This document shows, one piece after another, positions 1 through 64,000 of a stretch of DNA of 64,000 bases. The notes beneath the pieces are model-generated. The model ran no database searches. It had not been told where the DNA came from and saw only the letters and a list, made by a program, of their open reading frames with translations. Within the stretch, counting starts at the first letter, position 1. Each line of letters begins with the position of its first letter. The stretch comes from Methanomassiliicoccales archaeon UBA147 (GTDB lineage Archaea > Thermoplasmatota > Thermoplasmata > SG8-5): contig DAJR01000049.1 in assembly GCA_002496385.1 (NCBI GenBank), forward strand, positions 198 through 64,197, in the 5' to 3' direction. A program made the position numbers and the translations under genes.

Positions 1-3000
1 CTGGCCATCGCGCTGGTGTTCTGCATGGGCATGTTCAGCCCGATGGTTGCGACGGTAGGGTCCGCCGAGGCCTGGCAACCGACATCGCTTCTTGGATATG
101 AGGAGCCAAGCGAGCCGCTGACAGCCGAGCCGCAGCCCGAGATGCTGGCCGCGCCGGAGCCGGTGGAGCCGAATACGATAATCATTCAGCCGAATGGGGC
201 GGTGGGGAAGGACACATACATAGCCAGTGGTTTACTTCAAGATAACAATTATGGGGGCGAGGCCACTCTTGTGCTTGGAACCGATGGAACAAATAATTTC
301 AAAGGTCTCGTTCAGTTCACGCTTCCGGCCAAAATCGCGAGTATAAGGTCCGCCACCCTCTCACTGTTTTGTAATCAAATCGATTTCGGAACAAGACTCA
401 ATGTCTCTGTCGAACCCGTTTCCGCATCCTGGTCGGAGGGCGACGGAACCAATTTCCTTGACGCGACATGGCTCAACAGGAATACCGGAACTCCCTGGGC
501 GACAGCCGGAGGAGTGTCTGACTCAACACAATCCTCTTATCAGGTATTATCAAACCGCAATGTTTGGCATCACTGGAATGTTACCCCGATAGTTACAGGC
601 TGGAACTCAGGTACACCGAACAATGGCTTCATGCTCAACTGGTCCTCCGTTTCTGGGCCATCCTGGGTTATTTTTTATACCAGCGACGAGCCGAATTTAA
701 AATACCACCCCAAGCTCACCATCTCCTACTCCGCCGAGATAACCACGCCAGTCGGTGCCCAGGTCTTCCAGGAGGACGACCCGGCCCGAAACATACCGCT
801 GAGCGGGAGGGGGAACGGGACTGTGGAGCACATATCAGACACTCCTACAACCAGCAACCCCATTCCGTTCTGGGGCAGTTCGCACGACAAGGTATTCCAT
901 CACAATCTTTACAATTCGACACAGGTCGGCTGTGAAGGGACCATCCGAAGAATCGGGTTTGACAGGTCCAACCCAACAAGCCCGACTGAAGGGGCCGGGC
1001 TGTTCCAAAACCTAAGGATATCTATGGCGCACACAACAAAGACGGTACTCTCTTCTATAACATTCGATTCGAATTATCACGGCAGCCTCATTGAAGTTTT
1101 CCATGCAACCAACGTTTATATCAATTCCAGCAACGGCGATTCTTGGATATATTTCGACCTGAATAAGAACTTCACCTACGACTCGCAGTACAACCTCCTG
1201 GTCAACATATCTTGGGACCAGGATGGAGGAACCGACGTTCGTTTAAAAATAATCAATACCGGGGCAGGGTGCAGGGCTTACAGTCTGGACGGTGTTTCAT
1301 CAGCCGTTACAAACAGCCTTGTCACAAAGTTCTTCGTCGATGCCGCGGACAACGGTGCTTTCGATAAAGGCACTGTTGAAAACGGTTTCCTCTTCCCGGC
1401 GGCGTCGGATTACACGCGGTTCCAGATGCTTTACAATGCGACATTGCTCGGGAATCAGAGCGGCCTTTTGGATTTATTGCAATTCTACAAGGTGGATACC
1501 GATTCCGGCTCGTTCTACAACCTGACTATAAAGGTGGCCCACACTGACAAGTCTGACCTTTCCGCTACATTCTCAGAAAATTACATCGGCACATTGACCA
1601 CTGTTTTCTATCGGGCGAATTTCACCTTCGAACCATATCCATACTGGGTAGAATTCGATGTGGAGGATGTATTTTTTTATGATGGGGCGAGAAACCTGTT
1701 AGTCGAAATCGAATGGCGCGGTGTGCCAATAATCACAAGCGCAATCGGCCTTGTTAGGTATCCTCTTAATTCTGGGGCCGCTCATAATTGGACCTATACT
1801 CGAACTTTGGGGGCATTGACGGGAACCGTCGACACCAGGATATTCAGCATGCAAGCCATCTTCGCCGATTCCACCAACCTCACCTGGTCCGCGTCCAGCA
1901 GCGACGTGAGCAAGTTCACTGCCTCGGTCACCGGGCGAACCCTGACCATCACCCCCCTGGCGAACGCCAACGGCGCCGGCGTGGTACACCTGACGCTCAC
2001 CAACGCGGGCGGCGGCTCTGTCACCCAGAACATCCCCGTCATCATAACCGCAGTGAACGACGCGCCAATCCTGGCCGCTCTCGCCACCATCCAGTGCGTC
2101 GAGGACGTGCCTTATGCGCTGAACATTACTGCCAGCATCACGGACATAGACGACGTGATGTCGGACATCACTGTCACGACCACGTCCAATTATGACACGA
2201 TAGTCGGGAGGGTGATAACCTTCCTCTATCCCGAAGGTGTGCTGGGCGAAACCGTCACTGTGACAGTCACCGATAAGGGCGGGCTGAAATCAATCCAGCC
2301 GCTGGTAACCCGCGTCACGATGATCAATGACAAACCCCAGTTCACCGGTTTCATATCTAACATCACCTGCGACGCAACCGTCCCGAGCCAGCTCTCGCTC
2401 ACAGCCACCGACGAGGAGACCCCGACCGGTCATCTCACGATATCCTCTGCCTCGCAGTATGCCAATGTGTCCGGTCACTCAGTGCGCCTGCTGTACCCGA
2501 AGGGCATAGGCACCGACCAGGTCACAATCGTGCTGAGCGACAACCTGACTTATGGCACACAGAACAACGTGAGCTACCAGCTCAATGTAATCATAATCGA
2601 CCACCCGGAAGTTTCGGGCTACTGGCCCCGGGACATCGATGTACCAGTCACAACATTTGTTCGGGTGGCCTTTGACATGCCGATGAACATGACCAAGGTG
2701 GAGAACGCATTCTCGATGAGGCTGGGAACGACCTATGTGGTCGGCAATTTCACATGGGACACCCCCGGTACGGTCTTGAACTTCACGCCGGCCAGCCATC
2801 TGACCAACGGCCTGTACGTCGTTCGGATAGCGGCTTCCGCTGAAAGCACGGACGGCATAACCATGCTCGGCGCCTTTGAATGGAATTTCACCGCCGCCCT
2901 CGGAAGTTTCGACGGCGACGGCGACGGCATGCCGGACCAGTGGGAACTTGACAATGGCTTGGACCCGGACGCGGACGACGCGGATGGAGACGCGGACTAT

Positions 3001-3432
3001 GACGGCATGCCCAACCTCTACGAGTACGAGAACGGCCTTGACCCGTCCGTGAACGATGCCAATGCCGATCTGGACGGCGACGGCATGCCCAATATCTACG
3101 AGTATGCAAACAACCTTGACCCGGGAGTCAACGACGCCGACGGCGACGCTGACAATGATGGCTACACCAATTTCGAGGAATACGAAGCTGGAACCGATCC
3201 GAACGACCCGGACAGCTCTCCGGCGAGCTACACCTGGATAATACTTCTCATCCTCGTCGTCGCGGTCGTGGCAGTCCTGCTGCTGGTGATGATGCTGATG
3301 AAACGCGGCAAGAAGCCCGCTCCTGAGCCGCAGTTCCAGGAGGGCAACTACCCGCCGCCCCCACCACCGCCGGGCTTTCAACCGGAGGCCCCCCTGCCGC
3401 CGGACGGGCCGATGCCGCCATCGGACGTCTAG
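1..3432 (+). CDS. Large membrane-anchored surface protein, 5'-truncated by the window edge. Contains a DNRLRE-like domain, cadherin-like repeats, an SbsA-Ig-like domain, TSP3-like Asp-rich repeats, a C-terminal TM helix and a polyproline tail.
   Basis: Frame 1 is open from nt 1. LAIALVFCMGMFSPMVATVGSAEA looks like a signal-peptide h-region, so the true start lies upstream. Motifs read: TLVLGTDGTNNFKGLVQF...SWSEGDGT...ATWLNR (DNRLRE-like); VNDAPI and INDKPQF repeats; DGDGMPDQWE / DADYDGMPNLYEYENGLDP repeats; TM segment YTWIILLILVVAVVAVLLLVMMLM; many N-x-S/T sequons. Confidence 0.75.
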   Translation: MAIALVFCMGMFSPMVATVGSAEAWQPTSLLGYEEPSEPLTAEPQPEMLAAPEPVEPNTIIIQPNGAVGKDTYIASGLLQDNNYGGEATLVLGTDGTNNFKGLVQFTLPAKIASIRSATLSLFCNQIDFGTRLNVSVEPVSASWSEGDGTNFLDATWLNRNTGTPWATAGGVSDSTQSSYQVLSNRNVWHHWNVTPIVTGWNSGTPNNGFMLNWSSVSGPSWVIFYTSDEPNLKYHPKLTISYSAEITTPVGAQVFQEDDPARNIPLSGRGNGTVEHISDTPTTSNPIPFWGSSHDKVFHHNLYNSTQVGCEGTIRRIGFDRSNPTSPTEGAGLFQNLRISMAHTTKTVLSSITFDSNYHGSLIEVFHATNVYINSSNGDSWIYFDLNKNFTYDSQYNLLVNISWDQDGGTDVRLKIINTGAGCRAYSLDGVSSAVTNSLVTKFFVDAADNGAFDKGTVENGFLFPAASDYTRFQMLYNATLLGNQSGLLDLLQFYKVDTDSGSFYNLTIKVAHTDKSDLSATFSENYIGTLTTVFYRANFTFEPYPYWVEFDVEDVFFYDGARNLLVEIEWRGVPIITSAIGLVRYPLNSGAAHNWTYTRTLGALTGTVDTRIFSMQAIFADSTNLTWSASSSDVSKFTASVTGRTLTITPLANANGAGVVHLTLTNAGGGSVTQNIPVIITAVNDAPILAALATIQCVEDVPYALNITASITDIDDVMSDITVTTTSNYDTIVGRVITFLYPEGVLGETVTVTVTDKGGLKSIQPLVTRVTMINDKPQFTGFISNITCDATVPSQLSLTATDEETPTGHLTISSASQYANVSGHSVRLLYPKGIGTDQVTIVLSDNLTYGTQNNVSYQLNVIIIDHPEVSGYWPRDIDVPVTTFVRVAFDMPMNMTKVENAFSMRLGTTYVVGNFTWDTPGTVLNFTPASHLTNGLYVVRIAASAESTDGITMLGAFEWNFTAALGSFDGDGDGMPDQWELDNGLDPDADDADGDADYDGMPNLYEYENGLDPSVNDANADLDGDGMPNIYEYANNLDPGVNDADGDADNDGYTNFEEYEAGTDPNDPDSSPASYTWIILLILVVAVVAVLLLVMMLMKRGKKPAPEPQFQEGNYPPPPPPPGFQPEAPLPPDGPMPPSDV

Positions 3433-3600
3433 GGCTTAAATCCCCTTGGCACCCAGCAATAGTTCCCAGGCGGAACTTGGCCAATAGTTGACACACTCCA
3501 TTACAGCGGAGCTTGTCCAGACCAAAATGTTCGCCGCAGAATCCCCAAGGTTATTAAATTTTTCAAAATATTTATTAACCGGCGATACATACAGCTATCC

Positions 3601-4365
3601 ATGTCAACATTGATTTGGATACTCCTGGCGACCTTCCTGGTCAGCCTCATCGCATTCGTAGGGGCTGTCACGCTGGCCCTCTCCCCCAAAACACTGAAGA
3701 AGATACTCCTGGCCCTTGTGGGGCTGGCGGCCGGCACTCTGATAGGCGGCGCATTCCTCCACCTGATCCCCGAAGCCCTTCACGAGATGGAGGACATGTC
3801 CGGCGTATCGCATGACAACGTCATGCTGATGGTTATTGTCGGCTTTGTCATATTCTTCATACTGGAGAAGGTGCTGTGGCGTCACTGTCATGAGAAGGAC
3901 TGCAAGATTCACACCTTCGCCTACCTGAACCTGTTCGGCGACGGACTGCATAACTTCCTGGACGGGCTGATAATCGCCGCGGGATTCCTGGCCGGTTCGG
4001 AGATTGGGCTCGTCACCACATTGGCCGTGGCCTTCCATGAGATTCCCCAGGAGATCGGGGATTTCGGTGTTCTCGTTCATGGCGGCATAACCAGGGCCAA
4101 AGCCCTGATGTTCAATTTCGCGACGGCCGTAACCGCTGTGGCGGGTGGGGTAATTGGCTATTTCCTGATACCCGAGATAGGGAATTTTGACATCTATATC
4201 CTTCCGATTGCGGCAGGGGGCTTCCTTTACATTGCGGCAGCTGACCTGATACCAGAACTGCACAAGGAGCGCCGCGCATCCAGGACCGTGCTTGCATTTG
4301 CCATGTTCCTCATCGGCATCTTCCTGATGTGGGGCATGAAATTCATCATACACGGGGTCCACTGA
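3601..4365 (+). CDS. ZIP family divalent metal transporter (ZupT/GufA-like)
   Basis: Multi-TM profile and the HEIPQEIGDFGVL signature. An AT-rich TATA-like tract at 3551-3580 lies about 25 nt upstream of the ATG, suggesting a leaderless or short leader. Confidence 0.85.
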   Translation: MSTLIWILLATFLVSLIAFVGAVTLALSPKTLKKILLALVGLAAGTLIGGAFLHLIPEALHEMEDMSGVSHDNVMLMVIVGFVIFFILEKVLWRHCHEKDCKIHTFAYLNLFGDGLHNFLDGLIIAAGFLAGSEIGLVTTLAVAFHEIPQEIGDFGVLVHGGITRAKALMFNFATAVTAVAGGVIGYFLIPEIGNFDIYILPIAAGGFLYIAAADLIPELHKERRASRTVLAFAMFLIGIFLMWGMKFIIHGVH

Positions 4366-4775
4366 TGCCCGTCAAAGGCCACAATGGGACTAAGATAGTC
4401 TCGCACAGCCTGCCTTGCTCGATGCTTGCCGACATTGATTCAGCTGTGGAACGCATCGGCTACACCAGCCGCTCAGAGCTGGTGCGGGACGCTGTCCGAG
4501 CGTTTCTGAGGGATAAGGCCGAACTCGCAAAACTTTCAGGTCACATTGACGGCATACTGATGCTGGTCTATGACCACGAAAGCGCCGCCCAGGTCTCGGA
4601 GGTGCGGCACCGTCACATGGGCGTGTTCAAGTCATTCATGCACGCCGATTTCGACGGCGGGGGAGACTGCTGCGAGGTCCTGATGTTCTGCGGGGACGCC
4701 GAAGAGGTGAAGGAATCCCATAACCAACTTTCATCCCTTGTGGGCGTGAAAGAAGCCAGGATATTCCTGGCATGA
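4365..4775 (+). CDS. nikR: NikR-family metal-responsive regulator (ribbon-helix-helix domain plus C-terminal metal-binding domain)
   Basis: The N-terminal RHH (DIDSAVERIGYTSRSELVRDAVRAFL) and the C-terminal block LVYDHE...RHRH...H...CCEVLMFCGD align by eye with the E. coli NikR H-HxH-C metal site. The ATG at 4365 overlaps the ZIP stop codon (TGATG). Confidence 0.75.
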   Translation: MPVKGHNGTKIVSHSLPCSMLADIDSAVERIGYTSRSELVRDAVRAFLRDKAELAKLSGHIDGILMLVYDHESAAQVSEVRHRHMGVFKSFMHADFDGGGDCCEVLMFCGDAEEVKESHNQLSSLVGVKEARIFLA

Positions 4776-4812
4776 CAGCATCCTTTTATCGCACTTCCGG
4801 CATCGGGGTTTC

Positions 4813-6009
4813 ATGGGTCTTTTGCCCGATTACGGGGACATCCGAGAGCCGGCAGTGAGAGCCAAGTACGGCAAGCTGGAAGCCACTGTCGGGCTCGCAG
4901 GAAATTCTTTATTGTTCGTGGGAAAACTTGTGCTGGCAACGGCAGTATCGAGCATGGCTGTCCTGGGAGACTCACTGAACCATCTGATGGACATCGTGGT
5001 CTCCGGTGTGATATTGTATTCGTTCATCGTCACAGCGAAGCCCGCGGACGAGCACCATCCCTACGGCCACGGAAGGGCCGAATCCATCCTGGCGATACTG
5101 GTGTCCTTCCTCGTGATAGCCATGGGAATTCTGGTTATTCATGAGGCGCTTTCAACCTTAAACACGCCAAACATAGAAGCGAATCTCACGGCCGTGATGA
5201 TTCTGCTCGCCTTCACCGCAGTGAAGATGTTCCTCTCCGGATTCGCCTTCTCAGTTGCCAGGAAGATCGACAGCGCCGCAGTCAGGGCGGATGCATGGAA
5301 CCATCTATCCGACTCGCTGATATCCATTGCAGTTGCCATTGGGGTGGGCATAACAGTGATTTTCCCGAAATACATTATTCTGGACCCGCTGTTGGCCTTT
5401 GGAATCGGCCTGTTCGTTGTCGGGGTGGGGATAAAACTTACCTACGATTCTGCGAAGAGCCTCATGGGCTCCGCGCCCGACAGAGCCACCCTGGAGGAGA
5501 TTGAACGGTGCGCCCGGAAAGTCCCCGGCGTGATTAACACTCATCATATCGAGATACATGAATACGGCGCATACAAGGCAATTTCGATGCACGTGAGAGT
5601 GTCAGAATCCATGGGCGCGGCCGAGGCACATGACATTGCGGAGAAAGTCGAGAAATGCATCGAGGAGCAGTTCAGGACGCGGCCGATAGTCCACATAGAT
5701 CCGGTGAAGAGCCACTGCGAGGAATGCGAGCTGGCCATGATAAAGGATGTGGCAAAGGGCTTCCCCGGGGTGATATCGGTGCATGAGGCGACCATCCTTC
5801 ATGGGGCGGGGGGTGCGGTTGTGGACATGCATGTCCTGATCGACGGCGCAACCAGCATCGAGAAGGGGCATGCGTTGGTCCATGACATCATGGCAGAGGT
5901 TGCCAGGAGATTCCCCGATTTCAGAGCAGACATACATCTGGAACCCTGCACAGGCAACTGCCCGGAATGTACCGAGGAATGCGACAGGAAGGGGGGCGTG
6001 GACCGATGA
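4813..6009 (+). CDS. Cation diffusion facilitator (CDF) metal efflux transporter with a duplicated cytoplasmic domain and a Cys-rich tail
   Basis: Six-TM N-terminal half with HHPYGHGRAE and DSLNH/HLSD motifs. Two successive ZT-dimer-like C-terminal domains are present (IEIHEYGAY...VHIDP and VHEATILHG...IHLEP). The protein ends in CTGNCPECTEEC. Confidence 0.85.
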   Translation: MGLLPDYGDIREPAVRAKYGKLEATVGLAGNSLLFVGKLVLATAVSSMAVLGDSLNHLMDIVVSGVILYSFIVTAKPADEHHPYGHGRAESILAILVSFLVIAMGILVIHEALSTLNTPNIEANLTAVMILLAFTAVKMFLSGFAFSVARKIDSAAVRADAWNHLSDSLISIAVAIGVGITVIFPKYIILDPLLAFGIGLFVVGVGIKLTYDSAKSLMGSAPDRATLEEIERCARKVPGVINTHHIEIHEYGAYKAISMHVRVSESMGAAEAHDIAEKVEKCIEEQFRTRPIVHIDPVKSHCEECELAMIKDVAKGFPGVISVHEATILHGAGGAVVDMHVLIDGATSIEKGHALVHDIMAEVARRFPDFRADIHLEPCTGNCPECTEECDRKGGVDR

Positions 6010-6857
6010 TACCCCTGCCAAGGGACCAACACTGGAAGGCCGCCAACGCACTTGAAGATGTCCCCTTCAACACGCTGTTCGCCAGCACGGTGGCGGACAA
6101 TGTGCTGCCAGGAAGGGTTTTTGTGGACTGTGTCAAGGAACCGACCGTATTCCTGGTCGCCCATCCGTACGGGATGTCCCTTCTGTTCGGAAGAACGGAT
6201 GCCGCCGAATTTAACGCAGCGCTCCATGGGTATCTCGTCAATGCCAAAGGCGACCGCAAGGGCGCCGAATGGCTTCAGGTGCATCCGATCGAATGGAAAC
6301 AGGTTTTGGAACACCTCCTCGGCTCTGACCTGGCAGTGAAGCAAAGCCAGCCCGAAATCCCCGCAGCATCCCCGAATGACCCGGGCAAGGTCATGGAATA
6401 CACGCGGGTCAATTTCCGGTTCGACAGGGCCAGATACACGGAATTCTCAAGCAGGTGCCCGCCGACGCCAGGCACAATCGTCCGAACAGACAGCCGGATG
6501 TTCCGTGAAATGCAGGGTCAGGTGATTCCCAAGAATTTCTGGATGGACGAGGACCATTTCATGGGCGAGGGCGTGGGCTTCACGCTGATGGCGGAAGGCA
6601 GGCCCGCGGCCACCGCATTCTGCGCCTTCCTTAAGGATAACATGCTCGAGATTGGCATCGAGACAGATGCCATGCACCGGGGAAAGGGGTATGCGGCGCA
6701 TGCCTGCAAAGCGTTGATAGATTATTGCATTGAAAACGGATTTGAACCAATCTGGTCCTGCCGGCTGGAGAATGCGGGCTCGTTCCGTCTCGCCCTGAAA
6801 CTGGGGTTCGAACCGACCCTCTATATTCCGTACTATCAGCTGGTCAGCAAAGCCTGA
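6006..6857 (+). CDS. GNAT family N-acetyltransferase
   Basis: C-terminal GNAT core HRGKGYAAHACKALIDYCIENGFEPIWSCRLENAGSFRLALKLGFEP. The ATG at 6006 overlaps the CDF stop codon (ATGA). Confidence 0.7.
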   Translation: MIPLPRDQHWKAANALEDVPFNTLFASTVADNVLPGRVFVDCVKEPTVFLVAHPYGMSLLFGRTDAAEFNAALHGYLVNAKGDRKGAEWLQVHPIEWKQVLEHLLGSDLAVKQSQPEIPAASPNDPGKVMEYTRVNFRFDRARYTEFSSRCPPTPGTIVRTDSRMFREMQGQVIPKNFWMDEDHFMGEGVGFTLMAEGRPAATAFCAFLKDNMLEIGIETDAMHRGKGYAAHACKALIDYCIENGFEPIWSCRLENAGSFRLALKLGFEPTLYIPYYQLVSKA

Positions 6858-6860
6858 CCA

Positions 6861-9797
6861 TCACAATGGCGCCTTCAGTTCGGCGAGTGCCATCTCGGCC
6901 TTTTTCAGCCACACACCCATCTTCATGTCGCGGAATTTATCATGGGCTTGGCTCATCATCTTTCTTGCGTCATCTGTCTTGCCTTCTTTGGCCAGCAGGA
7001 GCCCGTAATCGAAGTCGATCATGGTGAGCATGGTCGTGTCCCCGACGCTCACCAGTATCTCCCTCGCCAGTTCGAACGATTCCCTGGCAATATCTAAATC
7101 GCCCATGTTGCGCCGGATGCAGCCAAGAACGTACATCGACGCGCCCTCTTCGCGCCTGGCACCCAGCTCTCTGGCGCTCTTCAGCGCAATGTCGATGTAC
7201 CGAAGAGCTTCTGTGAATTCGCCGATCTTGCCGTAGGTGTCGGCAAGCCCATAATAATTATAAACGAGGATGTGCTGGTCCCCTATCTCCCTGCATATTT
7301 CGATGCTTTCGAGGAAGCATGCGATGCCCTTGCGCTCCTCCCCCATATCGGGGTAAACATATCCCAAGCTGCTCAGTGACCAGGCCACACCGTTCCTGTC
7401 CCCGGCCATCCTGTACAGTTCAAGGCCGCGGAGGTGGTACCCCAGCGCCCTGCCGAGGTCCCCCAGGGTATGATACAGGTTTCCCATATTGTCAAGTGTG
7501 CCTGCCATTCCGTCCTTGTCCCCGACCTTCTCCTCGTAAGCAAGTCCCTCTTCGAAATAGGCCAGTGCGTCGTCCAACCTCCCGGTCTCCATGTACAGCA
7601 CCCCGATATTGTTCAGTGTGTTCATCCTGGCGCGCTCGTCGTTTATCTCCTTCTGCATGTCCAGGGCTTGCTGGTAATGCCCCAGTGCTTCCTCGTAATC
7701 GCCCCTGAACCAGCAGATTATCCCCATCTGGTGATGTGCGATGGAAATCTCCTTGCCGTCGGCCAGGGCGGCGGCGTTTGCCAGGCTGGTCCGCTGCTGT
7801 TCCATGGCCGCATCGTAATTGCCTACCTTGATGTGGTTCCAGGTCAGAGCCGCGAGGAGCCCCGACCTTACGGGCGCCGGCTCGGATCCGAGCAATCCCA
7901 GTCCCTTTTCGGCGGCGGCAATGCCCAGTTCATACTCGCTCTGCCTCTCGTGAGCCAGCGAGATCCTCCTCCAGATGTCAGCCCGATATTCCGGATCTTC
8001 GGCCAGATCCAGCGCCTCGTTGAACCTCTCTATCGCCCTGCCGCAATGCCCGGTTATCGTGTACAGGTCCCCGAGTTTGTCGAGGAGCGGGGCTCTCTTC
8101 ACCCCCTCCAGGGTGAGACCCAACGCCAGAGAGTAACACCTGATGGCCTCTTCGTTCGCATACCTGTCCTTCGCCCTGTCTCCCGCCATCTCCAGATAAT
8201 GGGCGGCATCCTTGTCCCCGGCCATGAATTTGTGGTGGGCCAGCTCCTCGGCGATGTCCGCCTCTCTCCCCGAGAACAGTTCCAGATATCCTTTGGCGAT
8301 GGCACAGTGGTATTCCCTTCTCAGCTCGTCGCCGATGCCGTCATAGAGGACGTCGCGTATCTTGCTGTGGTCGAAGGAATAGGCGTTCTGCAACGAATGT
8401 ATGAGCCTGTGCTCCTTTTCGATCCTGCCCAGCTTCTTCAGCAGGCTCATCCTGTTCAGCCCGAGGCTCAACCCAAGAACCTCGCTTCCGAACTTCTCCC
8501 CGACCACGCTGGCGCATTCCAGGACATCCTGTTCTTCTTGGTTCAATCTGTTCAGGCGCCTGCGGATCACGTCGTAGACCTTCGACGGGATGTTCATCTT
8601 TGAAATGTCACCGGACTGGCGCCATGTCCCGTCTGCGGGAACGATCGCCTGCTCCGCAACCATCAGGCGGACGAGCTCCAGGGTGAAGAACGGGTTCCCC
8701 TCGGATTCTTTGTGTATCCTTCCCGCAAAATCTTCCGGGAAATCACATGCGCCGAGAGCCCTCTCCACCATCATTCCGGTGTCCGTGCAATCAAGCCTGG
8801 CGAGCTTCAACTCGGTGAACAGCGATTCCCTGCTCATGTTCTGCATGACCGTCTCAAGGTGATGCGCCTCCCCGCCGGTGCTCCGAACAATATCCTCCGG
8901 CCTGTAGGTCGCCAGGAGCATGACCCTGCTGCTACGCGTGTTCCTGGAGAGATAGTGGAAAAGGCCCAGCGTTGTCGGGTCGGACCACTGGACATCGTCG
9001 AGGAAGAGCAGTACCGGCGACCGCTGCGCCAATCGCTGCACGCCCAACAGGATATTGTCGAAAAGGTTCTCCAGCTTGAGCTTGGGGTCGTCCTGCACAA
9101 ATTTTCCATCATACCTCGGGGAATTGACAAAACGCGTCATCGCGTCTTCCAGCCAGCTGTATTTTATCGAATCGAACCTTGTCGGGTCGAGCCGGGGCAC
9201 GGCATCCGAAAGTAGGCGGCCCATGTCCTCTATCAGAAACTCGTTCTCTGCCCCCTCTATCACGACCGCGAGGGACATACCGGACCTTGTCTGGACAAGG
9301 ATATTGTATCCCGAATGACCGATGGTGCTTATCCCGCCCGAGTTGCTATCCCTTCCCATCATCCTCAGGGAATCCGTGGCGAAGCTGGTGACCGCCTTAA
9401 GCATTGCCGCGAAAATATCCGCGTCCATGTCGCTTTTAATGCGCTCCGCGCGGGCGTATAGCATGCCCGCATCGTTGAGCAGGTATGCGGACAGCATCCT
9501 CGGCTGCGGATGCTCGTCCATCAGCCCGAGCAAGCCCGCTCCCCTGAGGGCCTCCTTCACAGGCATCAGCGGTTCCAGGCAATCGGGCAGGCACCACCCC
9601 CTCAGGATCATGGCTCCGCCCTTCTCCGCTTTCGAGATGGTTTCGCTGACCAGGCGGGTCTTCCCGATACCGGCTTCGCCGCACACGAATGTTGTGCTGC
9701 CACTTCCGCCGACAGCCTCTTCAAGGGCCTGGCTAAGCTTCTCCAGCTCTTCCTTCCGGCCGACAAGTTCGGGCTGCTGCATGCTGCTGTCTGCCAT
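6861..9797 (-). CDS. STAND/AAA_16-type P-loop ATPase with a C-terminal TPR array and an inserted Roadblock/LC7-like module
   Basis: Walker A GEAGIGKTRL and Walker B VLLFLDDVQWSD. A long TPR region has repeated A..Y/LG..Y motifs. A roughly 110-aa insert lies between the Walker motifs (see findings). Confidence 0.8.
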   Translation of the reverse strand: MADSSMQQPELVGRKEELEKLSQALEEAVGGSGSTTFVCGEAGIGKTRLVSETISKAEKGGAMILRGWCLPDCLEPLMPVKEALRGAGLLGLMDEHPQPRMLSAYLLNDAGMLYARAERIKSDMDADIFAAMLKAVTSFATDSLRMMGRDSNSGGISTIGHSGYNILVQTRSGMSLAVVIEGAENEFLIEDMGRLLSDAVPRLDPTRFDSIKYSWLEDAMTRFVNSPRYDGKFVQDDPKLKLENLFDNILLGVQRLAQRSPVLLFLDDVQWSDPTTLGLFHYLSRNTRSSRVMLLATYRPEDIVRSTGGEAHHLETVMQNMSRESLFTELKLARLDCTDTGMMVERALGACDFPEDFAGRIHKESEGNPFFTLELVRLMVAEQAIVPADGTWRQSGDISKMNIPSKVYDVIRRRLNRLNQEEQDVLECASVVGEKFGSEVLGLSLGLNRMSLLKKLGRIEKEHRLIHSLQNAYSFDHSKIRDVLYDGIGDELRREYHCAIAKGYLELFSGREADIAEELAHHKFMAGDKDAAHYLEMAGDRAKDRYANEEAIRCYSLALGLTLEGVKRAPLLDKLGDLYTITGHCGRAIERFNEALDLAEDPEYRADIWRRISLAHERQSEYELGIAAAEKGLGLLGSEPAPVRSGLLAALTWNHIKVGNYDAAMEQQRTSLANAAALADGKEISIAHHQMGIICWFRGDYEEALGHYQQALDMQKEINDERARMNTLNNIGVLYMETGRLDDALAYFEEGLAYEEKVGDKDGMAGTLDNMGNLYHTLGDLGRALGYHLRGLELYRMAGDRNGVAWSLSSLGYVYPDMGEERKGIACFLESIEICREIGDQHILVYNYYGLADTYGKIGEFTEALRYIDIALKSARELGARREEGASMYVLGCIRRNMGDLDIARESFELAREILVSVGDTTMLTMIDFDYGLLLAKEGKTDDARKMMSQAHDKFRDMKMGVWLKKAEMALAELKAPL

Positions 9798-9842
9798 CTG
9801 GTTCTATAATGCGTTCGGCGTGTAAAATGCTTTTCCCGGAGC

Positions 9843-11159
9843 TCAGTATCCGCGGCTGTTCCTGCCGCCCATGCGCTCCCTTCTTCCGGGGCGCCCCGAC
9901 CCCCGCCTCTGGACAGAACCGCTTCTGTTTCCGTCTGGCCTCTGCCTTACTTGGCCCTCCGGGCGCTGCCTCCTGGGTTGCGGTCTGATTGGCCTTTCTT
10001 CCGGCCCGAGGACGACATTGGCCATGTACGGTTTCTCGCTCACCACCGGGATTTGGAGTCTGATGAGCCTCTCGATGTCCCTTATGAATTCGCGCTCCTC
10101 GGGGCTGCACAGGGATATGGAAATGCCGCGGGTTCCCGCTCTCGCCGTCCTGCCGATGCGATGCACATAGGTCTCGGCAACATTCGGGATGTCATGGTTG
10201 ATGACATGGCTGATATCCTCTACGTCGATGCCCCTCGCGGCGATGTCGGTCGCCACCAGCACCCTGATTCGCCCTGTCTTGAAATCATCCATGGCCTTCG
10301 TGCGGGCTGTCTGGGCTTTGTTCCCGTGAATTCCGAGCGCTCCAATACCGGCCCGCCCGAGCAGTCTGACCAGTTTGTTGGCCCCGTGTTTTGTGCGTGT
10401 GAAGACGAGCGCCCTGGTGACGCTTTTGTCTTTCAGGATGTTGATTAGCACGGTGGATTTCTGCTTCATGTCGACCATCATCAGCCGCTGCTCGATAAGC
10501 TCGACCACGGGTTTCTCCGGGGTCACGTCCACACGGACCGGGTCCCTGACCATACCCTTTGCCAGCTGGACCACCTTCGGGGGCATTGTGGCCGAAAGGA
10601 ACATTGTCTGCCTCTTTGCCGGGAGGTATCCCAGTATCCGGCGTACGTCCGGTATGAATCCCATGTCGAGCATGCGGTCCGCTTCGTCAAGCACGAATAT
10701 CTCAACGTTTCGGAGACGGATATGGCCCTGGCCTATGAGGTCCAGCAGCCTTCCCGGTGTTGCCACCAGGATGTCCGCCCCCCGCGCCAGGTTCTTCACC
10801 TGCGGGCCCTGCCCGACGCCTCCGAATATCACCACTGAATGCACATCCAGGTACTTCGCGTAGGCGATCAGGTTGTCGTGAATCTGTGCAGCCAGTTCCC
10901 TGGTGGGCGTCACGATGAGCGCGCGCACATCGCCCCTTTCCCTCCGGCGCGGGTTCTTGGCCAGGTATTGGATTATCGGCAGCGCGAACGCTGCCGTCTT
11001 TCCGGTTCCCGTCTGGGCGCACCCCAGCAGGTCGCGGCCGGCCAGCAGAGGCGGTATCGCCTGGGCCTGGACCGGCGTGGGTACTTCGTAGTTCATGTCT
11101 CTCAATGCGTGGTGTATTGGCTCAATCAGGCCAAAATCCGTGAATTTCTGTTGGTTCAT
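9843..11159 (-). CDS. DEAD-box ATP-dependent RNA helicase with an R/G-rich C-terminal tail
   Basis: Q-motif region FTDFGL..., AQTGTGKTAAF, VLDEADRMLDMGF, SAT and HRIGRTARAG. The start was chosen at MNQQKF (ATG 11159) rather than the upstream ORF-track start. Confidence 0.9.
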   Translation of the reverse strand: MNQQKFTDFGLIEPIHHALRDMNYEVPTPVQAQAIPPLLAGRDLLGCAQTGTGKTAAFALPIIQYLAKNPRRRERGDVRALIVTPTRELAAQIHDNLIAYAKYLDVHSVVIFGGVGQGPQVKNLARGADILVATPGRLLDLIGQGHIRLRNVEIFVLDEADRMLDMGFIPDVRRILGYLPAKRQTMFLSATMPPKVVQLAKGMVRDPVRVDVTPEKPVVELIEQRLMMVDMKQKSTVLINILKDKSVTRALVFTRTKHGANKLVRLLGRAGIGALGIHGNKAQTARTKAMDDFKTGRIRVLVATDIAARGIDVEDISHVINHDIPNVAETYVHRIGRTARAGTRGISISLCSPEEREFIRDIERLIRLQIPVVSEKPYMANVVLGPEERPIRPQPRRQRPEGQVRQRPDGNRSGSVQRRGSGRPGRRERMGGRNSRGY

Positions 11160-11271
11160 TTGGTAACCTTCGTTGCCAGTACCAAGTTGGGGTATTATTA
11201 TAAGCAATCGGTCGGAGCGAAATCCTTTCCGGCACAGGCTTTATAATGCCCTGGCAAATGCCTGAAACCGC

Positions 11272-12663
11272 ATGGCAGCGGGCAACCCACCGAGGAATCA
11301 TCAGGGAGTCCAGACCCTTGTCGGCAATCCGAAGCAGGCAATAATGAAGCTTGCCTGGCCCATGATATTTGCCATGTCGGTCCAGACGCTTTACAACCTC
11401 GTGGATGCGTTCTGGGTGTCTGGCTTGGGCACGGACGCGCTATCGGCAGTCGGGCTGTTCTTCCCATTCTTCTTTATGATCATGGCTCTTGCAACGGGCA
11501 TCGGCACGGGCGGCGGGGCAGCCATTTCAAGGCGCATCGGCGCGAAGGACAAGCAAGGGGCAGACAGCGTCGCCACCCACACGATGGTGTACACAGTGAT
11601 AATATCGCTGGCCATGATGGTGCCGTTCCTCCTGTTCGCAAGGCCGCTGTTCCTGGCAATCGGGGCAGGCGACACAATCGATGATACCGTGGCATACAGC
11701 CAGGTTCTTTTTTCCGGCGTCACGGTGATATTCTTCGCAAATGTCGCCAACTCCCTTCTCAGGGCCGAGGGGGATGCCAAGAGGGCGATGGCCGCAATGC
11801 TGCTTGGCGGGGTCATCAACATCATCCTTGACCCGATAATGATATACAGCATGGGGCTCGGGGTCGCGGGCGCGGCGTGGGCCACGTTAATATCCATCGG
11901 CGTCTCGTCCATTCTGCTGTTCAGCTGGCTATTCCTGAAGAAGAATACGTTCGTAGATTTTCATTTCAGGGGGTTCCGGTTTGACCGCGGCATAACCAAG
12001 GACATATTCACCGTGGGGCTGCCCGCCTCGGTCCAGCAGCTCACAATGTCCATAAACATGCTCATCCTGAACATCATAATCGTCGGCATCGGCGGCACAG
12101 ACGGCGTCGCGGTGCTGACCACCGGCTGGAGGATATCAACCTTCGGAATAATGCCGATAATGGGCATCGCCACGGCTGTGGTCTCTGTCTGCGGCGCAGC
12201 TTACGGCATGCGGGATTTCGGAAAGATGGAGATTGCTCTCAACCACGCGATAAAGTTCGGGCTGGCCATCGAGATACTGGTTGCAGTGTCGATCCTGGTT
12301 TTGGCGGTGCCGATAACCGCGGTGTTCACGCAATCGGCCACCGGCCATCAGATCGCACCCGACCTCGTCAGATATTTCCACATCACCTGGCTGTTCCTGC
12401 CGGGTGTGGCATTGGGCATGCTCTCGAGCAGCATGTTCCAGGGCGCGGGAAAGGGCTGGAACGCGCTCGCCGTGACAATCCTCAGGACCGTGGTTCTCAC
12501 ACCCCCGCTCGCATACGGGCTTGCAGTGTGGGCAGGCATGGGCCTGGACGGGGTGTGGTGGGGGCTGGTGCTGGCCAATGTTGCCGGTTCAACGATATCT
12601 TTCCTTTGGGCCAAGGCTTACATCAGGAATCTGAAAAAAGGCGCGATGTCAGCCGCCTCTTGA
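11272..12663 (+). CDS. MATE family efflux transporter
   Basis: 12-TM profile and typical MATE N-terminus (LAWPMIFAMSVQTLYNLVDAFWVSGLG). The start could instead be the internal MKLAWP. Confidence 0.85.
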   Translation: MAAGNPPRNHQGVQTLVGNPKQAIMKLAWPMIFAMSVQTLYNLVDAFWVSGLGTDALSAVGLFFPFFFMIMALATGIGTGGGAAISRRIGAKDKQGADSVATHTMVYTVIISLAMMVPFLLFARPLFLAIGAGDTIDDTVAYSQVLFSGVTVIFFANVANSLLRAEGDAKRAMAAMLLGGVINIILDPIMIYSMGLGVAGAAWATLISIGVSSILLFSWLFLKKNTFVDFHFRGFRFDRGITKDIFTVGLPASVQQLTMSINMLILNIIIVGIGGTDGVAVLTTGWRISTFGIMPIMGIATAVVSVCGAAYGMRDFGKMEIALNHAIKFGLAIEILVAVSILVLAVPITAVFTQSATGHQIAPDLVRYFHITWLFLPGVALGMLSSSMFQGAGKGWNALAVTILRTVVLTPPLAYGLAVWAGMGLDGVWWGLVLANVAGSTISFLWAKAYIRNLKKGAMSAAS

Positions 12664-12953
12664 ATCGTCGCAGGGCTCGTCCTCCGGTAATTCATCGCTA
12701 TCAAAATGGTGGAATTACCGGCCATACGCATTGGGAGAAAATGCAATTTATTGACTACCCATGGCGAATGCTCTGGAATATTATACATACATTCGCATTC
12801 ACCGATTGCTTGCAGAATGTACTATACTGCTGCGACCCTCGAATTTCCAAGAAGTCGCTCCCGGGAGGGAATGCTACGTGGCTGGTTGTTGAGAACCGCA
12901 TTCGATACTTGCCTGGCATACGGCCAGGCAAGTATAGGCCCCCAGCCCCTATA

Positions 12954-14486
12954 TCAATCTTCTATTATCTTCACGGACTCGCCGCCATGCCGCGTCTCTC
13001 TGGGTCTCACTCGCACGAAGAGGGGCACCTGGACCCCGCCGCCGCAGACGATGGCCACGCCGACAGGCAGCTGCTGAATCTCCTCTGTCACGCCGGTCGT
13101 CAGGCCCTCGACGGACGATATCACGGCCTTCAGGTCAAGGGGGTTGGTTATCTTCAATATTATCTGAGTGCCGCACTGGCTAAGCACGTTCTTGTCCACC
13201 TTTGCGGCTCTCTGTGTGATTATCACGAGGCCGAGGCCGAACTTCCTTCCTTCCGAGGCAATGGTCCTCATTATCTTGGAGCAGGCGGTCGTGCCCTGCT
13301 GCGGGCAGTAATTGTGCGCCTCCTCCGTGACCACCAGCATCGGCGGGATGGCATTTATCTTGCGCATCTCGAAGAGCGAGGTAAGGACACGATTCACGAT
13401 AAGGCCGGAGATCTCCGGCGCGGTGCCTCTGAGGTTCAGAATTGTCATGCTTCCCTTCTTCACGAGCTCGTCAAGCTTTGTCCCTCTCTCGGCGAAGATG
13501 TTAATCTCATCAAGGTACTGAAGCTCCTGGATCAGGTTGGCGTTCTGCGCATCCTCCTGCGCCTCGAGCGTCCGGACGATGTCCTTCATCGAGAATGTCT
13601 GCTTGTTGACCTTGATCATCTCCAGGACCTTCTTCATTGCAGGGAGGGCGTGCCTCATGTTCTTCACATTGGTGAGGGCCAGGATGTCCCGTGCCTCGAG
13701 GTTCCCGAGGGTGAATTTGAGCGGCTTCGCGTCCTTGTTGACCTTTGTGTCGGGAGAGAATTCGGAGATCTGGTCAGCGTATCCCCGGGGCTTCACGCCG
13801 AACTTCTCGTTGAACTCCGAGCCCTTGCCGGCCTCTCTGAGGGAGCTGTACTCCCCGTGCGGGTCGATAATCATGACGGTGACATCGTGCTTCAGAAGTT
13901 CCTCGACCAAAACTCCTGTCATATAGCTCTTGCCTCCGCCGGTCTTCGCAAGTATGCTCACGTGCTTCTGGACCATCTCGTTGATGTCCAGCTGGATGTG
14001 AATATCGTGGCCGTTCAGCAGGCCGATGTAGGCGCCGGTCTTGTCGCTGTGCTTCAGCCCTATGACCTTGGATATCAACGCATCGTCGGCGCGTGAGATT
14101 GTCGAGCCTGCCTTGAACGGGGCCTTCGGTGTCTGGAGCAGGCCGCGCTCGTCCCTGTAACCGATGATGGTGATGTTGGCCAGGACCTTTTCCTCGATGT
14201 CCATAGCCTCACCGTGGGACATCAGGATGGCCTTGTCCAGCGAGAGGTTGGTCTTCCTCTCCATGCCGTCCACCTGCCCCAGGACCGGGCCGCATGTCTC
14301 GTGCGGGATCTGGACGTACTCTCCCTTCTCGAGGGGCGCCATCACGCTGCATTTGAGGTTCGCGGTCCCGACATCCCCGTACACGATGCCTATCATCCCG
14401 GAATTGTCCTGGGTCTCCGCCATCTCGTCATAATCGGAGCGGGCTTCCTCTATGGTGTCATCCCTAGAATCCATGTCCAATTGCAT
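12954..14486 (-). CDS. HerA-like (DUF87) P-loop ATPase
   Basis: N-terminal barrel-like region, Walker A AKTGGGKSY, Walker B MLVVTEEAHNY, and C-terminal GLGLVIITQR. No NurA-like partner is adjacent. Confidence 0.8.
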   Translation of the reverse strand: MQLDMDSRDDTIEEARSDYDEMAETQDNSGMIGIVYGDVGTANLKCSVMAPLEKGEYVQIPHETCGPVLGQVDGMERKTNLSLDKAILMSHGEAMDIEEKVLANITIIGYRDERGLLQTPKAPFKAGSTISRADDALISKVIGLKHSDKTGAYIGLLNGHDIHIQLDINEMVQKHVSILAKTGGGKSYMTGVLVEELLKHDVTVMIIDPHGEYSSLREAGKGSEFNEKFGVKPRGYADQISEFSPDTKVNKDAKPLKFTLGNLEARDILALTNVKNMRHALPAMKKVLEMIKVNKQTFSMKDIVRTLEAQEDAQNANLIQELQYLDEINIFAERGTKLDELVKKGSMTILNLRGTAPEISGLIVNRVLTSLFEMRKINAIPPMLVVTEEAHNYCPQQGTTACSKIMRTIASEGRKFGLGLVIITQRAAKVDKNVLSQCGTQIILKITNPLDLKAVISSVEGLTTGVTEEIQQLPVGVAIVCGGGVQVPLFVRVRPRETRHGGESVKIIED

Positions 14487-14582
14487 CCCATCCTGCTGAC
14501 CAATATATATGTGAATCCGTATAAATATGTTGGTATTGGCGGTGTTCAGTCCCCCAATACCGGAACCGTCGCTCTCTCTCTT

Positions 14583-15647
14583 TCATAGTTTCCAGTAAGG
14601 CCGCAGCTCGCCCCTGAGCGACTCCAGCATGCTGTTTGTCGCCCTGGCGAGCGATTCCTCGCTCGTGGCGGGATTGCGGCGTGGCTGTTTCGGGCAGAAT
14701 GCCTTGTAATCCGTTTCGAGCGCTTCGGAGCCGCATAATTGAGCCAGCCAACCGTATGTGGCCCAATCCCCATACCCGCTCACCGTCATGTCAAGCAGGC
14801 ATCCCGCCGTACCAAGCGCCAGGTCCCTGGTTCGGCGCGAGACCATGTTCAGCCCATCCAGGTCCAATCCGAGCATCGTCAAGTCGTCTCCGTAGAATGG
14901 GTCTGAACCGCCGTTGCGGATGACGAACTCGGGCGCGAACTCCCTGGCCACCGGCTCGATTATCGCGTCGAATGCCTGGGTGTAGTTACGTGCTCCGGAG
15001 AGCGGGGGCATAGGGATGTTGACCGTGAACCCCTTACCTTCTCCCTCTCCGGTCTCCCAGACAAAGCCCTTCCCCGGGTAGATTGTTCTCGGGTCTTGAT
15101 GAATGGAAATGAAAAGTATGCGCGGGTCGTCGAGGAAGATGTCCATGGTCCCGTTTCCCTGGTGTGCGTCCGTGTCGAGCACCATCACCCTGCCGAGTCC
15201 GTGTCTCTCGACGAGTGCCTTCGCGGCAATCGCCACATCGTTGAAGATGCAGAACCCCTCTCCGAAGTTCCTCCCAGCATGGTGAAACCCACCGAATGTA
15301 TGCGCGGTAGAATTTTCTCTGTCCAAAATGTACTTGGCTGCCTGAAGCCCGGACCCGGCGATAAGGCGCTGTGCCTCGACTGCCCCGTCCGTCACAGGCG
15401 TGTCGATGCTGAGCCACCCCCCGTCCTTTCTGAGCCTTTCAACGGTGTCAAGGTATTCCCAGCTGTGGGCGAGCATGAGGTCCCGGTCAGTGGCCGGGAT
15501 CGGCGGGATGAGCGTGCAATTCGGAAGGATGTCCGCTTTGTCCAGCAACCCGATGAAGTCCCTGAACCTGGTACCGGTCAATGGATGCCCTGGACCCAAA
15601 TCGAATTTGCCGAGTTCGTCACTGTAAAACAGCGGAATCGTGGCCAA
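14583..15647 (-). CDS. Histone deacetylase family protein (AcuC / acetylpolyamine amidohydrolase-like)
   Basis: FHHAGRNFGEGFCIFNDVAIA and VLDTDAHQGNG catalytic motifs. Confidence 0.9.
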   Translation of the reverse strand: MATIPLFYSDELGKFDLGPGHPLTGTRFRDFIGLLDKADILPNCTLIPPIPATDRDLMLAHSWEYLDTVERLRKDGGWLSIDTPVTDGAVEAQRLIAGSGLQAAKYILDRENSTAHTFGGFHHAGRNFGEGFCIFNDVAIAAKALVERHGLGRVMVLDTDAHQGNGTMDIFLDDPRILFISIHQDPRTIYPGKGFVWETGEGEGKGFTVNIPMPPLSGARNYTQAFDAIIEPVAREFAPEFVIRNGGSDPFYGDDLTMLGLDLDGLNMVSRRTRDLALGTAGCLLDMTVSGYGDWATYGWLAQLCGSEALETDYKAFCPKQPRRNPATSEESLARATNSMLESLRGELRPYWKL

Positions 15648-15667
15648 AGTTCACCCGGACCGCGGAT

Positions 15668-15904
15668 TCAGTATGTTCTTCTCCCTTCTACCCTGTCTGC
15701 CTTATCCCTCAGTTGCCTGGCTTTGGCGCGCAGTTTGGTGATTTCCATCTCTTTCTTCTGGATCTTCGCCTCGACCTTGGCAGCGTTGGCGCGCAGTTTG
15801 GCGGCTTTCGCCTGCGCCTTCGCCTGCTTTTGCATCTGTTTGGCGTTTTTCACTGCCTGGTTCGCCTCTCGCTTGGCAATTTTTGCATCTTTCACTTCGT
15901 TCAT
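15668..15904 (-). CDS. Small Lys/Ala-rich predicted coiled-coil protein, function unknown
   Basis: 78-aa ORF MNEVKDAKIAKREANQAVKNAKQMQKQAKAQAKAAKLRANAAKVEAKIQKKEMEITKLRAK.... The ATG at 15904 has a TTTTATAT box about 35 nt upstream. The longer ORF-track version starts at a TTG. The ORF ends 20 nt upstream of the HDAC gene. Confidence 0.45.
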   Translation of the reverse strand: MNEVKDAKIAKREANQAVKNAKQMQKQAKAQAKAAKLRANAAKVEAKIQKKEMEITKLRAKARQLRDKADRVEGRRTY

Positions 15905-16028
15905 AATGACCCGTGTCCAGTATATTCCATTTCCGATATAAAACTTCGCAACACCCCCGGCGCGGGCCAAATGAAAATCCCATGCGGTTAGCTTATTTGT
16001 AATCAGATACAGGCAGCAGAAGGCGTTA

Positions 16029-17327
16029 TCAGGCGCCCTTGTTCACGAAGTCGCATATTTTCCGTGTGGCATCGAGGGTCTTGCCACAGTACATCTCCAG
16101 GAACTTCTCGGGCAACTGCTCGTGAAGTGGGATGGCCTCGCTGGCCGCAAGGGCCTTCGAGCCGTCGAAATTCACGTAGGAAATGCGGAATGTGAGCTCC
16201 TCGTCCGGTCTTGAGAACGCCGAGCCCGGCACGCAGGCCACATGTGTTTCATTGAGTATTGCCTCGCAGAGTTCCTTGTTGGTGTTGATTCCGCGTTTCT
16301 CCATGCTGTCAGCCAAAGGAGAGAAATCCGGGAACAGGTAGAAGCCCCCCTCGGGTGGGTGCACCCTGGCACCGGAATCCCTCAGCATATCCGCGCATCT
16401 GCCGCTGACGTCCCTGAATATGCGCCTCACCTGCCATAGATAACGCTCAAGCTCTATGCCTCCTTTGAATGCTGTGACAGCGGCCCACTGTATCGGGCTG
16501 GAAACCGAAGTATAGGTCTGGCTCGCAGCGTCAGCTATCGCATCCCTGAGCCAATCGAGATTGTCCGGGAAGGAGAAAGTTCCGAGCCTCCATCCGCCCG
16601 CCGCGCACCATTTTGACAGGCCGGAACTGATGATGGTCCCCTCCGGGTAGTACTTGGCCACCGATACATGCTCTCCCTTGTGGTGGATCTGGGCATATAT
16701 CTCGTCCGAGAGGAGTATCACCTCGTACTTCCTGGCGACGGTGGCGATATCCTTCAGCTCCTCTGCCGAGTAGCTGCCGCCGTCTGGATTTCCCGGGTAG
16801 CACAGGACCACGATGCGCGGGCGGAAAGTGTCATGCTCGCTCTCGCACAGCTCGGCAAGTTTGGCGGCGCTCATGTGCCACTTGTCCTCGAATGTTGTAT
16901 TGATCAATTGAACTTGGCGGCCGATGAGCTGCGCCTGGGGCACGTAAGTCACCCAGCAAGGCGTCGGAACCACTATTTCACCATAAAATGAAAGCTGGAG
17001 CAGGTACATGAGCATCTTGGAGCCAGGTCCTATAATCACATTGTCGGGGTTGACCTTTACCTGGTCCTTGTGCCAGTGATAGTCCGCGACAGCCTTCCTG
17101 AGCTCGGGCAGACCCTTGACCGGAAGATAGCTCCGCTCGGTCGCGTGCATCTTGAGGGACTGGACCGCAAAATTTGGGACCGGAAACGGGGATTCGCCGA
17201 TCCCCAGGTTGAAAACCTCGATGCCCTCTTTCTTCATCTGCTTGCACCTGTCGTTGAGTGCCAGGGTCGGTGACGCGCCCAGGCCGCGCAGGTTGAGGTT
17301 CAGGCTGACATGTTTTTGGTTGTTCAT
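16029..17327 (-). CDS. Class I/II PLP-dependent aminotransferase
   Basis: Fold-type I pattern with the SGLSKWCAAGGWRLG lysine motif and NPDG. The start was chosen at MNNQKH. Confidence 0.85.
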   Translation of the reverse strand: MNNQKHVSLNLNLRGLGASPTLALNDRCKQMKKEGIEVFNLGIGESPFPVPNFAVQSLKMHATERSYLPVKGLPELRKAVADYHWHKDQVKVNPDNVIIGPGSKMLMYLLQLSFYGEIVVPTPCWVTYVPQAQLIGRQVQLINTTFEDKWHMSAAKLAELCESEHDTFRPRIVVLCYPGNPDGGSYSAEELKDIATVARKYEVILLSDEIYAQIHHKGEHVSVAKYYPEGTIISSGLSKWCAAGGWRLGTFSFPDNLDWLRDAIADAASQTYTSVSSPIQWAAVTAFKGGIELERYLWQVRRIFRDVSGRCADMLRDSGARVHPPEGGFYLFPDFSPLADSMEKRGINTNKELCEAILNETHVACVPGSAFSRPDEELTFRISYVNFDGSKALAASEAIPLHEQLPEKFLEMYCGKTLDATRKICDFVNKGA

Positions 17328-17412
17328 GAAGATCACTTGTGGGACGTCAGGGAACATCCTTCTACTTCATTAAGATTTTGAAGAATTCAATAATCATTTA
17401 TACGGGGCGGCC

Positions 17413-18660
17413 TTGGCAATACCCATGAAAGTACTGGTTGAGGCATATGGCTGCACCCTGAACCGAGGCGAGGCCGAGGAGTTCGAGGACGGGCTGCTGG
17501 CAATGGGGCATCAACTGGCTCGAAGCCCCGAGGACGCAGGCGCCATTGTGATATTCACCTGCGGCGTCATAGAAACCACCGAAAGGCACATGCTCAAAAG
17601 GATATCCGAAATGTCACAACTGGCCGGTAAGAAACTCATAGTTTGCGGTTGCCTCCCCAACATCTCCCCGGCTCGGATTCTGAAGGCAGCCCCGCATGCT
17701 TATATGTTCGACACGGCCGGGCACATGGCCGCCCTGAATCTCTTCCACGAAGATGCCAACCCCACTCCAGCGGCCCCTACTTCCGACGCAGTCGGGATTC
17801 TGCCGCTCGCCACCGGGTGCGACGGAGCGTGCACGTACTGCGTCACGAAAAACGCACGCGGGCCGTTGCGGAGCCGGCCGCCGGGCAAACTTGCTGACAG
17901 GATGAAAGAACTCGTCGGGCGCGGGTGTGCTGAGATCCAGCTATGCGCCCAGGATACGGCGATTTACGGCACGGACATCGGGGAAGGCATGCACAGCCTG
18001 GTCGAGGTTCTGAGCAGGATTGAGGGAAACTACATGATGCGCATCGGCATGATGAATCCGGCGAGCCTGCTTCTTCGCAAGGAAAGTGTGCTCCAAGCGT
18101 TCGAGCATCCCAAGGTATTCAAGTTCCTTCATCTCCCTGTCCAGTCGGGCTCGGATAGTGTATTGGCGCGGATGAACCGCCGTCACAACGCGTTGGAGTT
18201 TGAAGAGTTGGTTGCCGAGTTAAGAACCCGTTTTCCCCGGATGAGCCTCTCGACCGACATAATCGTGGGCTTTCCCGGTGAAACAGACAGGGATTTTGAC
18301 CTGAGCCTCCGCATTGTGAATAAGATGAAGCCAGACATTATCAACATCACGCGATTTTCATCCAGACCCGGCACCGAAGCCCACAGAATGAAGGACAAAG
18401 TGCCTAGCCGCATAGCCAAGGATCGGTCCCGCATACTCACAGAACTGAGATTCTCGCTGACCGAGACCAACTATGATGCATTCAAAAATCAAACAATGCT
18501 GGCGCTGGCCACCGAGAGACGGGTGGAAGGCACCACATTTCTCAGAACCACGGAATACAAACCCGTGGTGGTGGCCGGAAACCTTGAGCTCGGCAGATGG
18601 TATAATGTCACAATAACGGAGAGAGAGCGCACCCATCTCTGCGGAGAGATTGAAAATTAA
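17413..18660 (+). CDS. Radical SAM methylthiotransferase, archaeal MiaB-like / CDKAL1-type
   Basis: N-terminal UPF0004 cysteines (YGCTLN, FTCG, GC), the radical SAM CxxxCxxC motif GCDGACTYCVTKNARG, and a C-terminal TRAM-like region. Confidence 0.85.
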   Translation: MAIPMKVLVEAYGCTLNRGEAEEFEDGLLAMGHQLARSPEDAGAIVIFTCGVIETTERHMLKRISEMSQLAGKKLIVCGCLPNISPARILKAAPHAYMFDTAGHMAALNLFHEDANPTPAAPTSDAVGILPLATGCDGACTYCVTKNARGPLRSRPPGKLADRMKELVGRGCAEIQLCAQDTAIYGTDIGEGMHSLVEVLSRIEGNYMMRIGMMNPASLLLRKESVLQAFEHPKVFKFLHLPVQSGSDSVLARMNRRHNALEFEELVAELRTRFPRMSLSTDIIVGFPGETDRDFDLSLRIVNKMKPDIINITRFSSRPGTEAHRMKDKVPSRIAKDRSRILTELRFSLTETNYDAFKNQTMLALATERRVEGTTFLRTTEYKPVVVAGNLELGRWYNVTITERERTHLCGEIEN

Positions 18661-18711
18661 ACAAAAAGCAAAAGGAAAATTTGGGCCGGCCCGAAGCAGG
18701 CCCGTTCCTGT

Positions 18712-19644
18712 TCAGAGCTGTATCTCTATCCCGAGGCGCTCGGTGAGTTCCTTGTACCTGTTCCTGATAGTGACCTCGGTCACTCCAGCAACATCCGCGA
18801 CCTCCCTCTGTGTCCTCCGTGCATTGCACAGTATCGAAGAGATGTATATCGCGGCTGCCGCGACACCTGTCGGTCCCCGGCCCGATGTAAGTTCTTTCTT
18901 GGCGGCCTCGTTCAGTATGTCCATCGCTTTGGTTTGGACATCGCCGCTGAGCTTTAGTTCGCTGCAGAACCTGGAGATGTAATCCTCCGGCCTTGTGGGC
19001 ATCAGTTTCAACTTGAGTTCCCTGGTCATGAAGCGGTAGGTCCTGCCGATCTCCTTCCTGCCGACTCGGCTGGCGCTGGCGATCTCATCCAGCGTTCGGG
19101 GCACGTTGCACTGTCTGCAAGCCCCGTAGAGTGAAGCTGCGACTACGCCCTCGATGCTTCTTCCCCGGATCAGGTTCTTGTTCACGGCCTTCCTGTATAT
19201 CATCGCGGCCGTTTCCCTGACGTTTCTGGGAAGGCCCATTCCCGAAGCCATCCTGTCCAGCTCGCTCAGTGCGAATGCGAGGTTCCTCTCGGTGGCGTTC
19301 GACACCCTAATCCTGCGCTGCCATTTTCTCAGCCTGTAAAGCTGCGCCCGGTTTCTGGTGGGTATGCTCTTCCCGTAGGAATCCTTGTTCTTCCAGCCTA
19401 TCTCGGTGCTCAGACCCTTGTCGTGTATCGTGTAGGTCATGGGCGCCCCGGTTCTGGCCCTCTTCTCGCCCTGGTCGGAGTCGAACGCGCGCCATTCCGG
19501 GCCCTGATCAATCAGTTGTTCGTCCAGAACAAGGCCGCAATCCTCGCAGACCAATTCCCCGCGGTTGTAATCCCTGACAAGATGCCCGCCCCCGCATTCG
19601 GGACACTGCATCACTTCTTCCGCGGCTTCTCTTTTCTTTGCCAT
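18712..19644 (-). CDS. tfb: Transcription initiation factor IIB (TFB)
   Basis: N-terminal zinc ribbon [24 protein letters not shown], a B-finger region and two cyclin-fold repeats. Confidence 0.95.
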
Positions 19645-19985
19645 GTGTTTACCCCCTTCTTTTTCGAAATCTCACCTGAACGGGCTTTGAACCTTCCGTG
19701 CTGCTCCCTCGGAGTTTTCCGTTTCGCAACATGCGGCCGGTTGAATTCCGCCTGTTCCTCTGAGCCCAAATACAGTGTGGATTCAAGCAATCCAAGTGTT
19801 TCGGCCTGGGCTTTCGGCCTTACCGAGACATAGGGCCCGTTCACGGGTCCGAAGACCCGGGACACCCTTCCGACCTCCGCTCCCCTCAGGTCGTATACCT
19901 TGGCCCCCGGTGCGGGGGTCTCAAGGGCGCTGACGAGGATGGTGCCGTCATGGATGACGTTCTTCACTGTGCCCAACTTTTTCAT
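19611..19985 (-). CDS. gar1: H/ACA RNP component Gar1
   Basis: [57 protein letters not shown] matches the Gar1 barrel. The gar1-tfb adjacency is known from other archaea. The basic tail overlaps the tfb start by 34 nt. Confidence 0.8.
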
Positions 19986-20365
19986 GCTGTCCTCATTGTA
20001 TTTGTATTTTTGGACTTTTAGCTAAGATTAACTTATATTTAAATCTTTCGCAGCGGTTATTAATGACTAGCTGAATTTCCATAGAAAATAGCTTATATCA
20101 GTATGTTTGCGGATGTCTGGGTTAAGTATTTAAACCCGTAATCTGAATGTTTTTTATATGGCGATTACGGGCACATTGTGAATCATATAATTTCGTGATT
20201 GCTGATTCATGGCGAATTCTCTAATTGCGGAGATTTAGTTATCGAATTCACCTTTTGTATGTAAATTGTTGCGAGCTGTATGGCACTTGATTTAGTAATA
20301 GATTGTTGCCGTGCCATTGTCGAACCTCTGTTTGCGGGTTGCGATAGTCGGTTCAACGCGCGAAT

Positions 20366-21787
20366 TTATTTGGCTCTGTGGAATTCCAGGAACGCCCGGT
20401 AGGTGTAATACACATCGGCCTTGCTCGATATCTCGAAGGGAGAGTGCATGCTGATGAGCGCCGGGCCGCAGTCTATCACCTGGAGATTGTGTTCGGACAG
20501 GAACCTGGCCACAGTGCCGCCGCCGCCCTCGTCGACCTTTCCCAGTTCGGTGTACTGCCACGGAATCTTGTTCTTGTTGAGCAGCTGCCTCACCTCCCCC
20601 AGGAACTCGGCGTTCGCATCGTTCGAGCCGCCCTTGCCGCCCGCGCCTCCGAATTTGCATATTCCGATGCCCAGTCCCAATTTTGCCGCGTTGCCCAGTT
20701 CATGGACTCCCTTGAACATCGGGTCCACGCCGGCATCCACGTCCGCGGAAAGCGCGCGCGATTTCGCCAAGACCTTCTTGAGCGCCGCGTATCTGAATTT
20801 CGGGTCAAGTTTCTCCATTATCTGGATGAGGGCATATTCGAAGAAGCCGCCCTGTGCGCCCGTGGCACCGATGCTTCCCACCTCTTCCTTATCAAAGAAC
20901 AGCGCGAGCGCGGTTTTGCCGGGCCTCTGCACTTCGCAGATCGCCCTGAGCGAGGCGTAGGCGCAGACCCTGTCGTCCTGGCCGTAGCCGCCGATGAGCC
21001 CCCTGTCGAAGCCTATGTCCCTGCACCGGTATGCGGGCACCGCCTGCAACTCGGCGCTGATCAGGTCCTCCTCTATTATGCCATACTTCTTATTGAGTAT
21101 CTCTAGAATATTGGTCTTGAACTTGCTCTTCGCGTCCTTGTCCTTGGACGGCCTGCTGCCGATGATGATGCGCAATTCCTCTCCTGTGATGCCGTCGAAC
21201 AGCTTTCTCTCGCCCTGGACCTTGCGCGCCAGGTGGGGGAGAAGGTCTCCGATGACGAATATCGGGTCGTTCTCGTCCTCTCCGATGTTCACATCGATCA
21301 CCTTTCCGTCGGCGCGGACTATCACACCGTGGAGGGCCAGCGGAACGTTGACCCACTGGTATTTCTTGATGCCGCCGTAGTAATGGGTCTTGAAGAGTGC
21401 CATGTCCGAGTCAGTGTCCTCGTATAGCGGCTTCTGCTTTAGGTCCAGCCTGGGGGAGTCGATGTGGCTTCCCACGGCCTTGAGCCCCGCGGAGATCGGC
21501 TCCTGGCCGATGACTGCCAGCGCAGCGACCTTCTTCATGTTGGTGATGATTACCTTGTCTCCGGCTTTGAGCGATTTGTATGAGTCAATGGGCTTGAAGC
21601 CGTGTTTTCTTGCCAGCGATTCAATGAATGTCACAACTTCGCGCTCGGTCTTGGATTTTGTGAGGAATTCCTTGTAATCATCAGCAAAATCGTATATCTC
21701 CTTCTCAGCCTTCTTGTCCACAGCCAGCCAGGACGATTCCTGCTTGGCGGTGAGCTTGTCCTCCAGTGTCTGTTTTTTCTTTGCCAT
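20366..21787 (-). CDS. M18 family aminopeptidase
   Basis: N-terminus FADDYKEFLTKSKTEREVV, GSHIDSPRLDLK and ISMHSPFEISSKADV are typical of M18 aminopeptidase 1. Confidence 0.85.
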   Translation of the reverse strand: MAKKKQTLEDKLTAKQESSWLAVDKKAEKEIYDFADDYKEFLTKSKTEREVVTFIESLARKHGFKPIDSYKSLKAGDKVIITNMKKVAALAVIGQEPISAGLKAVGSHIDSPRLDLKQKPLYEDTDSDMALFKTHYYGGIKKYQWVNVPLALHGVIVRADGKVIDVNIGEDENDPIFVIGDLLPHLARKVQGERKLFDGITGEELRIIIGSRPSKDKDAKSKFKTNILEILNKKYGIIEEDLISAELQAVPAYRCRDIGFDRGLIGGYGQDDRVCAYASLRAICEVQRPGKTALALFFDKEEVGSIGATGAQGGFFEYALIQIMEKLDPKFRYAALKKVLAKSRALSADVDAGVDPMFKGVHELGNAAKLGLGIGICKFGGAGGKGGSNDANAEFLGEVRQLLNKNKIPWQYTELGKVDEGGGGTVARFLSEHNLQVIDCGPALISMHSPFEISSKADVYYTYRAFLEFHRAK

Positions 21788-21898
21788 TCAAAGCCCCCCA
21801 AAGGGAAAATCCGTGTGAAATTGTTAAACCTGATAGTTGATTAACATATATATCATTTCTGCCGCACCGTGTCGGGCTTATCAGGCCCCGCTTTTGAC

Positions 21899-22522
21899 CT
21901 ATGGCATAAAATGAAAATGCTGGCCAAGAATTTCTGCCACTTGTTTCTGCACACTTTCCATGGTGCCCGAGGCATCCACGATCCTCACATGCTTCGAAGC
22001 CTTGGCGATTGCCAGGTAGTTCCGCCTGACCGCCCTCAGGTTGTCCAGATTTTCGAATTTCTCAAGTTCCCCGCGCCCGTCCAATCGCTTCAACGATACC
22101 TCCGGGTCAACATCCAGCAGAAACGTAAGGTCGGGCGTCAGAATGACCGGCTCACTCACCGATGTGAGATACTGGATGTATTCTTCCGGCACCCCCCCCA
22201 ACCGCTGGTGGAGCAGGGCGGCCTGGTAGGCGATTGTGGAATCGGAATACCGGTCCGATATCACTATTTTTCCCTCCGCCATCCTTGCGCGGATCCAATC
22301 CGTATGGGTGGCCCTGTCGGCCAGGAAAAGGAAAGCCTCTGTGTATGGATTGACTTCCTCGGTGTAGCTGCGCCTCACCGCGTCGCCAAGCCAGGTATGT
22401 GTGGGCTCGGCGGTGAGCTCGACCCTGAAACCGGCCTCTGTCAATCGGCCGGCAATTAGTTTCGATAGCGTGGATTTGCCGCAGCCGTCTATGCCCTCCA
22501 GCGTTATGAAGCCGGACTTCAT
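21899..22522 (-). CDS. tmk: Thymidylate kinase
   Basis: FITLEGIDGCGKST P-loop, DRY motif (SDRYSDST) and a lid region. The start was chosen at MKSGF. Confidence 0.9.
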   Translation of the reverse strand: MKSGFITLEGIDGCGKSTLSKLIAGRLTEAGFRVELTAEPTHTWLGDAVRRSYTEEVNPYTEAFLFLADRATHTDWIRARMAEGKIVISDRYSDSTIAYQAALLHQRLGGVPEEYIQYLTSVSEPVILTPDLTFLLDVDPEVSLKRLDGRGELEKFENLDNLRAVRRNYLAIAKASKHVRIVDASGTMESVQKQVAEILGQHFHFMP

Positions 22523-22560
22523 GGGCACGTGATTGTCCCGTGGCATAATACCCTTTTCCC

Positions 22561-22710
22561 CTACTCCGTTTCAGGAACATCTTTCTCGATGACGAACGCC
22601 CCGACATAATCGCAATCCTTGCAATGGTACTTGTAGCCGGTGACCAGTCCTGCTTCGTAGTACAGGCCGGCGCTGCCGCAATGGGGGCATGTGAGGACCT
22701 TCTTCTGCAT
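22561..22710 (-). CDS. Small zinc-ribbon protein (49 aa), absent from the ORF track
   Basis: Manual translation: MQKKVLTCPHCGSAGLYYEAGLVTGYKYHCKDCDYVGAFVIEKDVPETE, with two CxxC pairs. It fills the gap upstream of tmk. The overlapping 202-aa track ORF has an implausible composition. Confidence 0.5.
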   Translation of the reverse strand: MQKKVLTCPHCGSAGLYYEAGLVTGYKYHCKDCDYVGAFVIEKDVPETE

Positions 22711-22793
22711 CGCATCGGTAAAATCATAGGCGAATTTAACACTATCCCGGGATTGGGCAAAGTTAATTTACGGGTGCCGCATGCATTTTACCC

Positions 22794-23645
22794 ATGCGTC
22801 TCATCGTCACCTCGGCCGAGGATGTCGCAAGCATGAACATCCGCGACAAGCTTCTCAAGCTGGCCGAGTGGGAAGAGACAGGGATATTTGAGGGGTCGCC
22901 GGTACTGAGCCGGGAAGATTGCGACATGGTGCTCATCAGGGACATCCATCTTCACAGGGAGCTTCTGGACGCGGATGTGGAAAAGGCCCTGGGCAAAAGG
23001 TACGATACAATGATATTTGCGTCCAGGCACAGGTCCGAATCAGGGCTTCGCACCCTTACCGTCCATGCACTGGGAAACTACGGCGCGGCTGACTTCGGCG
23101 GGCAACCGGGGAAACTGGTGCCTACCGACCCCCGTCTTATGACCAAGGCATTGCTCCTGCTGAAGAAATACGGTTCGGGGCTTGGGTTCGGCATATCGTT
23201 CGAGACGACCCATCATGGCCCATACCTTGAAACGCCGACATTTTTCATCGAGGTCGGCAGCAGCCCCGATGCCTGGCCGGAACCCGAACCGGCCAGAGCT
23301 ATTGCCAGGGTCATTCTTGATTTGGGGGGCGGGGACATTACCGGCAGCGACGCGATAGGCATAGGCTTCGGGGGCGGCCATTACGCGCCGCGGCACACCG
23401 ATGTCGTCGAGAGGGTGGGCATATCGATGGGCCACATGGTGCCGGATTATGCCATCGCGCGGGTCGACCGCGAGATGCTGGCGCAGATGATCGAAAGGAC
23501 GCCCGGGGCGAGCGTCGCCTATTTCCACAAGAAAGCCGTGAAGAACCCCCGGAAGAAGGAACTGGCGGAGATGCTTTCAGAGTTTGGGGTCCGCGTGGTG
23601 CGCTCTGCGGATTTGGAACCAAGGGCCGGCATGCAAAAATTATAA
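22794..23645 (+). CDS. dtdA: Archaeal-type D-aminoacyl-tRNA deacylase (DtdA)
   Basis: N-terminus MRLIVTSAEDVASMNIRDKLL and the SFETTHHGP block are typical of the DtdA family. Confidence 0.85.
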   Translation: MRLIVTSAEDVASMNIRDKLLKLAEWEETGIFEGSPVLSREDCDMVLIRDIHLHRELLDADVEKALGKRYDTMIFASRHRSESGLRTLTVHALGNYGAADFGGQPGKLVPTDPRLMTKALLLLKKYGSGLGFGISFETTHHGPYLETPTFFIEVGSSPDAWPEPEPARAIARVILDLGGGDITGSDAIGIGFGGGHYAPRHTDVVERVGISMGHMVPDYAIARVDREMLAQMIERTPGASVAYFHKKAVKNPRKKELAEMLSEFGVRVVRSADLEPRAGMQKL

Positions 23646-23685
23646 TAAACGCCCTACTAATCGGGTGGTCTCCTAAGGGGGGCAA

Positions 23686-24408
23686 TTGCACATGCTAAAA
23701 GAATGCAGGACACACGGATATTTCAGAGACGAGGAATGCCCTATATGCGGTGAGCAAGGCAGATTCTTGATGAACGAAGAGGAGCTTGACAAGCTGGGCA
23801 GGACCATGGCCGGCGTTCTGCGCCACTTCCCCGAGCGCTACGGTCTCAGGATGAACAAGCATGGCTGGGTGGACCTCGAGGAGTTCATAACCCAGGTCAG
23901 GGACAAGCAGAGGCGGTTCAGATGGCTCAAACCCCATCATGTGCTGGCAATCATCGACACAGACCCGAAGGGCCGGTACCAGTTCAGGGACGGTATGATA
24001 CGGGCGACTTATGCTCACTCGGTGGATGTCGAGCTGGACCTCCCCACCAGGGGAACCCCCGATGTCCTCTACTACCCGACCACCAAAGAGGAGAAGGACG
24101 TGCTTCTCGAGACCGGGCTCATGCCCTCGGACAGGAAGAAGGTGCACCTCAGCAGGACCATCGAGTCGGCCGTCATCGCCGGAAAGGTCCGCGACCCGGA
24201 GCCGCTGATATTCGAGGTCAACACCAAGGCAATGGTCGAAGCCGAGATGGTGATCATGAAAGCCGGAAACACTGTCTTCGTGGTGGATGCGGTACCCCCC
24301 GAATACCTGCGGCTGATGGAACCCGAGGAGGTCCCGGTCGTCGATGAAGAGCCGAAGATAAGGGAGAAAGAGCCCCGGAAGGAAGAACAAACCCGCCCCG
24401 AGGAATGA
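23686..24408 (+). CDS. kptA: RNA 2'-phosphotransferase (Tpt1/KptA) with an N-terminal zinc ribbon
   Basis: LGRTMAGVLRHFPERYGLRMNKHGWVDLEEFI and HLSR motifs. N-terminal CRTHGYFRDEECPICG. Confidence 0.85.
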   Translation: MHMLKECRTHGYFRDEECPICGEQGRFLMNEEELDKLGRTMAGVLRHFPERYGLRMNKHGWVDLEEFITQVRDKQRRFRWLKPHHVLAIIDTDPKGRYQFRDGMIRATYAHSVDVELDLPTRGTPDVLYYPTTKEEKDVLLETGLMPSDRKKVHLSRTIESAVIAGKVRDPEPLIFEVNTKAMVEAEMVIMKAGNTVFVVDAVPPEYLRLMEPEEVPVVDEEPKIREKEPRKEEQTRPEE

Positions 24409-24486
24409 GATATCCGGCTCGGCGCCCATCATCTTTCAGCGGCAGATATATTATTCTCAGACAGCATTCGCGATGGCGGTGGAAAA

Positions 24487-25938
24487 TTGAAGGAATACGA
24501 TGTCATCGCCATAGGCAGCGGCTCCAGCATGAACATTATTTCGGCGCTCCAGGGCTCCGACCCTGAGCTCAGGGCCGCCGTAATCGACAAGGACGACCCG
24601 GGCGGCATATGCCTTACAAGAGGGTGCATTCCCACAAAGATGCTGGTGTATCCGGCCGAACTTGTGCGCATCATCCAGGAAGCGGGTAAATTCGGCATCG
24701 ACGCGCCGATCAAGAAGATTGATTTCAAGAAAATCATGGGCCGGATGAGGTCGCATGTCCAACCTCAGATAGAGGGCATCAGGGCTGGCCTGGGCAGGTC
24801 GCCCGGCATCGATTATTATCCGGCGGTCGCGGAGTTCATAGCCCCATACACATTGAAGGTGGGCAAGGAAACCATCAAATCGAATTTCATACTTCTGTGC
24901 CTGGGCTCCGAGGTCCTGGTTCCGCCGATACCGGGTCTGGACAGAGTGAAGTACCTTACCAGCGATACCGTGCTGGGGATAGACAGGCTCCCCGATTCCA
25001 TCGCCATCATCGGCGGCGGATACATCGCTGCGGAGTACGGCCATTTCTTCTCCGCGCTCGGCTCGAAGGTCACCATCATCGGCAGGAACCCGCGGCTGCT
25101 TCCCAAAGAGGAGCCGGAGGTGTCCGAGCTCGCCCTCAAGATGATGTCGAGGCACATGGACATAGCCACAAACCAGGAAGTTATCGAGGTCCAGGGGACG
25201 CTCGCCGGCAAGAAGAAGGTCGTAGCGAAAGACCGTGCCACCGGGAGAACCTTTGCTGTCTCGGCCGATGAGGTACTCGTCGCTGTTGGGCGAGCACCCA
25301 ACACAAACATACTGCATCCCGAGAGGGCCGGAATCGAGCTGGACAGCAGGGGGTGGGTGAAGGTCGACGAATTCCTCGAGACGAGCCAGCCGGGAATATG
25401 GGCGTTCGGGGATGCGAACGGCAGGCATCTGTTCAAGCATGTGGCCAATTACGAATCCGGCATAGTGTACTACAATGCGGTGCAGAAGAAACGGGTGCCG
25501 GCGGACTACCATGCCGTGCCCCATGCAGTGTTCGCCCATCCGGAAATTGCAGGCGTGGGAATGACCGAGGCCGAGGCTGTCAAAGCCCACGGCGAGGATA
25601 AAATTCTGATCGGGCACTACAAATACGAAGACACTGCGAAGGGCATGGCCATGGGCGCGGAAGGTTATTTTGCCAAGATCATCGTCGAAGCTTCGGGAAG
25701 GAAGATACTTGGCGCCCACATAATCGGCCCGCACGCTTCCATTCTGATTCAAGAAATCGTGAACCTGATGTACACGCCTTCGGGATCAATTATTCCTGCA
25801 ACCAAAGGCATGCACATACACCCGGCCCTGAGCGAAGTTGTCGAGCGTGCCTGCCAGCGGCTCATGTCCGTTGCCCAGTACCGACACCTTCAGCAGCATG
25901 AGCGCGGAGAGGCGCATGAGGAACACCACCATCACTGA
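24487..25938 (+). CDS. FAD-dependent pyridine nucleotide-disulfide oxidoreductase (dihydrolipoamide dehydrogenase-like)
   Basis: YDVIAIGSGS FAD motif, redox-active GGICLTRGCIPTK, the NAD motif IIGGGYIAAE and a dimerisation domain. Apparent TTG start; His-rich tail HEEHHHH. Confidence 0.85.
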   Translation: MKEYDVIAIGSGSSMNIISALQGSDPELRAAVIDKDDPGGICLTRGCIPTKMLVYPAELVRIIQEAGKFGIDAPIKKIDFKKIMGRMRSHVQPQIEGIRAGLGRSPGIDYYPAVAEFIAPYTLKVGKETIKSNFILLCLGSEVLVPPIPGLDRVKYLTSDTVLGIDRLPDSIAIIGGGYIAAEYGHFFSALGSKVTIIGRNPRLLPKEEPEVSELALKMMSRHMDIATNQEVIEVQGTLAGKKKVVAKDRATGRTFAVSADEVLVAVGRAPNTNILHPERAGIELDSRGWVKVDEFLETSQPGIWAFGDANGRHLFKHVANYESGIVYYNAVQKKRVPADYHAVPHAVFAHPEIAGVGMTEAEAVKAHGEDKILIGHYKYEDTAKGMAMGAEGYFAKIIVEASGRKILGAHIIGPHASILIQEIVNLMYTPSGSIIPATKGMHIHPALSEVVERACQRLMSVAQYRHLQQHERGEAHEEHHHH

Positions 25939-25949
25939 CTGAGGATATC

Positions 25950-26429
25950 TCACAATATTGTCGCGACCAGGCTGGCTATGCTGCTAAGAAATTCCTCGTC
26001 CTCCTCGGAGAACGGCTCCAGTTCATGGGAATCAATGTCAATTTCACCGACGAAATTACCCTCCCTGAGCATGGGGACCACTATCTCTGACTGCACCTTC
26101 GGGCTGCAAGAAAGGTAATTGGTCACCTCGCACACGTTCTGAACCACGAAAATCTTCTTGGTCTCTGCGCTCTGGCCGCATATTCCCTCGCCGAAATGGA
26201 TGTTCACATGCTCGGTGGGGTCGCCCACGAACGGGCCCAGGACCAGTTCCCTATCCCTTTCCGGGTTGACAAGGTAGAACCCTACCCAGTCGTAGTAGTC
26301 CACGCCCTCCGCGAGAAGCCTGCAAATTCCTGCCATCTTCTCCGCAGCGCTGCCACGGCCCCCTATGATTCCCTCCACGCGGCCAAGCAGGTCGCCGAAC
26401 AGTTTCTTCTTGGCCTGCCTGTCCATCAT
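25950..26429 (-). CDS. GAF domain protein (free methionine-R-sulfoxide reductase-like)
   Basis: YDWVGFYLV...LVLGPFVG...HFGEGICGQ...VPM..EGNFVGEIDIDS pattern. The ATG at 26429 overlaps the upstream stop codon (ATGA). Confidence 0.8.
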   Translation of the reverse strand: MMDRQAKKKLFGDLLGRVEGIIGGRGSAAEKMAGICRLLAEGVDYYDWVGFYLVNPERDRELVLGPFVGDPTEHVNIHFGEGICGQSAETKKIFVVQNVCEVTNYLSCSPKVQSEIVVPMLREGNFVGEIDIDSHELEPFSEEDEEFLSSIASLVATIL

Positions 26430-26773
26430 GGCACTTCCCCCCGCATTTCCTCCCAGGATTTCAGTGCCCGCCTGATGTGGGGTATCGTTATCGAGCCGCC
26501 GACAACCAGCCCGATGTCCAGTACCTCGATTATTTCTGCTTCCGAGACATTTGCCTTGTGGCACTGCACCAGGTGGTAATTGATGCAATCGTCGCACCGC
26601 AGGACGAGCGAGGCCACAAGCCCCAGCATCTCCTTCTGCTTGGCCGGGAGCGCCCCGTCCTCGTAGGCCTTTCCGTCCAGGTTCAGGAAGCGTTTCATGT
26701 TGGTGTCCGCCTTCGATAACATGAGCTCGGCCAGTTTCTCCCTCTCCTTCTGAAAATCTGCAATCTCGGTCAT
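26426..26773 (-). CDS. Carboxymuconolactone decarboxylase / AhpD-like family protein
   Basis: The CDDCINYH motif matches the AhpD-core CxxC-H pattern. The ATG at 26773 is preceded by AAGGTGA. An alternative GTG at 26803 would overlap the MATE stop codon. Confidence 0.8.
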   Translation of the reverse strand: MTEIADFQKEREKLAELMLSKADTNMKRFLNLDGKAYEDGALPAKQKEMLGLVASLVLRCDDCINYHLVQCHKANVSEAEIIEVLDIGLVVGGSITIPHIRRALKSWEEMRGEVP

Positions 26774-26799
26774 CTTGTTCACCTTCAAGAGTATGGAAC

Positions 26800-28170
26800 T
26801 CACACTTTAATGGTTTTCCACGCCCCCTTCTTGAACCGCCAGCCTATGATGGCGGCCCTGACGTTGTACTCGACGACGAACGCAATCCAGGCTCCCAGTA
26901 TTCCGAGGCCCATCGTGAAGCCGAAGACGAGCGCGATGGGAAGCCGCACCGCGAACATGCCCAGCGCTGCCACGTTCAGCGGCCAGCGCGTGTCTCCCGC
27001 ACCCCTCAGGGCCCCCGAGAGCGTGAAATGAATGCCAATTGCCGGCATGGCGAGAGCCTGCAGGCGGATCCACAGGGCCGCGTATTCTATCGTGTCGGCA
27101 TTGGAGACGAAAAGCCTGGCCATCGGTTCCGCGAAAACGAACATGATGGCGCCGATGCCGCACATCACCAGCATCGAGAGCTTGGTCGATTCCCAGCCGC
27201 ATTTCTCGGCCTCCTCGGGCTTCTTGGCCCCGAGGTTCAGCCCCACGAGCGCTGTCGCCGCCATTGCGAAACCCATCCCGGGCATGAAGGCAAGCCCCTG
27301 TATCCTCGCGCCGATCTGGTGGCCTGCCAGCGCCGCAGTGCCGAAATACACTATGATTGCAGTATAGAGCAGAAATCCAATCTGGAGAACGGCCTGCTCA
27401 GCAGCGGCGGGCGTGCCAATCTTCATTATGCGGCGCACCACGCTTCTCATGTACCGTTTCCTCCTCAAAGGCATGTTGAGCATGAGCTTCCTCTTGGCCA
27501 GCAGAATAAAATAGACAGCCGCTCCGGCCATGAACCCTATCACATTGGCGATCGCTGCGCCCAACACCCCCATCTGCGGGAATCCCAGATAGCCGAATAT
27601 CAGAATGTAACCCACTGCGATGTTCACGATATTCGTTATGGCGGCCATGATCATCGGCGTCTTCATGTCGCCCGCCCCCCTCAGCGCCGCGCCCATTATG
27701 AACTCGAAGAAGCTGAAAGCAGTTCCCAGGAAAACGAATTTTATGTATATCTCCCCGAGGGCCCGGACCTCGGGCGTAGCAGGGAACATGTCTATGAGAT
27801 AGCCACCCAGGAACCACCCGGCCAGTGTCAGCGGTATTGTCAGGAGGAGGCTCAGCATTATGCTCTGTTCCATCACCCGCTCGGCCTTCTTCTTCTCTCC
27901 TGCCCCGACATGCCTGGCTATGAGGGCGATGGTTCCTGCACTAACTGCCATCATGATGGCATGGGCCAGAAATACCACTTGACTGCCCAGCCCGACGCCG
28001 GCAATGGCATCTCTGCCTGCCTCGTCCCCCAGGTTGCCGACCATGATCATGTTGACCGTGACAGTGAGGGATTGGAGCAGGTTGGTGAGGATGACCGGCC
28101 AAGTGAAGGCAAGGATCTCGCGACGCTTGGCTCCGTTGCCATTGCCGTTGCCCAGACTGAACCGTTGCAT
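26800..28170 (-). CDS. MATE family efflux transporter
   Basis: 12-TM profile and N-terminus FTWPVILTNLLQSLTVTVNMIMVGNLG. Confidence 0.85.
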   Translation of the reverse strand: MQRFSLGNGNGNGAKRREILAFTWPVILTNLLQSLTVTVNMIMVGNLGDEAGRDAIAGVGLGSQVVFLAHAIMMAVSAGTIALIARHVGAGEKKKAERVMEQSIMLSLLLTIPLTLAGWFLGGYLIDMFPATPEVRALGEIYIKFVFLGTAFSFFEFIMGAALRGAGDMKTPMIMAAITNIVNIAVGYILIFGYLGFPQMGVLGAAIANVIGFMAGAAVYFILLAKRKLMLNMPLRRKRYMRSVVRRIMKIGTPAAAEQAVLQIGFLLYTAIIVYFGTAALAGHQIGARIQGLAFMPGMGFAMAATALVGLNLGAKKPEEAEKCGWESTKLSMLVMCGIGAIMFVFAEPMARLFVSNADTIEYAALWIRLQALAMPAIGIHFTLSGALRGAGDTRWPLNVAALGMFAVRLPIALVFGFTMGLGILGAWIAFVVEYNVRAAIIGWRFKKGAWKTIKV

Positions 28171-28263
28171 GCACTTGCGGAGACAATGAGAAATATTTAA
28201 ACATATGCACGTATGTGCAAGTGTGCAAAAGTATTAATATGGCCGGCCGCATGAAGGCAAAAT
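28171..28263. promoter_or_regulatory. Divergent promoter region with a TGCAC/GTGCA operator-like palindrome
   Basis: Two TATA-like boxes (AAATATTTAAAC around 28190-28201 and AAAGTATTAATAT around 28227-28240) each lie about 25-30 nt from the flanking ATGs. Between them is TGCACgtatGTGCA (28206-28219), plus extra half-sites at 28170-28174 and 28223-28227. Confidence 0.5.
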
Positions 28264-28836
28264 ATGTCGGATGAGATCAGGGTCATAGACGACCCTAAAA
28301 TAATTAAATTGGTCACGGACGAGACCCGGAGGGCGATACTGGAAATCCTGAGGGTGAACAGGCTATCGGTCGCCCAGATGGCCAGCATCCTGGAGAAGGA
28401 CCAATCCACTGTTTACAGGCATGTCGAGAAGCTGTTGAAGGCAGGGCTCATCGAACAGGCAGGGGAGAGGAAGGACCACCACATTCCCGAGAAACTCTAT
28501 AGCAGGACCGCAAAGATTTTCTTTCTGGCGCCGGGGGTGGATTCGGTGCCCGGCAACGATGCAATGCTGAAACAATTGGCAAAATCGAGCGGGGCTGTCA
28601 CGGGAATGCTCGGCCAGATAGGGTACCCGGCAGGCGACGAGGATGCCACGAACGCGATGTTTGTCGAGATGGAGAAGGTGGTTTCCAGGAAATTAAGGGG
28701 CCTGAAACCAGACTCCACTCTGAATTTCTATACATTGTGGAAGCTCCAGACCGCAATAATCATTCTTGAGATGGACAGAGATCCAGCACTCAGGGCGAAA
28801 TTAAAGCGATTCGTCGAATCCTACCATGAAAAGTGA
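28264..28836 (+). CDS. ArsR-family winged-helix transcriptional regulator with a C-terminal extension
   Basis: ETRRAILEILRVNRLSVAQMASILEKDQSTVYRHVEKLLKAGLIE is a typical ArsR HTH. Confidence 0.75.
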   Translation: MSDEIRVIDDPKIIKLVTDETRRAILEILRVNRLSVAQMASILEKDQSTVYRHVEKLLKAGLIEQAGERKDHHIPEKLYSRTAKIFFLAPGVDSVPGNDAMLKQLAKSSGAVTGMLGQIGYPAGDEDATNAMFVEMEKVVSRKLRGLKPDSTLNFYTLWKLQTAIIILEMDRDPALRAKLKRFVESYHEK

Positions 28837-28841
28837 AACGC

Positions 28842-29345
28842 CTATTCGGGCGGCCTCAGACCCATCTCTATCTCCTTGGCTTTCACCATTGCGATGCACT
28901 GCTCCTTGGTGAGAACCCCGGATTTGTAGCCCTTGTTCAGCCATTTTTTGTAGGTCAGCAGTTCCTCGTTTGCCTTTTCCAGCTTTCCGCCCGAAAGAGG
29001 GGTCCATCTCGGCTTGGGGATAGGCGTGGACGGTGCCGGTTGGGCGGGTGTTGGCGGTGTGGCCTTTTTAACGGGTTCCGGAGGCGGGGGCGGCGATGGC
29101 GAAATCTGGGGGGGCACATCTTCGACTTGCGGCACCGGTTGCTTGGTCTCAGGGGGCACTGGAGACATCTCAGGCGTTTCCTCGGCGGCCTGCGGGTCAT
29201 TGTTATCTTTTTTGCCGAATGACGAGAAAAGCCCCTTGCTCTTCTCCTTCTTCCGCTTGCCGCGCGCCTCTATTTTTTCCAGGTCGGCATACATATCCCT
29301 AGCTGTCAAAGTCTCTTCCTCTTCTGTGGTACAATAGGCAATCAA
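28842..29345 (-). CDS. Pro-rich hypothetical protein with a SHOCT-like C-terminal motif
   Basis: Acidic/basic N-terminus, a PxP-rich low-complexity centre, and the C-terminal LTYKKWLNKGYKSGVLTKEQCIAMVKAKEIEMG. No recognised catalytic motif. Confidence 0.4.
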   Translation of the reverse strand: MIAYCTTEEEETLTARDMYADLEKIEARGKRKKEKSKGLFSSFGKKDNNDPQAAEETPEMSPVPPETKQPVPQVEDVPPQISPSPPPPPEPVKKATPPTPAQPAPSTPIPKPRWTPLSGGKLEKANEELLTYKKWLNKGYKSGVLTKEQCIAMVKAKEIEMGLRPPE

Positions 29346-29403
29346 CGATATAATCTTTATTATGTGTTAATGGGATTCACACGCAGATAATTTCCCCTAT
29401 GGC

Positions 29404-30189
29404 ATGTTAATATATTCAGTACCGATACCCCATTGCATGAATCAAAATCTCAGCCGCGTCGCAAATTTTTCACCTTTGAAAAAGAAGCTTGAAGATGATG
29501 TGATAGGTAACTCAAGTTTCATCGCCAAGGTATTTCATGGCGACGGGGAGTTCAAGGTATTCGCAACACAGAATCATGAAGCGGGCGTGGCCATCCATGA
29601 ATCCCGAAATCACTTGATATTCTTTGGGGATTGGACTCAAACCGAGCTGCCTTTCGAGCTCTTGCCGAACGCCGGTTTCTTCGTCTCGTCAAGCCCTCCC
29701 GAGGCCATAGAGCGATTGAGGCCGCACTACGAGGTTACCGGGGAATGGCCATGCTGGCATTACCTGGCCCCGGAAGGCTTCGGCCCCGGAGACTGGGACG
29801 GCCTGGACCCCATACTGCCTGAGGAAGTGCCCTCGATCTCAAAATATTGGACACTCAGCGAGGAACCTGCGCGGGAAATGGCCGAGAGGGTGAGGAAATA
29901 TGACAGCGCCTGCGTCAGGGTTGACGGGGTTCCGGTTTCGTGGTGCGGCATGCATTTCGAGATAGAGGGTGTGGGCAATCTGGGATTCGCCCACACGCTG
30001 GAGGAGCACCGGAGAAAGGGATATGCGGCGCTGGTGACCAAAGCCCTGGTGAACCGGCTGGCCGCCAGAGGCCGGCGCGGGACTGTCCATGTGATCAAGG
30101 ACAATGCTAACAGCATCGCCCTGTGCCAATCGATGGGTTTTCAGGTGGTCGGCGAGCTCACCTGGGCGGAATTCGCCCCTAGGGCCTGA
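29404..30189 (+). CDS. GNAT family N-acetyltransferase
   Basis: C-terminal core LGFAHTLEEHRRKGYAALVTKALVNRLAARG...NANSIALCQSMGFQVVGE. The start may be the internal MNQNL. Confidence 0.7.
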   Translation: MLIYSVPIPHCMNQNLSRVANFSPLKKKLEDDVIGNSSFIAKVFHGDGEFKVFATQNHEAGVAIHESRNHLIFFGDWTQTELPFELLPNAGFFVSSSPPEAIERLRPHYEVTGEWPCWHYLAPEGFGPGDWDGLDPILPEEVPSISKYWTLSEEPAREMAERVRKYDSACVRVDGVPVSWCGMHFEIEGVGNLGFAHTLEEHRRKGYAALVTKALVNRLAARGRRGTVHVIKDNANSIALCQSMGFQVVGELTWAEFAPRA

Positions 30190-30252
30190 ACCCGCGTGCG
30201 AAACCAATATATAGTGACCCCTCTTTGTGCGGATGCTCTTTCGAGCCAATGA

Positions 30253-30288
30253 CTGATGAATTGCCCCACTGGCGGGCAATGAAGGAGG
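30253..30288 (+). promoter_or_regulatory. Candidate kink-turn hairpin in the rpl7ae 5' UTR that overlaps the Shine-Dalgarno site
   Basis: The RNA reads CU-GAU-GA-A-UUGCCC-cacuggc-GGGCAA-U-GA-AGGAGG. It has a 7-bp stem, tandem G.A/A.G positions, a 3-nt bulge (GAU), and a short C-stem that would pair into AGGAGG 8 nt before the ATG at 30296. Confidence 0.4.
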
Positions 30289-30295
30289 AATTGAA

Positions 30296-30667
30296 ATGGC
30301 AAAACCCATGTATGTAAGATTCGAGATGGACAAGGAACTCGTTGACAAGACCTACCAGCTTGTCGAGCTGTCAAGGGACACCGGCAAACTGAGAAAAGGC
30401 ACAAACGAGGTGACGAAGCTAGTGGAAAGGGGGACGACCAAGTTCGTGGTCATCGCGGAGGATGTGCAGCCCGAGGAGATACTCGCCCACATGCCGCTGC
30501 TGTGCGACGACAAGAACATACCCTACGCCTATGTGCCCAGCAAACAGGAGCTCGGCGTGGCCTGCGGATTGGAAAAACCCACTTCCTCGGTAGCGGTCAT
30601 GGACGCCGGCAAGGGAAAGCCCCTCATGGAGGAGATTGTCGGAAAGGTAGCTTCCCTGAAGAAGTGA
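30296..30667 (+). CDS. rpl7ae: 50S ribosomal protein L7Ae
   Basis: Strong match by eye: [74 protein letters not shown]. Confidence 0.95.
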
Positions 30668-30686
30668 TTGCCCAAGGTGTTTTAAA

Positions 30687-30896
30687 ATGATGAATGACAG
30701 CATACCGGCCGAAGTGGTCGAGATAGTCGGCAGGACAGGCATGACCGGGGAAGCAGCCCAGGTCAAGGTCAGGGTCCTCGACGGCAGGGACAAGGGCAGG
30801 ATAATCACGCGCAATGTCATAGGCCCCATACAGCTTGGGGACATTCTGATGCTCAGAGAAACCCAGAGGGAAGCCAGGAAGCTGGGAATGAGGTAG
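30687..30896 (+). CDS. rps28e: 30S ribosomal protein S28e
   Basis: [56 protein letters not shown]. Confidence 0.95.
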
Positions 30897-30904
30897 GCGG
30901 TAAC

Positions 30905-31222
30905 ATGGTCGAAAACAGAACATGCTCTTTTTGCGGAGAAGCCATCGAACCGGGCACCGGGAAGATGTTCATCAGGAAGGACGGGACAGTCTTCAATTTC
31001 TGCAGCAACAAATGCAAGAAGAACAACATCGGCCTGGGGAGGGTCTCACGGCGCACGCGCTGGACCACCAGGTATGTCGAGCTGAAGGCGACGGCCTTGG
31101 GAAAGGAAGCCGCCGGCGAGGATGCGCCGGCCGAGGCACCCGAGGAAGAGAAGCCAAAACAGAAGAAAACGCCGGCCAAGAAACCCGCCAAGAAGAAGGC
31201 GCCCGCTGAAAAATCAGAGTGA
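30905..31222 (+). CDS. rpl24e: 50S ribosomal protein L24e with a Lys/Ala/Glu-rich C-terminal extension
   Basis: [34 protein letters not shown] zinc-ribbon core. Confidence 0.9.
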
Positions 31223-31226
31223 TACG

Positions 31227-31676
31227 ATGGAGCGCACCTTCGTCATGGTCAAGCCGGACGGCGTCCAGCGGGGCATAGCCGGAAAGGTACTCTCGCGTTT
31301 TGAGGAGAAAGGCCTGAAGCTCGCGGCCGCCAAGCTCATGACCATCGATGCAGAGCTCGCCGCGAAGCATTACGGCGAGCACAAGGGCAAACCATTTTAT
31401 GAAAAGCTCGTGAGCTTCATAACATCCGGCCCTGTCCTGGCCATGGTCTGGGAAGGCGAAGACGCCATCTCGGTCGTGAGAACCGTCGTCGGCAAGACCA
31501 ACCCCAAGGAGGCGGGCCCCGGCACGATACGGGGAGACTTCGGCATGACCACCGGCCGGAACATAATCCATGCTAGCGACTCGCCGACAAGCGCCGAGCG
31601 TGAGATTGGCCTCTTTTTCCAGAAAAACGAGATACAGGAATACCAGAGGATAGACGAAACCTGGCTTTATGAATGA
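31227..31676 (+). CDS. ndk: Nucleoside diphosphate kinase
   Basis: [16 protein letters not shown] and NIIHASD active-site His. The start was chosen at ATG 31227. Confidence 0.95.
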
Positions 31677-31678
31677 TA

Positions 31679-32377
31679 TTACTTCAGACCCCTGACGACC
31701 ATCTTGCCGACATGCTTTGAACATGCCTCTGCCATGTCCTCGATGACCTCGTTGTCATACGGTTTGACGTCCCTCAGCTTCTCATCCCAGGCGTGGAAAG
31801 GCGCGAACTGCTGAAGCACATATTTCTTTGGTTTCCGCAGGGCCTTCGCAATCTCCAGGATGTCTTTCTTCGTGTGGATGCCGGGGACGACCGTGGTCCT
31901 GAACTCGTAATTGATTCCGGAACTCTTGATGATATCAATGGAACTTTCTATTTTCTCGAGGTCGGCCTTCACCCCTGCGGCCTTGTAATACCTCTTGTCC
32001 AACGGGCCTTTGACGTCCATGGCCACATAGTCGAGGAGCTTCTCCTCAAACAGCCTTTCCAGGATTTCGGGGCAGGTGCCGTTCGTGTCCAGCTTCGCCA
32101 GCAATCCAAGTTTTTTTATCTTTCGGAGCCAGCCCATTATGTCCGGCTCCAGGAGGGGCTCGCCCCCGGTGATGCAGACGCCGTCCAGGAAGTCCCTGTG
32201 CTTCCTCAGGTTGGCGCTCACGGACCGCCAGGACTTCTCCGGATACCTGTCTGGATCCTCCAGCAGCTCCCAGTTGTGGCAGAACGGGCACCGGAAGTTG
32301 CACCGGGCCGTGTAGAGGACCATGACAATCTTCCCGTCCCAGTCGAGGAATGAGGTGTCGATGATGCCGCGTATCAT
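31679..32377 (-). CDS. Radical SAM activating enzyme (anaerobic ribonucleotide reductase activase-like)
   Basis: CNFRCPFCHNWE cluster motif and GGEPLL. Confidence 0.8.
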   Translation of the reverse strand: MIRGIIDTSFLDWDGKIVMVLYTARCNFRCPFCHNWELLEDPDRYPEKSWRSVSANLRKHRDFLDGVCITGGEPLLEPDIMGWLRKIKKLGLLAKLDTNGTCPEILERLFEEKLLDYVAMDVKGPLDKRYYKAAGVKADLEKIESSIDIIKSSGINYEFRTTVVPGIHTKKDILEIAKALRKPKKYVLQQFAPFHAWDEKLRDVKPYDNEVIEDMAEACSKHVGKMVVRGLK

Positions 32378-32415
32378 GCGGCCACCCAGGTTCCGAAACG
32401 ATTAAAATCTGTCGA

Positions 32416-33357
32416 TTAAGGGATGATACGGGTTCCCGCCTTCCCCGCCATGGCCTCGACCAGGTTCTCGTGGCTGGCGATGATCGCCCTGCGGCCGCCG
32501 TTCTCGATGAACTCGATGGCGGCGCGTATCTTCGGGCCCATTGAGCCGGGGGGAAACTGTCCGTTCTCCAGGTGTTTCCCGGCCTCCGCGACAGACATTG
32601 TGTCCAGGTCCTTCTGGTCAGGTTTTCCGAAATTGACCGAGACCTTGTCGACGGCAGTGAGAATTATCAGTTCGTCCAGGTCCAATTGCTGGGCAAGTTT
32701 CGAGGAAGCGTAGTCCTTGTCGATCACGGCCTCGACGCCGTCCAGGGTGCCGTCCTCGAGCTGGATCACAGGGATTCCGCCGCCCCCGCAGGCTATGACT
32801 ATCTTGCCCTTCTCCAGGAGGTGCTGGATGGTGTCCTTCTCCACTATCCTTATGGGCCTCGGGGATGGGACGACCCTGCGCCAGCCCCGGCCCGAATCCT
32901 CGACGACGTTCCATTTCTCGGCCTTCGCAATCTCCCCGATATCCTCTTTCGAGAAGAACTGGCCTATCGGTTTCGTGGGATTCTGGAAGGACGGGTCCTG
33001 CTCGTCAACGACAACCTGGGTGATGATAGTGACAACGTCCTTGCGCACCGCCTTGGACTTCTTCACCGTGTTCTGCATGGTCTGCTGGAGCATGTACCCC
33101 ATGCTTCCGACAGTCTCCGAGACGCACATGCCCAGCGGGTAGGGCGGGATTATCTTCCTGGCATTCTCGTGGCGGCGGATTGTGTCTCCGACCTGCGGCC
33201 CGTTTCCGTGGGTGATGATGATGTCGTAGCCCATCTCGACCACCTTTATCAGCTTGGCGCAGGTGTCCCTGGCATTGGTGAACTGCTGGTAGATGTTTCC
33301 GTCCTCACCCTCCTTGATGAGCGCGTTCCCGCCTATGGCGATGATTGCCGTCTTCAA
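32416..33357 (-). CDS. arcC: Carbamate kinase
   Basis: MKTAIIAIGGNAL, ITHGNGPQVG and ACGGGGIPV motifs. Confidence 0.9.
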   Translation of the reverse strand: MKTAIIAIGGNALIKEGEDGNIYQQFTNARDTCAKLIKVVEMGYDIIITHGNGPQVGDTIRRHENARKIIPPYPLGMCVSETVGSMGYMLQQTMQNTVKKSKAVRKDVVTIITQVVVDEQDPSFQNPTKPIGQFFSKEDIGEIAKAEKWNVVEDSGRGWRRVVPSPRPIRIVEKDTIQHLLEKGKIVIACGGGGIPVIQLEDGTLDGVEAVIDKDYASSKLAQQLDLDELIILTAVDKVSVNFGKPDQKDLDTMSVAEAGKHLENGQFPPGSMGPKIRAAIEFIENGGRRAIIASHENLVEAMAGKAGTRIIP

Positions 33358-33420
33358 ACATATCCCCCTTCGAAGGAAAGTCCGAATCCAGGATTGGTTA
33401 TTTAATGGTTGCTTACGGAT

Positions 33421-33611
33421 TGGGTCTGGGGTCTAGGGTCTAGGGACTAGGGTCTAGGGTTGCTCACATATGTTTTATGCTGGCTGTCACAAACAGCCAG
33501 CAAACCCTAGCCCCTTTATCACATTTTGTAAACAAAGACCCTTTATTCCATATTGTATGCAAAGCCCCTAGACCCATTATTCCGTTTTGTAAGCAAAGCC
33601 CCTAGCCCCCA
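33421..33611. repeat. CTAG-rich quasi-palindromic intergenic element, copy A (long form)
   Basis: From left to right: tandem GGTCTAGGG/GACTAGGG units, the hairpin GCTGGCTGT-cacaa-ACAGCCAGC, then three degenerate units of about 27-34 bp (CCCTAGNCCC-TTTAT...TTTTGTAARCAAAG), ending in CCCTAGCCCCC. It contains seven CTAG tetramers. Confidence 0.8.
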
Positions 33612-33614
33612 TAG

Positions 33615-34196
33615 TCATTTTAATAACAATTCCCACACAGCCAGCAACTCGAAGAATATCCTTCGCTCCGCCACTCTCCTGGCCGAATATAGGCTCCGGG
33701 CGGCTTCCAGGACACCGCCCTCGCTCTCGGACGATGTCAGCAGGTAAATCCTCCCGCCTGGGGCAATATGCTTGGGTGCCTGCTCCAGGAATCTCACGGA
33801 AATCTCGTGGCCTGCCTCCCCACCGACCAGGGGCCGTCTCTCCGCCTCCGAGAGCCCCTCGGAATCCTGCGACGAGAGATACGGTGGATTGAAGATAATC
33901 ACATCGAAAATCCCCCGAACCTTTACGAACAAATCAGATACCGCCAGGTCAATGTCGAGGGCGTTGACAGCAGCGTTCTGTCGGGCATTCTCAACCGCAT
34001 CCAGCGAAATGTCCGCGGCCTTCACCCGATACCCGGCCTTGGCGCAGTGAAGGGCGATGATGCCTGTCCCACAGCCCATCTCCAGAATGCGCTGGCCCTT
34101 CCCCGCCTTCACAGCTGAGAGCAGGAGGAGAGTATCCTCGGCAGGCGTGTAGACGCCCGGAAAAGTCTCTATTTTCATGGATGGGTCGAGTTTCAC
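33615..34196 (-). CDS. HemK/PrmC-related class I methyltransferase (Mtq2-like)
   Basis: SAM motif ILEMGCGTGI and the catalytic IIFNPPY tetrad. Confidence 0.8.
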   Translation of the reverse strand: MKLDPSMKIETFPGVYTPAEDTLLLLSAVKAGKGQRILEMGCGTGIIALHCAKAGYRVKAADISLDAVENARQNAAVNALDIDLAVSDLFVKVRGIFDVIIFNPPYLSSQDSEGLSEAERRPLVGGEAGHEISVRFLEQAPKHIAPGGRIYLLTSSESEGGVLEAARSLYSARRVAERRIFFELLAVWELLLK

Positions 34197-34269
34197 GCTC
34201 CCGAATCCCCGAGCGATTATTTAATCCGAACGTTACCTTTAAATCGAATCTTCGGTTGAAGTTCATCGG

Positions 34270-35196
34270 ATGCTCGAATATATTCCCATACCCGCCATCA
34301 TAATCGGTTCCCTGGCATATGCCTGGTGGCGGAAAGCATATCTCACCCAGGTCATGGTGATTGCCAATTTCCTCATCTTCCTCTACATGCTGGTCCTCGC
34401 CCTCACGGACAACCCTGCATGGGGCGGGCTCGGGGACGCTTTCACATTCGTTCCGGCGCGGATACTCGACCCTGTGTACCTGCCGACCATAGTCACATCC
34501 ATGTTCATGCATATCGACCCGATGCATCTGATCAGCAATGTCCTGATACTCTATCTCATCGGGTTGCCCCTGGAGGAGCGCATCGGCACCGGAAAGTGGG
34601 GCATCATATACCTTGCCAGCGGCATCTCGGGCACCCTGATGTACTTCATGTTCAACACCGGTTCCGAGACCCACCTGCTCGGAGCTTCGGGCGCCATATT
34701 CGGTCTCGGCGGCGCGCTGCTTGTCCTTTATCCCAAGGATAGGATTCCCATGTTGCTGGGTCCCATATTCAGCATGCGGGCGCCTGTCTGGGCTGCGGTC
34801 GGCATAATGTTCGTGTGGGAAACGATACTGGTTTTCCTGCAGGTGGACGACGGCACCGCTCACCTGGCCCACATCGGCGGGTTCGCGTGCGGCATATTCC
34901 TGGCGCCGGCGATTGCCAAACGGGTCAAGAAGGAGAAGGAGATAGCTCTGGATTTCGAACTCCTGAGACAGATGGCCAGGAAGCCGGAGGATGTCCTCAT
35001 GCTCGAGAAGATAGAGAACGAGACTGAGCAGGACGTGAAATTCGCATGGCTGGAGTTCTTCCTCAAAGAGGCGGCGAGATGCCCCAAGTGCAAAAGGCAG
35101 CTCGGAGAGGGCTATGCCAAGTCCGGCCGGGGAAAGGCCGTGCCCGGGGAAAAACTCAACTGCGCCTGCGGCCAGTCATACGATATCTGGAAGTGA
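34270..35196 (+). CDS. Rhomboid family intramembrane serine protease with a C-terminal zinc ribbon
   Basis: HLLGASGAIFGLGGA (GxSG) and AHIGGFACG catalytic His. C-terminal CPKCKRQL...CACGQ. Confidence 0.85.
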   Translation: MLEYIPIPAIIIGSLAYAWWRKAYLTQVMVIANFLIFLYMLVLALTDNPAWGGLGDAFTFVPARILDPVYLPTIVTSMFMHIDPMHLISNVLILYLIGLPLEERIGTGKWGIIYLASGISGTLMYFMFNTGSETHLLGASGAIFGLGGALLVLYPKDRIPMLLGPIFSMRAPVWAAVGIMFVWETILVFLQVDDGTAHLAHIGGFACGIFLAPAIAKRVKKEKEIALDFELLRQMARKPEDVLMLEKIENETEQDVKFAWLEFFLKEAARCPKCKRQLGEGYAKSGRGKAVPGEKLNCACGQSYDIWK

Positions 35197-35200
35197 GCCA

Positions 35201-36490
35201 ATGTACGTCGGAGTCGATGACACAGACTCGGTCAACGGCATGTGCACGACCTACCTGGCGACAGAGCTGGTGAGGGAATTCTCCGACCTTGATTTGATTG
35301 GCCATCCGAGACTGGTGCGGCTCAACCCCAATGTCCCCTGGAAGACCCGCGGGAATGCCGCAATCTGCGCCCGGTTCGGCGAAGGCACGGGCAAGCCAAC
35401 AGTCATCGGCAATATCGGCGGCCATGAAGTCCTAGCCTATGATGCAGGGAAGCCTGCAGTGCCTACCCGGGAGCATTTCGAAAGGGTATGCGCCCTTGTG
35501 GAGCGCCTGGCCTGGTTCGAGGACCCCAAGACCAACCCCGGTGTGGCTGTCTCATCGGTCAAACCCCCTCAGGGACTTTACTGGAAGGCTGTGCACGAGG
35601 TCGTGGAGCTTCGCCCGCACCTTGGCGAGGCCAACCCGGATTTCAGCAGGGGCTGGAAGAACAGGCGCGGCCTCATCGGCGCTGTTTCCGCAATGGCCTG
35701 GCGACCGCGCGACAGGACCTACGAGCTCATCGCCTATCGCGCACCCAATAAATGGGGGACAGCCAGGAATATCGACGCCGCCAGCGTGGTCGAGATGGAC
35801 AGAAAATACCCAGGCACGTTCAACAATTACGATTACGAGGAACAACGCCCAGTGTTCGCCCCGGCCTCGCCCTGCCCCATCCTTTACGGTATCAGGGGCG
35901 ATTCGCCCGATTACCTGCGTGATGCGATGGGCACGGTGAAGAGCGAGAAGGTTGATCGATGGCTGATATTCCTCACCAACCAGGGCACCGACGACCACAT
36001 AATCAACGCCAGCATTTCAAATATGCAGCCCTTCACCTCTGTGAGGGTGAGGGGGAAAGTCGACGGCCTACCTAGGATAATCGAAGGCGGGCATCTCATT
36101 TTTCCCATGACCAACGGGCGAAAAAATGTGGATTGCACCATCTACGAGCCGGCAAAAAAGTTCCGCTGGGTGGGCCAGCAGCTAAGGCCGGGGGACCGGG
36201 TGACTGTCCATGGCGCCGTCAGGGAAGAACCGCCCACAATCAACGTGGAGAAGATATGCATCGAGAATCTGGCTGCTGTTACCGAGAAAACGGCCAACCC
36301 CCTGTGCAAAAAGTGCCACAAGCGCATGAAGTCCTACGGCAGAGGCCAAGGCTACCGGTGCGCGAAGTGCGGGGCCAAGTCCCGGGACGCGGAGTTCTCC
36401 CTGGTCAAGAGATCCCTGGCTCAGGGATGGTTCGAGCCGCCGGCCGGAGCGATGCGGCATCTGGCCAGACCCTTGAAAAGAATGAAATAG
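35201..36490 (+). CDS. tiaS: tRNA(Ile2) 2-agmatinylcytidine synthetase TiaS
   Basis: MYVGVDDTDSVNGMCTTYL N-terminus, an OB-like region and the C-terminal zinc ribbon CKKCHKRMKSYGRGQGYRCAKCG. Confidence 0.85.
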   Translation: MYVGVDDTDSVNGMCTTYLATELVREFSDLDLIGHPRLVRLNPNVPWKTRGNAAICARFGEGTGKPTVIGNIGGHEVLAYDAGKPAVPTREHFERVCALVERLAWFEDPKTNPGVAVSSVKPPQGLYWKAVHEVVELRPHLGEANPDFSRGWKNRRGLIGAVSAMAWRPRDRTYELIAYRAPNKWGTARNIDAASVVEMDRKYPGTFNNYDYEEQRPVFAPASPCPILYGIRGDSPDYLRDAMGTVKSEKVDRWLIFLTNQGTDDHIINASISNMQPFTSVRVRGKVDGLPRIIEGGHLIFPMTNGRKNVDCTIYEPAKKFRWVGQQLRPGDRVTVHGAVREEPPTINVEKICIENLAAVTEKTANPLCKKCHKRMKSYGRGQGYRCAKCGAKSRDAEFSLVKRSLAQGWFEPPAGAMRHLARPLKRMK

Positions 36491-36496
36491 GAACAC

Positions 36497-39400
36497 TCAG
36501 GAATTTATCGTCCAAACTGTATCAGAAGGAACATGCACCCAGTAACCTTGTCCCGGCCTCATTATATAAGTCGGCCCGACCTCTTGGATGTAGGGCGATG
36601 CAGGGTCGAACACCTCCACCCGGTCCGCGCCAGTGCCCCACAGGGCGGTAGCCACGGTCTGCTCGGTCATGGATGGATAACCGACCATGTTCCAACCAGA
36701 GTATAGATTGATGTTCACTGCAGTAGCAGGCATGACGCCAGATACACCGGTCGTCAGCATCTGGTTGCCGCCATTTGCGGTTATCCAGAGCCATATGCCC
36801 ATGGAGTTGGTCATGGTCGGCATATCGTTGGCGACTCCACCCACCCTGTAGGACTTCCATGGGTCTGCGGGCGTCTGCGGGTTGTACCACTTGGCCATGG
36901 TCCATGTTGTTCCACCATCGCCCAGAGTCGTGTCGTTCAGTATTGCCTGTATATTGCCGGATACCTCTATCGGGAACGATACGAACACCCAGCTATTGGG
37001 GGATTTTCCTGTAAGGTCTATTTCGTAGGGCGGTGGGGGTAAGGGTTCCTGCACTGAGTTCGTATTCTGTTCCTCGTTGCCAAGAGCATCCTCCGCCCTG
37101 ACGATGTACCACCAGAATGTGGCATCTGCCGTTCCCATGCCGTCGTCCTGATAGGAAAAGGTGCCCGCAGGCACGATGGCTATGAGTGAGTATGTGCCAA
37201 ATTCGGAGTCCGACCTGTAGATATTGTATTCGGCAAGGTCAACCTCGTCGTGGGTCCAGTACAGCGTGTTGTCATTGGTCCAGGTGTATGGGGCCACAGA
37301 TTCGACGACAACATGTAAGAAATCCACGCTGATTGGCTGCCTGGTAGTTCCCGCAGCCACTCCCCAGAGGATGTTTCCGCCGGAGATGTAGTCATCACAG
37401 TTTTCAGTGATGGAACGTGTCATGGTTGCGTCAGTGGTGGCAAGGTATGCCTGTGTCCCACCGATGACATCCCATGTCGCACCCGCAGCGTTGTAGGCGT
37501 ATATGGTCGCAGTCAAGCCGGCATTCCAATATCCTTCGAAAGTCAGGTCAATCTGGGTAACCAATGACGGGGTGATGTTCGTCGCGAACTGGTTCTTCAG
37601 GAAGATATAGTCCCCGAATCCAGGTGTGGCACTTGTTGCGCGAACATCGTTCGATAACCCCGCGTTTGTATATTGTAGGTCCGTAAGCTCGGTTGCGCTG
37701 TTCGGCGTGGTGAATTCCCCTCCTGTGTTGCTGTCCACAATACAGAACCATACATTGTGCGGCCCTCCTGCAGCGGTTGTTCCAGTGGTTGTCAGGGTTT
37801 CGCTATCCGTGTTGGTGCCTTCGCCGTACTGGTCCACAGACAGCGCGCTTGGTGCTGCCGGTGGAATCAGGTCCAGGATGTAGTAGCCGGCTTCAGGCGC
37901 AAATCCTGGCATTGGCGGGATGGGTTCGTCAGAGCCTATGCCCACCGCAGATGCTATCCATCCGTAGGTTCCAGTGCCGCTCACGATGGTGTATGCATAT
38001 GAACCGTCCACGCTGGCATCATTACCTGCAAAGACCCAGTTCACACCGCTGTCCATTGTGTAATACAGGTTGATGGAAACGGGGTTGTTGGCGTAACTGT
38101 AAGTTATGGTGATGTTCACCTCATTAGTGGGTCCGCCTATCGGCCCCTCCGCAGAGGCCATCGGCGTTGTGGCAATTATGTCGAACGTTGTCGATGTGAA
38201 GGGGCCCCAGTTGTTGGTGGGGGATGCTGCGTCCCTTGCGTGCACGAACAAAGTGTGCCTGCCTGTTGGCAATCCGCCCGAGCCAGTGTAGGTCGCCCTC
38301 ACTGCCTCGGTAATGCTGTTGAAGCTGCCATCAACCGCGGTCATCGCTATGCCAGCGCCGTTCGGGCCGGTTATGTCAATGAAGCATTCCGCAGCGTTTA
38401 TGTTGGATAGGCCTCTGCCGTCATCTGTGACTGTCGCGTTGAACCACATCGTGTCGCCCTTCATGGTCGGTTCTTTGTCCGCCGACACGCTGCCTGCGAT
38501 GCACTTCGGCCCCATATTGTCAATTCCGATTATAGTAAATGTACCAGATTCGCTGTAGTCTGTGAGTGTTGCATATGTGGCGACACTGCTCGCTACCGCT
38601 TTCACCTTGTATTGGTTTCCAGTGAGAAGATTGGCCGTGTTCCAGGCATAACCGATTGCTGTGCCTGCAAGACCCGTAGCCAGGGGTGCCCATGCCTGTC
38701 CGCCGTTGGCGCTGTAATACACATCGATGCTGTTGGCTCCAGTCACCTGCCATGTGATTGATATGTTGCTGGACTCGGACTCACCGCCGGTGGGGTAAGT
38801 GAGGTCGATGGTCGGGTGGTTGCCTCCGAGCAGCCACTGTATGGTCTCGTCCAGAATGCCTGCCCTTTCCGTGTCTATATGGCCCAGGTCAGGCCTATAG
38901 TCGTTGTGACCGTTGTTCGTCGAAGCTATCATGTCATGGCTGAATCCGTCGTAGACTATTCTTGCCTGTCCTCCGGTTCCTCCGCTGCTCTGGGTTGCGC
39001 CTGCGCAGTTCCCGCCGCCGGCATGGGCGTTGTAGTCCCAGTCGCGTGTTCCGCCTGTGAGCAAGGTCAGGTCATCGGGCCAGAACCTGTTATTGGCAAC
39101 CGGGTAGTCATACGCTTCGACTTCGAGGTCGATGTTGTTGAAGACGTAGATGTCATTTATCGTGTGCCCGCAGTCCATGACCTGGAAACTCCCCACCTCG
39201 GTTCCTCCGCCGCCGTCGGCATCGTCCCGTTTGTATTGAGTCTTGGTGTAGTATTGGAACCATGTCACATCTCTGTCTGTTCCGATTGCATCACACATGT
39301 CCCAGCCGATGTCCTGGCCGCTCAGGAACAGCATCGGGCGTGTGCCCATGGGGGTCATAGTCTGGTCAAGATATTCTCCGAGAACGGCCCTGTCAGATGC

Positions 39401-42295
39401 TCCGATCTGTGGGTATCCCTCGGTCACGAACCACACGACCATCGTGTGTGAGTTCATGTCAGCCAGGCTGGGTGTTCCGTAAACCTTGAAGTCCCAGTGC
39501 GTGTAAGTCCAGCCGTATGAGTTCAGGTTGTTAATCCAGTCCAATTCGTAAGGCGTACCGGAAAGCGGTGAGGTGGTCCCGTCATCATCATCTATAAGCA
39601 ACACAAGATTGCCTCCGGTCCCGGCATTGTCGGTGGAGAACATGTAGTGGTCACCGCCATTGTTGTCGCGTACCGAACGGCCCCTGCAGTCGGTTGATTC
39701 AACGTCATAATAGTAGACACTGGCCGGCGTCAAGTCCTTCAGGACTACCTTATGGTTGATAGCGAGCGCATCTATATGTGAGGATTTGCCCAGTGCGACC
39801 GTAGTTCCATAATAGATTATGGAATTCGCATTTTCGTTAGTGGTCCAGTGGATGACGGCTGCTGTCGGCAGGATGCCGTCTGCGTACACATTCGTGATGA
39901 CAGGACCCCTGAGGTCCACTTTGGCGTAGGCATGGGAATCATGGGCCGGGCTGGAATCCGCGTAGGTCGCGGTGATGACTTCGCCATTGAACACCTGGAG
40001 TATGCCGTCGCCGGTGTGGATTATTCCGATGCCGGTGGATATAGTTCCGCCCTTGTAAACGCCTGAGTTTGTAGCCGTGGCTGGAACCGATACTGTCTCG
40101 CTGTCGCCGCCGGTCGTTGTCAGGGTCACATTGATGCTCCCGGCCGGGTTGTTCGTGTCCTCGGCGCTCACGCTAATTGTGTCGGAATCATCGTAAACCG
40201 TTCTGTCCAGGAACACGTTGCCGTAACCGTCAGCCAGGGCGCCCGAGACTACCAATGCGAAATTCTGCGGTCCCAGGGCGATTGCCGCGCCAGTCACCCG
40301 TATGGTGTATATGCCTGCGACCGGGGCTGCAAAGTTGACGCATTCAACGTTGTTAGTGGTATCGTTGTTTCCTCCTGTGGCGGACCATCCACCGCTGAAC
40401 ACATTGCCCTTGTACTGGGTCCCGCCCGGAACTGTGACAAGGAGGTTCAGGTCGTTGACGAGCATCTTGGATGCAGCCGGGTCTCCTTCGTAGTCTGAGT
40501 ACACGAGTGAAACCTTCAGCCTTGTTCCGGCGTTCACGCTGTAACTGTATTCCACGTAATCATTCGTCAGAAGGCCGTTCGCGTTGTCCACCGCTGCCGT
40601 CTTGATGGTGTCGCCCGAGAAGTAAAGGCTGTTCTCCAGGTGCACCCTGCCCCAGCCCTCGTTCATGTTCGGTATCTGGCCAAGAGGGTTAGCTCCGTTT
40701 ATCAGGGTAGCCTTGATAAGGGCCGCGGACGGGTTGATTGTGTTGGCTGCGACTTCAGCGCCGGTGGGATACCAGCCTTCGGTGTAGTACTGCCGGACCA
40801 GGGCGACACAGCCGGCGACGGCCGAGCAGCCCCCTGAGGTCCCACTGCCATCAATGTAAGTAGATGTTGAACCCCCAAATACCGAAGTGGTACCCTCTCC
40901 TGGTGCCATGACATCTGGTTTGTATCTGCCATCGGCTGTCGGTCCCCTGCTGCTCCAAGTTGAAACCGCACTGCCTGTTTCTGTTACCGAGCCGACAGTA
41001 ATGATGTTCTTTGCTTCTGCTTGGGTGTGTATCGTCGATGCAGACGGCCCATCGCCCCCCGTAGGAAACACGATGTTGTAATCCTGGCTGTCCCAAACAT
41101 ACCTGTCGATGACTGCGGTCGTTTCACTATAGGCATAGCCACCGCCCCAACTGCTGCTATGTATCTTGGCGCCGTATATCGACTCGGCACCACCGAAATA
41201 ATCGTTGTACAAGTCGCTGGGCGTCCATATGTAACTGCCCTCGTCGACGCTCGGTGTGCCGGGGTCATCGGGGCAACAAAGGTCCTCCATGACCAGTTGG
41301 GCCATGAATGCATGACCGTCGTAAGTTGTTGGCGTGTAAGCCCCGTACGGCGGTCCGTCTCCGAGCGCTGTTCCCGCAACGAAGCTGCCATGATAGCCGA
41401 CGCTCGCTTCATCGCCAATCTCTCCGATGGAGTCGCCCGGAACGTAGTTGGCGAGTATTTTTGGTTCGTTACCGGCCGGCCCGTATACATACCCCTGGAA
41501 ATTCTGATGGTAAACCCTGACACCGCTGTCGCCGATTGCTATTATCTGGTTTTCACCGTTTATGCCGTGGGTGAATATAGGCCAGCCGCCAGTAGTCGAA
41601 CCGGACTGCACGAACTGGGTCGTGCTGTCGTTCATGGGTTCGTTCAACTCAATTTGAGAAATGAACCTGACCTCTGGCATGGATGCCAGTATGTCAAGGT
41701 ACGATGAATCTATCCTCAGGCTGACCAGGTTGGTCTTATCGTTGTGCGCGACGCCCAGTACCTCTCCGCCGACCATCTTCAGAAGCTTGACCACGTACGT
41801 ATTCGTGGTGTCGGGGAAAAGCGTGACGGAAATATCAACCATCCCGCTGTCCCGGCTCAGTGTTGGGTCCAATTTGTATACTGGGTGGTAGTCGCCGAGC
41901 CATCTGACGCTGCCGAGGCCCCTGATTTTATCCACCTGGTCATCCTGCAGACGCACAAGATAGGCATTGTCCGGGATGTATGAGATAATCTCCACACCGT
42001 TGTTGGCCAGTTCGTTCTTCCAGTCCTCGGTTATCGGGCTGTTTGTCTGAACGATGTAAGGCATCTTTGTGTTTGGAATTACCGGAGGGCGGCTCATCAG
42101 CGCGTCGGGGATTGCCGGAAGGCTGACAAGCGGGTCGAATTGAGCGTATTTGAGATGAACAAATTTATTGATTGGAAAATTCTGAACATCCTCAACAGGG
42201 GTATTTTCGCCCACACTTTTCACAGAAAAACCGCTTGTTATTTGCATCAACGCAATTAAACAGCACACAACCATCAATGTCATCAATTTTTTCAT
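36497..42295 (-). CDS. Giant secreted subtilisin-like (S8) serine protease, 1932 aa, with multiple beta-sandwich domains
   Basis: Signal peptide MKKLMTLMVVCCLIALMQI and an I9-like propeptide. The D-H-S triad is in S8 order: IAIGDSG (about D256), YHGSFVAG (about H302) and GSGTSGGCSAVAG (about S487). About 1400 aa of Ig/FN3-like repeats follow, ending in a GWNMVGYP...GQGYWV domain. Confidence 0.85.
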   Translation of the reverse strand: MKKLMTLMVVCCLIALMQITSGFSVKSVGENTPVEDVQNFPINKFVHLKYAQFDPLVSLPAIPDALMSRPPVIPNTKMPYIVQTNSPITEDWKNELANNGVEIISYIPDNAYLVRLQDDQVDKIRGLGSVRWLGDYHPVYKLDPTLSRDSGMVDISVTLFPDTTNTYVVKLLKMVGGEVLGVAHNDKTNLVSLRIDSSYLDILASMPEVRFISQIELNEPMNDSTTQFVQSGSTTGGWPIFTHGINGENQIIAIGDSGVRVYHQNFQGYVYGPAGNEPKILANYVPGDSIGEIGDEASVGYHGSFVAGTALGDGPPYGAYTPTTYDGHAFMAQLVMEDLCCPDDPGTPSVDEGSYIWTPSDLYNDYFGGAESIYGAKIHSSSWGGGYAYSETTAVIDRYVWDSQDYNIVFPTGGDGPSASTIHTQAEAKNIITVGSVTETGSAVSTWSSRGPTADGRYKPDVMAPGEGTTSVFGGSTSTYIDGSGTSGGCSAVAGCVALVRQYYTEGWYPTGAEVAANTINPSAALIKATLINGANPLGQIPNMNEGWGRVHLENSLYFSGDTIKTAAVDNANGLLTNDYVEYSYSVNAGTRLKVSLVYSDYEGDPAASKMLVNDLNLLVTVPGGTQYKGNVFSGGWSATGGNNDTTNNVECVNFAAPVAGIYTIRVTGAAIALGPQNFALVVSGALADGYGNVFLDRTVYDDSDTISVSAEDTNNPAGSINVTLTTTGGDSETVSVPATATNSGVYKGGTISTGIGIIHTGDGILQVFNGEVITATYADSSPAHDSHAYAKVDLRGPVITNVYADGILPTAAVIHWTTNENANSIIYYGTTVALGKSSHIDALAINHKVVLKDLTPASVYYYDVESTDCRGRSVRDNNGGDHYMFSTDNAGTGGNLVLLIDDDDGTTSPLSGTPYELDWINNLNSYGWTYTHWDFKVYGTPSLADMNSHTMVVWFVTEGYPQIGASDRAVLGEYLDQTMTPMGTRPMLFLSGQDIGWDMCDAIGTDRDVTWFQYYTKTQYKRDDADGGGGTEVGSFQVMDCGHTINDIYVFNNIDLEVEAYDYPVANNRFWPDDLTLLTGGTRDWDYNAHAGGGNCAGATQSSGGTGGQARIVYDGFSHDMIASTNNGHNDYRPDLGHIDTERAGILDETIQWLLGGNHPTIDLTYPTGGESESSNISITWQVTGANSIDVYYSANGGQAWAPLATGLAGTAIGYAWNTANLLTGNQYKVKAVASSVATYATLTDYSESGTFTIIGIDNMGPKCIAGSVSADKEPTMKGDTMWFNATVTDDGRGLSNINAAECFIDITGPNGAGIAMTAVDGSFNSITEAVRATYTGSGGLPTGRHTLFVHARDAASPTNNWGPFTSTTFDIIATTPMASAEGPIGGPTNEVNITITYSYANNPVSINLYYTMDSGVNWVFAGNDASVDGSYAYTIVSGTGTYGWIASAVGIGSDEPIPPMPGFAPEAGYYILDLIPPAAPSALSVDQYGEGTNTDSETLTTTGTTAAGGPHNVWFCIVDSNTGGEFTTPNSATELTDLQYTNAGLSNDVRATSATPGFGDYIFLKNQFATNITPSLVTQIDLTFEGYWNAGLTATIYAYNAAGATWDVIGGTQAYLATTDATMTRSITENCDDYISGGNILWGVAAGTTRQPISVDFLHVVVESVAPYTWTNDNTLYWTHDEVDLAEYNIYRSDSEFGTYSLIAIVPAGTFSYQDDGMGTADATFWWYIVRAEDALGNEEQNTNSVQEPLPPPPYEIDLTGKSPNSWVFVSFPIEVSGNIQAILNDTTLGDGGTTWTMAKWYNPQTPADPWKSYRVGGVANDMPTMTNSMGIWLWITANGGNQMLTTGVSGVMPATAVNINLYSGWNMVGYPSMTEQTVATALWGTGADRVEVFDPASPYIQEVGPTYIMRPGQGYWVHVPSDTVWTINS

Positions 42296-42415
42296 GAAGT
42301 CCCCGCACTTGCTCTTATGTACCGATAGTATGGTTTTACTGAATAATAAGGTTTACGGCTATACAGAAAGCCCGTATGAGGGTATGTTGTTCGATGCGGC
42401 ATCTGGCCAAGCCGC

Positions 42416-43201
42416 TCAAGAGGAAATGACCTCTGAGATCTGCTCCAGGATTCTCGAATGCAGCATCATATTCCTTGATTCGCTGTCGAAATAATCCTCT
42501 CCTGGCCCGCATTTGCCGAACTCGAAATCGTATTCCACGTCCATGAGCACCAGGAACTCCGGGGCCATCGGCCTGAGGCCCCTCGGATGCCATGCGTTCC
42601 CTGTGAGCATCTCGTTCACCAGTTCAGGCTCAAGCCTGCCGTGAGCGACATCCAGGACGGCCGCGAGCATCCGCCTCACCAGCTCCCACAGAAATCTCTG
42701 GGCCTTGATATCCGCAAGAATGAGGTTTTCTTTTTTCGTGAAATCTATGGCATCTATCCTTAACAAAGTGTTCTCATCGCCCGTGTCTTTCTTTGAAAAT
42801 TGCCTGAAATCGTGCTCTCCCACGAACAGTTTGGCCGCCTTCTTCAGTTCATTGATCGGCGGCGCACCATCGGCCGGCAGGACATATCTGTACCACCTCT
42901 GCCTTGCATGGCGGGGGTTGAAGTCCGGCGGCACTTCCGCCAGGGCATGGAAGCGGATACCGTCGAGCTCGGAATTGAGAATGGGAACCACACCCTTGGC
43001 AGGGAAGTCCGTGTCGATGGCGATCACATTGCCCGCGGCGCTGACGCCGCGGTCGGTCCTGCTGGCGCTCTGCAATGTGTCTGCGATGCCCTTTGTCAGC
43101 AGTGCCCGGAGAATCTCTCCTTCCACGGTTGTCCTGTCGGGCTGCCTGGCATAGCCCTCGAACTTTGTCCCGTCATAGGCGAACTTCAGCGCGTACCTCA
43201 T
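42416..43201 (-). CDS. truA: tRNA pseudouridine(38-40) synthase TruA
   Basis: MRYALKFAYDGTKFEGYARQP and the catalytic RTDRGVSA. Confidence 0.9.
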   Translation of the reverse strand: MRYALKFAYDGTKFEGYARQPDRTTVEGEILRALLTKGIADTLQSASRTDRGVSAAGNVIAIDTDFPAKGVVPILNSELDGIRFHALAEVPPDFNPRHARQRWYRYVLPADGAPPINELKKAAKLFVGEHDFRQFSKKDTGDENTLLRIDAIDFTKKENLILADIKAQRFLWELVRRMLAAVLDVAHGRLEPELVNEMLTGNAWHPRGLRPMAPEFLVLMDVEYDFEFGKCGPGEDYFDSESRNMMLHSRILEQISEVISS

Positions 43202-43250
43202 TGGCCCCTTGAACACGTTCTATTTATAAATCTCCCACTATCGGGAGGCG

Positions 43251-43967
43251 ATGCCCGATATAAGAGTCATTCTGGTCGAGCCCAAGTTCCCTGGGAACAT
43301 CGGCTCGGTTTGCAGGGCGATGAGCAATTTCGGCCTTGACGAGCTGGTGCTGGTCAATCCCTGCGACCTTGGAGACGACGCCTTCAGGTACGCCAAGCAC
43401 GGCAGGTTCGTGCTGGACAAGGCCAGGACCGTCAAGAGGCTGGAAACCGCCCAGAAGGGCCTGGACATGGTCGTGGGAACCACCGGCCGCCCGACAGGAA
43501 GCGACAAGAAATTCCTCAGGGAGCCGATTACTCCCAGGCAGTTCGCGGAAAAGTATTCGGGGACAGCAGGTAAAGTCGGGATCTTGTTCGGCAGGGAGGA
43601 TTACGGGCTGTACAACGACGAGCTGAGGAACTGCGACGTGCTTGTCACCATCCCCACACATGAGATAAACCCGATAATGAACCTCTCACACGCCTGCACC
43701 GTCGTATTCTACGAGATGTTCGCCCAAGGCAAGAAATCCCGGGGGAAGAAGCTTGCAGGTTCCACCGAAAAAGAGGTGCTCAACAGAGTGTTCTCCGAGC
43801 TCCTGGACGAGATAACCTACGCTCCCCACAAGAAAGCGAAGACCAGGATAATGTTCCGCAAGATAGTGGCGAGGTCCGGGCTCTCGACCTGGGAGTTTCA
43901 CACACTTGCCGGCGTGTTCACGAGGGCAACGAAATCTGTCCGACGGCTCAAAGATAACATGAAGTGA
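43251..43967 (+). CDS. SPOUT-class RNA 2'-O-methyltransferase, TrmJ-like
   Basis: IRVILVEPKFPGNIGSVCRAMSNFGL, ILFGREDYGL and NLSHA motifs. Confidence 0.8.
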   Translation: MPDIRVILVEPKFPGNIGSVCRAMSNFGLDELVLVNPCDLGDDAFRYAKHGRFVLDKARTVKRLETAQKGLDMVVGTTGRPTGSDKKFLREPITPRQFAEKYSGTAGKVGILFGREDYGLYNDELRNCDVLVTIPTHEINPIMNLSHACTVVFYEMFAQGKKSRGKKLAGSTEKEVLNRVFSELLDEITYAPHKKAKTRIMFRKIVARSGLSTWEFHTLAGVFTRATKSVRRLKDNMK

Positions 43968-44021
43968 TTATTCTTAAAATACCTGTCTGGCGGTTGACAT
44001 GTCCGTTCCGCAGAACGGAAG

Positions 44022-44594
44022 TCAGATAAGTTTCCCGCCGTTCTTCATGACCAGCGGGTTGAAAGTCGCGAAATCGGCCTGATGGATGAACACTGTCTCG
44101 ATGACCTGGGGCGCGCCCTCTCCTTCCTTGGCATGGCAGGCGATTATGTTGGCCACCTCATCAGGCAGCCCGGCCATCTTGGCCATGACAGTTCCCGAAA
44201 CGGGATGTCTGAGACATGCCCCAGTTTTCGATTTTTTGTACCCGCCCTTGCCGTCCGGCGTGGTCTCCAGCAGCTTTCCGACGTCGTGTAGCAAGCCGCC
44301 CACAATCAGCCGGTCCATGTCAATTTTGTAGGGCATCTTCTTGTAGCTGTCCATCTGGGCGGTTGCCAGCCCCATCGCTCCCTTGGTCACGGCCTTGGTG
44401 TGCTCGACGAAGCTCACTCCGTGGCAATCTGTCAGCAGGGTGAAAGGCATCTTCTCCAGCTCCTTGACGGTCTTCCAACCCCCGTCCTTGCAGCCCTTGA
44501 CCCAGACCTGGACGGTCATCCGACGCATCTTCCTGTCCTTTATCTGTTTCAGGAACTCCCCGAAAATCTTCTCGATGTCTTTGTCGGTTATCAT
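44022..44594 (-). CDS. HD-domain metal-dependent phosphohydrolase
   Basis: GGLLHDVGK HD motif with a downstream H...H..D pattern. Confidence 0.75.
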   Translation of the reverse strand: MITDKDIEKIFGEFLKQIKDRKMRRMTVQVWVKGCKDGGWKTVKELEKMPFTLLTDCHGVSFVEHTKAVTKGAMGLATAQMDSYKKMPYKIDMDRLIVGGLLHDVGKLLETTPDGKGGYKKSKTGACLRHPVSGTVMAKMAGLPDEVANIIACHAKEGEGAPQVIETVFIHQADFATFNPLVMKNGGKLI

Positions 44595-44598
44595 AGGA

Positions 44599-45633
44599 TC
44601 ACAGCTTCACAATGCCCATGGCCTTGTCCGTCTTCTGCTGGCTCTTTTTACCGTCCTTCTCCAGCCCGCAGAGCGCCCTGATGCAGTCCACGTTCTCCGG
44701 GACCACGTCGGACTCCTGGTGTATGGCCTGCGAGTAATACAGCATGTCGCCGACCACATTGACGCCGTCCTTCCAGACCGCGATCTCGTACAGGTCGGCA
44801 CGGTCCCGGCTCAGGTCCTTGGCAATCTCCATCACCTGGGCGGTGGATTTCACCCCGTCCTTGGTGCTGACGAATATCACGCGCGGCGCGGCCTCCCAGA
44901 CCTTGAGAACCTCTGCGGTTGTTGCAGGCTTCTTCAGCTTCACGGCCAACTGGTGCAGGTGCATTATGGTCGTCGGAACTTTCACAGCCATTGACTGGAT
45001 GTTCAGGCCGAGCATGCAGCTCTGCGCGTCTGGCCCGTGGTGGCTGGGGACTTTCACTTCCGGCTCGATGGCGTTTATGGGGCCTGTCTTGGAATCATAT
45101 GGGTCGGCCGCCCGTCTCACCATCACGGCCATGACATTCTCGATGCCGAACGCCTCCTGCAGCGGGAACAGGGTCCTGCACAGGCCGGTGGTGTTGCATG
45201 AGACCACTCTGGCGTAATCCTTGCCCAGCGATTCGGAATAGTTGGCCGTGGAATTGAATGAAAGACCGGTCAGCTTGTGCTTCTCCCCGCCCTGGAACAG
45301 CGCCTTCTTGCCCAGTTCCCTGTAGACCTTGAGGTAGTCCTCGCCTGTGGTCCCGCCCTCCTTCTTCTTGCCCGGCGTGCAGTCCACGATGATGTCCGCG
45401 GCCCTGAAAAGCTCGTCCGCAGTGCCGGCCACATCTATGCCAGCATCCTTGAAAGCCTGGGCGCCGTCCTTGGCCACGTAGAGCTTGTAACCTTTCCTCA
45501 CAGCAAGTTTTGCCTCGGAGGTGGGCCTGGTCTTGACCACGCCGATTATCTTCATGTCATCCTGCTTGGAGACAGCATCCGCCACTCGCTTTCCTATGGT
45601 TCCGTATCCGTTTATCGCAACTTTCACAGACAT
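44599..45633 (-). CDS. gap: Type II (archaeal) glyceraldehyde-3-phosphate dehydrogenase
   Basis: MSVKVAINGYGTIGKRVADAV, the VVSCNTTGL catalytic Cys, and a length of about 344 aa. Confidence 0.95.
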   Translation of the reverse strand: MSVKVAINGYGTIGKRVADAVSKQDDMKIIGVVKTRPTSEAKLAVRKGYKLYVAKDGAQAFKDAGIDVAGTADELFRAADIIVDCTPGKKKEGGTTGEDYLKVYRELGKKALFQGGEKHKLTGLSFNSTANYSESLGKDYARVVSCNTTGLCRTLFPLQEAFGIENVMAVMVRRAADPYDSKTGPINAIEPEVKVPSHHGPDAQSCMLGLNIQSMAVKVPTTIMHLHQLAVKLKKPATTAEVLKVWEAAPRVIFVSTKDGVKSTAQVMEIAKDLSRDRADLYEIAVWKDGVNVVGDMLYYSQAIHQESDVVPENVDCIRALCGLEKDGKKSQQKTDKAMGIVKL

Positions 45634-45756
45634 TCGCTCACCGCATCGGGTATGCGTTTCAAAGATTTAATCATGTATCATCGAACTTTGATGATTGCCG
45701 TTTTTTTGACATGAAATCCGGTCTCCGGCGAACATTATTATACGAAAATCCCCCTA

Positions 45757-46251
45757 TTGCCGGTTGAAAGCATGCCCGACATCACATACCGGCCGATCGG
45801 GACCATCCATTCCCCTTTCAAGGAAGCGGAAGGGACCCCCATCCAGTCCAGCGCCTCGCAAGTCCAAGGCACCATCGAGGTCTTCCCGGAATTCGTCGGG
45901 GGCCTCAAGGACCTGGGCGGTTTCTCCCACATAATTCTGCTGTACCATTTCCACAGGTCGCGAAAGCCGGAAATGGTTGCCAGGCCGTTCATGGATGTGG
46001 AATCCAGGGGGATATTTTCCATCAGGGCGCCCAGCCGGCCGAATTCCATCGGATTTTCGATTGTACGTTTGCTAAAGATTGAGGAGAACATCCTTTATGT
46101 TGAGGGCCTGGATATCCTTGACGGGACTCCACTGCTGGACATCAAGCCCTATGTTCCGAAGTTCGATTCCGTGAAAGCCGAAAGGATTGGGTGGCTGGAG
46201 GACAATGTCAGCAAGTTAGACGCCGCCAGGGATGACGGGCGATTCGGCTGA
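45757..46251 (+). CDS. trmO: tRNA (m6t6A37) methyltransferase TrmO (TsaA/YaeB family)
   Basis: YRPIGTIHSPFKE, RPNSIG and LDGTPLLDIKPY motifs. Confidence 0.85.
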   Translation: MPVESMPDITYRPIGTIHSPFKEAEGTPIQSSASQVQGTIEVFPEFVGGLKDLGGFSHIILLYHFHRSRKPEMVARPFMDVESRGIFSIRAPSRPNSIGFSIVRLLKIEENILYVEGLDILDGTPLLDIKPYVPKFDSVKAERIGWLEDNVSKLDAARDDGRFG

Positions 46252-46816
46252 CCCGCGGGAATCTTATTATCCCGCCCGGCAATATCGACGCGTGACCCAA
46301 GAACAGGTAACAATTCCACTCTACTTCTACGACGGAAAGCAGTGCGACCCCAAGAAATGCTCGGGCCGCAAGCTTGCAAGATTTAACCTGGCCAGACAGG
46401 TGCACAAGCTCAATGCCCTGCCGCCCGCCTCCCTGGTGCTGATGCCCACCACGCGAAAAGTCATCTCCAAGGACGACCTCGACATAGCCAGGAAGTCCGG
46501 CGTGGCCGTACTTGACCTTTCCTGGAAGGCGACGGGAGATGTATTTCCTGCGGGAATAAAGGAGTCCAGGCAGAGAGCGCTGCCATTTTTATTGGCTGCC
46601 AACCCTGTCAACTACGGGAAACCGTTCATACTGTCCAGCGTCGAGGCATTTTCAGCCGCACTCATCATTCTCGGATATCGAACTCAGGCCGAGGAATTGT
46701 TATCCAAATTCACCTGGGGGAATACATTTCTCACTCTCAACCGGGAGCCGCTGGAAGAATATGAGAAGGCACTGGATTCCGCAGGAATAATCGAGGCGCA
46801 GGGATTGTTCGTATGA
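46232..46816 (+). CDS. tsr3: 16S rRNA aminocarboxypropyltransferase Tsr3 (DUF367)
   Basis: YDGKQCDPKKCSGRKLARF and LSSVEAFSAALIILG motifs. Overlaps the trmO 3' end by 20 nt. Confidence 0.8.
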   Translation: MTGDSADPRESYYPARQYRRVTQEQVTIPLYFYDGKQCDPKKCSGRKLARFNLARQVHKLNALPPASLVLMPTTRKVISKDDLDIARKSGVAVLDLSWKATGDVFPAGIKESRQRALPFLLAANPVNYGKPFILSSVEAFSAALIILGYRTQAEELLSKFTWGNTFLTLNREPLEEYEKALDSAGIIEAQGLFV

Positions 46817-46831
46817 TGGTGCCAGGCATCT

Positions 46832-47044
46832 CTATTTGTGCGTTCCCATAGATTTCTGCAATTCCGGGGGCAGCAGGTTCGGAATTCCGTCCTGGATTGG
46901 ATAGTCGAACTTGCACTTCTTGCAGGTTAAAAATCCTGCCAGTATCTCGACCTTGTCCTCTTTATCAACTTTCAGGTCAAGGTCGCCCTTGCAAACGGGG
47001 CAGCATATGATGTCCATCATCTGGCGTTTCATATATACCGGCAT
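46832..47044 (-). CDS. trm112: Trm112 family methyltransferase-activator zinc-ribbon protein
   Basis: IICCPVCKGDLDL...LTCKKCKFDYPIQDGIPNLL. Confidence 0.75.
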   Translation of the reverse strand: MPVYMKRQMMDIICCPVCKGDLDLKVDKEDKVEILAGFLTCKKCKFDYPIQDGIPNLLPPELQKSMGTHK

Positions 47045-47180
47045 GCCATTGTCATTCTCATTATTATGTTTTTGCCACAGGTAATATGTCAGGATTCTGA
47101 GGTTGCCCCCATCTGGAATTTTAAATTTTCGATTTTAGATTGTTATTCACAGCGTGCTGTTTTTCATATCTTGTTGTAAC

Positions 47181-47297
47181 GGGGGCTAGGGGCTTTGCTT
47201 ACAAAATGGTATAAAGGGGCTAGGCGTTGCTGGCTGTCGTCAACAGCCAGCACAAAACAAATGTTAACAACCCTAGACCCTAGTCCCTAGACCCAGA
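47181..47297. repeat. CTAG-rich quasi-palindromic intergenic element, copy B (short form, inverted relative to copy A)
   Basis: The reverse complement aligns by eye with 33425-33540 plus the terminal CCCTAGCCCCC. It has the same GTCTAGGG/ACTAGGG units, the same GCTGGCTGT...ACAGCCAGC hairpin and a single TTTTGTAAGCAAAG unit. Confidence 0.8.
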
Positions 47298-47391
47298 CAA
47301 TCAAATCATTATTATCCTTCATTTCGCCGAACCCTTTTCATCACAGAAAATCTCATAACCCCCTCCATGTATTCCCTCACGGGGCGATAAT

Positions 47392-48123
47392 ATGTCCATC
47401 GATGAACTTAAGACACTGGATGTAACATTGAGCATGAAAGGCACGACCGAGGCAATAATGGGCGCCATTGGCCAGTTGAACGGCGGCCCGGGGGACGGCG
47501 CGATACTGGACGTCATCCGGCAGAAACTTCTCGAGGTCGACGACGCATTCGAGCGCCCGCTCGACTCCCCCGAGGTATTCCAGAAGCTCAAGGGTATCGC
47601 CCAGAAAGCAGGGAAATCCGACCTCGAAGCCTACTGTCAGGAACAGGTCGACATGATTGCGGCCAACGATCTGCATTTCAAGGGATACACCCAGATGTTC
47701 TACGGGGACTGCGTCAAGGCGACGGAGCTGCTCGGGAAGGCGGCGAAACTCGCCCCGAAGCACCCTCTCGCGGCCAAGGACCTGAAAACAGCCCGGAACA
47801 GGCTGGACAAGGCCGGTGCCGAACTGGCAAAAGCCGAGCAGCAGATTCAGAAGAACCCGGACAAATCCGAGGCATGGCTGAAGAAAGCCAGCGCGCTCGT
47901 GACCATGGGTAAGACGAGCGAGGCCATGCAGTATTTTGACAAGGCTATCGCTATGGATTCCAACAATGCCGATGCCCTGGGCAAGAAAGGCGCCGCCCTC
48001 GAAGGCCTAGGGAAATTCAAGGAGGCAGTGCCGCTGTTCCAGAAGGCCCTGAGCATCAAGCCGACAAGCCAGATTGCCAAGAAGGGCCTCAACCTTGCCG
48101 ATTATTTCTCCGGGGACGCGTAG
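47392..48123 (+). CDS. TPR repeat protein
   Basis: Repeated A..L.KA...P....A pattern, for example EAWLKKASALVTMGKTSEAMQYFDKAIAMDSNNADALGKKGAALEGLGKFKEA. Confidence 0.7.
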   Translation: MSIDELKTLDVTLSMKGTTEAIMGAIGQLNGGPGDGAILDVIRQKLLEVDDAFERPLDSPEVFQKLKGIAQKAGKSDLEAYCQEQVDMIAANDLHFKGYTQMFYGDCVKATELLGKAAKLAPKHPLAAKDLKTARNRLDKAGAELAKAEQQIQKNPDKSEAWLKKASALVTMGKTSEAMQYFDKAIAMDSNNADALGKKGAALEGLGKFKEAVPLFQKALSIKPTSQIAKKGLNLADYFSGDA

Positions 48124-48164
48124 GCGCGGCCTAAGCACCCCTGGGTGGGTGCTGGGGGGATGGG

Positions 48165-49403
48165 TTGAATTACTTTCCTGTCGCAGTTCTGGGCATGGTC
48201 ATATTCCTCATTTCGATGAGGGGCCGGTGGAAGGGATACAAGATATGGCACGTCATGGCGCTGGGCGCGATGGCCGTGGTGTTCTCCGGTTATTTCTCCC
48301 CTATCCAGGCCCTTGAATCCGTGAACATCGACGTCATGCTTTTCCTTTTCGGGATGTTCGTGGTCGGCGAAGCCCTGGAGGAGAGCGGGTATCTTGGCCA
48401 GCTCACAAGCTGGCTGTACTGCCGGGGCCGCAGCGTGGACCATGTCGTCCTGCTGACCCTTTTCGGCATCGGGACTGCCTCGGCGATTCTCATGAACGAC
48501 ACGCTGGCCATAGTGGGAACACCCATCATGCTGTACCTTGCATCCAGGAACCGGGTTGATCACAAGCTTTTGCTCATCACGTTGGCTTTTGCCATCACCA
48601 TCGGCAGCGTCATGAGCCCGATAGGCAACCCGCAAAACCTTCTCATCGCGGTCGAAGGAGACGTGCACAACCCGTTCGTGACCTTCGCCGCATACCTCAT
48701 ACTGCCGACGCTCGTCAACCTTTTCATAGCCTATCTGTGGTTGAAGCTCCTGTTCAGAGAGGAATTCAAGAAACCCGCATCTGCAGAACCAACGGTGAAA
48801 ATAAAGGACGGGCGCCTGGCCTTATTGTGCAAGGTCTCCCTGGCATTGCTTTTCCTTTTAATTGCCCTGAAGATTGTCCTTGTGTCTGTGGGGGCCGGGA
48901 CGGACCTGAAGCTCACTTACATCGCACTTGTTTCAGCGGCGCCGATACTGATGTTCGCCCGCGGACGCGGCAAACTGCTTCGGAACATGGACTGGGGCAC
49001 CTTGATTTTCTTTGCGGCGATGTTCATCCTTACCGCGGCTGTGTGGGAGTCCGGGCTGATACAATCGGCGATATCCTACTTGGGTGTGGGCCTTCTCTCC
49101 GTCGCAGTCATCCTGGTTGTCAGCGTTGTTCTGAGCCAGGTGATGTCCAACGTTCCTCTTGTTGCCCTGTACCTGCCGATTCTGCTCAGTCTGGGCGCAT
49201 CGACAAAGGAGCTGATGACCCTGGCTGCGGGAAGCACCATCGCAGGGAATTTCCTCATCATCGGCGCAGCCAGCAACATAATCATCATCCAGAATGCCGA
49301 GAAGCACGGGAAGGCCGGGTTCGGCTTCCTGGAGTTCGCAAGGGTGGGCATCCCGCTGACAATCGTGAATATTCTGGTGTATTGGGTCTTTTTCAGCCTC
49401 TGA
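48165..49403 (+). CDS. ArsB/NhaD-superfamily (citrate-transporter-like) anion permease
   Basis: About 10-12 TM segments, with GSVMSPIGNPQNL and GNFLIIGAASNIII hairpin-like motifs typical of the superfamily. Confidence 0.75.
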   Translation: MNYFPVAVLGMVIFLISMRGRWKGYKIWHVMALGAMAVVFSGYFSPIQALESVNIDVMLFLFGMFVVGEALEESGYLGQLTSWLYCRGRSVDHVVLLTLFGIGTASAILMNDTLAIVGTPIMLYLASRNRVDHKLLLITLAFAITIGSVMSPIGNPQNLLIAVEGDVHNPFVTFAAYLILPTLVNLFIAYLWLKLLFREEFKKPASAEPTVKIKDGRLALLCKVSLALLFLLIALKIVLVSVGAGTDLKLTYIALVSAAPILMFARGRGKLLRNMDWGTLIFFAAMFILTAAVWESGLIQSAISYLGVGLLSVAVILVVSVVLSQVMSNVPLVALYLPILLSLGASTKELMTLAAGSTIAGNFLIIGAASNIIIIQNAEKHGKAGFGFLEFARVGIPLTIVNILVYWVFFSL

Positions 49404-49463
49404 CCCTTCATATTATAGAATAATATCATAATATATAATATACACAAAGTCATTTCTCGACGG

Positions 49464-49766
49464 ATGAGGCTTACGCGTCAGAGGACATGGATCCACAGGA
49501 ACGAGATGGTTGAGAGCATCGTCCTCGAGGACGGAGGAAAGATAAAATTCTACAGCCATACATACATGGGGCGTGCGCGGGGAAATGCCTGGATGCCATT
49601 CGTCAAGTGGGACAACTGGGACAGGCAGCCGCATGTGGACAAGTTCGACGGAAGCGGCGTGATGGTGGGCCAGGAAGCCTGCAACGAGAAGAGCCTGGAG
49701 GACGTTCTGAAACTGGTTCAGATATTCAGGAAAAATCTTCTAAGCATGGAGCTATCAAAACTGTGA
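49464..49766 (+). CDS. TumE-like (DUF6516-like) putative toxin
   Basis: The pattern KFYSH....FVKWDNWDRQPHVDKF......SLEDVLKLV resembles the DUF6516 RyDNapHh...sleevl pattern. It is paired with the HTH gene 8 nt downstream. Confidence 0.45.
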   Translation: MRLTRQRTWIHRNEMVESIVLEDGGKIKFYSHTYMGRARGNAWMPFVKWDNWDRQPHVDKFDGSGVMVGQEACNEKSLEDVLKLVQIFRKNLLSMELSKL

Positions 49767-49774
49767 GGGACGCC

Positions 49775-50215
49775 ATGAAAATCAGAATCACAAAACGGAG
49801 AAAATCGGCCGACATCGAAGGCCTTATGGCCGCATGGGAAAAGAAATACGGCTCACAGGTGTCGCTGCATCAGAAGCTGCTGATTTCCAAATGCACATCT
49901 CCGGAGCTTATGACCGATTATGTTCTGTGGAACAGCCTGTCCCAGGGCGCTGAATTCCAGGACATCATCGTGGTGAAGGACCCCGATATATTTGAAGTTT
50001 TGACTCCCAAACGGATGGAGATACTGGAACATCTCATGGGCAATGAGCCGGCGTCGATAAGATCCCTCGCTGGGGCCATTCACAGAAATTACAAGAACAC
50101 GTACGATGACCTTACAGCCCTCGCAAGGTATGGTTTGATCGACATTGTCCCGCGCGGCCGCTCTTCACGGCCTTCTGCGGCCGCATCGAAGATAGAGATC
50201 ACTTTTGACCCCTAA
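49775..50215 (+). CDS. HVO_A0114/TumA-like winged-helix DNA-binding protein
   Basis: VLTPKRMEILEHLMGNEPASIRSLAGAIHRNYKNTYDDLTALARYGLIDIVPRGRSSRP...IEITFD. The start was chosen at ATG 49775. Confidence 0.6.
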   Translation: MKIRITKRRKSADIEGLMAAWEKKYGSQVSLHQKLLISKCTSPELMTDYVLWNSLSQGAEFQDIIVVKDPDIFEVLTPKRMEILEHLMGNEPASIRSLAGAIHRNYKNTYDDLTALARYGLIDIVPRGRSSRPSAAASKIEITFDP

Positions 50216-50283
50216 TTTACTTTTCATACCATAATATCTTGAAAAATATACTGGCTCTTTAATTTACCTTTTATACCATATAT
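50214..50283 (+). promoter_or_regulatory. Pair of 23-25 bp direct repeats in the AT-rich leader of the 7-gene operon
   Basis: AATTTACTTTTCATACCATAATAT (50214-50238) and AATTTACCTTTTATACCATATAT (50261-50283). A TATA-like ATATATTTAAAC and a GAGGT SD follow before the ATG at 50368. Confidence 0.45.
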
Positions 50284-50367
50284 TTGATTAACCCCGAAAA
50301 AAGGATAAATTCTACGAAATATATTTAAACATGAAGAGATATTACTCGCACGTATAGAGGTAGGAAG

Positions 50368-50889
50368 ATGAAGGCTCAAAAATATGAGAATGTCGAGTTT
50401 GTGATAAACCACTCGGGCGACGAAGGCATAAAACTCAGCCTGATTTGGCGCAAAGGGGGCCTTTATCTGTCTCTGTCGGGTCTGTTCCTGACAGATGGAT
50501 CTACATGGTACGAACTTCCAGTCAAGGACCTGGAAAACATCACCGTGGTAAGCGATGAGCCCCTGAAACTGAGGCTGAAGATCCCGTCCCTTGACATAAT
50601 GGTCTCGGGCCAGCGCGCCGAACGGCTCCTTGCCCTGCGCCACTTCCTGCTCCCCTCTATATCTGGCGAAGGCGGCACAGACAAACTGAAATCGCTTCTG
50701 CGCTTCAGGGCGCTGGGCATTTCCGATCCCGAGCTCCTTTCGAAACTGCTGAACATCGATTCCCAGAATGTGGAGGACCTCACAGGGATTGCCAAGGAAA
50801 AAGGGCTCTTGGACTCTGACGGAAGGCTCACCGAAGCAGGAGATTCCCTGATTTTTGTTCCCGGTGAGAGGGAGGGGCGGCATGAATAA
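50368..50889 (+). CDS. Operon gene 1: hypothetical protein with a beta-rich N-terminal domain and a wHTH-like C-terminus
   Basis: 173 aa. The N-terminus VEFVINHSGDEGIKLSLIWRKGGLYLSLSGLFLTDGSTWYELPVKDL looks beta-rich (PH/GRAM-like is a guess). The C-terminus ISDPELLSKLLNIDSQNVEDLTGIAKEKGLLDSDGRLTEAG looks wHTH-like. SD-like GAGGT lies upstream. Confidence 0.6.
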   Translation: MKAQKYENVEFVINHSGDEGIKLSLIWRKGGLYLSLSGLFLTDGSTWYELPVKDLENITVVSDEPLKLRLKIPSLDIMVSGQRAERLLALRHFLLPSISGEGGTDKLKSLLRFRALGISDPELLSKLLNIDSQNVEDLTGIAKEKGLLDSDGRLTEAGDSLIFVPGEREGRHE

Positions 50890-51772
50890 CAAAGCCAACG
50901 AGTTCAGCAGCTTTGCCGAGACAATCGCCTCGCTCGGTACACTGACCAAACTCGAGTCAGCCGTGTCCGCCGCAATTAAAAGTTCAAGAGTGCCACCGAA
51001 GGAAACTCGGAAACTCCTCAAATGCCTGAGCGTGCAGGAGGCTGGCAACACCGCTCTGTTCCAATTCATGAGGGACCTTTTCAGCAAAGTGGGCGTCGGG
51101 GAGCTCGAAATCATAAAAAATGATATATTCCGGTACGATTTCGCAATCGAGAATTCGCCCGTATGCAAGCTCTACCCGCACGTGAAGAATAAGAAAACTT
51201 GCTACATAACCGCCGAGTCCCTGTCCCAGTTCTTCTCGAAGGACCTCAGTCTGCCCGGCACTGTCGAGGAAACAGCATGCCGCAATGCGGGCGATGCGCG
51301 ATGCGAGTTCGCGGTTTCCCTCCAGCCGCTTGCCGTTTACCAGTTGGCGCTGGACGATGTTGACAAGACCATAATCAGCAATGTCATGGAAGGGCAAAAC
51401 CGGGCGCGGATATCCGAGTCCCTGGAGATGGCCGACGATGAAGTTCTATTCAGGATGAATATCCTCAAAAGATACAAAATCCTAAATGACGATTACGAAA
51501 TGACCGAGATTGGCGAAACCTATCACAAGTACGGCGAGGGAATGGGCGGTGCGGAGGAGGACTTCCAGGCCCCGTGGAAGGATATGGCCATAATCTCAGA
51601 CGCCATTTCGGCGTCAACCTCCTTTGCAGAGGCCTTCACCGAGACGGCGAACGGCGAACCGCTCTGGGAAGTGAAGGAGAAGGACATAGTCAATCTGGCC
51701 GATGAGGCAAAAAAGAGCAAGAGTTTCGCCGAGTTACTGTCAAAACAGGTTAAGAGCGACATGGAGGAATAG
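50882..51772 (+). CDS. Operon gene 2: V4R-domain protein with a wHTH module
   Basis: V4R-like Cys pattern SPVCKLYPHVKNKKTCYITAESL...VEETACRNAGDARCEFAV, followed by IISNVMEGQNRARISESLEMADDEVLFRMNILKRYKIL. The ATG at 50882 overlaps the 3' end of gene 1 by 8 nt. Confidence 0.65.
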   Translation: MNNKANEFSSFAETIASLGTLTKLESAVSAAIKSSRVPPKETRKLLKCLSVQEAGNTALFQFMRDLFSKVGVGELEIIKNDIFRYDFAIENSPVCKLYPHVKNKKTCYITAESLSQFFSKDLSLPGTVEETACRNAGDARCEFAVSLQPLAVYQLALDDVDKTIISNVMEGQNRARISESLEMADDEVLFRMNILKRYKILNDDYEMTEIGETYHKYGEGMGGAEEDFQAPWKDMAIISDAISASTSFAEAFTETANGEPLWEVKEKDIVNLADEAKKSKSFAELLSKQVKSDMEE

Positions 51773-51774
51773 AT

Positions 51775-52650
51775 ATGGCAAGAATAAAGACCGGAATATT
51801 TGGGTTGGATCAACTCATTGAAGGCGGAGTGCGGGACAACACTGCAATAGTGATTGTGGGTTCCAGCGGTACAGGCAAAACTACGTTTGCAATGCAGTTT
51901 CTGATGCATGGGATAGAGAACGGAGAGCAGGGGCTTTACGTCACAATGGAGGAATCCCCTGAACAGCTGATGAAGGAAGCCGAGATGCTTGGCTGGGACA
52001 TGAAGAAGCATTTCGAGAAATCCCTATTCTTCATTCATCTCAAGGGCAAGAATTTCAAGAAGATGATAGACGAACAGATACCGCAGCTGGTAAAGGCCAG
52101 AAGCGACTATGACATCAAGACCCGTGTGGTAATCGACCCGATGACCCCGGTCATCTGGGCGACCGAAGACAAACTTCAGCAGAGAGAAATGATAGGAAAA
52201 CTCTTCTACACGCTAAAGGAACTGGGGGTCGTGATGGCCACAGTCGAAGAGCATTCCAGGCCGGGCGAGATAATCGGCGAGGACGTGCTATTGCCTGTTT
52301 ACCTGGCAGACGGGGCGATCAACCTTGAGTACTATCCCATAGGCGGAGCCTTCAACAGAACCCTGAAAATCATCAAGATGAGGGGGACCCATCACGGCGA
52401 GGGCGTCTATCCTTACATATTCGCAAGGGGCGCGGGCGCCATCATCCGCACGTCCCCGGCCGAGGCCATCAAGGCCGAGGATGGCCAGGATTTCAAGAAC
52501 GTGTTCGACGAGGCGATAAAGACCGCCGAATTCATAAAGGCGCCGGAGAGCGTGATATCCAAACTCAAGTACATGAAGGATACCTGGACATACAACTATT
52601 CGCCCGAGGAAGTGCTCCAGGTGATGTTCGACTCGTACGGACTCAAGTAA
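51775..52650 (+). CDS. Operon gene 3: single-domain KaiC-like / RecA-superfamily ATPase
   Basis: RIKTGIFGLDQLIEGGVRDNTAIVIVGSSGTGKTTFAMQF (Walker A), VVIDPM (Walker B) and KMRGTHHGEG. There is an extra C-terminal tail of about 60 aa. GGAGG lies 7 nt upstream, and the gap to gene 2 is 2 nt. Confidence 0.85.
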   Translation: MARIKTGIFGLDQLIEGGVRDNTAIVIVGSSGTGKTTFAMQFLMHGIENGEQGLYVTMEESPEQLMKEAEMLGWDMKKHFEKSLFFIHLKGKNFKKMIDEQIPQLVKARSDYDIKTRVVIDPMTPVIWATEDKLQQREMIGKLFYTLKELGVVMATVEEHSRPGEIIGEDVLLPVYLADGAINLEYYPIGGAFNRTLKIIKMRGTHHGEGVYPYIFARGAGAIIRTSPAEAIKAEDGQDFKNVFDEAIKTAEFIKAPESVISKLKYMKDTWTYNYSPEEVLQVMFDSYGLK

Positions 52651-52669
52651 AGCCTAATGGAGGGCTCCG

Positions 52670-53461
52670 ATGGTAGAGAAGAAGAAAATCGACAAGAGGA
52701 TGGAAGCCAAAACCGTGGTCCAGCTCAAGCACATGTTCGAGATGGAGCTCAAGAGAATCAAGGAGGACAATGGGATTGACATTCTCATGTTCGTGGGGAT
52801 AGACGGGCGCATCTTCGCATCTATCATACCGCCGATACTGAATCCCGTCCAGTTCAAATTCCTGAACCTTGTGAAAGGCAACCTTACCTTCGTCTGCAGC
52901 CAGCTCCAGGGCGACAACCTCAAGGTGAGCATCCAGCAATACGAGATCGGCACCGTCGTGATATCCGGCGTCGGCTCAAATTGCTTCCTCGCCTCGATAT
53001 TCTCCAAGCCGCTGTCAATCGACACGATGGGCCCGACGATCCATAATCTGATGAACGGGAGCATTGTCCTGAACCATCTGTTCGAGCAGCGCCCAATGGA
53101 CCCGGAACATCTGAAGGGATATGACAAGGCAGTGACCGACGAACTCTCCAAACTCACAAGGCAGCTGTTCGTCGAAAAATTCGACGAGACCCGGGAGTAC
53201 AAGCGTAACATGGAGCTCCTGAAGTTCCTGAAGCAGAAGATCGGCAGCGTCGTGGGGATTGGCGCTGTGGACGAGATAGTGACCGTTACCATGAACGAGA
53301 TGGGCACCAGCCCGGCGTACATGAAAGACAATGACTGGCTGAAATTCGTCGACCGCATCATCGAAGCCCACATCCGAGTCAAGGGCGGCGAAATAGTGGC
53401 CGAGGAATGCAAGAAGACATGGATTCCAGAGGTGGAGCGGAAACTCAAATCATTCGTTTGA
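52670..53461 (+). CDS. Operon gene 4: Roadblock/LC7 (MglB)-like N-terminal domain protein with a helical C-terminal half
   Basis: GIDILMFVGIDGRIFASIIPP...LKVSIQQYEIGTVVISGVGSNCFLASIFSK fits the Roadblock alpha-beta-alpha pattern by eye. GGAGGG lies 8 nt upstream. Confidence 0.6.
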   Translation: MVEKKKIDKRMEAKTVVQLKHMFEMELKRIKEDNGIDILMFVGIDGRIFASIIPPILNPVQFKFLNLVKGNLTFVCSQLQGDNLKVSIQQYEIGTVVISGVGSNCFLASIFSKPLSIDTMGPTIHNLMNGSIVLNHLFEQRPMDPEHLKGYDKAVTDELSKLTRQLFVEKFDETREYKRNMELLKFLKQKIGSVVGIGAVDEIVTVTMNEMGTSPAYMKDNDWLKFVDRIIEAHIRVKGGEIVAEECKKTWIPEVERKLKSFV

Positions 53462-53468
53462 TGCAGGG

Positions 53469-56093
53469 ATGGGAATGTCGAAGAAAAGCGAGAAAAAACC
53501 AAAGAGGAGTGCTAAGCCGGGCGCTAAGGCCAGCTCGGCGGAGAAATCCCCGAAGGAAGCACCCCTCCCCCCTGTCAAAATTCCCAAACCGAAGAAGCCT
53601 GGCATTTTTTGCGGGATATGCAACAAACCGATGAAGGATGAGAAGACCCGAAAGCTCCATGAAAGGCACTGCAAACCAAAGCCCGAAGCGCCCGCCAAAT
53701 CTGAGAAAGACCTTTTTGAATCGGCAATCGTGGAGTTGAAAGACAGATTCAACGACGAGGTCCAGTCGATGTCCAAAACCCTTCAGGAAAGGGAGGAGCA
53801 CCACCAAAGGGAGCTTGACGAGGTCCGGACGGTGCTCCGAATGGAGATTGACCATCACAGGAAGGAGCTGGAGAGGATCAGCAAGGTTGAAAAGGAGGTC
53901 GCCGCGGAAAAACTTTCACACCACGAGGAACCCCAAGCACATGAAGTGCCGCCCCCCTCCGAGCCTGTACCCATTGAACCTGAACCCCAGCCCACAGCCA
54001 GGGTGCCAGACGGCCGGCCCAAGGCGATAGACATGCTGCCTCTTCCGCTGCCCACCATTCCCAAGAAACGGTACCAACCGCTGCCCGAACAGGAATTCAT
54101 TCCTGATCTGGACCATGAGGAGGCTGCCCCGGTTCCCGCGGAAACGCATCACGGCCTCGAACGCGAAGAGGTGGAGGCGATGGTCCGCGACATTATGAAA
54201 ACCGCTCCGCAACCCGCCCCAACGGTCGGGAACATCGGCGGCATCGCCGAGAAGATTGAACGGCTGGACACAAGAATTGAAAAGAACGTCTCCGACCTCA
54301 GAAAGGCGATGGACCGCATCGCCAGCGATGACACATTAAAGAGGTTCGAGAAGGACCTGGCCCGGGTGACAGAGAGGGTCCAGGACATCATGGAGGACAG
54401 CGGATACGGCGAGAGCCTGAGCGTTGCAAAGATCCCCCCCACCATCCTCGAGATCGTTTACCAGGCGATACTGGATGACATCCACATCGAGATAATCAAG
54501 ACCAAAGGCCCCCAGGACGCGGAGCGCTTCGCAAGGAGCGCACTCGAGGAGGTCCGGCTGAAGACCAGCGGGAGCGAGCTATTCAAATTCGACGGCAGGA
54601 AGATTGTCACCGACAGCCTAGCCAGATCTATAGAGGCCAACCTGATATCCGCGAGACAGATACAGACGACCTACGATGTGCTGCTGGACAAGCTTCTCGA
54701 GACCGTCCCGCATTACAAGGCCAAGAATTTCAAAGGCATGATAAAGATCAAGAGCCAGGAATTCGCGGTGGACAAAGCCACGAAGCTGACCAAGGAGTTT
54801 CTGAGGTTCGAGAAGGTCATGGAGTCCACCAACCAGATGGTTGCGGCCATGGCAGCGAACTTCAACAGCCGGAATCTAGAACTTCACGAAACAGTGAACG
54901 AGATGAAGAACAACACCCTCGCCACCAAAGCCGACCGTGAGGAAATTGAGTCGCTCAGGTCAAAGGTCGAGGCGGCGAACGAGCGAATATCCGCTCTTTC
55001 CAATGAACTGTCGCTGCTGAAAGCTGAGTTGGAGATGAAGGAGCAGATGAAAACGCCCGACACCATTCAACCAGAGGGTGCAGAGGACATGATAATGGCT
55101 CCCGGCGAGATGCCTGGTGGCACAGAGGACGGCACGGCCGAGCCGGCATCGGATGCCCAGGCCGGCACCGAGGAGACAGACGAGAAGATAATCGAGGCAA
55201 TCCGTGGCGGTTCCGGGACCAAGACCGCCATAGTGAAGGCTACCGGCCTCGAAGAGCCTGAAGTCAAAGATGCCATCGCCCGCCTTGTGGAGCAGAGGAA
55301 GATAATCGAGAAAAAATCCGGGAAACGGTCGAAATACACGACTCTCGACAGGGAACTGGAGGAAAAATTGGTGGAATTCCCTGCAGAGGAACCCGGAAAG
55401 AAACCGAAGAAGGGCGGTAAAAAGCGGAAAGCGTCGGAAAGCGGAGATGAATTCGCAGAGCCAACTCCCATACCAGAACCCGAGCCTATCGCCCCGGCGA
55501 CCGAACCCGTTCCTCCCGGGCCCGCAATACAGGAGCAAGAGCCCGTACAGGTTGCACCCGATGAACCGCCCGAGCCAACACCCGAACCCGCCCCCGCCGA
55601 GCCCGAGATTCAGGAACCCGAGCCAAAGGAGCCTGTGGAGTCCAAACCCGCCAGAAAGGGGAAAAAGGGAAAGGGGTCCAAACCCCGAGCAATGATAGTG
55701 GAGCCGGTTGCGGAGCCGAAGGAACCAGAAATGCCCGAACCGTCCCCCGAGGAACCCGAACCACCCACCGCCGAACCAGTGGAGGAAAAAGCCCCAACGA
55801 CTACGGACATCGCAGATGATTTTCCGGTAATCCAAAAAGCGCTCGAGGACCTCTCGGAGGACGAGAAACGCGTCCTCGAGTCCCTGAGCGAGGACGGTAT
55901 GACCGTCTCCGGCATCCAGTCAAAGATCGGGAAGGACCTGAAGCGTTTCGCGCTTCTGCGCGCCCTCCGCGTCCTGATAGACTCTGGCCACGTGGGGATT
56001 CTGACCAAGGGGCGGCTTGAGCTGTATCAGAGAATCAATGTCCAAAAAACAGAAAAAAACGAAAGAGAGAAGAGCAAAAAGGAGGTGAAGTAA
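53469..56093 (+). CDS. Operon gene 5: 874-aa protein with a basic N-terminus, a C2H2/C2HC-spaced zinc finger, coiled coils, Pro/Glu-rich linkers and two wHTH-like modules
   Basis: CGICNKPMKDEKTRKLHERHC (aa 48-68). Heptad-like stretches such as REEIESLRSKVEAANERISALSNELSLLKAELEMKEQ. PEPEP low-complexity runs. wHTH-like EKIIEAIRGGSGTKTAIVKATGLEEPEVKDAIARLVEQRKI and EKRVLESLSEDGMTVSGIQSKIGKDLKRFALLRALRVLIDSGHV. Confidence 0.7.
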   Translation: MGMSKKSEKKPKRSAKPGAKASSAEKSPKEAPLPPVKIPKPKKPGIFCGICNKPMKDEKTRKLHERHCKPKPEAPAKSEKDLFESAIVELKDRFNDEVQSMSKTLQEREEHHQRELDEVRTVLRMEIDHHRKELERISKVEKEVAAEKLSHHEEPQAHEVPPPSEPVPIEPEPQPTARVPDGRPKAIDMLPLPLPTIPKKRYQPLPEQEFIPDLDHEEAAPVPAETHHGLEREEVEAMVRDIMKTAPQPAPTVGNIGGIAEKIERLDTRIEKNVSDLRKAMDRIASDDTLKRFEKDLARVTERVQDIMEDSGYGESLSVAKIPPTILEIVYQAILDDIHIEIIKTKGPQDAERFARSALEEVRLKTSGSELFKFDGRKIVTDSLARSIEANLISARQIQTTYDVLLDKLLETVPHYKAKNFKGMIKIKSQEFAVDKATKLTKEFLRFEKVMESTNQMVAAMAANFNSRNLELHETVNEMKNNTLATKADREEIESLRSKVEAANERISALSNELSLLKAELEMKEQMKTPDTIQPEGAEDMIMAPGEMPGGTEDGTAEPASDAQAGTEETDEKIIEAIRGGSGTKTAIVKATGLEEPEVKDAIARLVEQRKIIEKKSGKRSKYTTLDRELEEKLVEFPAEEPGKKPKKGGKKRKASESGDEFAEPTPIPEPEPIAPATEPVPPGPAIQEQEPVQVAPDEPPEPTPEPAPAEPEIQEPEPKEPVESKPARKGKKGKGSKPRAMIVEPVAEPKEPEMPEPSPEEPEPPTAEPVEEKAPTTTDIADDFPVIQKALEDLSEDEKRVLESLSEDGMTVSGIQSKIGKDLKRFALLRALRVLIDSGHVGILTKGRLELYQRINVQKTEKNEREKSKKEVK

Positions 56094-56726
56094 TTGCTCG
56101 ATGTAGCATTGGTCTCGCTCATTCAGGATATGAGCGAGAAGGCTGGTGTCGAAGGCACCATCCAATACTGGGCTAGAGTAGGTGAAAGCCTGGCCAAGAG
56201 AATGGGAAAGGAAGCGTACATGGGCTGGCCTTCTTTCAACGTAGCGTTGAGAGAGGGGCGGACCGCCTTCTCGATAGAGGGAAGCGTAACGGCCTTGACC
56301 GATCTGGCCATAACGGACGTCGACGGCGATGTGGTGGGGTACATTTATGCCCTGGAGACCTGCGTGTTCAATCCCACGATTGTGAGGATAAGGTACAGCG
56401 TGGGCGAACTTCCGCGCGCAGACAGCGCAGTAGCCGAGGAGTACAACAACAGCGTGCGCGACACGGCGGTCTGCAATTTCTGCGTCATCCACCAGAGATT
56501 CAGAGAAGAGGTGGCGAAGAACATATCGATAGCGGACCAGAGCCTTGACTGCGTGCAGCTGGCGAACAGAGGATTCTCCGGCGAAACGAAGATAACCGAG
56601 GATGCGCTGAAGAAGATAGGCATCAACCCCGAGTACGTCCGAAGCTTGCTGAGGAACTATGCCTGCGTGTATGCGATAATGATGCGCGGCGCAAGGCTCA
56701 GAGGCGAAGCGGAGGATTCCAAGTAG
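56094..56726 (+). CDS. Operon gene 6: Cys-containing protein of unknown family, paralog of gene 7
   Basis: The TTG start directly abuts the gene 5 stop codon and has GGAGGTG 7 nt upstream. An ATG at 56130 is the alternative. Shares AEEYNNSV, CVIHQRFR and LLRN blocks with gene 7. Confidence 0.6.
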   Translation: MLDVALVSLIQDMSEKAGVEGTIQYWARVGESLAKRMGKEAYMGWPSFNVALREGRTAFSIEGSVTALTDLAITDVDGDVVGYIYALETCVFNPTIVRIRYSVGELPRADSAVAEEYNNSVRDTAVCNFCVIHQRFREEVAKNISIADQSLDCVQLANRGFSGETKITEDALKKIGINPEYVRSLLRNYACVYAIMMRGARLRGEAEDSK

Positions 56727-56731
56727 GAGGC

Positions 56732-57352
56732 ATGAACATGAGCGAAAGACGAAAATTTCTGATAGACGACAACCCGTTCGTGGACGTGGCCGCCTGCCTG
56801 TTCCTCGAGGACATCGCCGACAAGCAGGGCGCCAGCGGAATGAACAATTACCTTGTGAGCCTGGCGACGTCGCTTGCCAAGAGCATGCCGGAAGAGGAAT
56901 ACCGCACCTGGGACCAGTTCCTTGATTCCCTCGTGAAGGGCGAATCCATCATCTCTGCGTTCGAGGACGTGATAACCATCACGCCCCACTGCGCGGTGAC
57001 CACCAAATGCCCGTTCACAAAGGGATGGCAGGAGTACACCAAGAGGATTGGCACATTCTCGAAGATACACGCCGATGTGGCGGAGTATTACAACTCTGTC
57101 TACAAGCCCGGCACCATCAACTCGATGTGCATCATCCACCAGACGTTCAGGAACGCAGCAGCCGACCGCATAAAGGTCGCGGGCAAGCCCCTGAAGATAG
57201 GCCAGATCGCGGCGGTGTGGGAAGACGGCAACAGGAAGATCGCGCCGGACGAATGGATGCCCATCCTGCTGGAGAAGGCACAGATATCCCGCACGGACCT
57301 GAACATGATACTCAGGAACAACGCCGATGTCTGGGTAATGTACACCGACTGA
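56732..57352 (+). CDS. Operon gene 7: Cys-containing protein of unknown family, paralog of gene 6
   Basis: AGGAGG lies 5 nt upstream of the ATG. Motifs HCAVTTKCPFTKGW, AEYYNSV, CIIHQTFR and ILRN. Confidence 0.65.
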   Translation: MNMSERRKFLIDDNPFVDVAACLFLEDIADKQGASGMNNYLVSLATSLAKSMPEEEYRTWDQFLDSLVKGESIISAFEDVITITPHCAVTTKCPFTKGWQEYTKRIGTFSKIHADVAEYYNSVYKPGTINSMCIIHQTFRNAAADRIKVAGKPLKIGQIAAVWEDGNRKIAPDEWMPILLEKAQISRTDLNMILRNNADVWVMYTD

Positions 57353-57368
57353 ACGCCAAAACACCAAT

Positions 57369-57424
57369 GCCGCCTGTCAGCAGGCGGCCCAAAGGCTGAA
57401 CGCATCCGCGTTCAGCCTGTTTTA
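57369..57424 (+). terminator. Two tandem perfect hairpins ending the 7-gene operon, the second followed by a T-run
   Basis: GCCGCCTG-tcag-CAGGCGGC (57369-57388) and AGGCTGAACGC-atcc-GCGTTCAGCCT (57393-57418), followed by GTTTT. Confidence 0.6.
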
Positions 57425-57441
57425 CATCATAGCCAGCCGGA

Positions 57442-58014
57442 TTGCCCCAAGGTGAAACGTTGCAGGAACTAGCCAAATCCTCGGACCTGATATTCTACAA
57501 GCTCGAAGACGCATCAGAGGTAAATAAATTCAGGATACTGGGCATGGAGGACGGGAGGTTCTCGGGCGGCGGGTTCGAGTTCTTCAGGGGCCTGGGCATA
57601 ATCGGCTACGAGAAGACCTTCAAGATATGGCTGAGGAAATTTCCCAGGCCGATATTCATCATCGCGGTGAAGAGCAACGACATAGTTTCCTGGGTGTTCC
57701 TGGAGGAGTGGGAGGGGACTGCCAACGACGGCATGGCCATTTGGGTGCTGCGGGCCATAGAGACCCTGCCCTCGATGAGGAAGAAGAAGATGGGCTACAA
57801 GCTTCTCCTGCTCAGCGCCCAGCAATGCGTCGGGTATCTGGTCACGAAGCCCCTGACGCCCGAAGCCAGCAAGTTCTTCAGGGATGCGGGATTCATGGAG
57901 CCGGCGGAATTCAAGAAGCCGCCTTTCGACCTGTCCAGGCATCCGGGGTATCTGATTATCCCGCCCTACAAGAAGGCCAAGCTCCTGGAGCAGTTCGGGG
58001 AGCATTTCAGATAG
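57442..58014 (+). CDS. GNAT-fold-like hypothetical protein
   Basis: IWVLRAIETLPSMRKKKMGYKLLLLSAQQCVGYLVTKPLTPEASKFFRDAGF resembles the acetyl-CoA-binding core. The start codon is TTG, so the start is uncertain. Confidence 0.5.
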   Translation: MPQGETLQELAKSSDLIFYKLEDASEVNKFRILGMEDGRFSGGGFEFFRGLGIIGYEKTFKIWLRKFPRPIFIIAVKSNDIVSWVFLEEWEGTANDGMAIWVLRAIETLPSMRKKKMGYKLLLLSAQQCVGYLVTKPLTPEASKFFRDAGFMEPAEFKKPPFDLSRHPGYLIIPPYKKAKLLEQFGEHFR

Positions 58015-58157
58015 TATCTCCATCCAACCCCTGAGGGGATTTGGAATTTTTCGGTATCCAAACGCGGTTTGGAACGGAAGCTGGGTGCCGTGGTGAAGTC
58101 AATGGTTAGGCCCAATTTGTCGGATTGGAGGAGATGGTATTCGGCGAGAATCCACGC

Positions 58158-59009
58158 TTAATTCTTCTTTCCCAAGCGCTTAACTTTTTCAGGGGTATCG
58201 AGATAATTCTCATCGCTGACAATGCCTTTTCCTGTTTCGGCCTCCAAATCCAGTCTTGCATCGCCGGAGATTTTCCCCCCCTTCCTGGCGGCATCTTTGT
58301 TTTCTACAAATCCTTGGGCGTCCTTGGTCCGGGCTATCTCGGTGGTGGCTGCCTCTCCCAGCATCGTGAAAATCAGTTCCAGGTCGTTCATGTGGTCCCT
58401 GAGGTTCTGTCTCTTCAGACCTTTGTGGGCCAGGTATTCGCTCGGGGTTAGACCGAATGCGGCTTTGGAGATTTCAGCGGTGAGAATGGAAAATTCTATG
58501 TTCGTTTCGATTCCGCGTTTGTCCCATTCATCAGTTAATTCATCTCTGACGGCGATTCCCCTCAATCTTTTTTCGATCCATGCATCGGAATACCCCTTGA
58601 CACGGTACAGTTCCTTCATGCGCTTCTGAGCAAGTTCTGGATTTTCAATCTCCTGGACGCGCTCGTACCCAACTTTGGCCAGCCATTGTTTGAATGGTTC
58701 GGCTTTGGGGGAAGGGATAGACTGAATCAACCTGAATAGGGTCTCGGTGTTTGCGCAGTCAGTCAACCGCAACTTCCCATCCTCGGCAATTAATTTCAAC
58801 CGGTTACAATTTGTAACGGTTTCATCACCCCCTTCCTGGCTTAATCTGTGCTTGAGAACCTTCCAGTAATTTCCTGGGTCTTGGCTTTCTGAAAGAATGC
58901 CCACCACATCCACCACGGAGTACCACCATTCTTCCCCCTGCCATATCCTGCGGATGCCCTTGCCCTGGAAAACGACCATTGCGTGTTCTCTGCCCTGCTC
59001 TTCCATCAT
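58158..59009 (-). CDS. Bro-N domain / DinD-like (DNA-damage-inducible protein D family) protein
   Basis: The N-terminus VVFQGKGIRRIWQGEEWWYSVVDVVGILSES is Bro-N-like. The C-terminus LAHKGLKRQNLRDHMNDLELIFTMLGEAATTEIAR...KGGKISGDAR resembles the E. coli DinD C-terminal half. Confidence 0.7.
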   Translation of the reverse strand: MMEEQGREHAMVVFQGKGIRRIWQGEEWWYSVVDVVGILSESQDPGNYWKVLKHRLSQEGGDETVTNCNRLKLIAEDGKLRLTDCANTETLFRLIQSIPSPKAEPFKQWLAKVGYERVQEIENPELAQKRMKELYRVKGYSDAWIEKRLRGIAVRDELTDEWDKRGIETNIEFSILTAEISKAAFGLTPSEYLAHKGLKRQNLRDHMNDLELIFTMLGEAATTEIARTKDAQGFVENKDAARKGGKISGDARLDLEAETGKGIVSDENYLDTPEKVKRLGKKN

Positions 59010-59204
59010 GAACTAACAGAATGTCGAAATGGTATATAAGATTGAAGAAGAGATGGGTGAAAGTATTTATCGGTATCCAAACCCCGAAGAATATTTGATA
59101 TTTTATATCCATTCGAATCGATGCCTCAGGACTGAAACCTGGTGCTGATCTGTGAGAGTCGAGTTGCATACCGGTTCAACCACCCCCAATTCAAAATCCT
59201 TATA

Positions 59205-59618
59205 ATGTCAATCTCCCTATCTGTTCTGGGAAATATGTGGGAATGGGCAGAAACCCCTTCGAGGGAAAAGAAGGAAAAACTGGATGAATTGAACCGCCAA
59301 TACCCCCTAATCAACAAGACACTAGGGTTGATTGTTGCGGTATGGGCGGTGGGGTGTTTCTCCCTTACCGTTTCTATTTATGTCCTCATGTTTCATTGGG
59401 AGATTATCGATTTTTCTAGTGTAATCTATGCGTATTTTTGTTGCCTGTACGGTCTTTCTATTTTGATATGGATAGCCGAATACAGGAACATCCATCGCGA
59501 GTACTATGAAAAAGTGTATGATATTATCGGAACGCCGCCATTTCTGAGGCAACGGAAGGGCATGTACCTAATGTTCGTCTGCCTGGCGATATTAACATAC
59601 GCGTTCATTGTATTTTAA
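59205..59618 (+). CDS. Small hypothetical membrane protein (3-4 TM)
   Basis: Hydrophobic segments LGLIVAVWAVGCFSLTVSIYVLMF, VIYAYFCCLYGLSILIWIA and MYLMFVCLAILTYAFIVF in an AT-rich context. No recognisable family. Confidence 0.4.
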   Translation: MSISLSVLGNMWEWAETPSREKKEKLDELNRQYPLINKTLGLIVAVWAVGCFSLTVSIYVLMFHWEIIDFSSVIYAYFCCLYGLSILIWIAEYRNIHREYYEKVYDIIGTPPFLRQRKGMYLMFVCLAILTYAFIVF

Positions 59619-59674
59619 AAATAAAAATTTGCCAGCCCACAAAGAGCTGGCATTATCGTGTTCAGGCATGCCGC

Positions 59675-60607
59675 TTAAAACATCCCCAGTATCTCGGCGC
59701 CGTACTTCTGCGCACTGGCCTCGCCTATCCCGTATATGCCCTGGAGGTCCTCCAGGGTTTTCGGGTCCCGACTGGCTATCTCGGCGAGCGTCTTGTTCTT
59801 CAGGACGCAGTACCTGGGCTGGCCTATCTCCGCGGATTTCCTGTCGCGCCACTCTTTCAGTACCGCCTTGCGCCTCTCGACCTCCGAGATGTCCAGTTTG
59901 GACTCTGCCTCGACCGGGACGTCTCCGCCGGCAAGGACGTCCAGGCCCTTGCTGGTGACGACCAGGACAGGGAATTCCGAGTCCTCGACATATGCGAGGT
60001 AGTTCTCCTGGATGAGCCAATCGACAAGGCTCAGCACTTCCTTCATGCTGGTCTCCTTTGCCACGCCGTAGGTGCCCAGCTTGGAGATGTTGATTGTCAG
60101 GATCTTCTTCGAAACGGAACCTGTCAGCACCCTTGCGATGGTCGTCCGGCCGTAGTTCCCGCCGAGGTCGAACACACACTTGAGTATGGACATTGCCAGG
60201 CTGTTGGTCTGGCCGCCCGAGGGCACGCCCTGCATCGCCATGAGCTCGGTGAACTGGAGGGTGAGCTGCTGCCCGTCCTCCGTGGTCGCGAAGAACTCCA
60301 GTTCGGCGTCAGCCATGTTCCTTGCCAGGCTGATCTCGGCCCCGCCGTCGATGTAACACAGGGGGCGCACGCCGTTGCTCAGGTTGTGCACTATCACGGT
60401 GCCGTCCGGCCTTGCCGAGACAAGCACCTTGGCCTGGAATTCCTTCGTGACTGATGCATTGGCATATGTGCCTTTGCAATCGCCCACCAGGATGATGTTC
60501 TGCAGGTTCATTTCCTGCGTTTCGTTCTTTTTGCTGTTTGTTTCCGTTTTTGCGGTTTGTGTTTTCATTATTTCACTTCTGCATTCCGTTGTTTTCTTTG
60601 AATGCAA
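59675..60607 (-). CDS. Helicase-less protein with a NucS-N-terminal-like domain, an RQC-like winged helix and an HRDC domain
   Basis: IILVGDCKGTYANASVT...VSARPDGTVIVHNLSNGVRPLCYIDGG resembles the NucS N-terminal half-barrel. ILKCVFDLGGNYGRTTIARVLTGS...LVDWLIQENYL is RQC/WH-like. LKEWRDRKSAEIGQPRYCVLKNKTLAEIASRDPKTLEDLQGIYGIGEASAQKYG is HRDC-like. The start is uncertain (TTG at 60607 or ATG at 60568). Confidence 0.6.
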   Translation of the reverse strand: MHSKKTTECRSEIMKTQTAKTETNSKKNETQEMNLQNIILVGDCKGTYANASVTKEFQAKVLVSARPDGTVIVHNLSNGVRPLCYIDGGAEISLARNMADAELEFFATTEDGQQLTLQFTELMAMQGVPSGGQTNSLAMSILKCVFDLGGNYGRTTIARVLTGSVSKKILTINISKLGTYGVAKETSMKEVLSLVDWLIQENYLAYVEDSEFPVLVVTSKGLDVLAGGDVPVEAESKLDISEVERRKAVLKEWRDRKSAEIGQPRYCVLKNKTLAEIASRDPKTLEDLQGIYGIGEASAQKYGAEILGMF

Positions 60608-60806
60608 TAGGGTGATTCTGCCCTCAGTATATATAAAAAATTAATACATGTAACGTACAGTAGCAAAATAATGGAGAAAACAACGTGCAGAAGTGCATTT
60701 AACGGAGGCCACCCTCCCCGTTCACACACAAAAGAATGAAGAAAAGCCTTCTGTGCAAGAGCACCTACATCGGGGCGCCTGGGTGATGTTGGTGATGGGC
60801 GCCATA

Positions 60807-61053
60807 CCCGGCCCTCAGCGCCGAATTGTGTGCAATTCGGCTTGCTCGGATTGATGTTTACAGAATGCTTCTGAGCTACAATCCTCGTACAGGCGGGGTT
60901 TGAAGGGAGAAATGTGCGCTGTGCATCACAATAGCCAGATTTTCAAAACCTGGCATTATCACCCCGGCCTCAGCGCCGAATTGTGTGCAATTCGGCTTGC
61001 TCGGATTGATGTTCACAAAATGCTTCTGAGCCACAATCCTCGTACAGCCGGGG
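60807..61053. repeat. Two tandem copies of a 92-bp structured repeat (period 155 bp)
   Basis: Copy 1 spans 60807-60898 and copy 2 spans 60962-61053, with roughly 90 percent identity by eye. Each contains the hairpin GCCGAATT-gtgtgc-AATTCGGC and a GGATTG...CAATCC stem. Confidence 0.8.
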
Positions 61054-61124
61054 CATGGGGGTTGGGCGGGGTGCCTTGGTGAAGTCCCGGGAGACGAAAA
61101 GCGGGAGATTAAGGAATGCAATCT

Positions 61125-61394
61125 CTAAGCCTGGCATTTAGCAAGCTCTTCTGGAAGCCAGCAATTCGAATAATCCGAAATGTCAAATGAATAGTATGCA
61201 ATTCGATAAGTAATGCTGTCAACCCCTAAATTCGACCAATCAATTCTCAGCATCTGAACGTAGAGTAAGTTGTCAGATTGCCCATTATCCAAAATATAAT
61301 CGTAGTATGTAATATGGGGATTAATCGGCACTTTGTAAGTGACATTTAGTAAAATTGGATATGTAAGATTGGTTGCGATGTATCTTTGAAACAC
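61125..61394 (-). CDS. Hypothetical 89-aa ORF (GTG start), possibly the 3' part of a gene split by a frameshift
   Basis: AT-rich, Tyr/Asn/Ile-rich, with no recognised motif. It overlaps the 3' end of the RHH-like ORF in another frame (see findings). Confidence 0.3.
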   Translation of the reverse strand: MFQRYIATNLTYPILLNVTYKVPINPHITYYDYILDNGQSDNLLYVQMLRIDWSNLGVDSITYRIAYYSFDISDYSNCWLPEELAKCQA

Positions 61395-61522
61395 TTCGTT
61401 GATAGTAACATTTTTTTCAGGTTGGAAGGCGAGATTCCCTTCTTCTGGCAGTAGTCCTTGAACTTCACCGACTCCAGACGGGGGATGCGGGCGGATAGCA
61501 CCGTGAAACTTTCGAGTCCCAT
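61346..61522 (-). CDS. Ribbon-helix-helix-like small ORF (58 aa), absent from the ORF track
   Basis: Manual translation: MGLESFTVLSARIPRLESVKFKDYCQKKGISPSNLKKMLLSTKCFKDTSQPILHIQFY. The first 37 aa or so fit a CopG/RHH strand-helix-helix pattern. Confidence 0.35.
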   Translation of the reverse strand: MGLESFTVLSARIPRLESVKFKDYCQKKGISPSNLKKMLLSTKCFKDTSQPILHIQFY

Positions 61523-61658
61523 GCTAAACAGGAATGCTTCGGAAGTTTATATACTTTCTTTGTCTACTGCATAGACAACTTAACCGACGATGGTGAAATC
61601 GCATCTGGCTGGATCTGTTTCAGGCAGAACCCGACCGATAAATCGCCAATTCACCTAT

Positions 61659-62861
61659 CTACAATTCGCCAATCTTCGCTTCCTTCATCTGGTCCTCGAT
61701 GAACCTCTCCATGTCCTTCTTGCCTGGCAGTTCCAGCTTGTATTTGGAGACGAAGAGCTTGTTGTCCATGCCGGCAAGGGCGTACTCCGCCAGGGCGCGG
61801 TCGTTCCGGGCGCAGAGCAGTATCCCTACGGGTGGGTTATCCCCTTCCGACACCATGTTCTGCCTGTACCAGCTTACGTAGGTGTTGAGCTGGCCTATGT
61901 TCTCGTGGCTGAAATCCGCCAGCTTCAGTTCCACCAGGACATGGCACTTCAGTATCCGGTGGTAGAATACCAGGTCAATGAAATAGTGCGATTCGCCTAT
62001 CAGTATGCGCTTCTGCCGTGCCTCGAAACAGAAACCTTCGCCAAGTTCCAGAAGGAAATCCTGGAGATTGTCCAGCAACCTATCCTCGAATGCGGACTCG
62101 CTCATCACCTCGGCGGGTTTCAGGCCCAGGAACTCGAAGATGTAAGGGTCGCGGATGGCAAGGGCTGGTTCAGCAGTCTGGGCAGAGGTTCTGACCATTT
62201 CAGCCAGCTTCATTTTGTTTTTCGACAGGCCCGATCTCTCATAATACAATGAAGAGATTTGGCGCTTCAATTCTCTCACTGACCAGTTCCCGGATATGCA
62301 TTGTGTCTCATAGAACAGCCGTTTAGTCGGGTCGTCTATCTGTGATAATTCGTCCAGATGTGTGAAAGAAAGGTTTTTAACCAGGACAATGCCGGCCGTG
62401 CGCAATTCGGGAGTCGCGGACTCCCGTTTCTCGGCCATTGGGATTTCGGTTGGCAATGAAAGGGGGAATTCGGGAGTCACTGCCTCCCGGATCTGAGGAT
62501 ATGCCTGGTAGAACTGCCTGAAACGGCGAAGTTCTCTCTCCCCAACCCGCGTCAAGTTCCTCGCAGCCAATTCCTTCGAAAGGGATTCCAACAGTCCCGC
62601 GCCGTACTTCGCTCGGTCCCTTCCGTTCTGCTCGTACTCGTGAATGTGATATCCTATGGCCCAGTTCCTGAGTGTGAGGCAGATGTTCACAGCCCTTCCT
62701 GCTCTGGCTGCCATTTGTTCATGCATCTGGCGGATCGATTCAACAAGGCTCTCGAACGTGAGTTTATTAGGTTGACTCCCCTTGCCATCCCCCTGCAAAC
62801 TATCTGTCACAACCTGCGACAGTTTTCCTGCAACAGTCACAGTCGAATTCTTCCCCGCCAT
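61659..62861 (-). CDS. DUF1016 / YhcG-like PDDEXK nuclease domain protein
   Basis: N-terminus VNICLTLRNWAIGYHIHEYEQNGRDRAKYGAGLLESLSKEL and the C-terminal PDDEXK core IDLVFYHRILKCHVLVELKLADFSHENIGQLNTYVSWY. Confidence 0.85.
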   Translation of the reverse strand: MAGKNSTVTVAGKLSQVVTDSLQGDGKGSQPNKLTFESLVESIRQMHEQMAARAGRAVNICLTLRNWAIGYHIHEYEQNGRDRAKYGAGLLESLSKELAARNLTRVGERELRRFRQFYQAYPQIREAVTPEFPLSLPTEIPMAEKRESATPELRTAGIVLVKNLSFTHLDELSQIDDPTKRLFYETQCISGNWSVRELKRQISSLYYERSGLSKNKMKLAEMVRTSAQTAEPALAIRDPYIFEFLGLKPAEVMSESAFEDRLLDNLQDFLLELGEGFCFEARQKRILIGESHYFIDLVFYHRILKCHVLVELKLADFSHENIGQLNTYVSWYRQNMVSEGDNPPVGILLCARNDRALAEYALAGMDNKLFVSKYKLELPGKKDMERFIEDQMKEAKIGEL

Positions 62862-62950
62862 AATTATTACTCCGTCATGCTAAGCATAAAGGTGCAGATA
62901 TATAACCATTCAACAGGGGTGGGCGAAAGTATTTCGTCTAATCTGGATAA

Positions 62951-64000
62951 TCAAGCCACGCGTATCATATCGCACTTTTCGACAATTTCTTCTATGTCGG
63001 CCAGAGTGAATTTGTCGAGCGGGTTCCAATCCGCAATCGGCGAATGCCCGAAGTCCGGCATGACCAGGTGCTTCTTCACGGCAAAGACCTTTTTTAGGCT
63101 GATAAGGAAATCGAGTTGCTTTGAATTATATTTCTTTGTTTGAATAATAAATTCATCGAACCTGGATTCTATCAGTGCCCTGGGGTCCTCCTCCCTTGTC
63201 AATCCAATAATTTCCCAGAGGAACTGGATGAAATCTATGCCCTGGCGCTTCTGGATGTTCTCGATTGTCATCTCGGGGCGGAGTTCTCGCAGGGCCTTCT
63301 CCAGCTCCATCAGCTCGAACGAGGTTATGCCTTGGCCGTCCTTTATTTTCCTGGCCAGGGGATTCCCATTCAGGAACGCTTTCAGTTCCTCGTCCTCCTT
63401 GATTTCCTTGACATAGGTTTCTCTGCCGAGCACGATATCTGGCTTGTCGACCAAAACTATCTCGCCGCGCTTCTCGTAGAACCGCATGAGCGGGGCAATC
63501 TCCCTGACCAGATACTCGACATCGTTGAAAGTGAGGTCTTCCCAGAAGTCCGGTTGCAATACTCTCATGAGCTTGTCCCGGTTGTTCCTGATTATGTCGA
63601 GATTGTCCTTTACGATGACGTTCAGGACCATGGCTTCGACGTATTCCCGGACCTCTCCAATCTGCTCAAGCTTGCGTTCCAGCACAAAATAAAAGAGGCC
63701 TTCGACTTTCAGGATGAAGGACGAGATTCTCGGGTCGATGCCGTGGGTTGTGACTATCAAAGGCGAGATGTCATCGTACAAGTCCTGGATGTAATCGTCC
63801 AGGTTGAATTTGTTTGCCTTCATTTTCTCGACAGCGGCAATCTTTTCCCTGATGATGAACGAATCCATATCCAGCTCGTCAATGGTCTGCGCTACCTTAC
63901 CGGTGATGAGTTCTTTCTGCTCCTTGTCCAGTTCCTTTTTGAGCAGGCCGACCCGCTTCTCGAATATCTTGGTGTTCGTGTCTTTTCCTGGCGTGTATTG
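62951..64000 (-). CDS. C-terminal part of a type I restriction enzyme R-subunit-like protein (EcoEI_R_C-like). The 5' part lies beyond the window.
   Basis: The frame stays open from the first in-window ATG (63868) up to nt 64000. The C-terminal block FDEFIIQTKKYNSKQLDFLISLKKVFAVKKHLVMPDFGHSPIADWNPLDKF resembles the HsdR C-terminal domain. No helicase motifs fall within the window. Confidence 0.6.
   Translation of the reverse strand, partial: QYTPGKDTNTKIFEKRVGLLKKELDKEQKELITGKVAQTIDELDMDSFIIREKIAAVEKMKANKFNLDDYIQDLYDDISPLIVTTHGIDPRISSFILKVEGLFYFVLERKLEQIGEVREYVEAMVLNVIVKDNLDIIRNNRDKLMRVLQPDFWEDLTFNDVEYLVREIAPLMRFYEKRGEIVLVDKPDIVLGRETYVKEIKEDEELKAFLNGNPLARKIKDGQGITSFELMELEKALRELRPEMTIENIQKRQGIDFIQFLWEIIGLTREEDPRALIESRFDEFIIQTKKYNSKQLDFLISLKKVFAVKKHLVMPDFGHSPIADWNPLDKFTLADIEEIVEKCDMIRVA

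Follow-up and report, generated by a model that had tools for sequence, protein, structure and literature searches.

Related systems

Roadblock-fold proteins and the related longin proteins are regulators of small GTPases in several systems, including MglA-MglB, Ragulator-Rag, TRAPP and the bacterial conservons CvnA-D. They are documented as regulators of GTPases and not of RecA-type ATPases. KaiC-like ATPases of archaea have been proposed as signal transduction hubs, in which the ATPase reportedly shares operons with putative input and output domains such as V4R and wHTH (Makarova, Galperin and Koonin 2017; cited in PMC5847659), an arrangement also seen for the single-domain KaiC-family ATPase described here. 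A further set of proteins of one fold class comprises V4R, TRAPPC3 (Bet3), the PoxR/MopR sensors and BcsD, and Asgard archaea encode zinc-binding TRAPPC3/V4R proteins of this class (Tran et al. 2024; PMC10933270). Here, a gene cluster from the Methanomassiliicoccales archaeon UBA147 (contig DAJR01000049.1, analyzed as a 64-kb window) is described that teams a KaiC-type ATPase with a Roadblock protein and a pair of previously undescribed cysteine-site proteins, parts that other prokaryotes, including Asgard archaea, combine with small GTPases. The cluster is uncharacterized and conserved across many Thermoplasmatota archaea. No library or text that could be searched names this composition, the ten-gene cluster, its Roadblock-helical partner or the paralogous pair, though a prior listing of the neighborhood among archaeal KaiC loci cannot be excluded.

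Gene content and organization

Seven co-directional ORFs (g1 to g7; 50368-57352, forward strand) form a tightly packed operon, with junctions of -8, 2, 19, 7, 0 and 5 nt, and the initial annotation of this arrangement is confirmed. GGAGG-like ribosome sites precede g2, g3, g4, g6 and g7, GAGGTAGGAAG precedes g1, and the site before g5 is weak. The AT-rich leader (50216-50367) holds two direct repeats, TTTAC-N5-ATACCATA (50216-50233 and 50263-50280), which are the only two matches in the window against 0.04 expected, followed by a conserved CTGG and a BRE/TATA element, CGAAA-TATATTTAAA (50315-50329). Two stem-loops (57369-57388 and 57393-57418), followed by GTTTT (feature 57369-57424), are a probable operon terminator or processing site; folding gives a dG of -37.7 kcal/mol (z = -5.3), and the stems are kept through compensatory changes in related loci.

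The domain inventory first proposed, namely KaiC, V4R, Roadblock, wHTH modules and a paralogue pair of unknown family, is largely correct. The first gene, g1 (50368-50889; 173 aa), combines a beta-rich N-domain, PH-like on its sequence pattern alone, with a C-terminal wHTH that scores 26.4 bits against Pfam wHTH-PRTase_assc, just under the cut-off of 27; its profile also hits a MarR wHTH weakly. The V4R protein g2 (50882-51772; 296 aa) scores 37.2 bits against a Pfam cut-off of 31 and matches the V4R of MsvR (E 1.5e-7). It has three invariant cysteines (C107, C133 and C141), a wHTH-like middle and three conserved SFAE motifs (residues 10, 247 and 281). The ATPase g3 (51775-52650; 291 aa) is a single-domain KaiC/RecA-like protein (Pfam KaiC, 164.7 bits) with a roughly 65-aa C-terminal helical tail. 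Its Walker A (GSSGTGKT), catalytic glutamates (EE59-60) and Walker B (VVID) are intact. These features are shared with the archaellum ATPase ArlH and cyanobacterial KaiC. However, g3 scores only 51 bits against the ArlH model (cut-off 215) and 127 against KaiC_arch_3 (cut-off 249), it lacks the double-domain architecture of the clock KaiC, and no archaellum, KaiA or KaiB genes were found in or near the cluster.

The Roadblock domain of g4 (52670-53461; 263 aa) was not detected by Pfam in the window protein, but is confirmed by its predicted structure. The AlphaFold2 model (pLDDT 85.8) has a Roadblock/LC7/MglB-fold N-half (residues 16-138) and a helical-bundle C-half, and Foldseek matched it to MglB, Asgard Roadblock proteins, Rag C-terminal domains and LAMTOR (E 1e-5; target-normalized TM about 0.7). 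The scaffold-like protein g5 (53469-56093; 874 aa) contains a C2H2/C2HC-like zinc finger (C48, C51, H64 and C68), coiled coils, a conserved globular core of no known family (residues ~296-450), a wHTH (~570-625), PE-rich linkers and a second wHTH (~800-860), with the zinc finger and wHTH resting on weak profile hits only. Its orthologues range from 397 to 943 aa, and only the core and the first wHTH are universally kept. The last two genes, g6 (56094-56726; 210 aa, TTG start) and g7 (56732-57352; 206 aa), are paralogues (BLASTP 28% identity, E 5e-21; hhalign probability 99.7%, E 5e-26).

Three further genes belong to the conserved unit. Upstream lie u1 (49464-49766, forward strand), encoding a 100-aa TumE/DUF7718-like protein, and u2 (49775-50215, forward strand), encoding a 146-aa winged-helix protein of the HVO_A0114 family (Pfam, 74.4 bits). 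The window u1 protein itself has no hit, but 15 of 18 orthologues match DUF7718 (best E 6e-8) and 10 of 18 match TumE. Downstream lies d1 (57460-58014, forward strand), a divergent 184-aa GNAT acetyltransferase; 13 of 14 orthologues match Acetyltransf_1 (best E 2e-7), and its profile hits the GNAT structures 1wwz and 2q04. Its start is the TTG at 57460 rather than 57442; the start codon and the ribosome site AAGGTGA are conserved. In 32 other genomes, an HDAC-type deacetylase is also part of the cluster.

Conservation across Thermoplasmatota

The cluster is collinear and single in 80 species-level genomes of several Thermoplasmatota lineages, while the genes flanking it are not conserved. In the 54 loci with enough upstream sequence, g3, g4, g6 and g7 are present in 54, d1 in 52 (and in 73 of 77 loci), g5 in 51, g2 in 50, u1 and u2 in 44 and g1 in 36. 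The invariant core is g3, g4, g6 and g7, with g5, g2 and g1 dispensable in some lineages, and a minimal KaiC-g4-g6-g7 form occurs in two loci (L082 and L085). The g3 protein is 56-96% identical across loci and the core as a whole 56-99%.

This distribution bears on the interpretation offered in the initial annotation, which is only partly supported: the operon and most of its domains hold, but the suggestion that a conflict or mobile-element role is as plausible as signalling is not supported. An antiphage, toxin-antitoxin-linked or mobile-element system might be suggested by the resemblance of u1 and u2 to the TumE-TumA family (Durairaj et al. 2023; PMC10584680), in which a TumE-like gene is likewise followed by a wHTH gene, and by the Bro-N, RQC/HRDC and DUF1016 genes in lower-GC DNA downstream of 58 kb. 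However, PADLOC returned only noise-level hits, and no relatives were found on 2.9 million viral contigs of IMG/VR or among viral structure models. The upstream pair, originally read as a toxin-antitoxin-like neighbor, is instead fixed in synteny with the HDAC gene and the KaiC operon across orders, and the variable genes start only after d1. Nor was the proposed location in an accessory, AT-richer region confirmed, with a GC content of 0.541 for the cluster against 0.552 for the window; only the leader and the region after 58015 (0.499) are AT-richer. A defense or mobile-element role is thus considered very unlikely.

A cysteine-site protein family linked to Roadblock genes

The g6 and g7 proteins define a small family absent from Pfam, with 70 representatives detected among 1.84 billion, that keeps a C...C..H...C pattern. 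No Pfam, NCBIfam or PDB sequence match was found for g6, which has invariant C90, C127, C130, H133 and C191, is 66-99% identical across orders and has a mean column identity of 82%. The AlphaFold2 model of g7 (pLDDT 91.3) is a two-layer alpha/beta fold whose best structural neighbors by Foldseek are BcsD/AxCeSD (E 0.013), PoxR/MopR/DmpR (E 0.14 and above) and Bet3-Trs33 (E about 1). This is the fold class reported for the zinc-binding Asgard TRAPPC3/V4R proteins, and g6 has four invariant cysteines, like the zinc site of Thor-TRAPPC3 (PMC10933270). The match is nevertheless weak, with TM-scores of only 0.34-0.58 and extra secondary-structure elements, and profile comparison of g6/g7 with V4R, including that of g2, gave no link (hhalign probability below 1%).

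Distant members of the family provide further context. In locus L091, a paralogue pair lies between two Roadblock genes, followed by a Ras-like GTPase gene. In a Hodarchaeota operon (L094/L100), the order is Ras GTPase, Roadblock, MetOD1, Roadblock, g6/7-like, two unknown genes and Roadblock. Roadblock genes also lie next to the family member in loci L090, L096 and L098, and the g4 profile detects the Roadblock genes beside distant g6/g7-like genes. One protein, P0306, is a fusion of KaiC with a g6/7-like domain, though this rests on a single 1.9-kb metagenome contig. In contrast, two distant contexts (L087 and L088) lack both Roadblock and an NTPase.

The strong conservation of g6 is unusual for a signalling accessory, and could point to an enzymatic or structural role. 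In this alternative, g6/g7 would be a metalloprotein or enzyme, for example a cofactor or Fe-S carrier or a redox protein, with loading or turnover driven by the KaiC ATPase and Roadblock as an assembly factor, making the cluster metabolic rather than regulatory. The four invariant cysteines of g6, including a CxxC, together with His133, the Cys/His pattern kept across the whole family and a level of identity typical of enzymes or core machinery favor this reading. However, g7 keeps only one invariant cysteine, the four-Cys zinc site in the related fold class is structural (PMC10933270), and the neighbors of the family elsewhere are signalling parts (Roadblock, Ras-like GTPases, PatA_N, PAS kinase and response regulator) rather than metabolic genes. 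This possibility is regarded as unlikely.

The Roadblock and TRAPPC3/V4R-like parts list of the core, and the use of Ras-like GTPases by sister operons, also raise the possibility of a polarity, envelope or membrane-remodelling regulator analogous to MglA-MglB or TRAPP/Ragulator, acting on cell shape, motility or surface structures rather than transcription. No membrane, pilus, archaellum or division genes are conserved next to the cluster, however, and none of its proteins shows membrane-protein features in the translations. The many wHTH domains and the operator instead point to DNA-linked output, and such a role appears unlikely.

Regulatory elements and possible DNA-linked functions

An operator pair, TTAC-N5-RYACCATA, is conserved across orders, with about 62 sites seen in 54 loci against 0.46 expected. 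The motif co-occurs with u2 (38/6 against 2/8; Fisher p 1e-4), also when this gene is divergent or relocated, and u2 is the probable regulator of the operon, with its binding inferred. The operator lies in front of the KaiC operon, which also sets u1 and u2 apart from described TumE-TumA pairs.

The cluster encodes four or five wHTH modules (u2, g1, g2 and two in g5), long coiled coils and a zinc finger, and weak hits to Sso10a, ASRP and DEK_C-type DNA binders were obtained. With GNAT and HDAC genes flanking it, and a level of conservation that fits a housekeeping role, it could encode a nucleoid or chromatin organizing (or DNA-partitioning) machine, in which g5 and the other wHTH proteins bind DNA, the RecA-superfamily ATPase drives remodelling and the flanking enzymes modify chromatin proteins. 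However, all DNA-binder hits lie below family cut-offs, and g5 is the least conserved protein (27-64% identity), is absent from the minimal clusters and has its zinc finger in fewer than half of orthologues. The invariant core has no recognizable DNA-binding domain. This remains a possible but unlikely alternative.

A putative Roadblock-regulated KaiC switch

This chromosomal, vertically inherited Thermoplasmatota cluster most likely encodes a multi-subunit nucleotide-dependent switch built around g3, an explanation held with no more than even confidence. The analysis itself establishes gene order and co-conservation, the domain and fold assignments, the intact ATPase motifs, the conserved Cys/His pattern, operator conservation and the linkage of the g6/g7 family to Roadblock genes and NTPases elsewhere, whereas all protein-protein contacts, regulation of the ATPase, metal and DNA binding, the sensed signal and the physiological output are inferred. 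As in MglA-MglB and related systems, a Roadblock-fold subunit is encoded next to a P-loop NTPase and, in TRAPP-like fashion, comes with a pair of paralogous alpha/beta proteins, though their link to TRAPPC3 is at weak fold level only. The NTPase here is a RecA-superfamily KaiC ATPase rather than a Ras-like GTPase, g4 carries an extra helical-bundle half and no GAP or GEF activity is known for any component.

In the proposed mechanism, g4, probably a dimer as Roadblock proteins are, would bind the ATPase and tune ATP turnover or nucleotide state, as MglB, Ragulator and longin dimers do for small GTPases. The paralogues g6 and g7 would form a hetero-oligomer with a Cys/His metal site and a V4R/TRAPPC3-like ligand-binding fold, acting as the sensing or partner-recruiting subunit. 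The V4R protein g2, with its three docking-type SFAE motifs, g1 and the long coiled-coil g5 would be lineage-variable input, scaffold and DNA-binding output parts. Transcription would proceed from the conserved BRE/TATA promoter, governed by the two operators, which are probably bound by u2 together with its TumE-like partner u1, while the flanking GNAT acetyltransferase and, in most other genomes, HDAC-type deacetylase suggest control by reversible lysine acetylation. On this reading, the cluster would encode a Roadblock-regulated NTPase switch complex in which KaiC takes the place of the GTPase.

Architecture of the operon and its surroundings

The seven ORFs described in the initial annotation (g1 to g7) exist with exactly the spacing reported there (-8, 2, 19, 7, 0 and 5 nt), and the observation of a tightly packed operon is therefore confirmed. 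GGAGG-type ribosome sites precede g1-g4, g6 and g7, whereas the site before g5 is weak. The 152-nt leader carries two copies of TTTAC-N5-ATACCATA, 47 bp apart, which are the only two matches in the window against 0.04 expected. Two perfect stem-loops (dG -37.7 kcal/mol, z = -5.3) follow g7 and are themselves followed by GTTTT, while an Rfam search of positions 49000-58500 returned no RNA family. The interpretation placed on the operon was only partly supported. The claim that it lies in an AT-richer accessory region is wrong, given that the GC content of the cluster (0.541) is the same as the window background (0.552) and only the DNA after 58 kb is lower (0.499).

This lower-GC variable region (58015-64000) starts right after the cluster and encodes a Bro-N protein (58158-59009, minus strand), a small membrane-like ORF (59142-59618), an RQC+HRDC protein with a NucS-like N-terminus (59675-60607, minus strand) and, further on, a DUF1016/YhcG-type gene. 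No tRNA gene is found anywhere in the window. Elsewhere in the window, a 1932-aa ORF (36497-42295, minus strand) has a Peptidase_S8 (subtilase) domain according to the gene call on the matching metagenome contig (L002). The initial annotation considered a conflict or mobile-element function as plausible as a signalling role. However, no cluster component significantly matches a defence-system model of PADLOC-DB, the best hits being at E 1e-5 to 1e-3 to generic P-loop or wHTH parts, no g6 relative is encoded on IMG/VR viral contigs, and none is found in a viral structure library, leaving a defence system or mobile element a very unlikely reading.

Protein families and predicted folds

The ATPase g3 is a member of the KaiC family, with a KaiC/RecA-like domain scoring 164.7 bits against a Pfam gathering threshold of 26.6 (PF06745; residues 4-224) and an intact Walker A motif (GSSGTGKT at residue 29), catalytic Glu pair (EE at 59-60) and Walker B motif (VVID at 118-121). 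It is distinct from the cyanobacterial clock KaiC, which has duplicated CI and CII domains (about 500 aa) and KaiA and KaiB partners: g3 is a single-domain protein of 291 aa, scores 132 bits against a cut-off of 408 for PRK09302, and no KaiA or KaiB domains are found in the cluster. Assignment to the archaellum protein ArlH is likewise not supported, with an NCBIfam equivalog score of 51.4 bits against a cut-off of 215 and no Arl genes in the 20-kb neighbourhoods; g3 also fails the KaiC_arch_3 equivalog cut-off. The adjacent g2 (50882-51772) is a V4R protein (37.2 bits against a gathering threshold of 31) in which C107, C133 and C141 are invariant in 24 orthologues. Three copies of a short SFAE(A/L) motif are conserved across g2 orthologues, at the N-terminus, after the wHTH-like region and at the C-terminus (residues 10, 247 and 281); they resemble docking peptides, and no other cluster protein has the motif.

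Structure models were obtained for two proteins, g4 and g7. Residues 16-138 of g4 are predicted to adopt a Roadblock/LC7/MglB fold, followed by a helical bundle. The AlphaFold2 model (pLDDT 86) has the alpha-beta-beta-alpha-beta-beta-beta(-alpha) order of secondary structure, and Foldseek retrieves MglB, Asgard Roadblock proteins, Rag C-terminal domains and LAMTOR at E 1e-5 to 1e-3 (probability 1.0, target-normalised TM 0.6-0.73). The assignment rests on this model: the window protein has no Pfam hit, two of 30 orthologues match Robl_LC7 at E 0.003, and the g4 profile hits three Roadblock-fold PDB chains at only E 0.27-2.3, though JGI names some homologues Roadblock/LC7/MglB.

The proteins g6 and g7 are paralogues (BLASTP E 5e-21; hhalign 99.7%) without a Pfam or NCBIfam family. 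The g7 model (pLDDT 91) has only weak structural neighbours, none reaching E 0.001, namely BcsD/AxCeSD (E 0.013-0.1; target-normalised TM 0.5-0.58), PoxR/MopR/DmpR sensor domains (PoxR E 0.14) and Bet3-Trs33 (E 0.97); this same fold class has been described for zinc-binding Asgard TRAPPC3/V4R proteins (Tran et al. 2024; PMC10933270). No sequence-profile link of g6 or g7 to V4R was detected, with hhalign against the g2 V4R alignment giving a probability of 0.2-0.3%. The residues of a putative metal site are present in g6, in which C90, C127, C130, H133 and C191 are invariant, and the family keeps a C..C..H..C pattern, whereas g7 keeps only C87 as invariant. It is possible, but doubtful, that the cluster is instead a metalloprotein or cofactor system.

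The remaining operon proteins are less well defined. An unverified beta-rich N-domain and a weak wHTH match are seen in g1, whereas g5 is a variable scaffold-like protein, 397-943 aa long in orthologues, in which only a globular core (residues ~296-450, no known family) and one wHTH are universally kept; the zinc finger occurs in fewer than half of orthologues. Comparison of the g5 core with g4 and g2 by hhalign found no relationship. Profile searches of the PDB were uninformative for g6, u1 (the first gene of the pair upstream of the operon), the g5 core and g1, with best results of DEK_C at E 0.15 for the g5 core and MarR at E 0.15 for g1. A chromatin or nucleoid machine is considered an unlikely alternative identity for the cluster.

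Conservation across Thermoplasmatota

All g7 homologues are unnamed proteins of Thermoplasmata MAGs. A genome scan returned 80 species-level loci, from UBA280-like "Methanomassiliicoccales", Proteinoplasmatales SG8-5, DHVE2/Aciduliprofundum, Saliniplasma and others, in which tblastn shows the whole cluster to be collinear. In the 54 loci with enough upstream sequence, g3, g4, g6 and g7 occur in 54, the downstream gene d1 in 52, g5 in 51, g2 in 50, the upstream genes u1 and u2 in 44, and g1 in 36. Two genomes keep only KaiC-g4-g6-g7. As genes were detected by tblastn on MAG contigs, apparent absence of g1, u1 or u2 may sometimes reflect divergence rather than loss. Identities to the window proteins are 66-99% for g6, 56-96% for KaiC, 58-99% for g7 and 27-64% for g5 (from the initial tblastn comparison and, for loci L015 onward, from the survey of the 54 loci), with a mean column identity of 82% for g6. 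Genes outside the u1 to d1 interval are not conserved beyond the closest relatives.

The conserved unit extends beyond the seven genes. The upstream pair, which the initial annotation described as toxin-antitoxin-like, is part of it: 15 of 18 u1 orthologues match DUF7718 and 10 of 18 match TumE, though the window protein itself has no hit, and u2 is an HVO_A0114 wHTH protein (74 bits). The pair does not behave as an autonomous, patchily distributed addiction module, being kept next to the KaiC operon in 44 of 54 loci across orders. Downstream, d1 is also part of the unit, with a TTG start at 57460 and a conserved AAGGTGA ribosome site. It is a putative divergent GNAT acetyltransferase: 13 of 14 orthologues match Acetyltransf_1 (best E 2e-7) although the window protein does not, and the profile hits the GNAT structures 1wwz (E 0.006) and 2q04.

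In 32 loci (L019:1204-2277 and 31 others), an HDAC-family deacetylase (Pfam 286 bits) sits directly upstream of u1; this arrangement is found in most lineages but not in the window's clade, and the window has only a 36%-identical paralogue about 35 kb away (14790-15494, minus strand). A Translin-family gene lies further upstream in 13 loci. In 15 loci (L030:11936-18451, minus strand, and 14 others), a protein of about 2170 aa with an STT3/PMT_2 glycosyltransferase N-terminus and CarboxypepD_reg repeats is encoded convergently downstream of d1, a gene absent from the window.

Regulatory sequences

Alignment of leaders from relatives shows footprints for the two repeats, a CTGG, and a BRE/TATA element (CGAAA-TATATTTAAA, 50315-50329). 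The motif TTAC-N5-RYACCATA occurs about 62 times in the 54 loci, against 0.46 expected, and almost always lies between u2 and g1/g2, including where u1-u2 are divergently oriented. In locus L068 (CP070629; 9173-9244 and 12875-12953), HDAC-u1-u2 has moved together to a position downstream of d1 and the operator pair has moved with it, while a second, inverted pair of operator motifs lies just upstream of g6, suggesting an internal regulated promoter there. Motif presence correlates with u2 presence (38/6 against 2/8, Fisher p 1e-4), though the loci are phylogenetically related and this p-value overstates their independence. The most likely candidate for the operator-binding regulator is therefore u2. 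The second hairpin after g7 is kept as a structure through compensatory changes, which supports an operon end at about 57420.

The g6/g7 family outside Thermoplasmatota

An exhaustive HMMER search of 1.84 billion representatives gave only 70 hits to the g6/g7 family, including a distant group of about 190-208 aa that keeps a C...C..H...C pattern. One 428-aa protein (P0306; L092:29-1315, JGI metagenome 3300056901) fuses a KaiC ATPase domain (Pfam 137 bits) to a g6/g7-like domain, though it is known only from a single 1.9-kb contig and an assembly or frameshift artefact is not excluded. A second protein, P0307, is a 492-aa Hodarchaeota protein whose neighbour is a TrmB-wHTH + Ras GTPase.

Distant members frequently, but not universally, lie beside Roadblock genes. 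Locus L091 encodes, in order, a Roadblock protein, a paralogue pair (205 and 208 aa), a Roadblock protein and a Ras/Arf-like GTPase. In Ca. Hodarchaeota (L100:4836-8760, GCA_048887365.1; same operon in L094 and L095), an operon encodes a Ras/Arf-like GTPase, Roadblock, MetOD1 (V4R-like), Roadblock, a g6/7-like protein, a 115-aa and a 171-aa unknown protein, and Roadblock; for another Asgard archaeon, GTPases were reported generally not to share operons with Roadblock or TRAPPC3 genes (PMC10933270). Three Roadblock genes surround the family member in L096, and a Roadblock or PatA_N-Roadblock gene is adjacent in the bacterial loci L090 and L098, whereas the Nitrospirota-type contexts L087 and L088 show neither Roadblock nor NTPase. 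The g4 profile detects these neighbouring Roadblock proteins at E 1.7e-6 to 1e-3. The recurrent module is therefore an NTPase, Roadblock and g6/7-like protein(s), often with a V4R-type protein, and in Thermoplasmatota the NTPase is KaiC. A role as a polarity or membrane regulator is possible but unlikely.

Proposed function and significance

The most likely interpretation, held with roughly even confidence, is that the cluster encodes a Roadblock-regulated nucleotide switch complex centred on KaiC. In this view, a g6/g7 hetero-oligomer would be the metal-site sensor or adaptor, and the V4R-wHTH protein, the beta-domain-wHTH protein and the coiled-coil scaffold would be variable input and output parts, with the operon under a dedicated operator and regulator and with acetylation enzymes attached. 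Whereas gene order, conservation and sequence motifs are observed directly, all contacts and the output of the system are inferred, as are control of a nucleotide cycle by g4, metal binding by g6/g7 and operator binding by u2. The general idea of KaiC hubs is published (Makarova et al. 2017), but no named system with this composition was found in Pfam, NCBIfam, PADLOC or the searchable literature, a search that did not extend to published KaiC neighbourhood tables or arCOG assignments. Read in this way, the cluster is a module of an NTPase with a Roadblock regulator, a known kind of module, in which the NTPase is a KaiC ATPase, and it includes an undescribed protein family.

A more speculative reading, considered unlikely on present evidence though not excluded, is that the invariant core (the predicted Roadblock protein plus a heterodimer of TRAPPC3/V4R-class paralogues) is a prokaryotic counterpart of the TRAPP/Ragulator type of NTPase-regulator assembly, re-wired in Thermoplasmatota from a Ras-like GTPase to a KaiC ATPase. 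The GTPase-linked sister operon in Hodarchaeota would then be a rare operon-encoded, directly testable precursor of eukaryotic GTPase-regulator complexes.

For Asgard archaea, matching regulators to NTPases from gene order was reported to be difficult (PMC10933270), and the cluster connects to the open question of how TRAPP/Ragulator-like GTPase regulators arose. Archaeal KaiC-like ATPases are abundant but, apart from ArlH and GvpD, have essentially no assigned partners. The cluster supplies a fixed, phylum-wide set of putative partners that can be reconstituted, comprising the Roadblock protein, the paralogue pair, the V4R-wHTH protein, the scaffold, and a probable dedicated regulator and operator. 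It also defines a protein family missing from current domain libraries, which, as inferred from gene context, ties Roadblock-based regulation to two unrelated NTPase classes.
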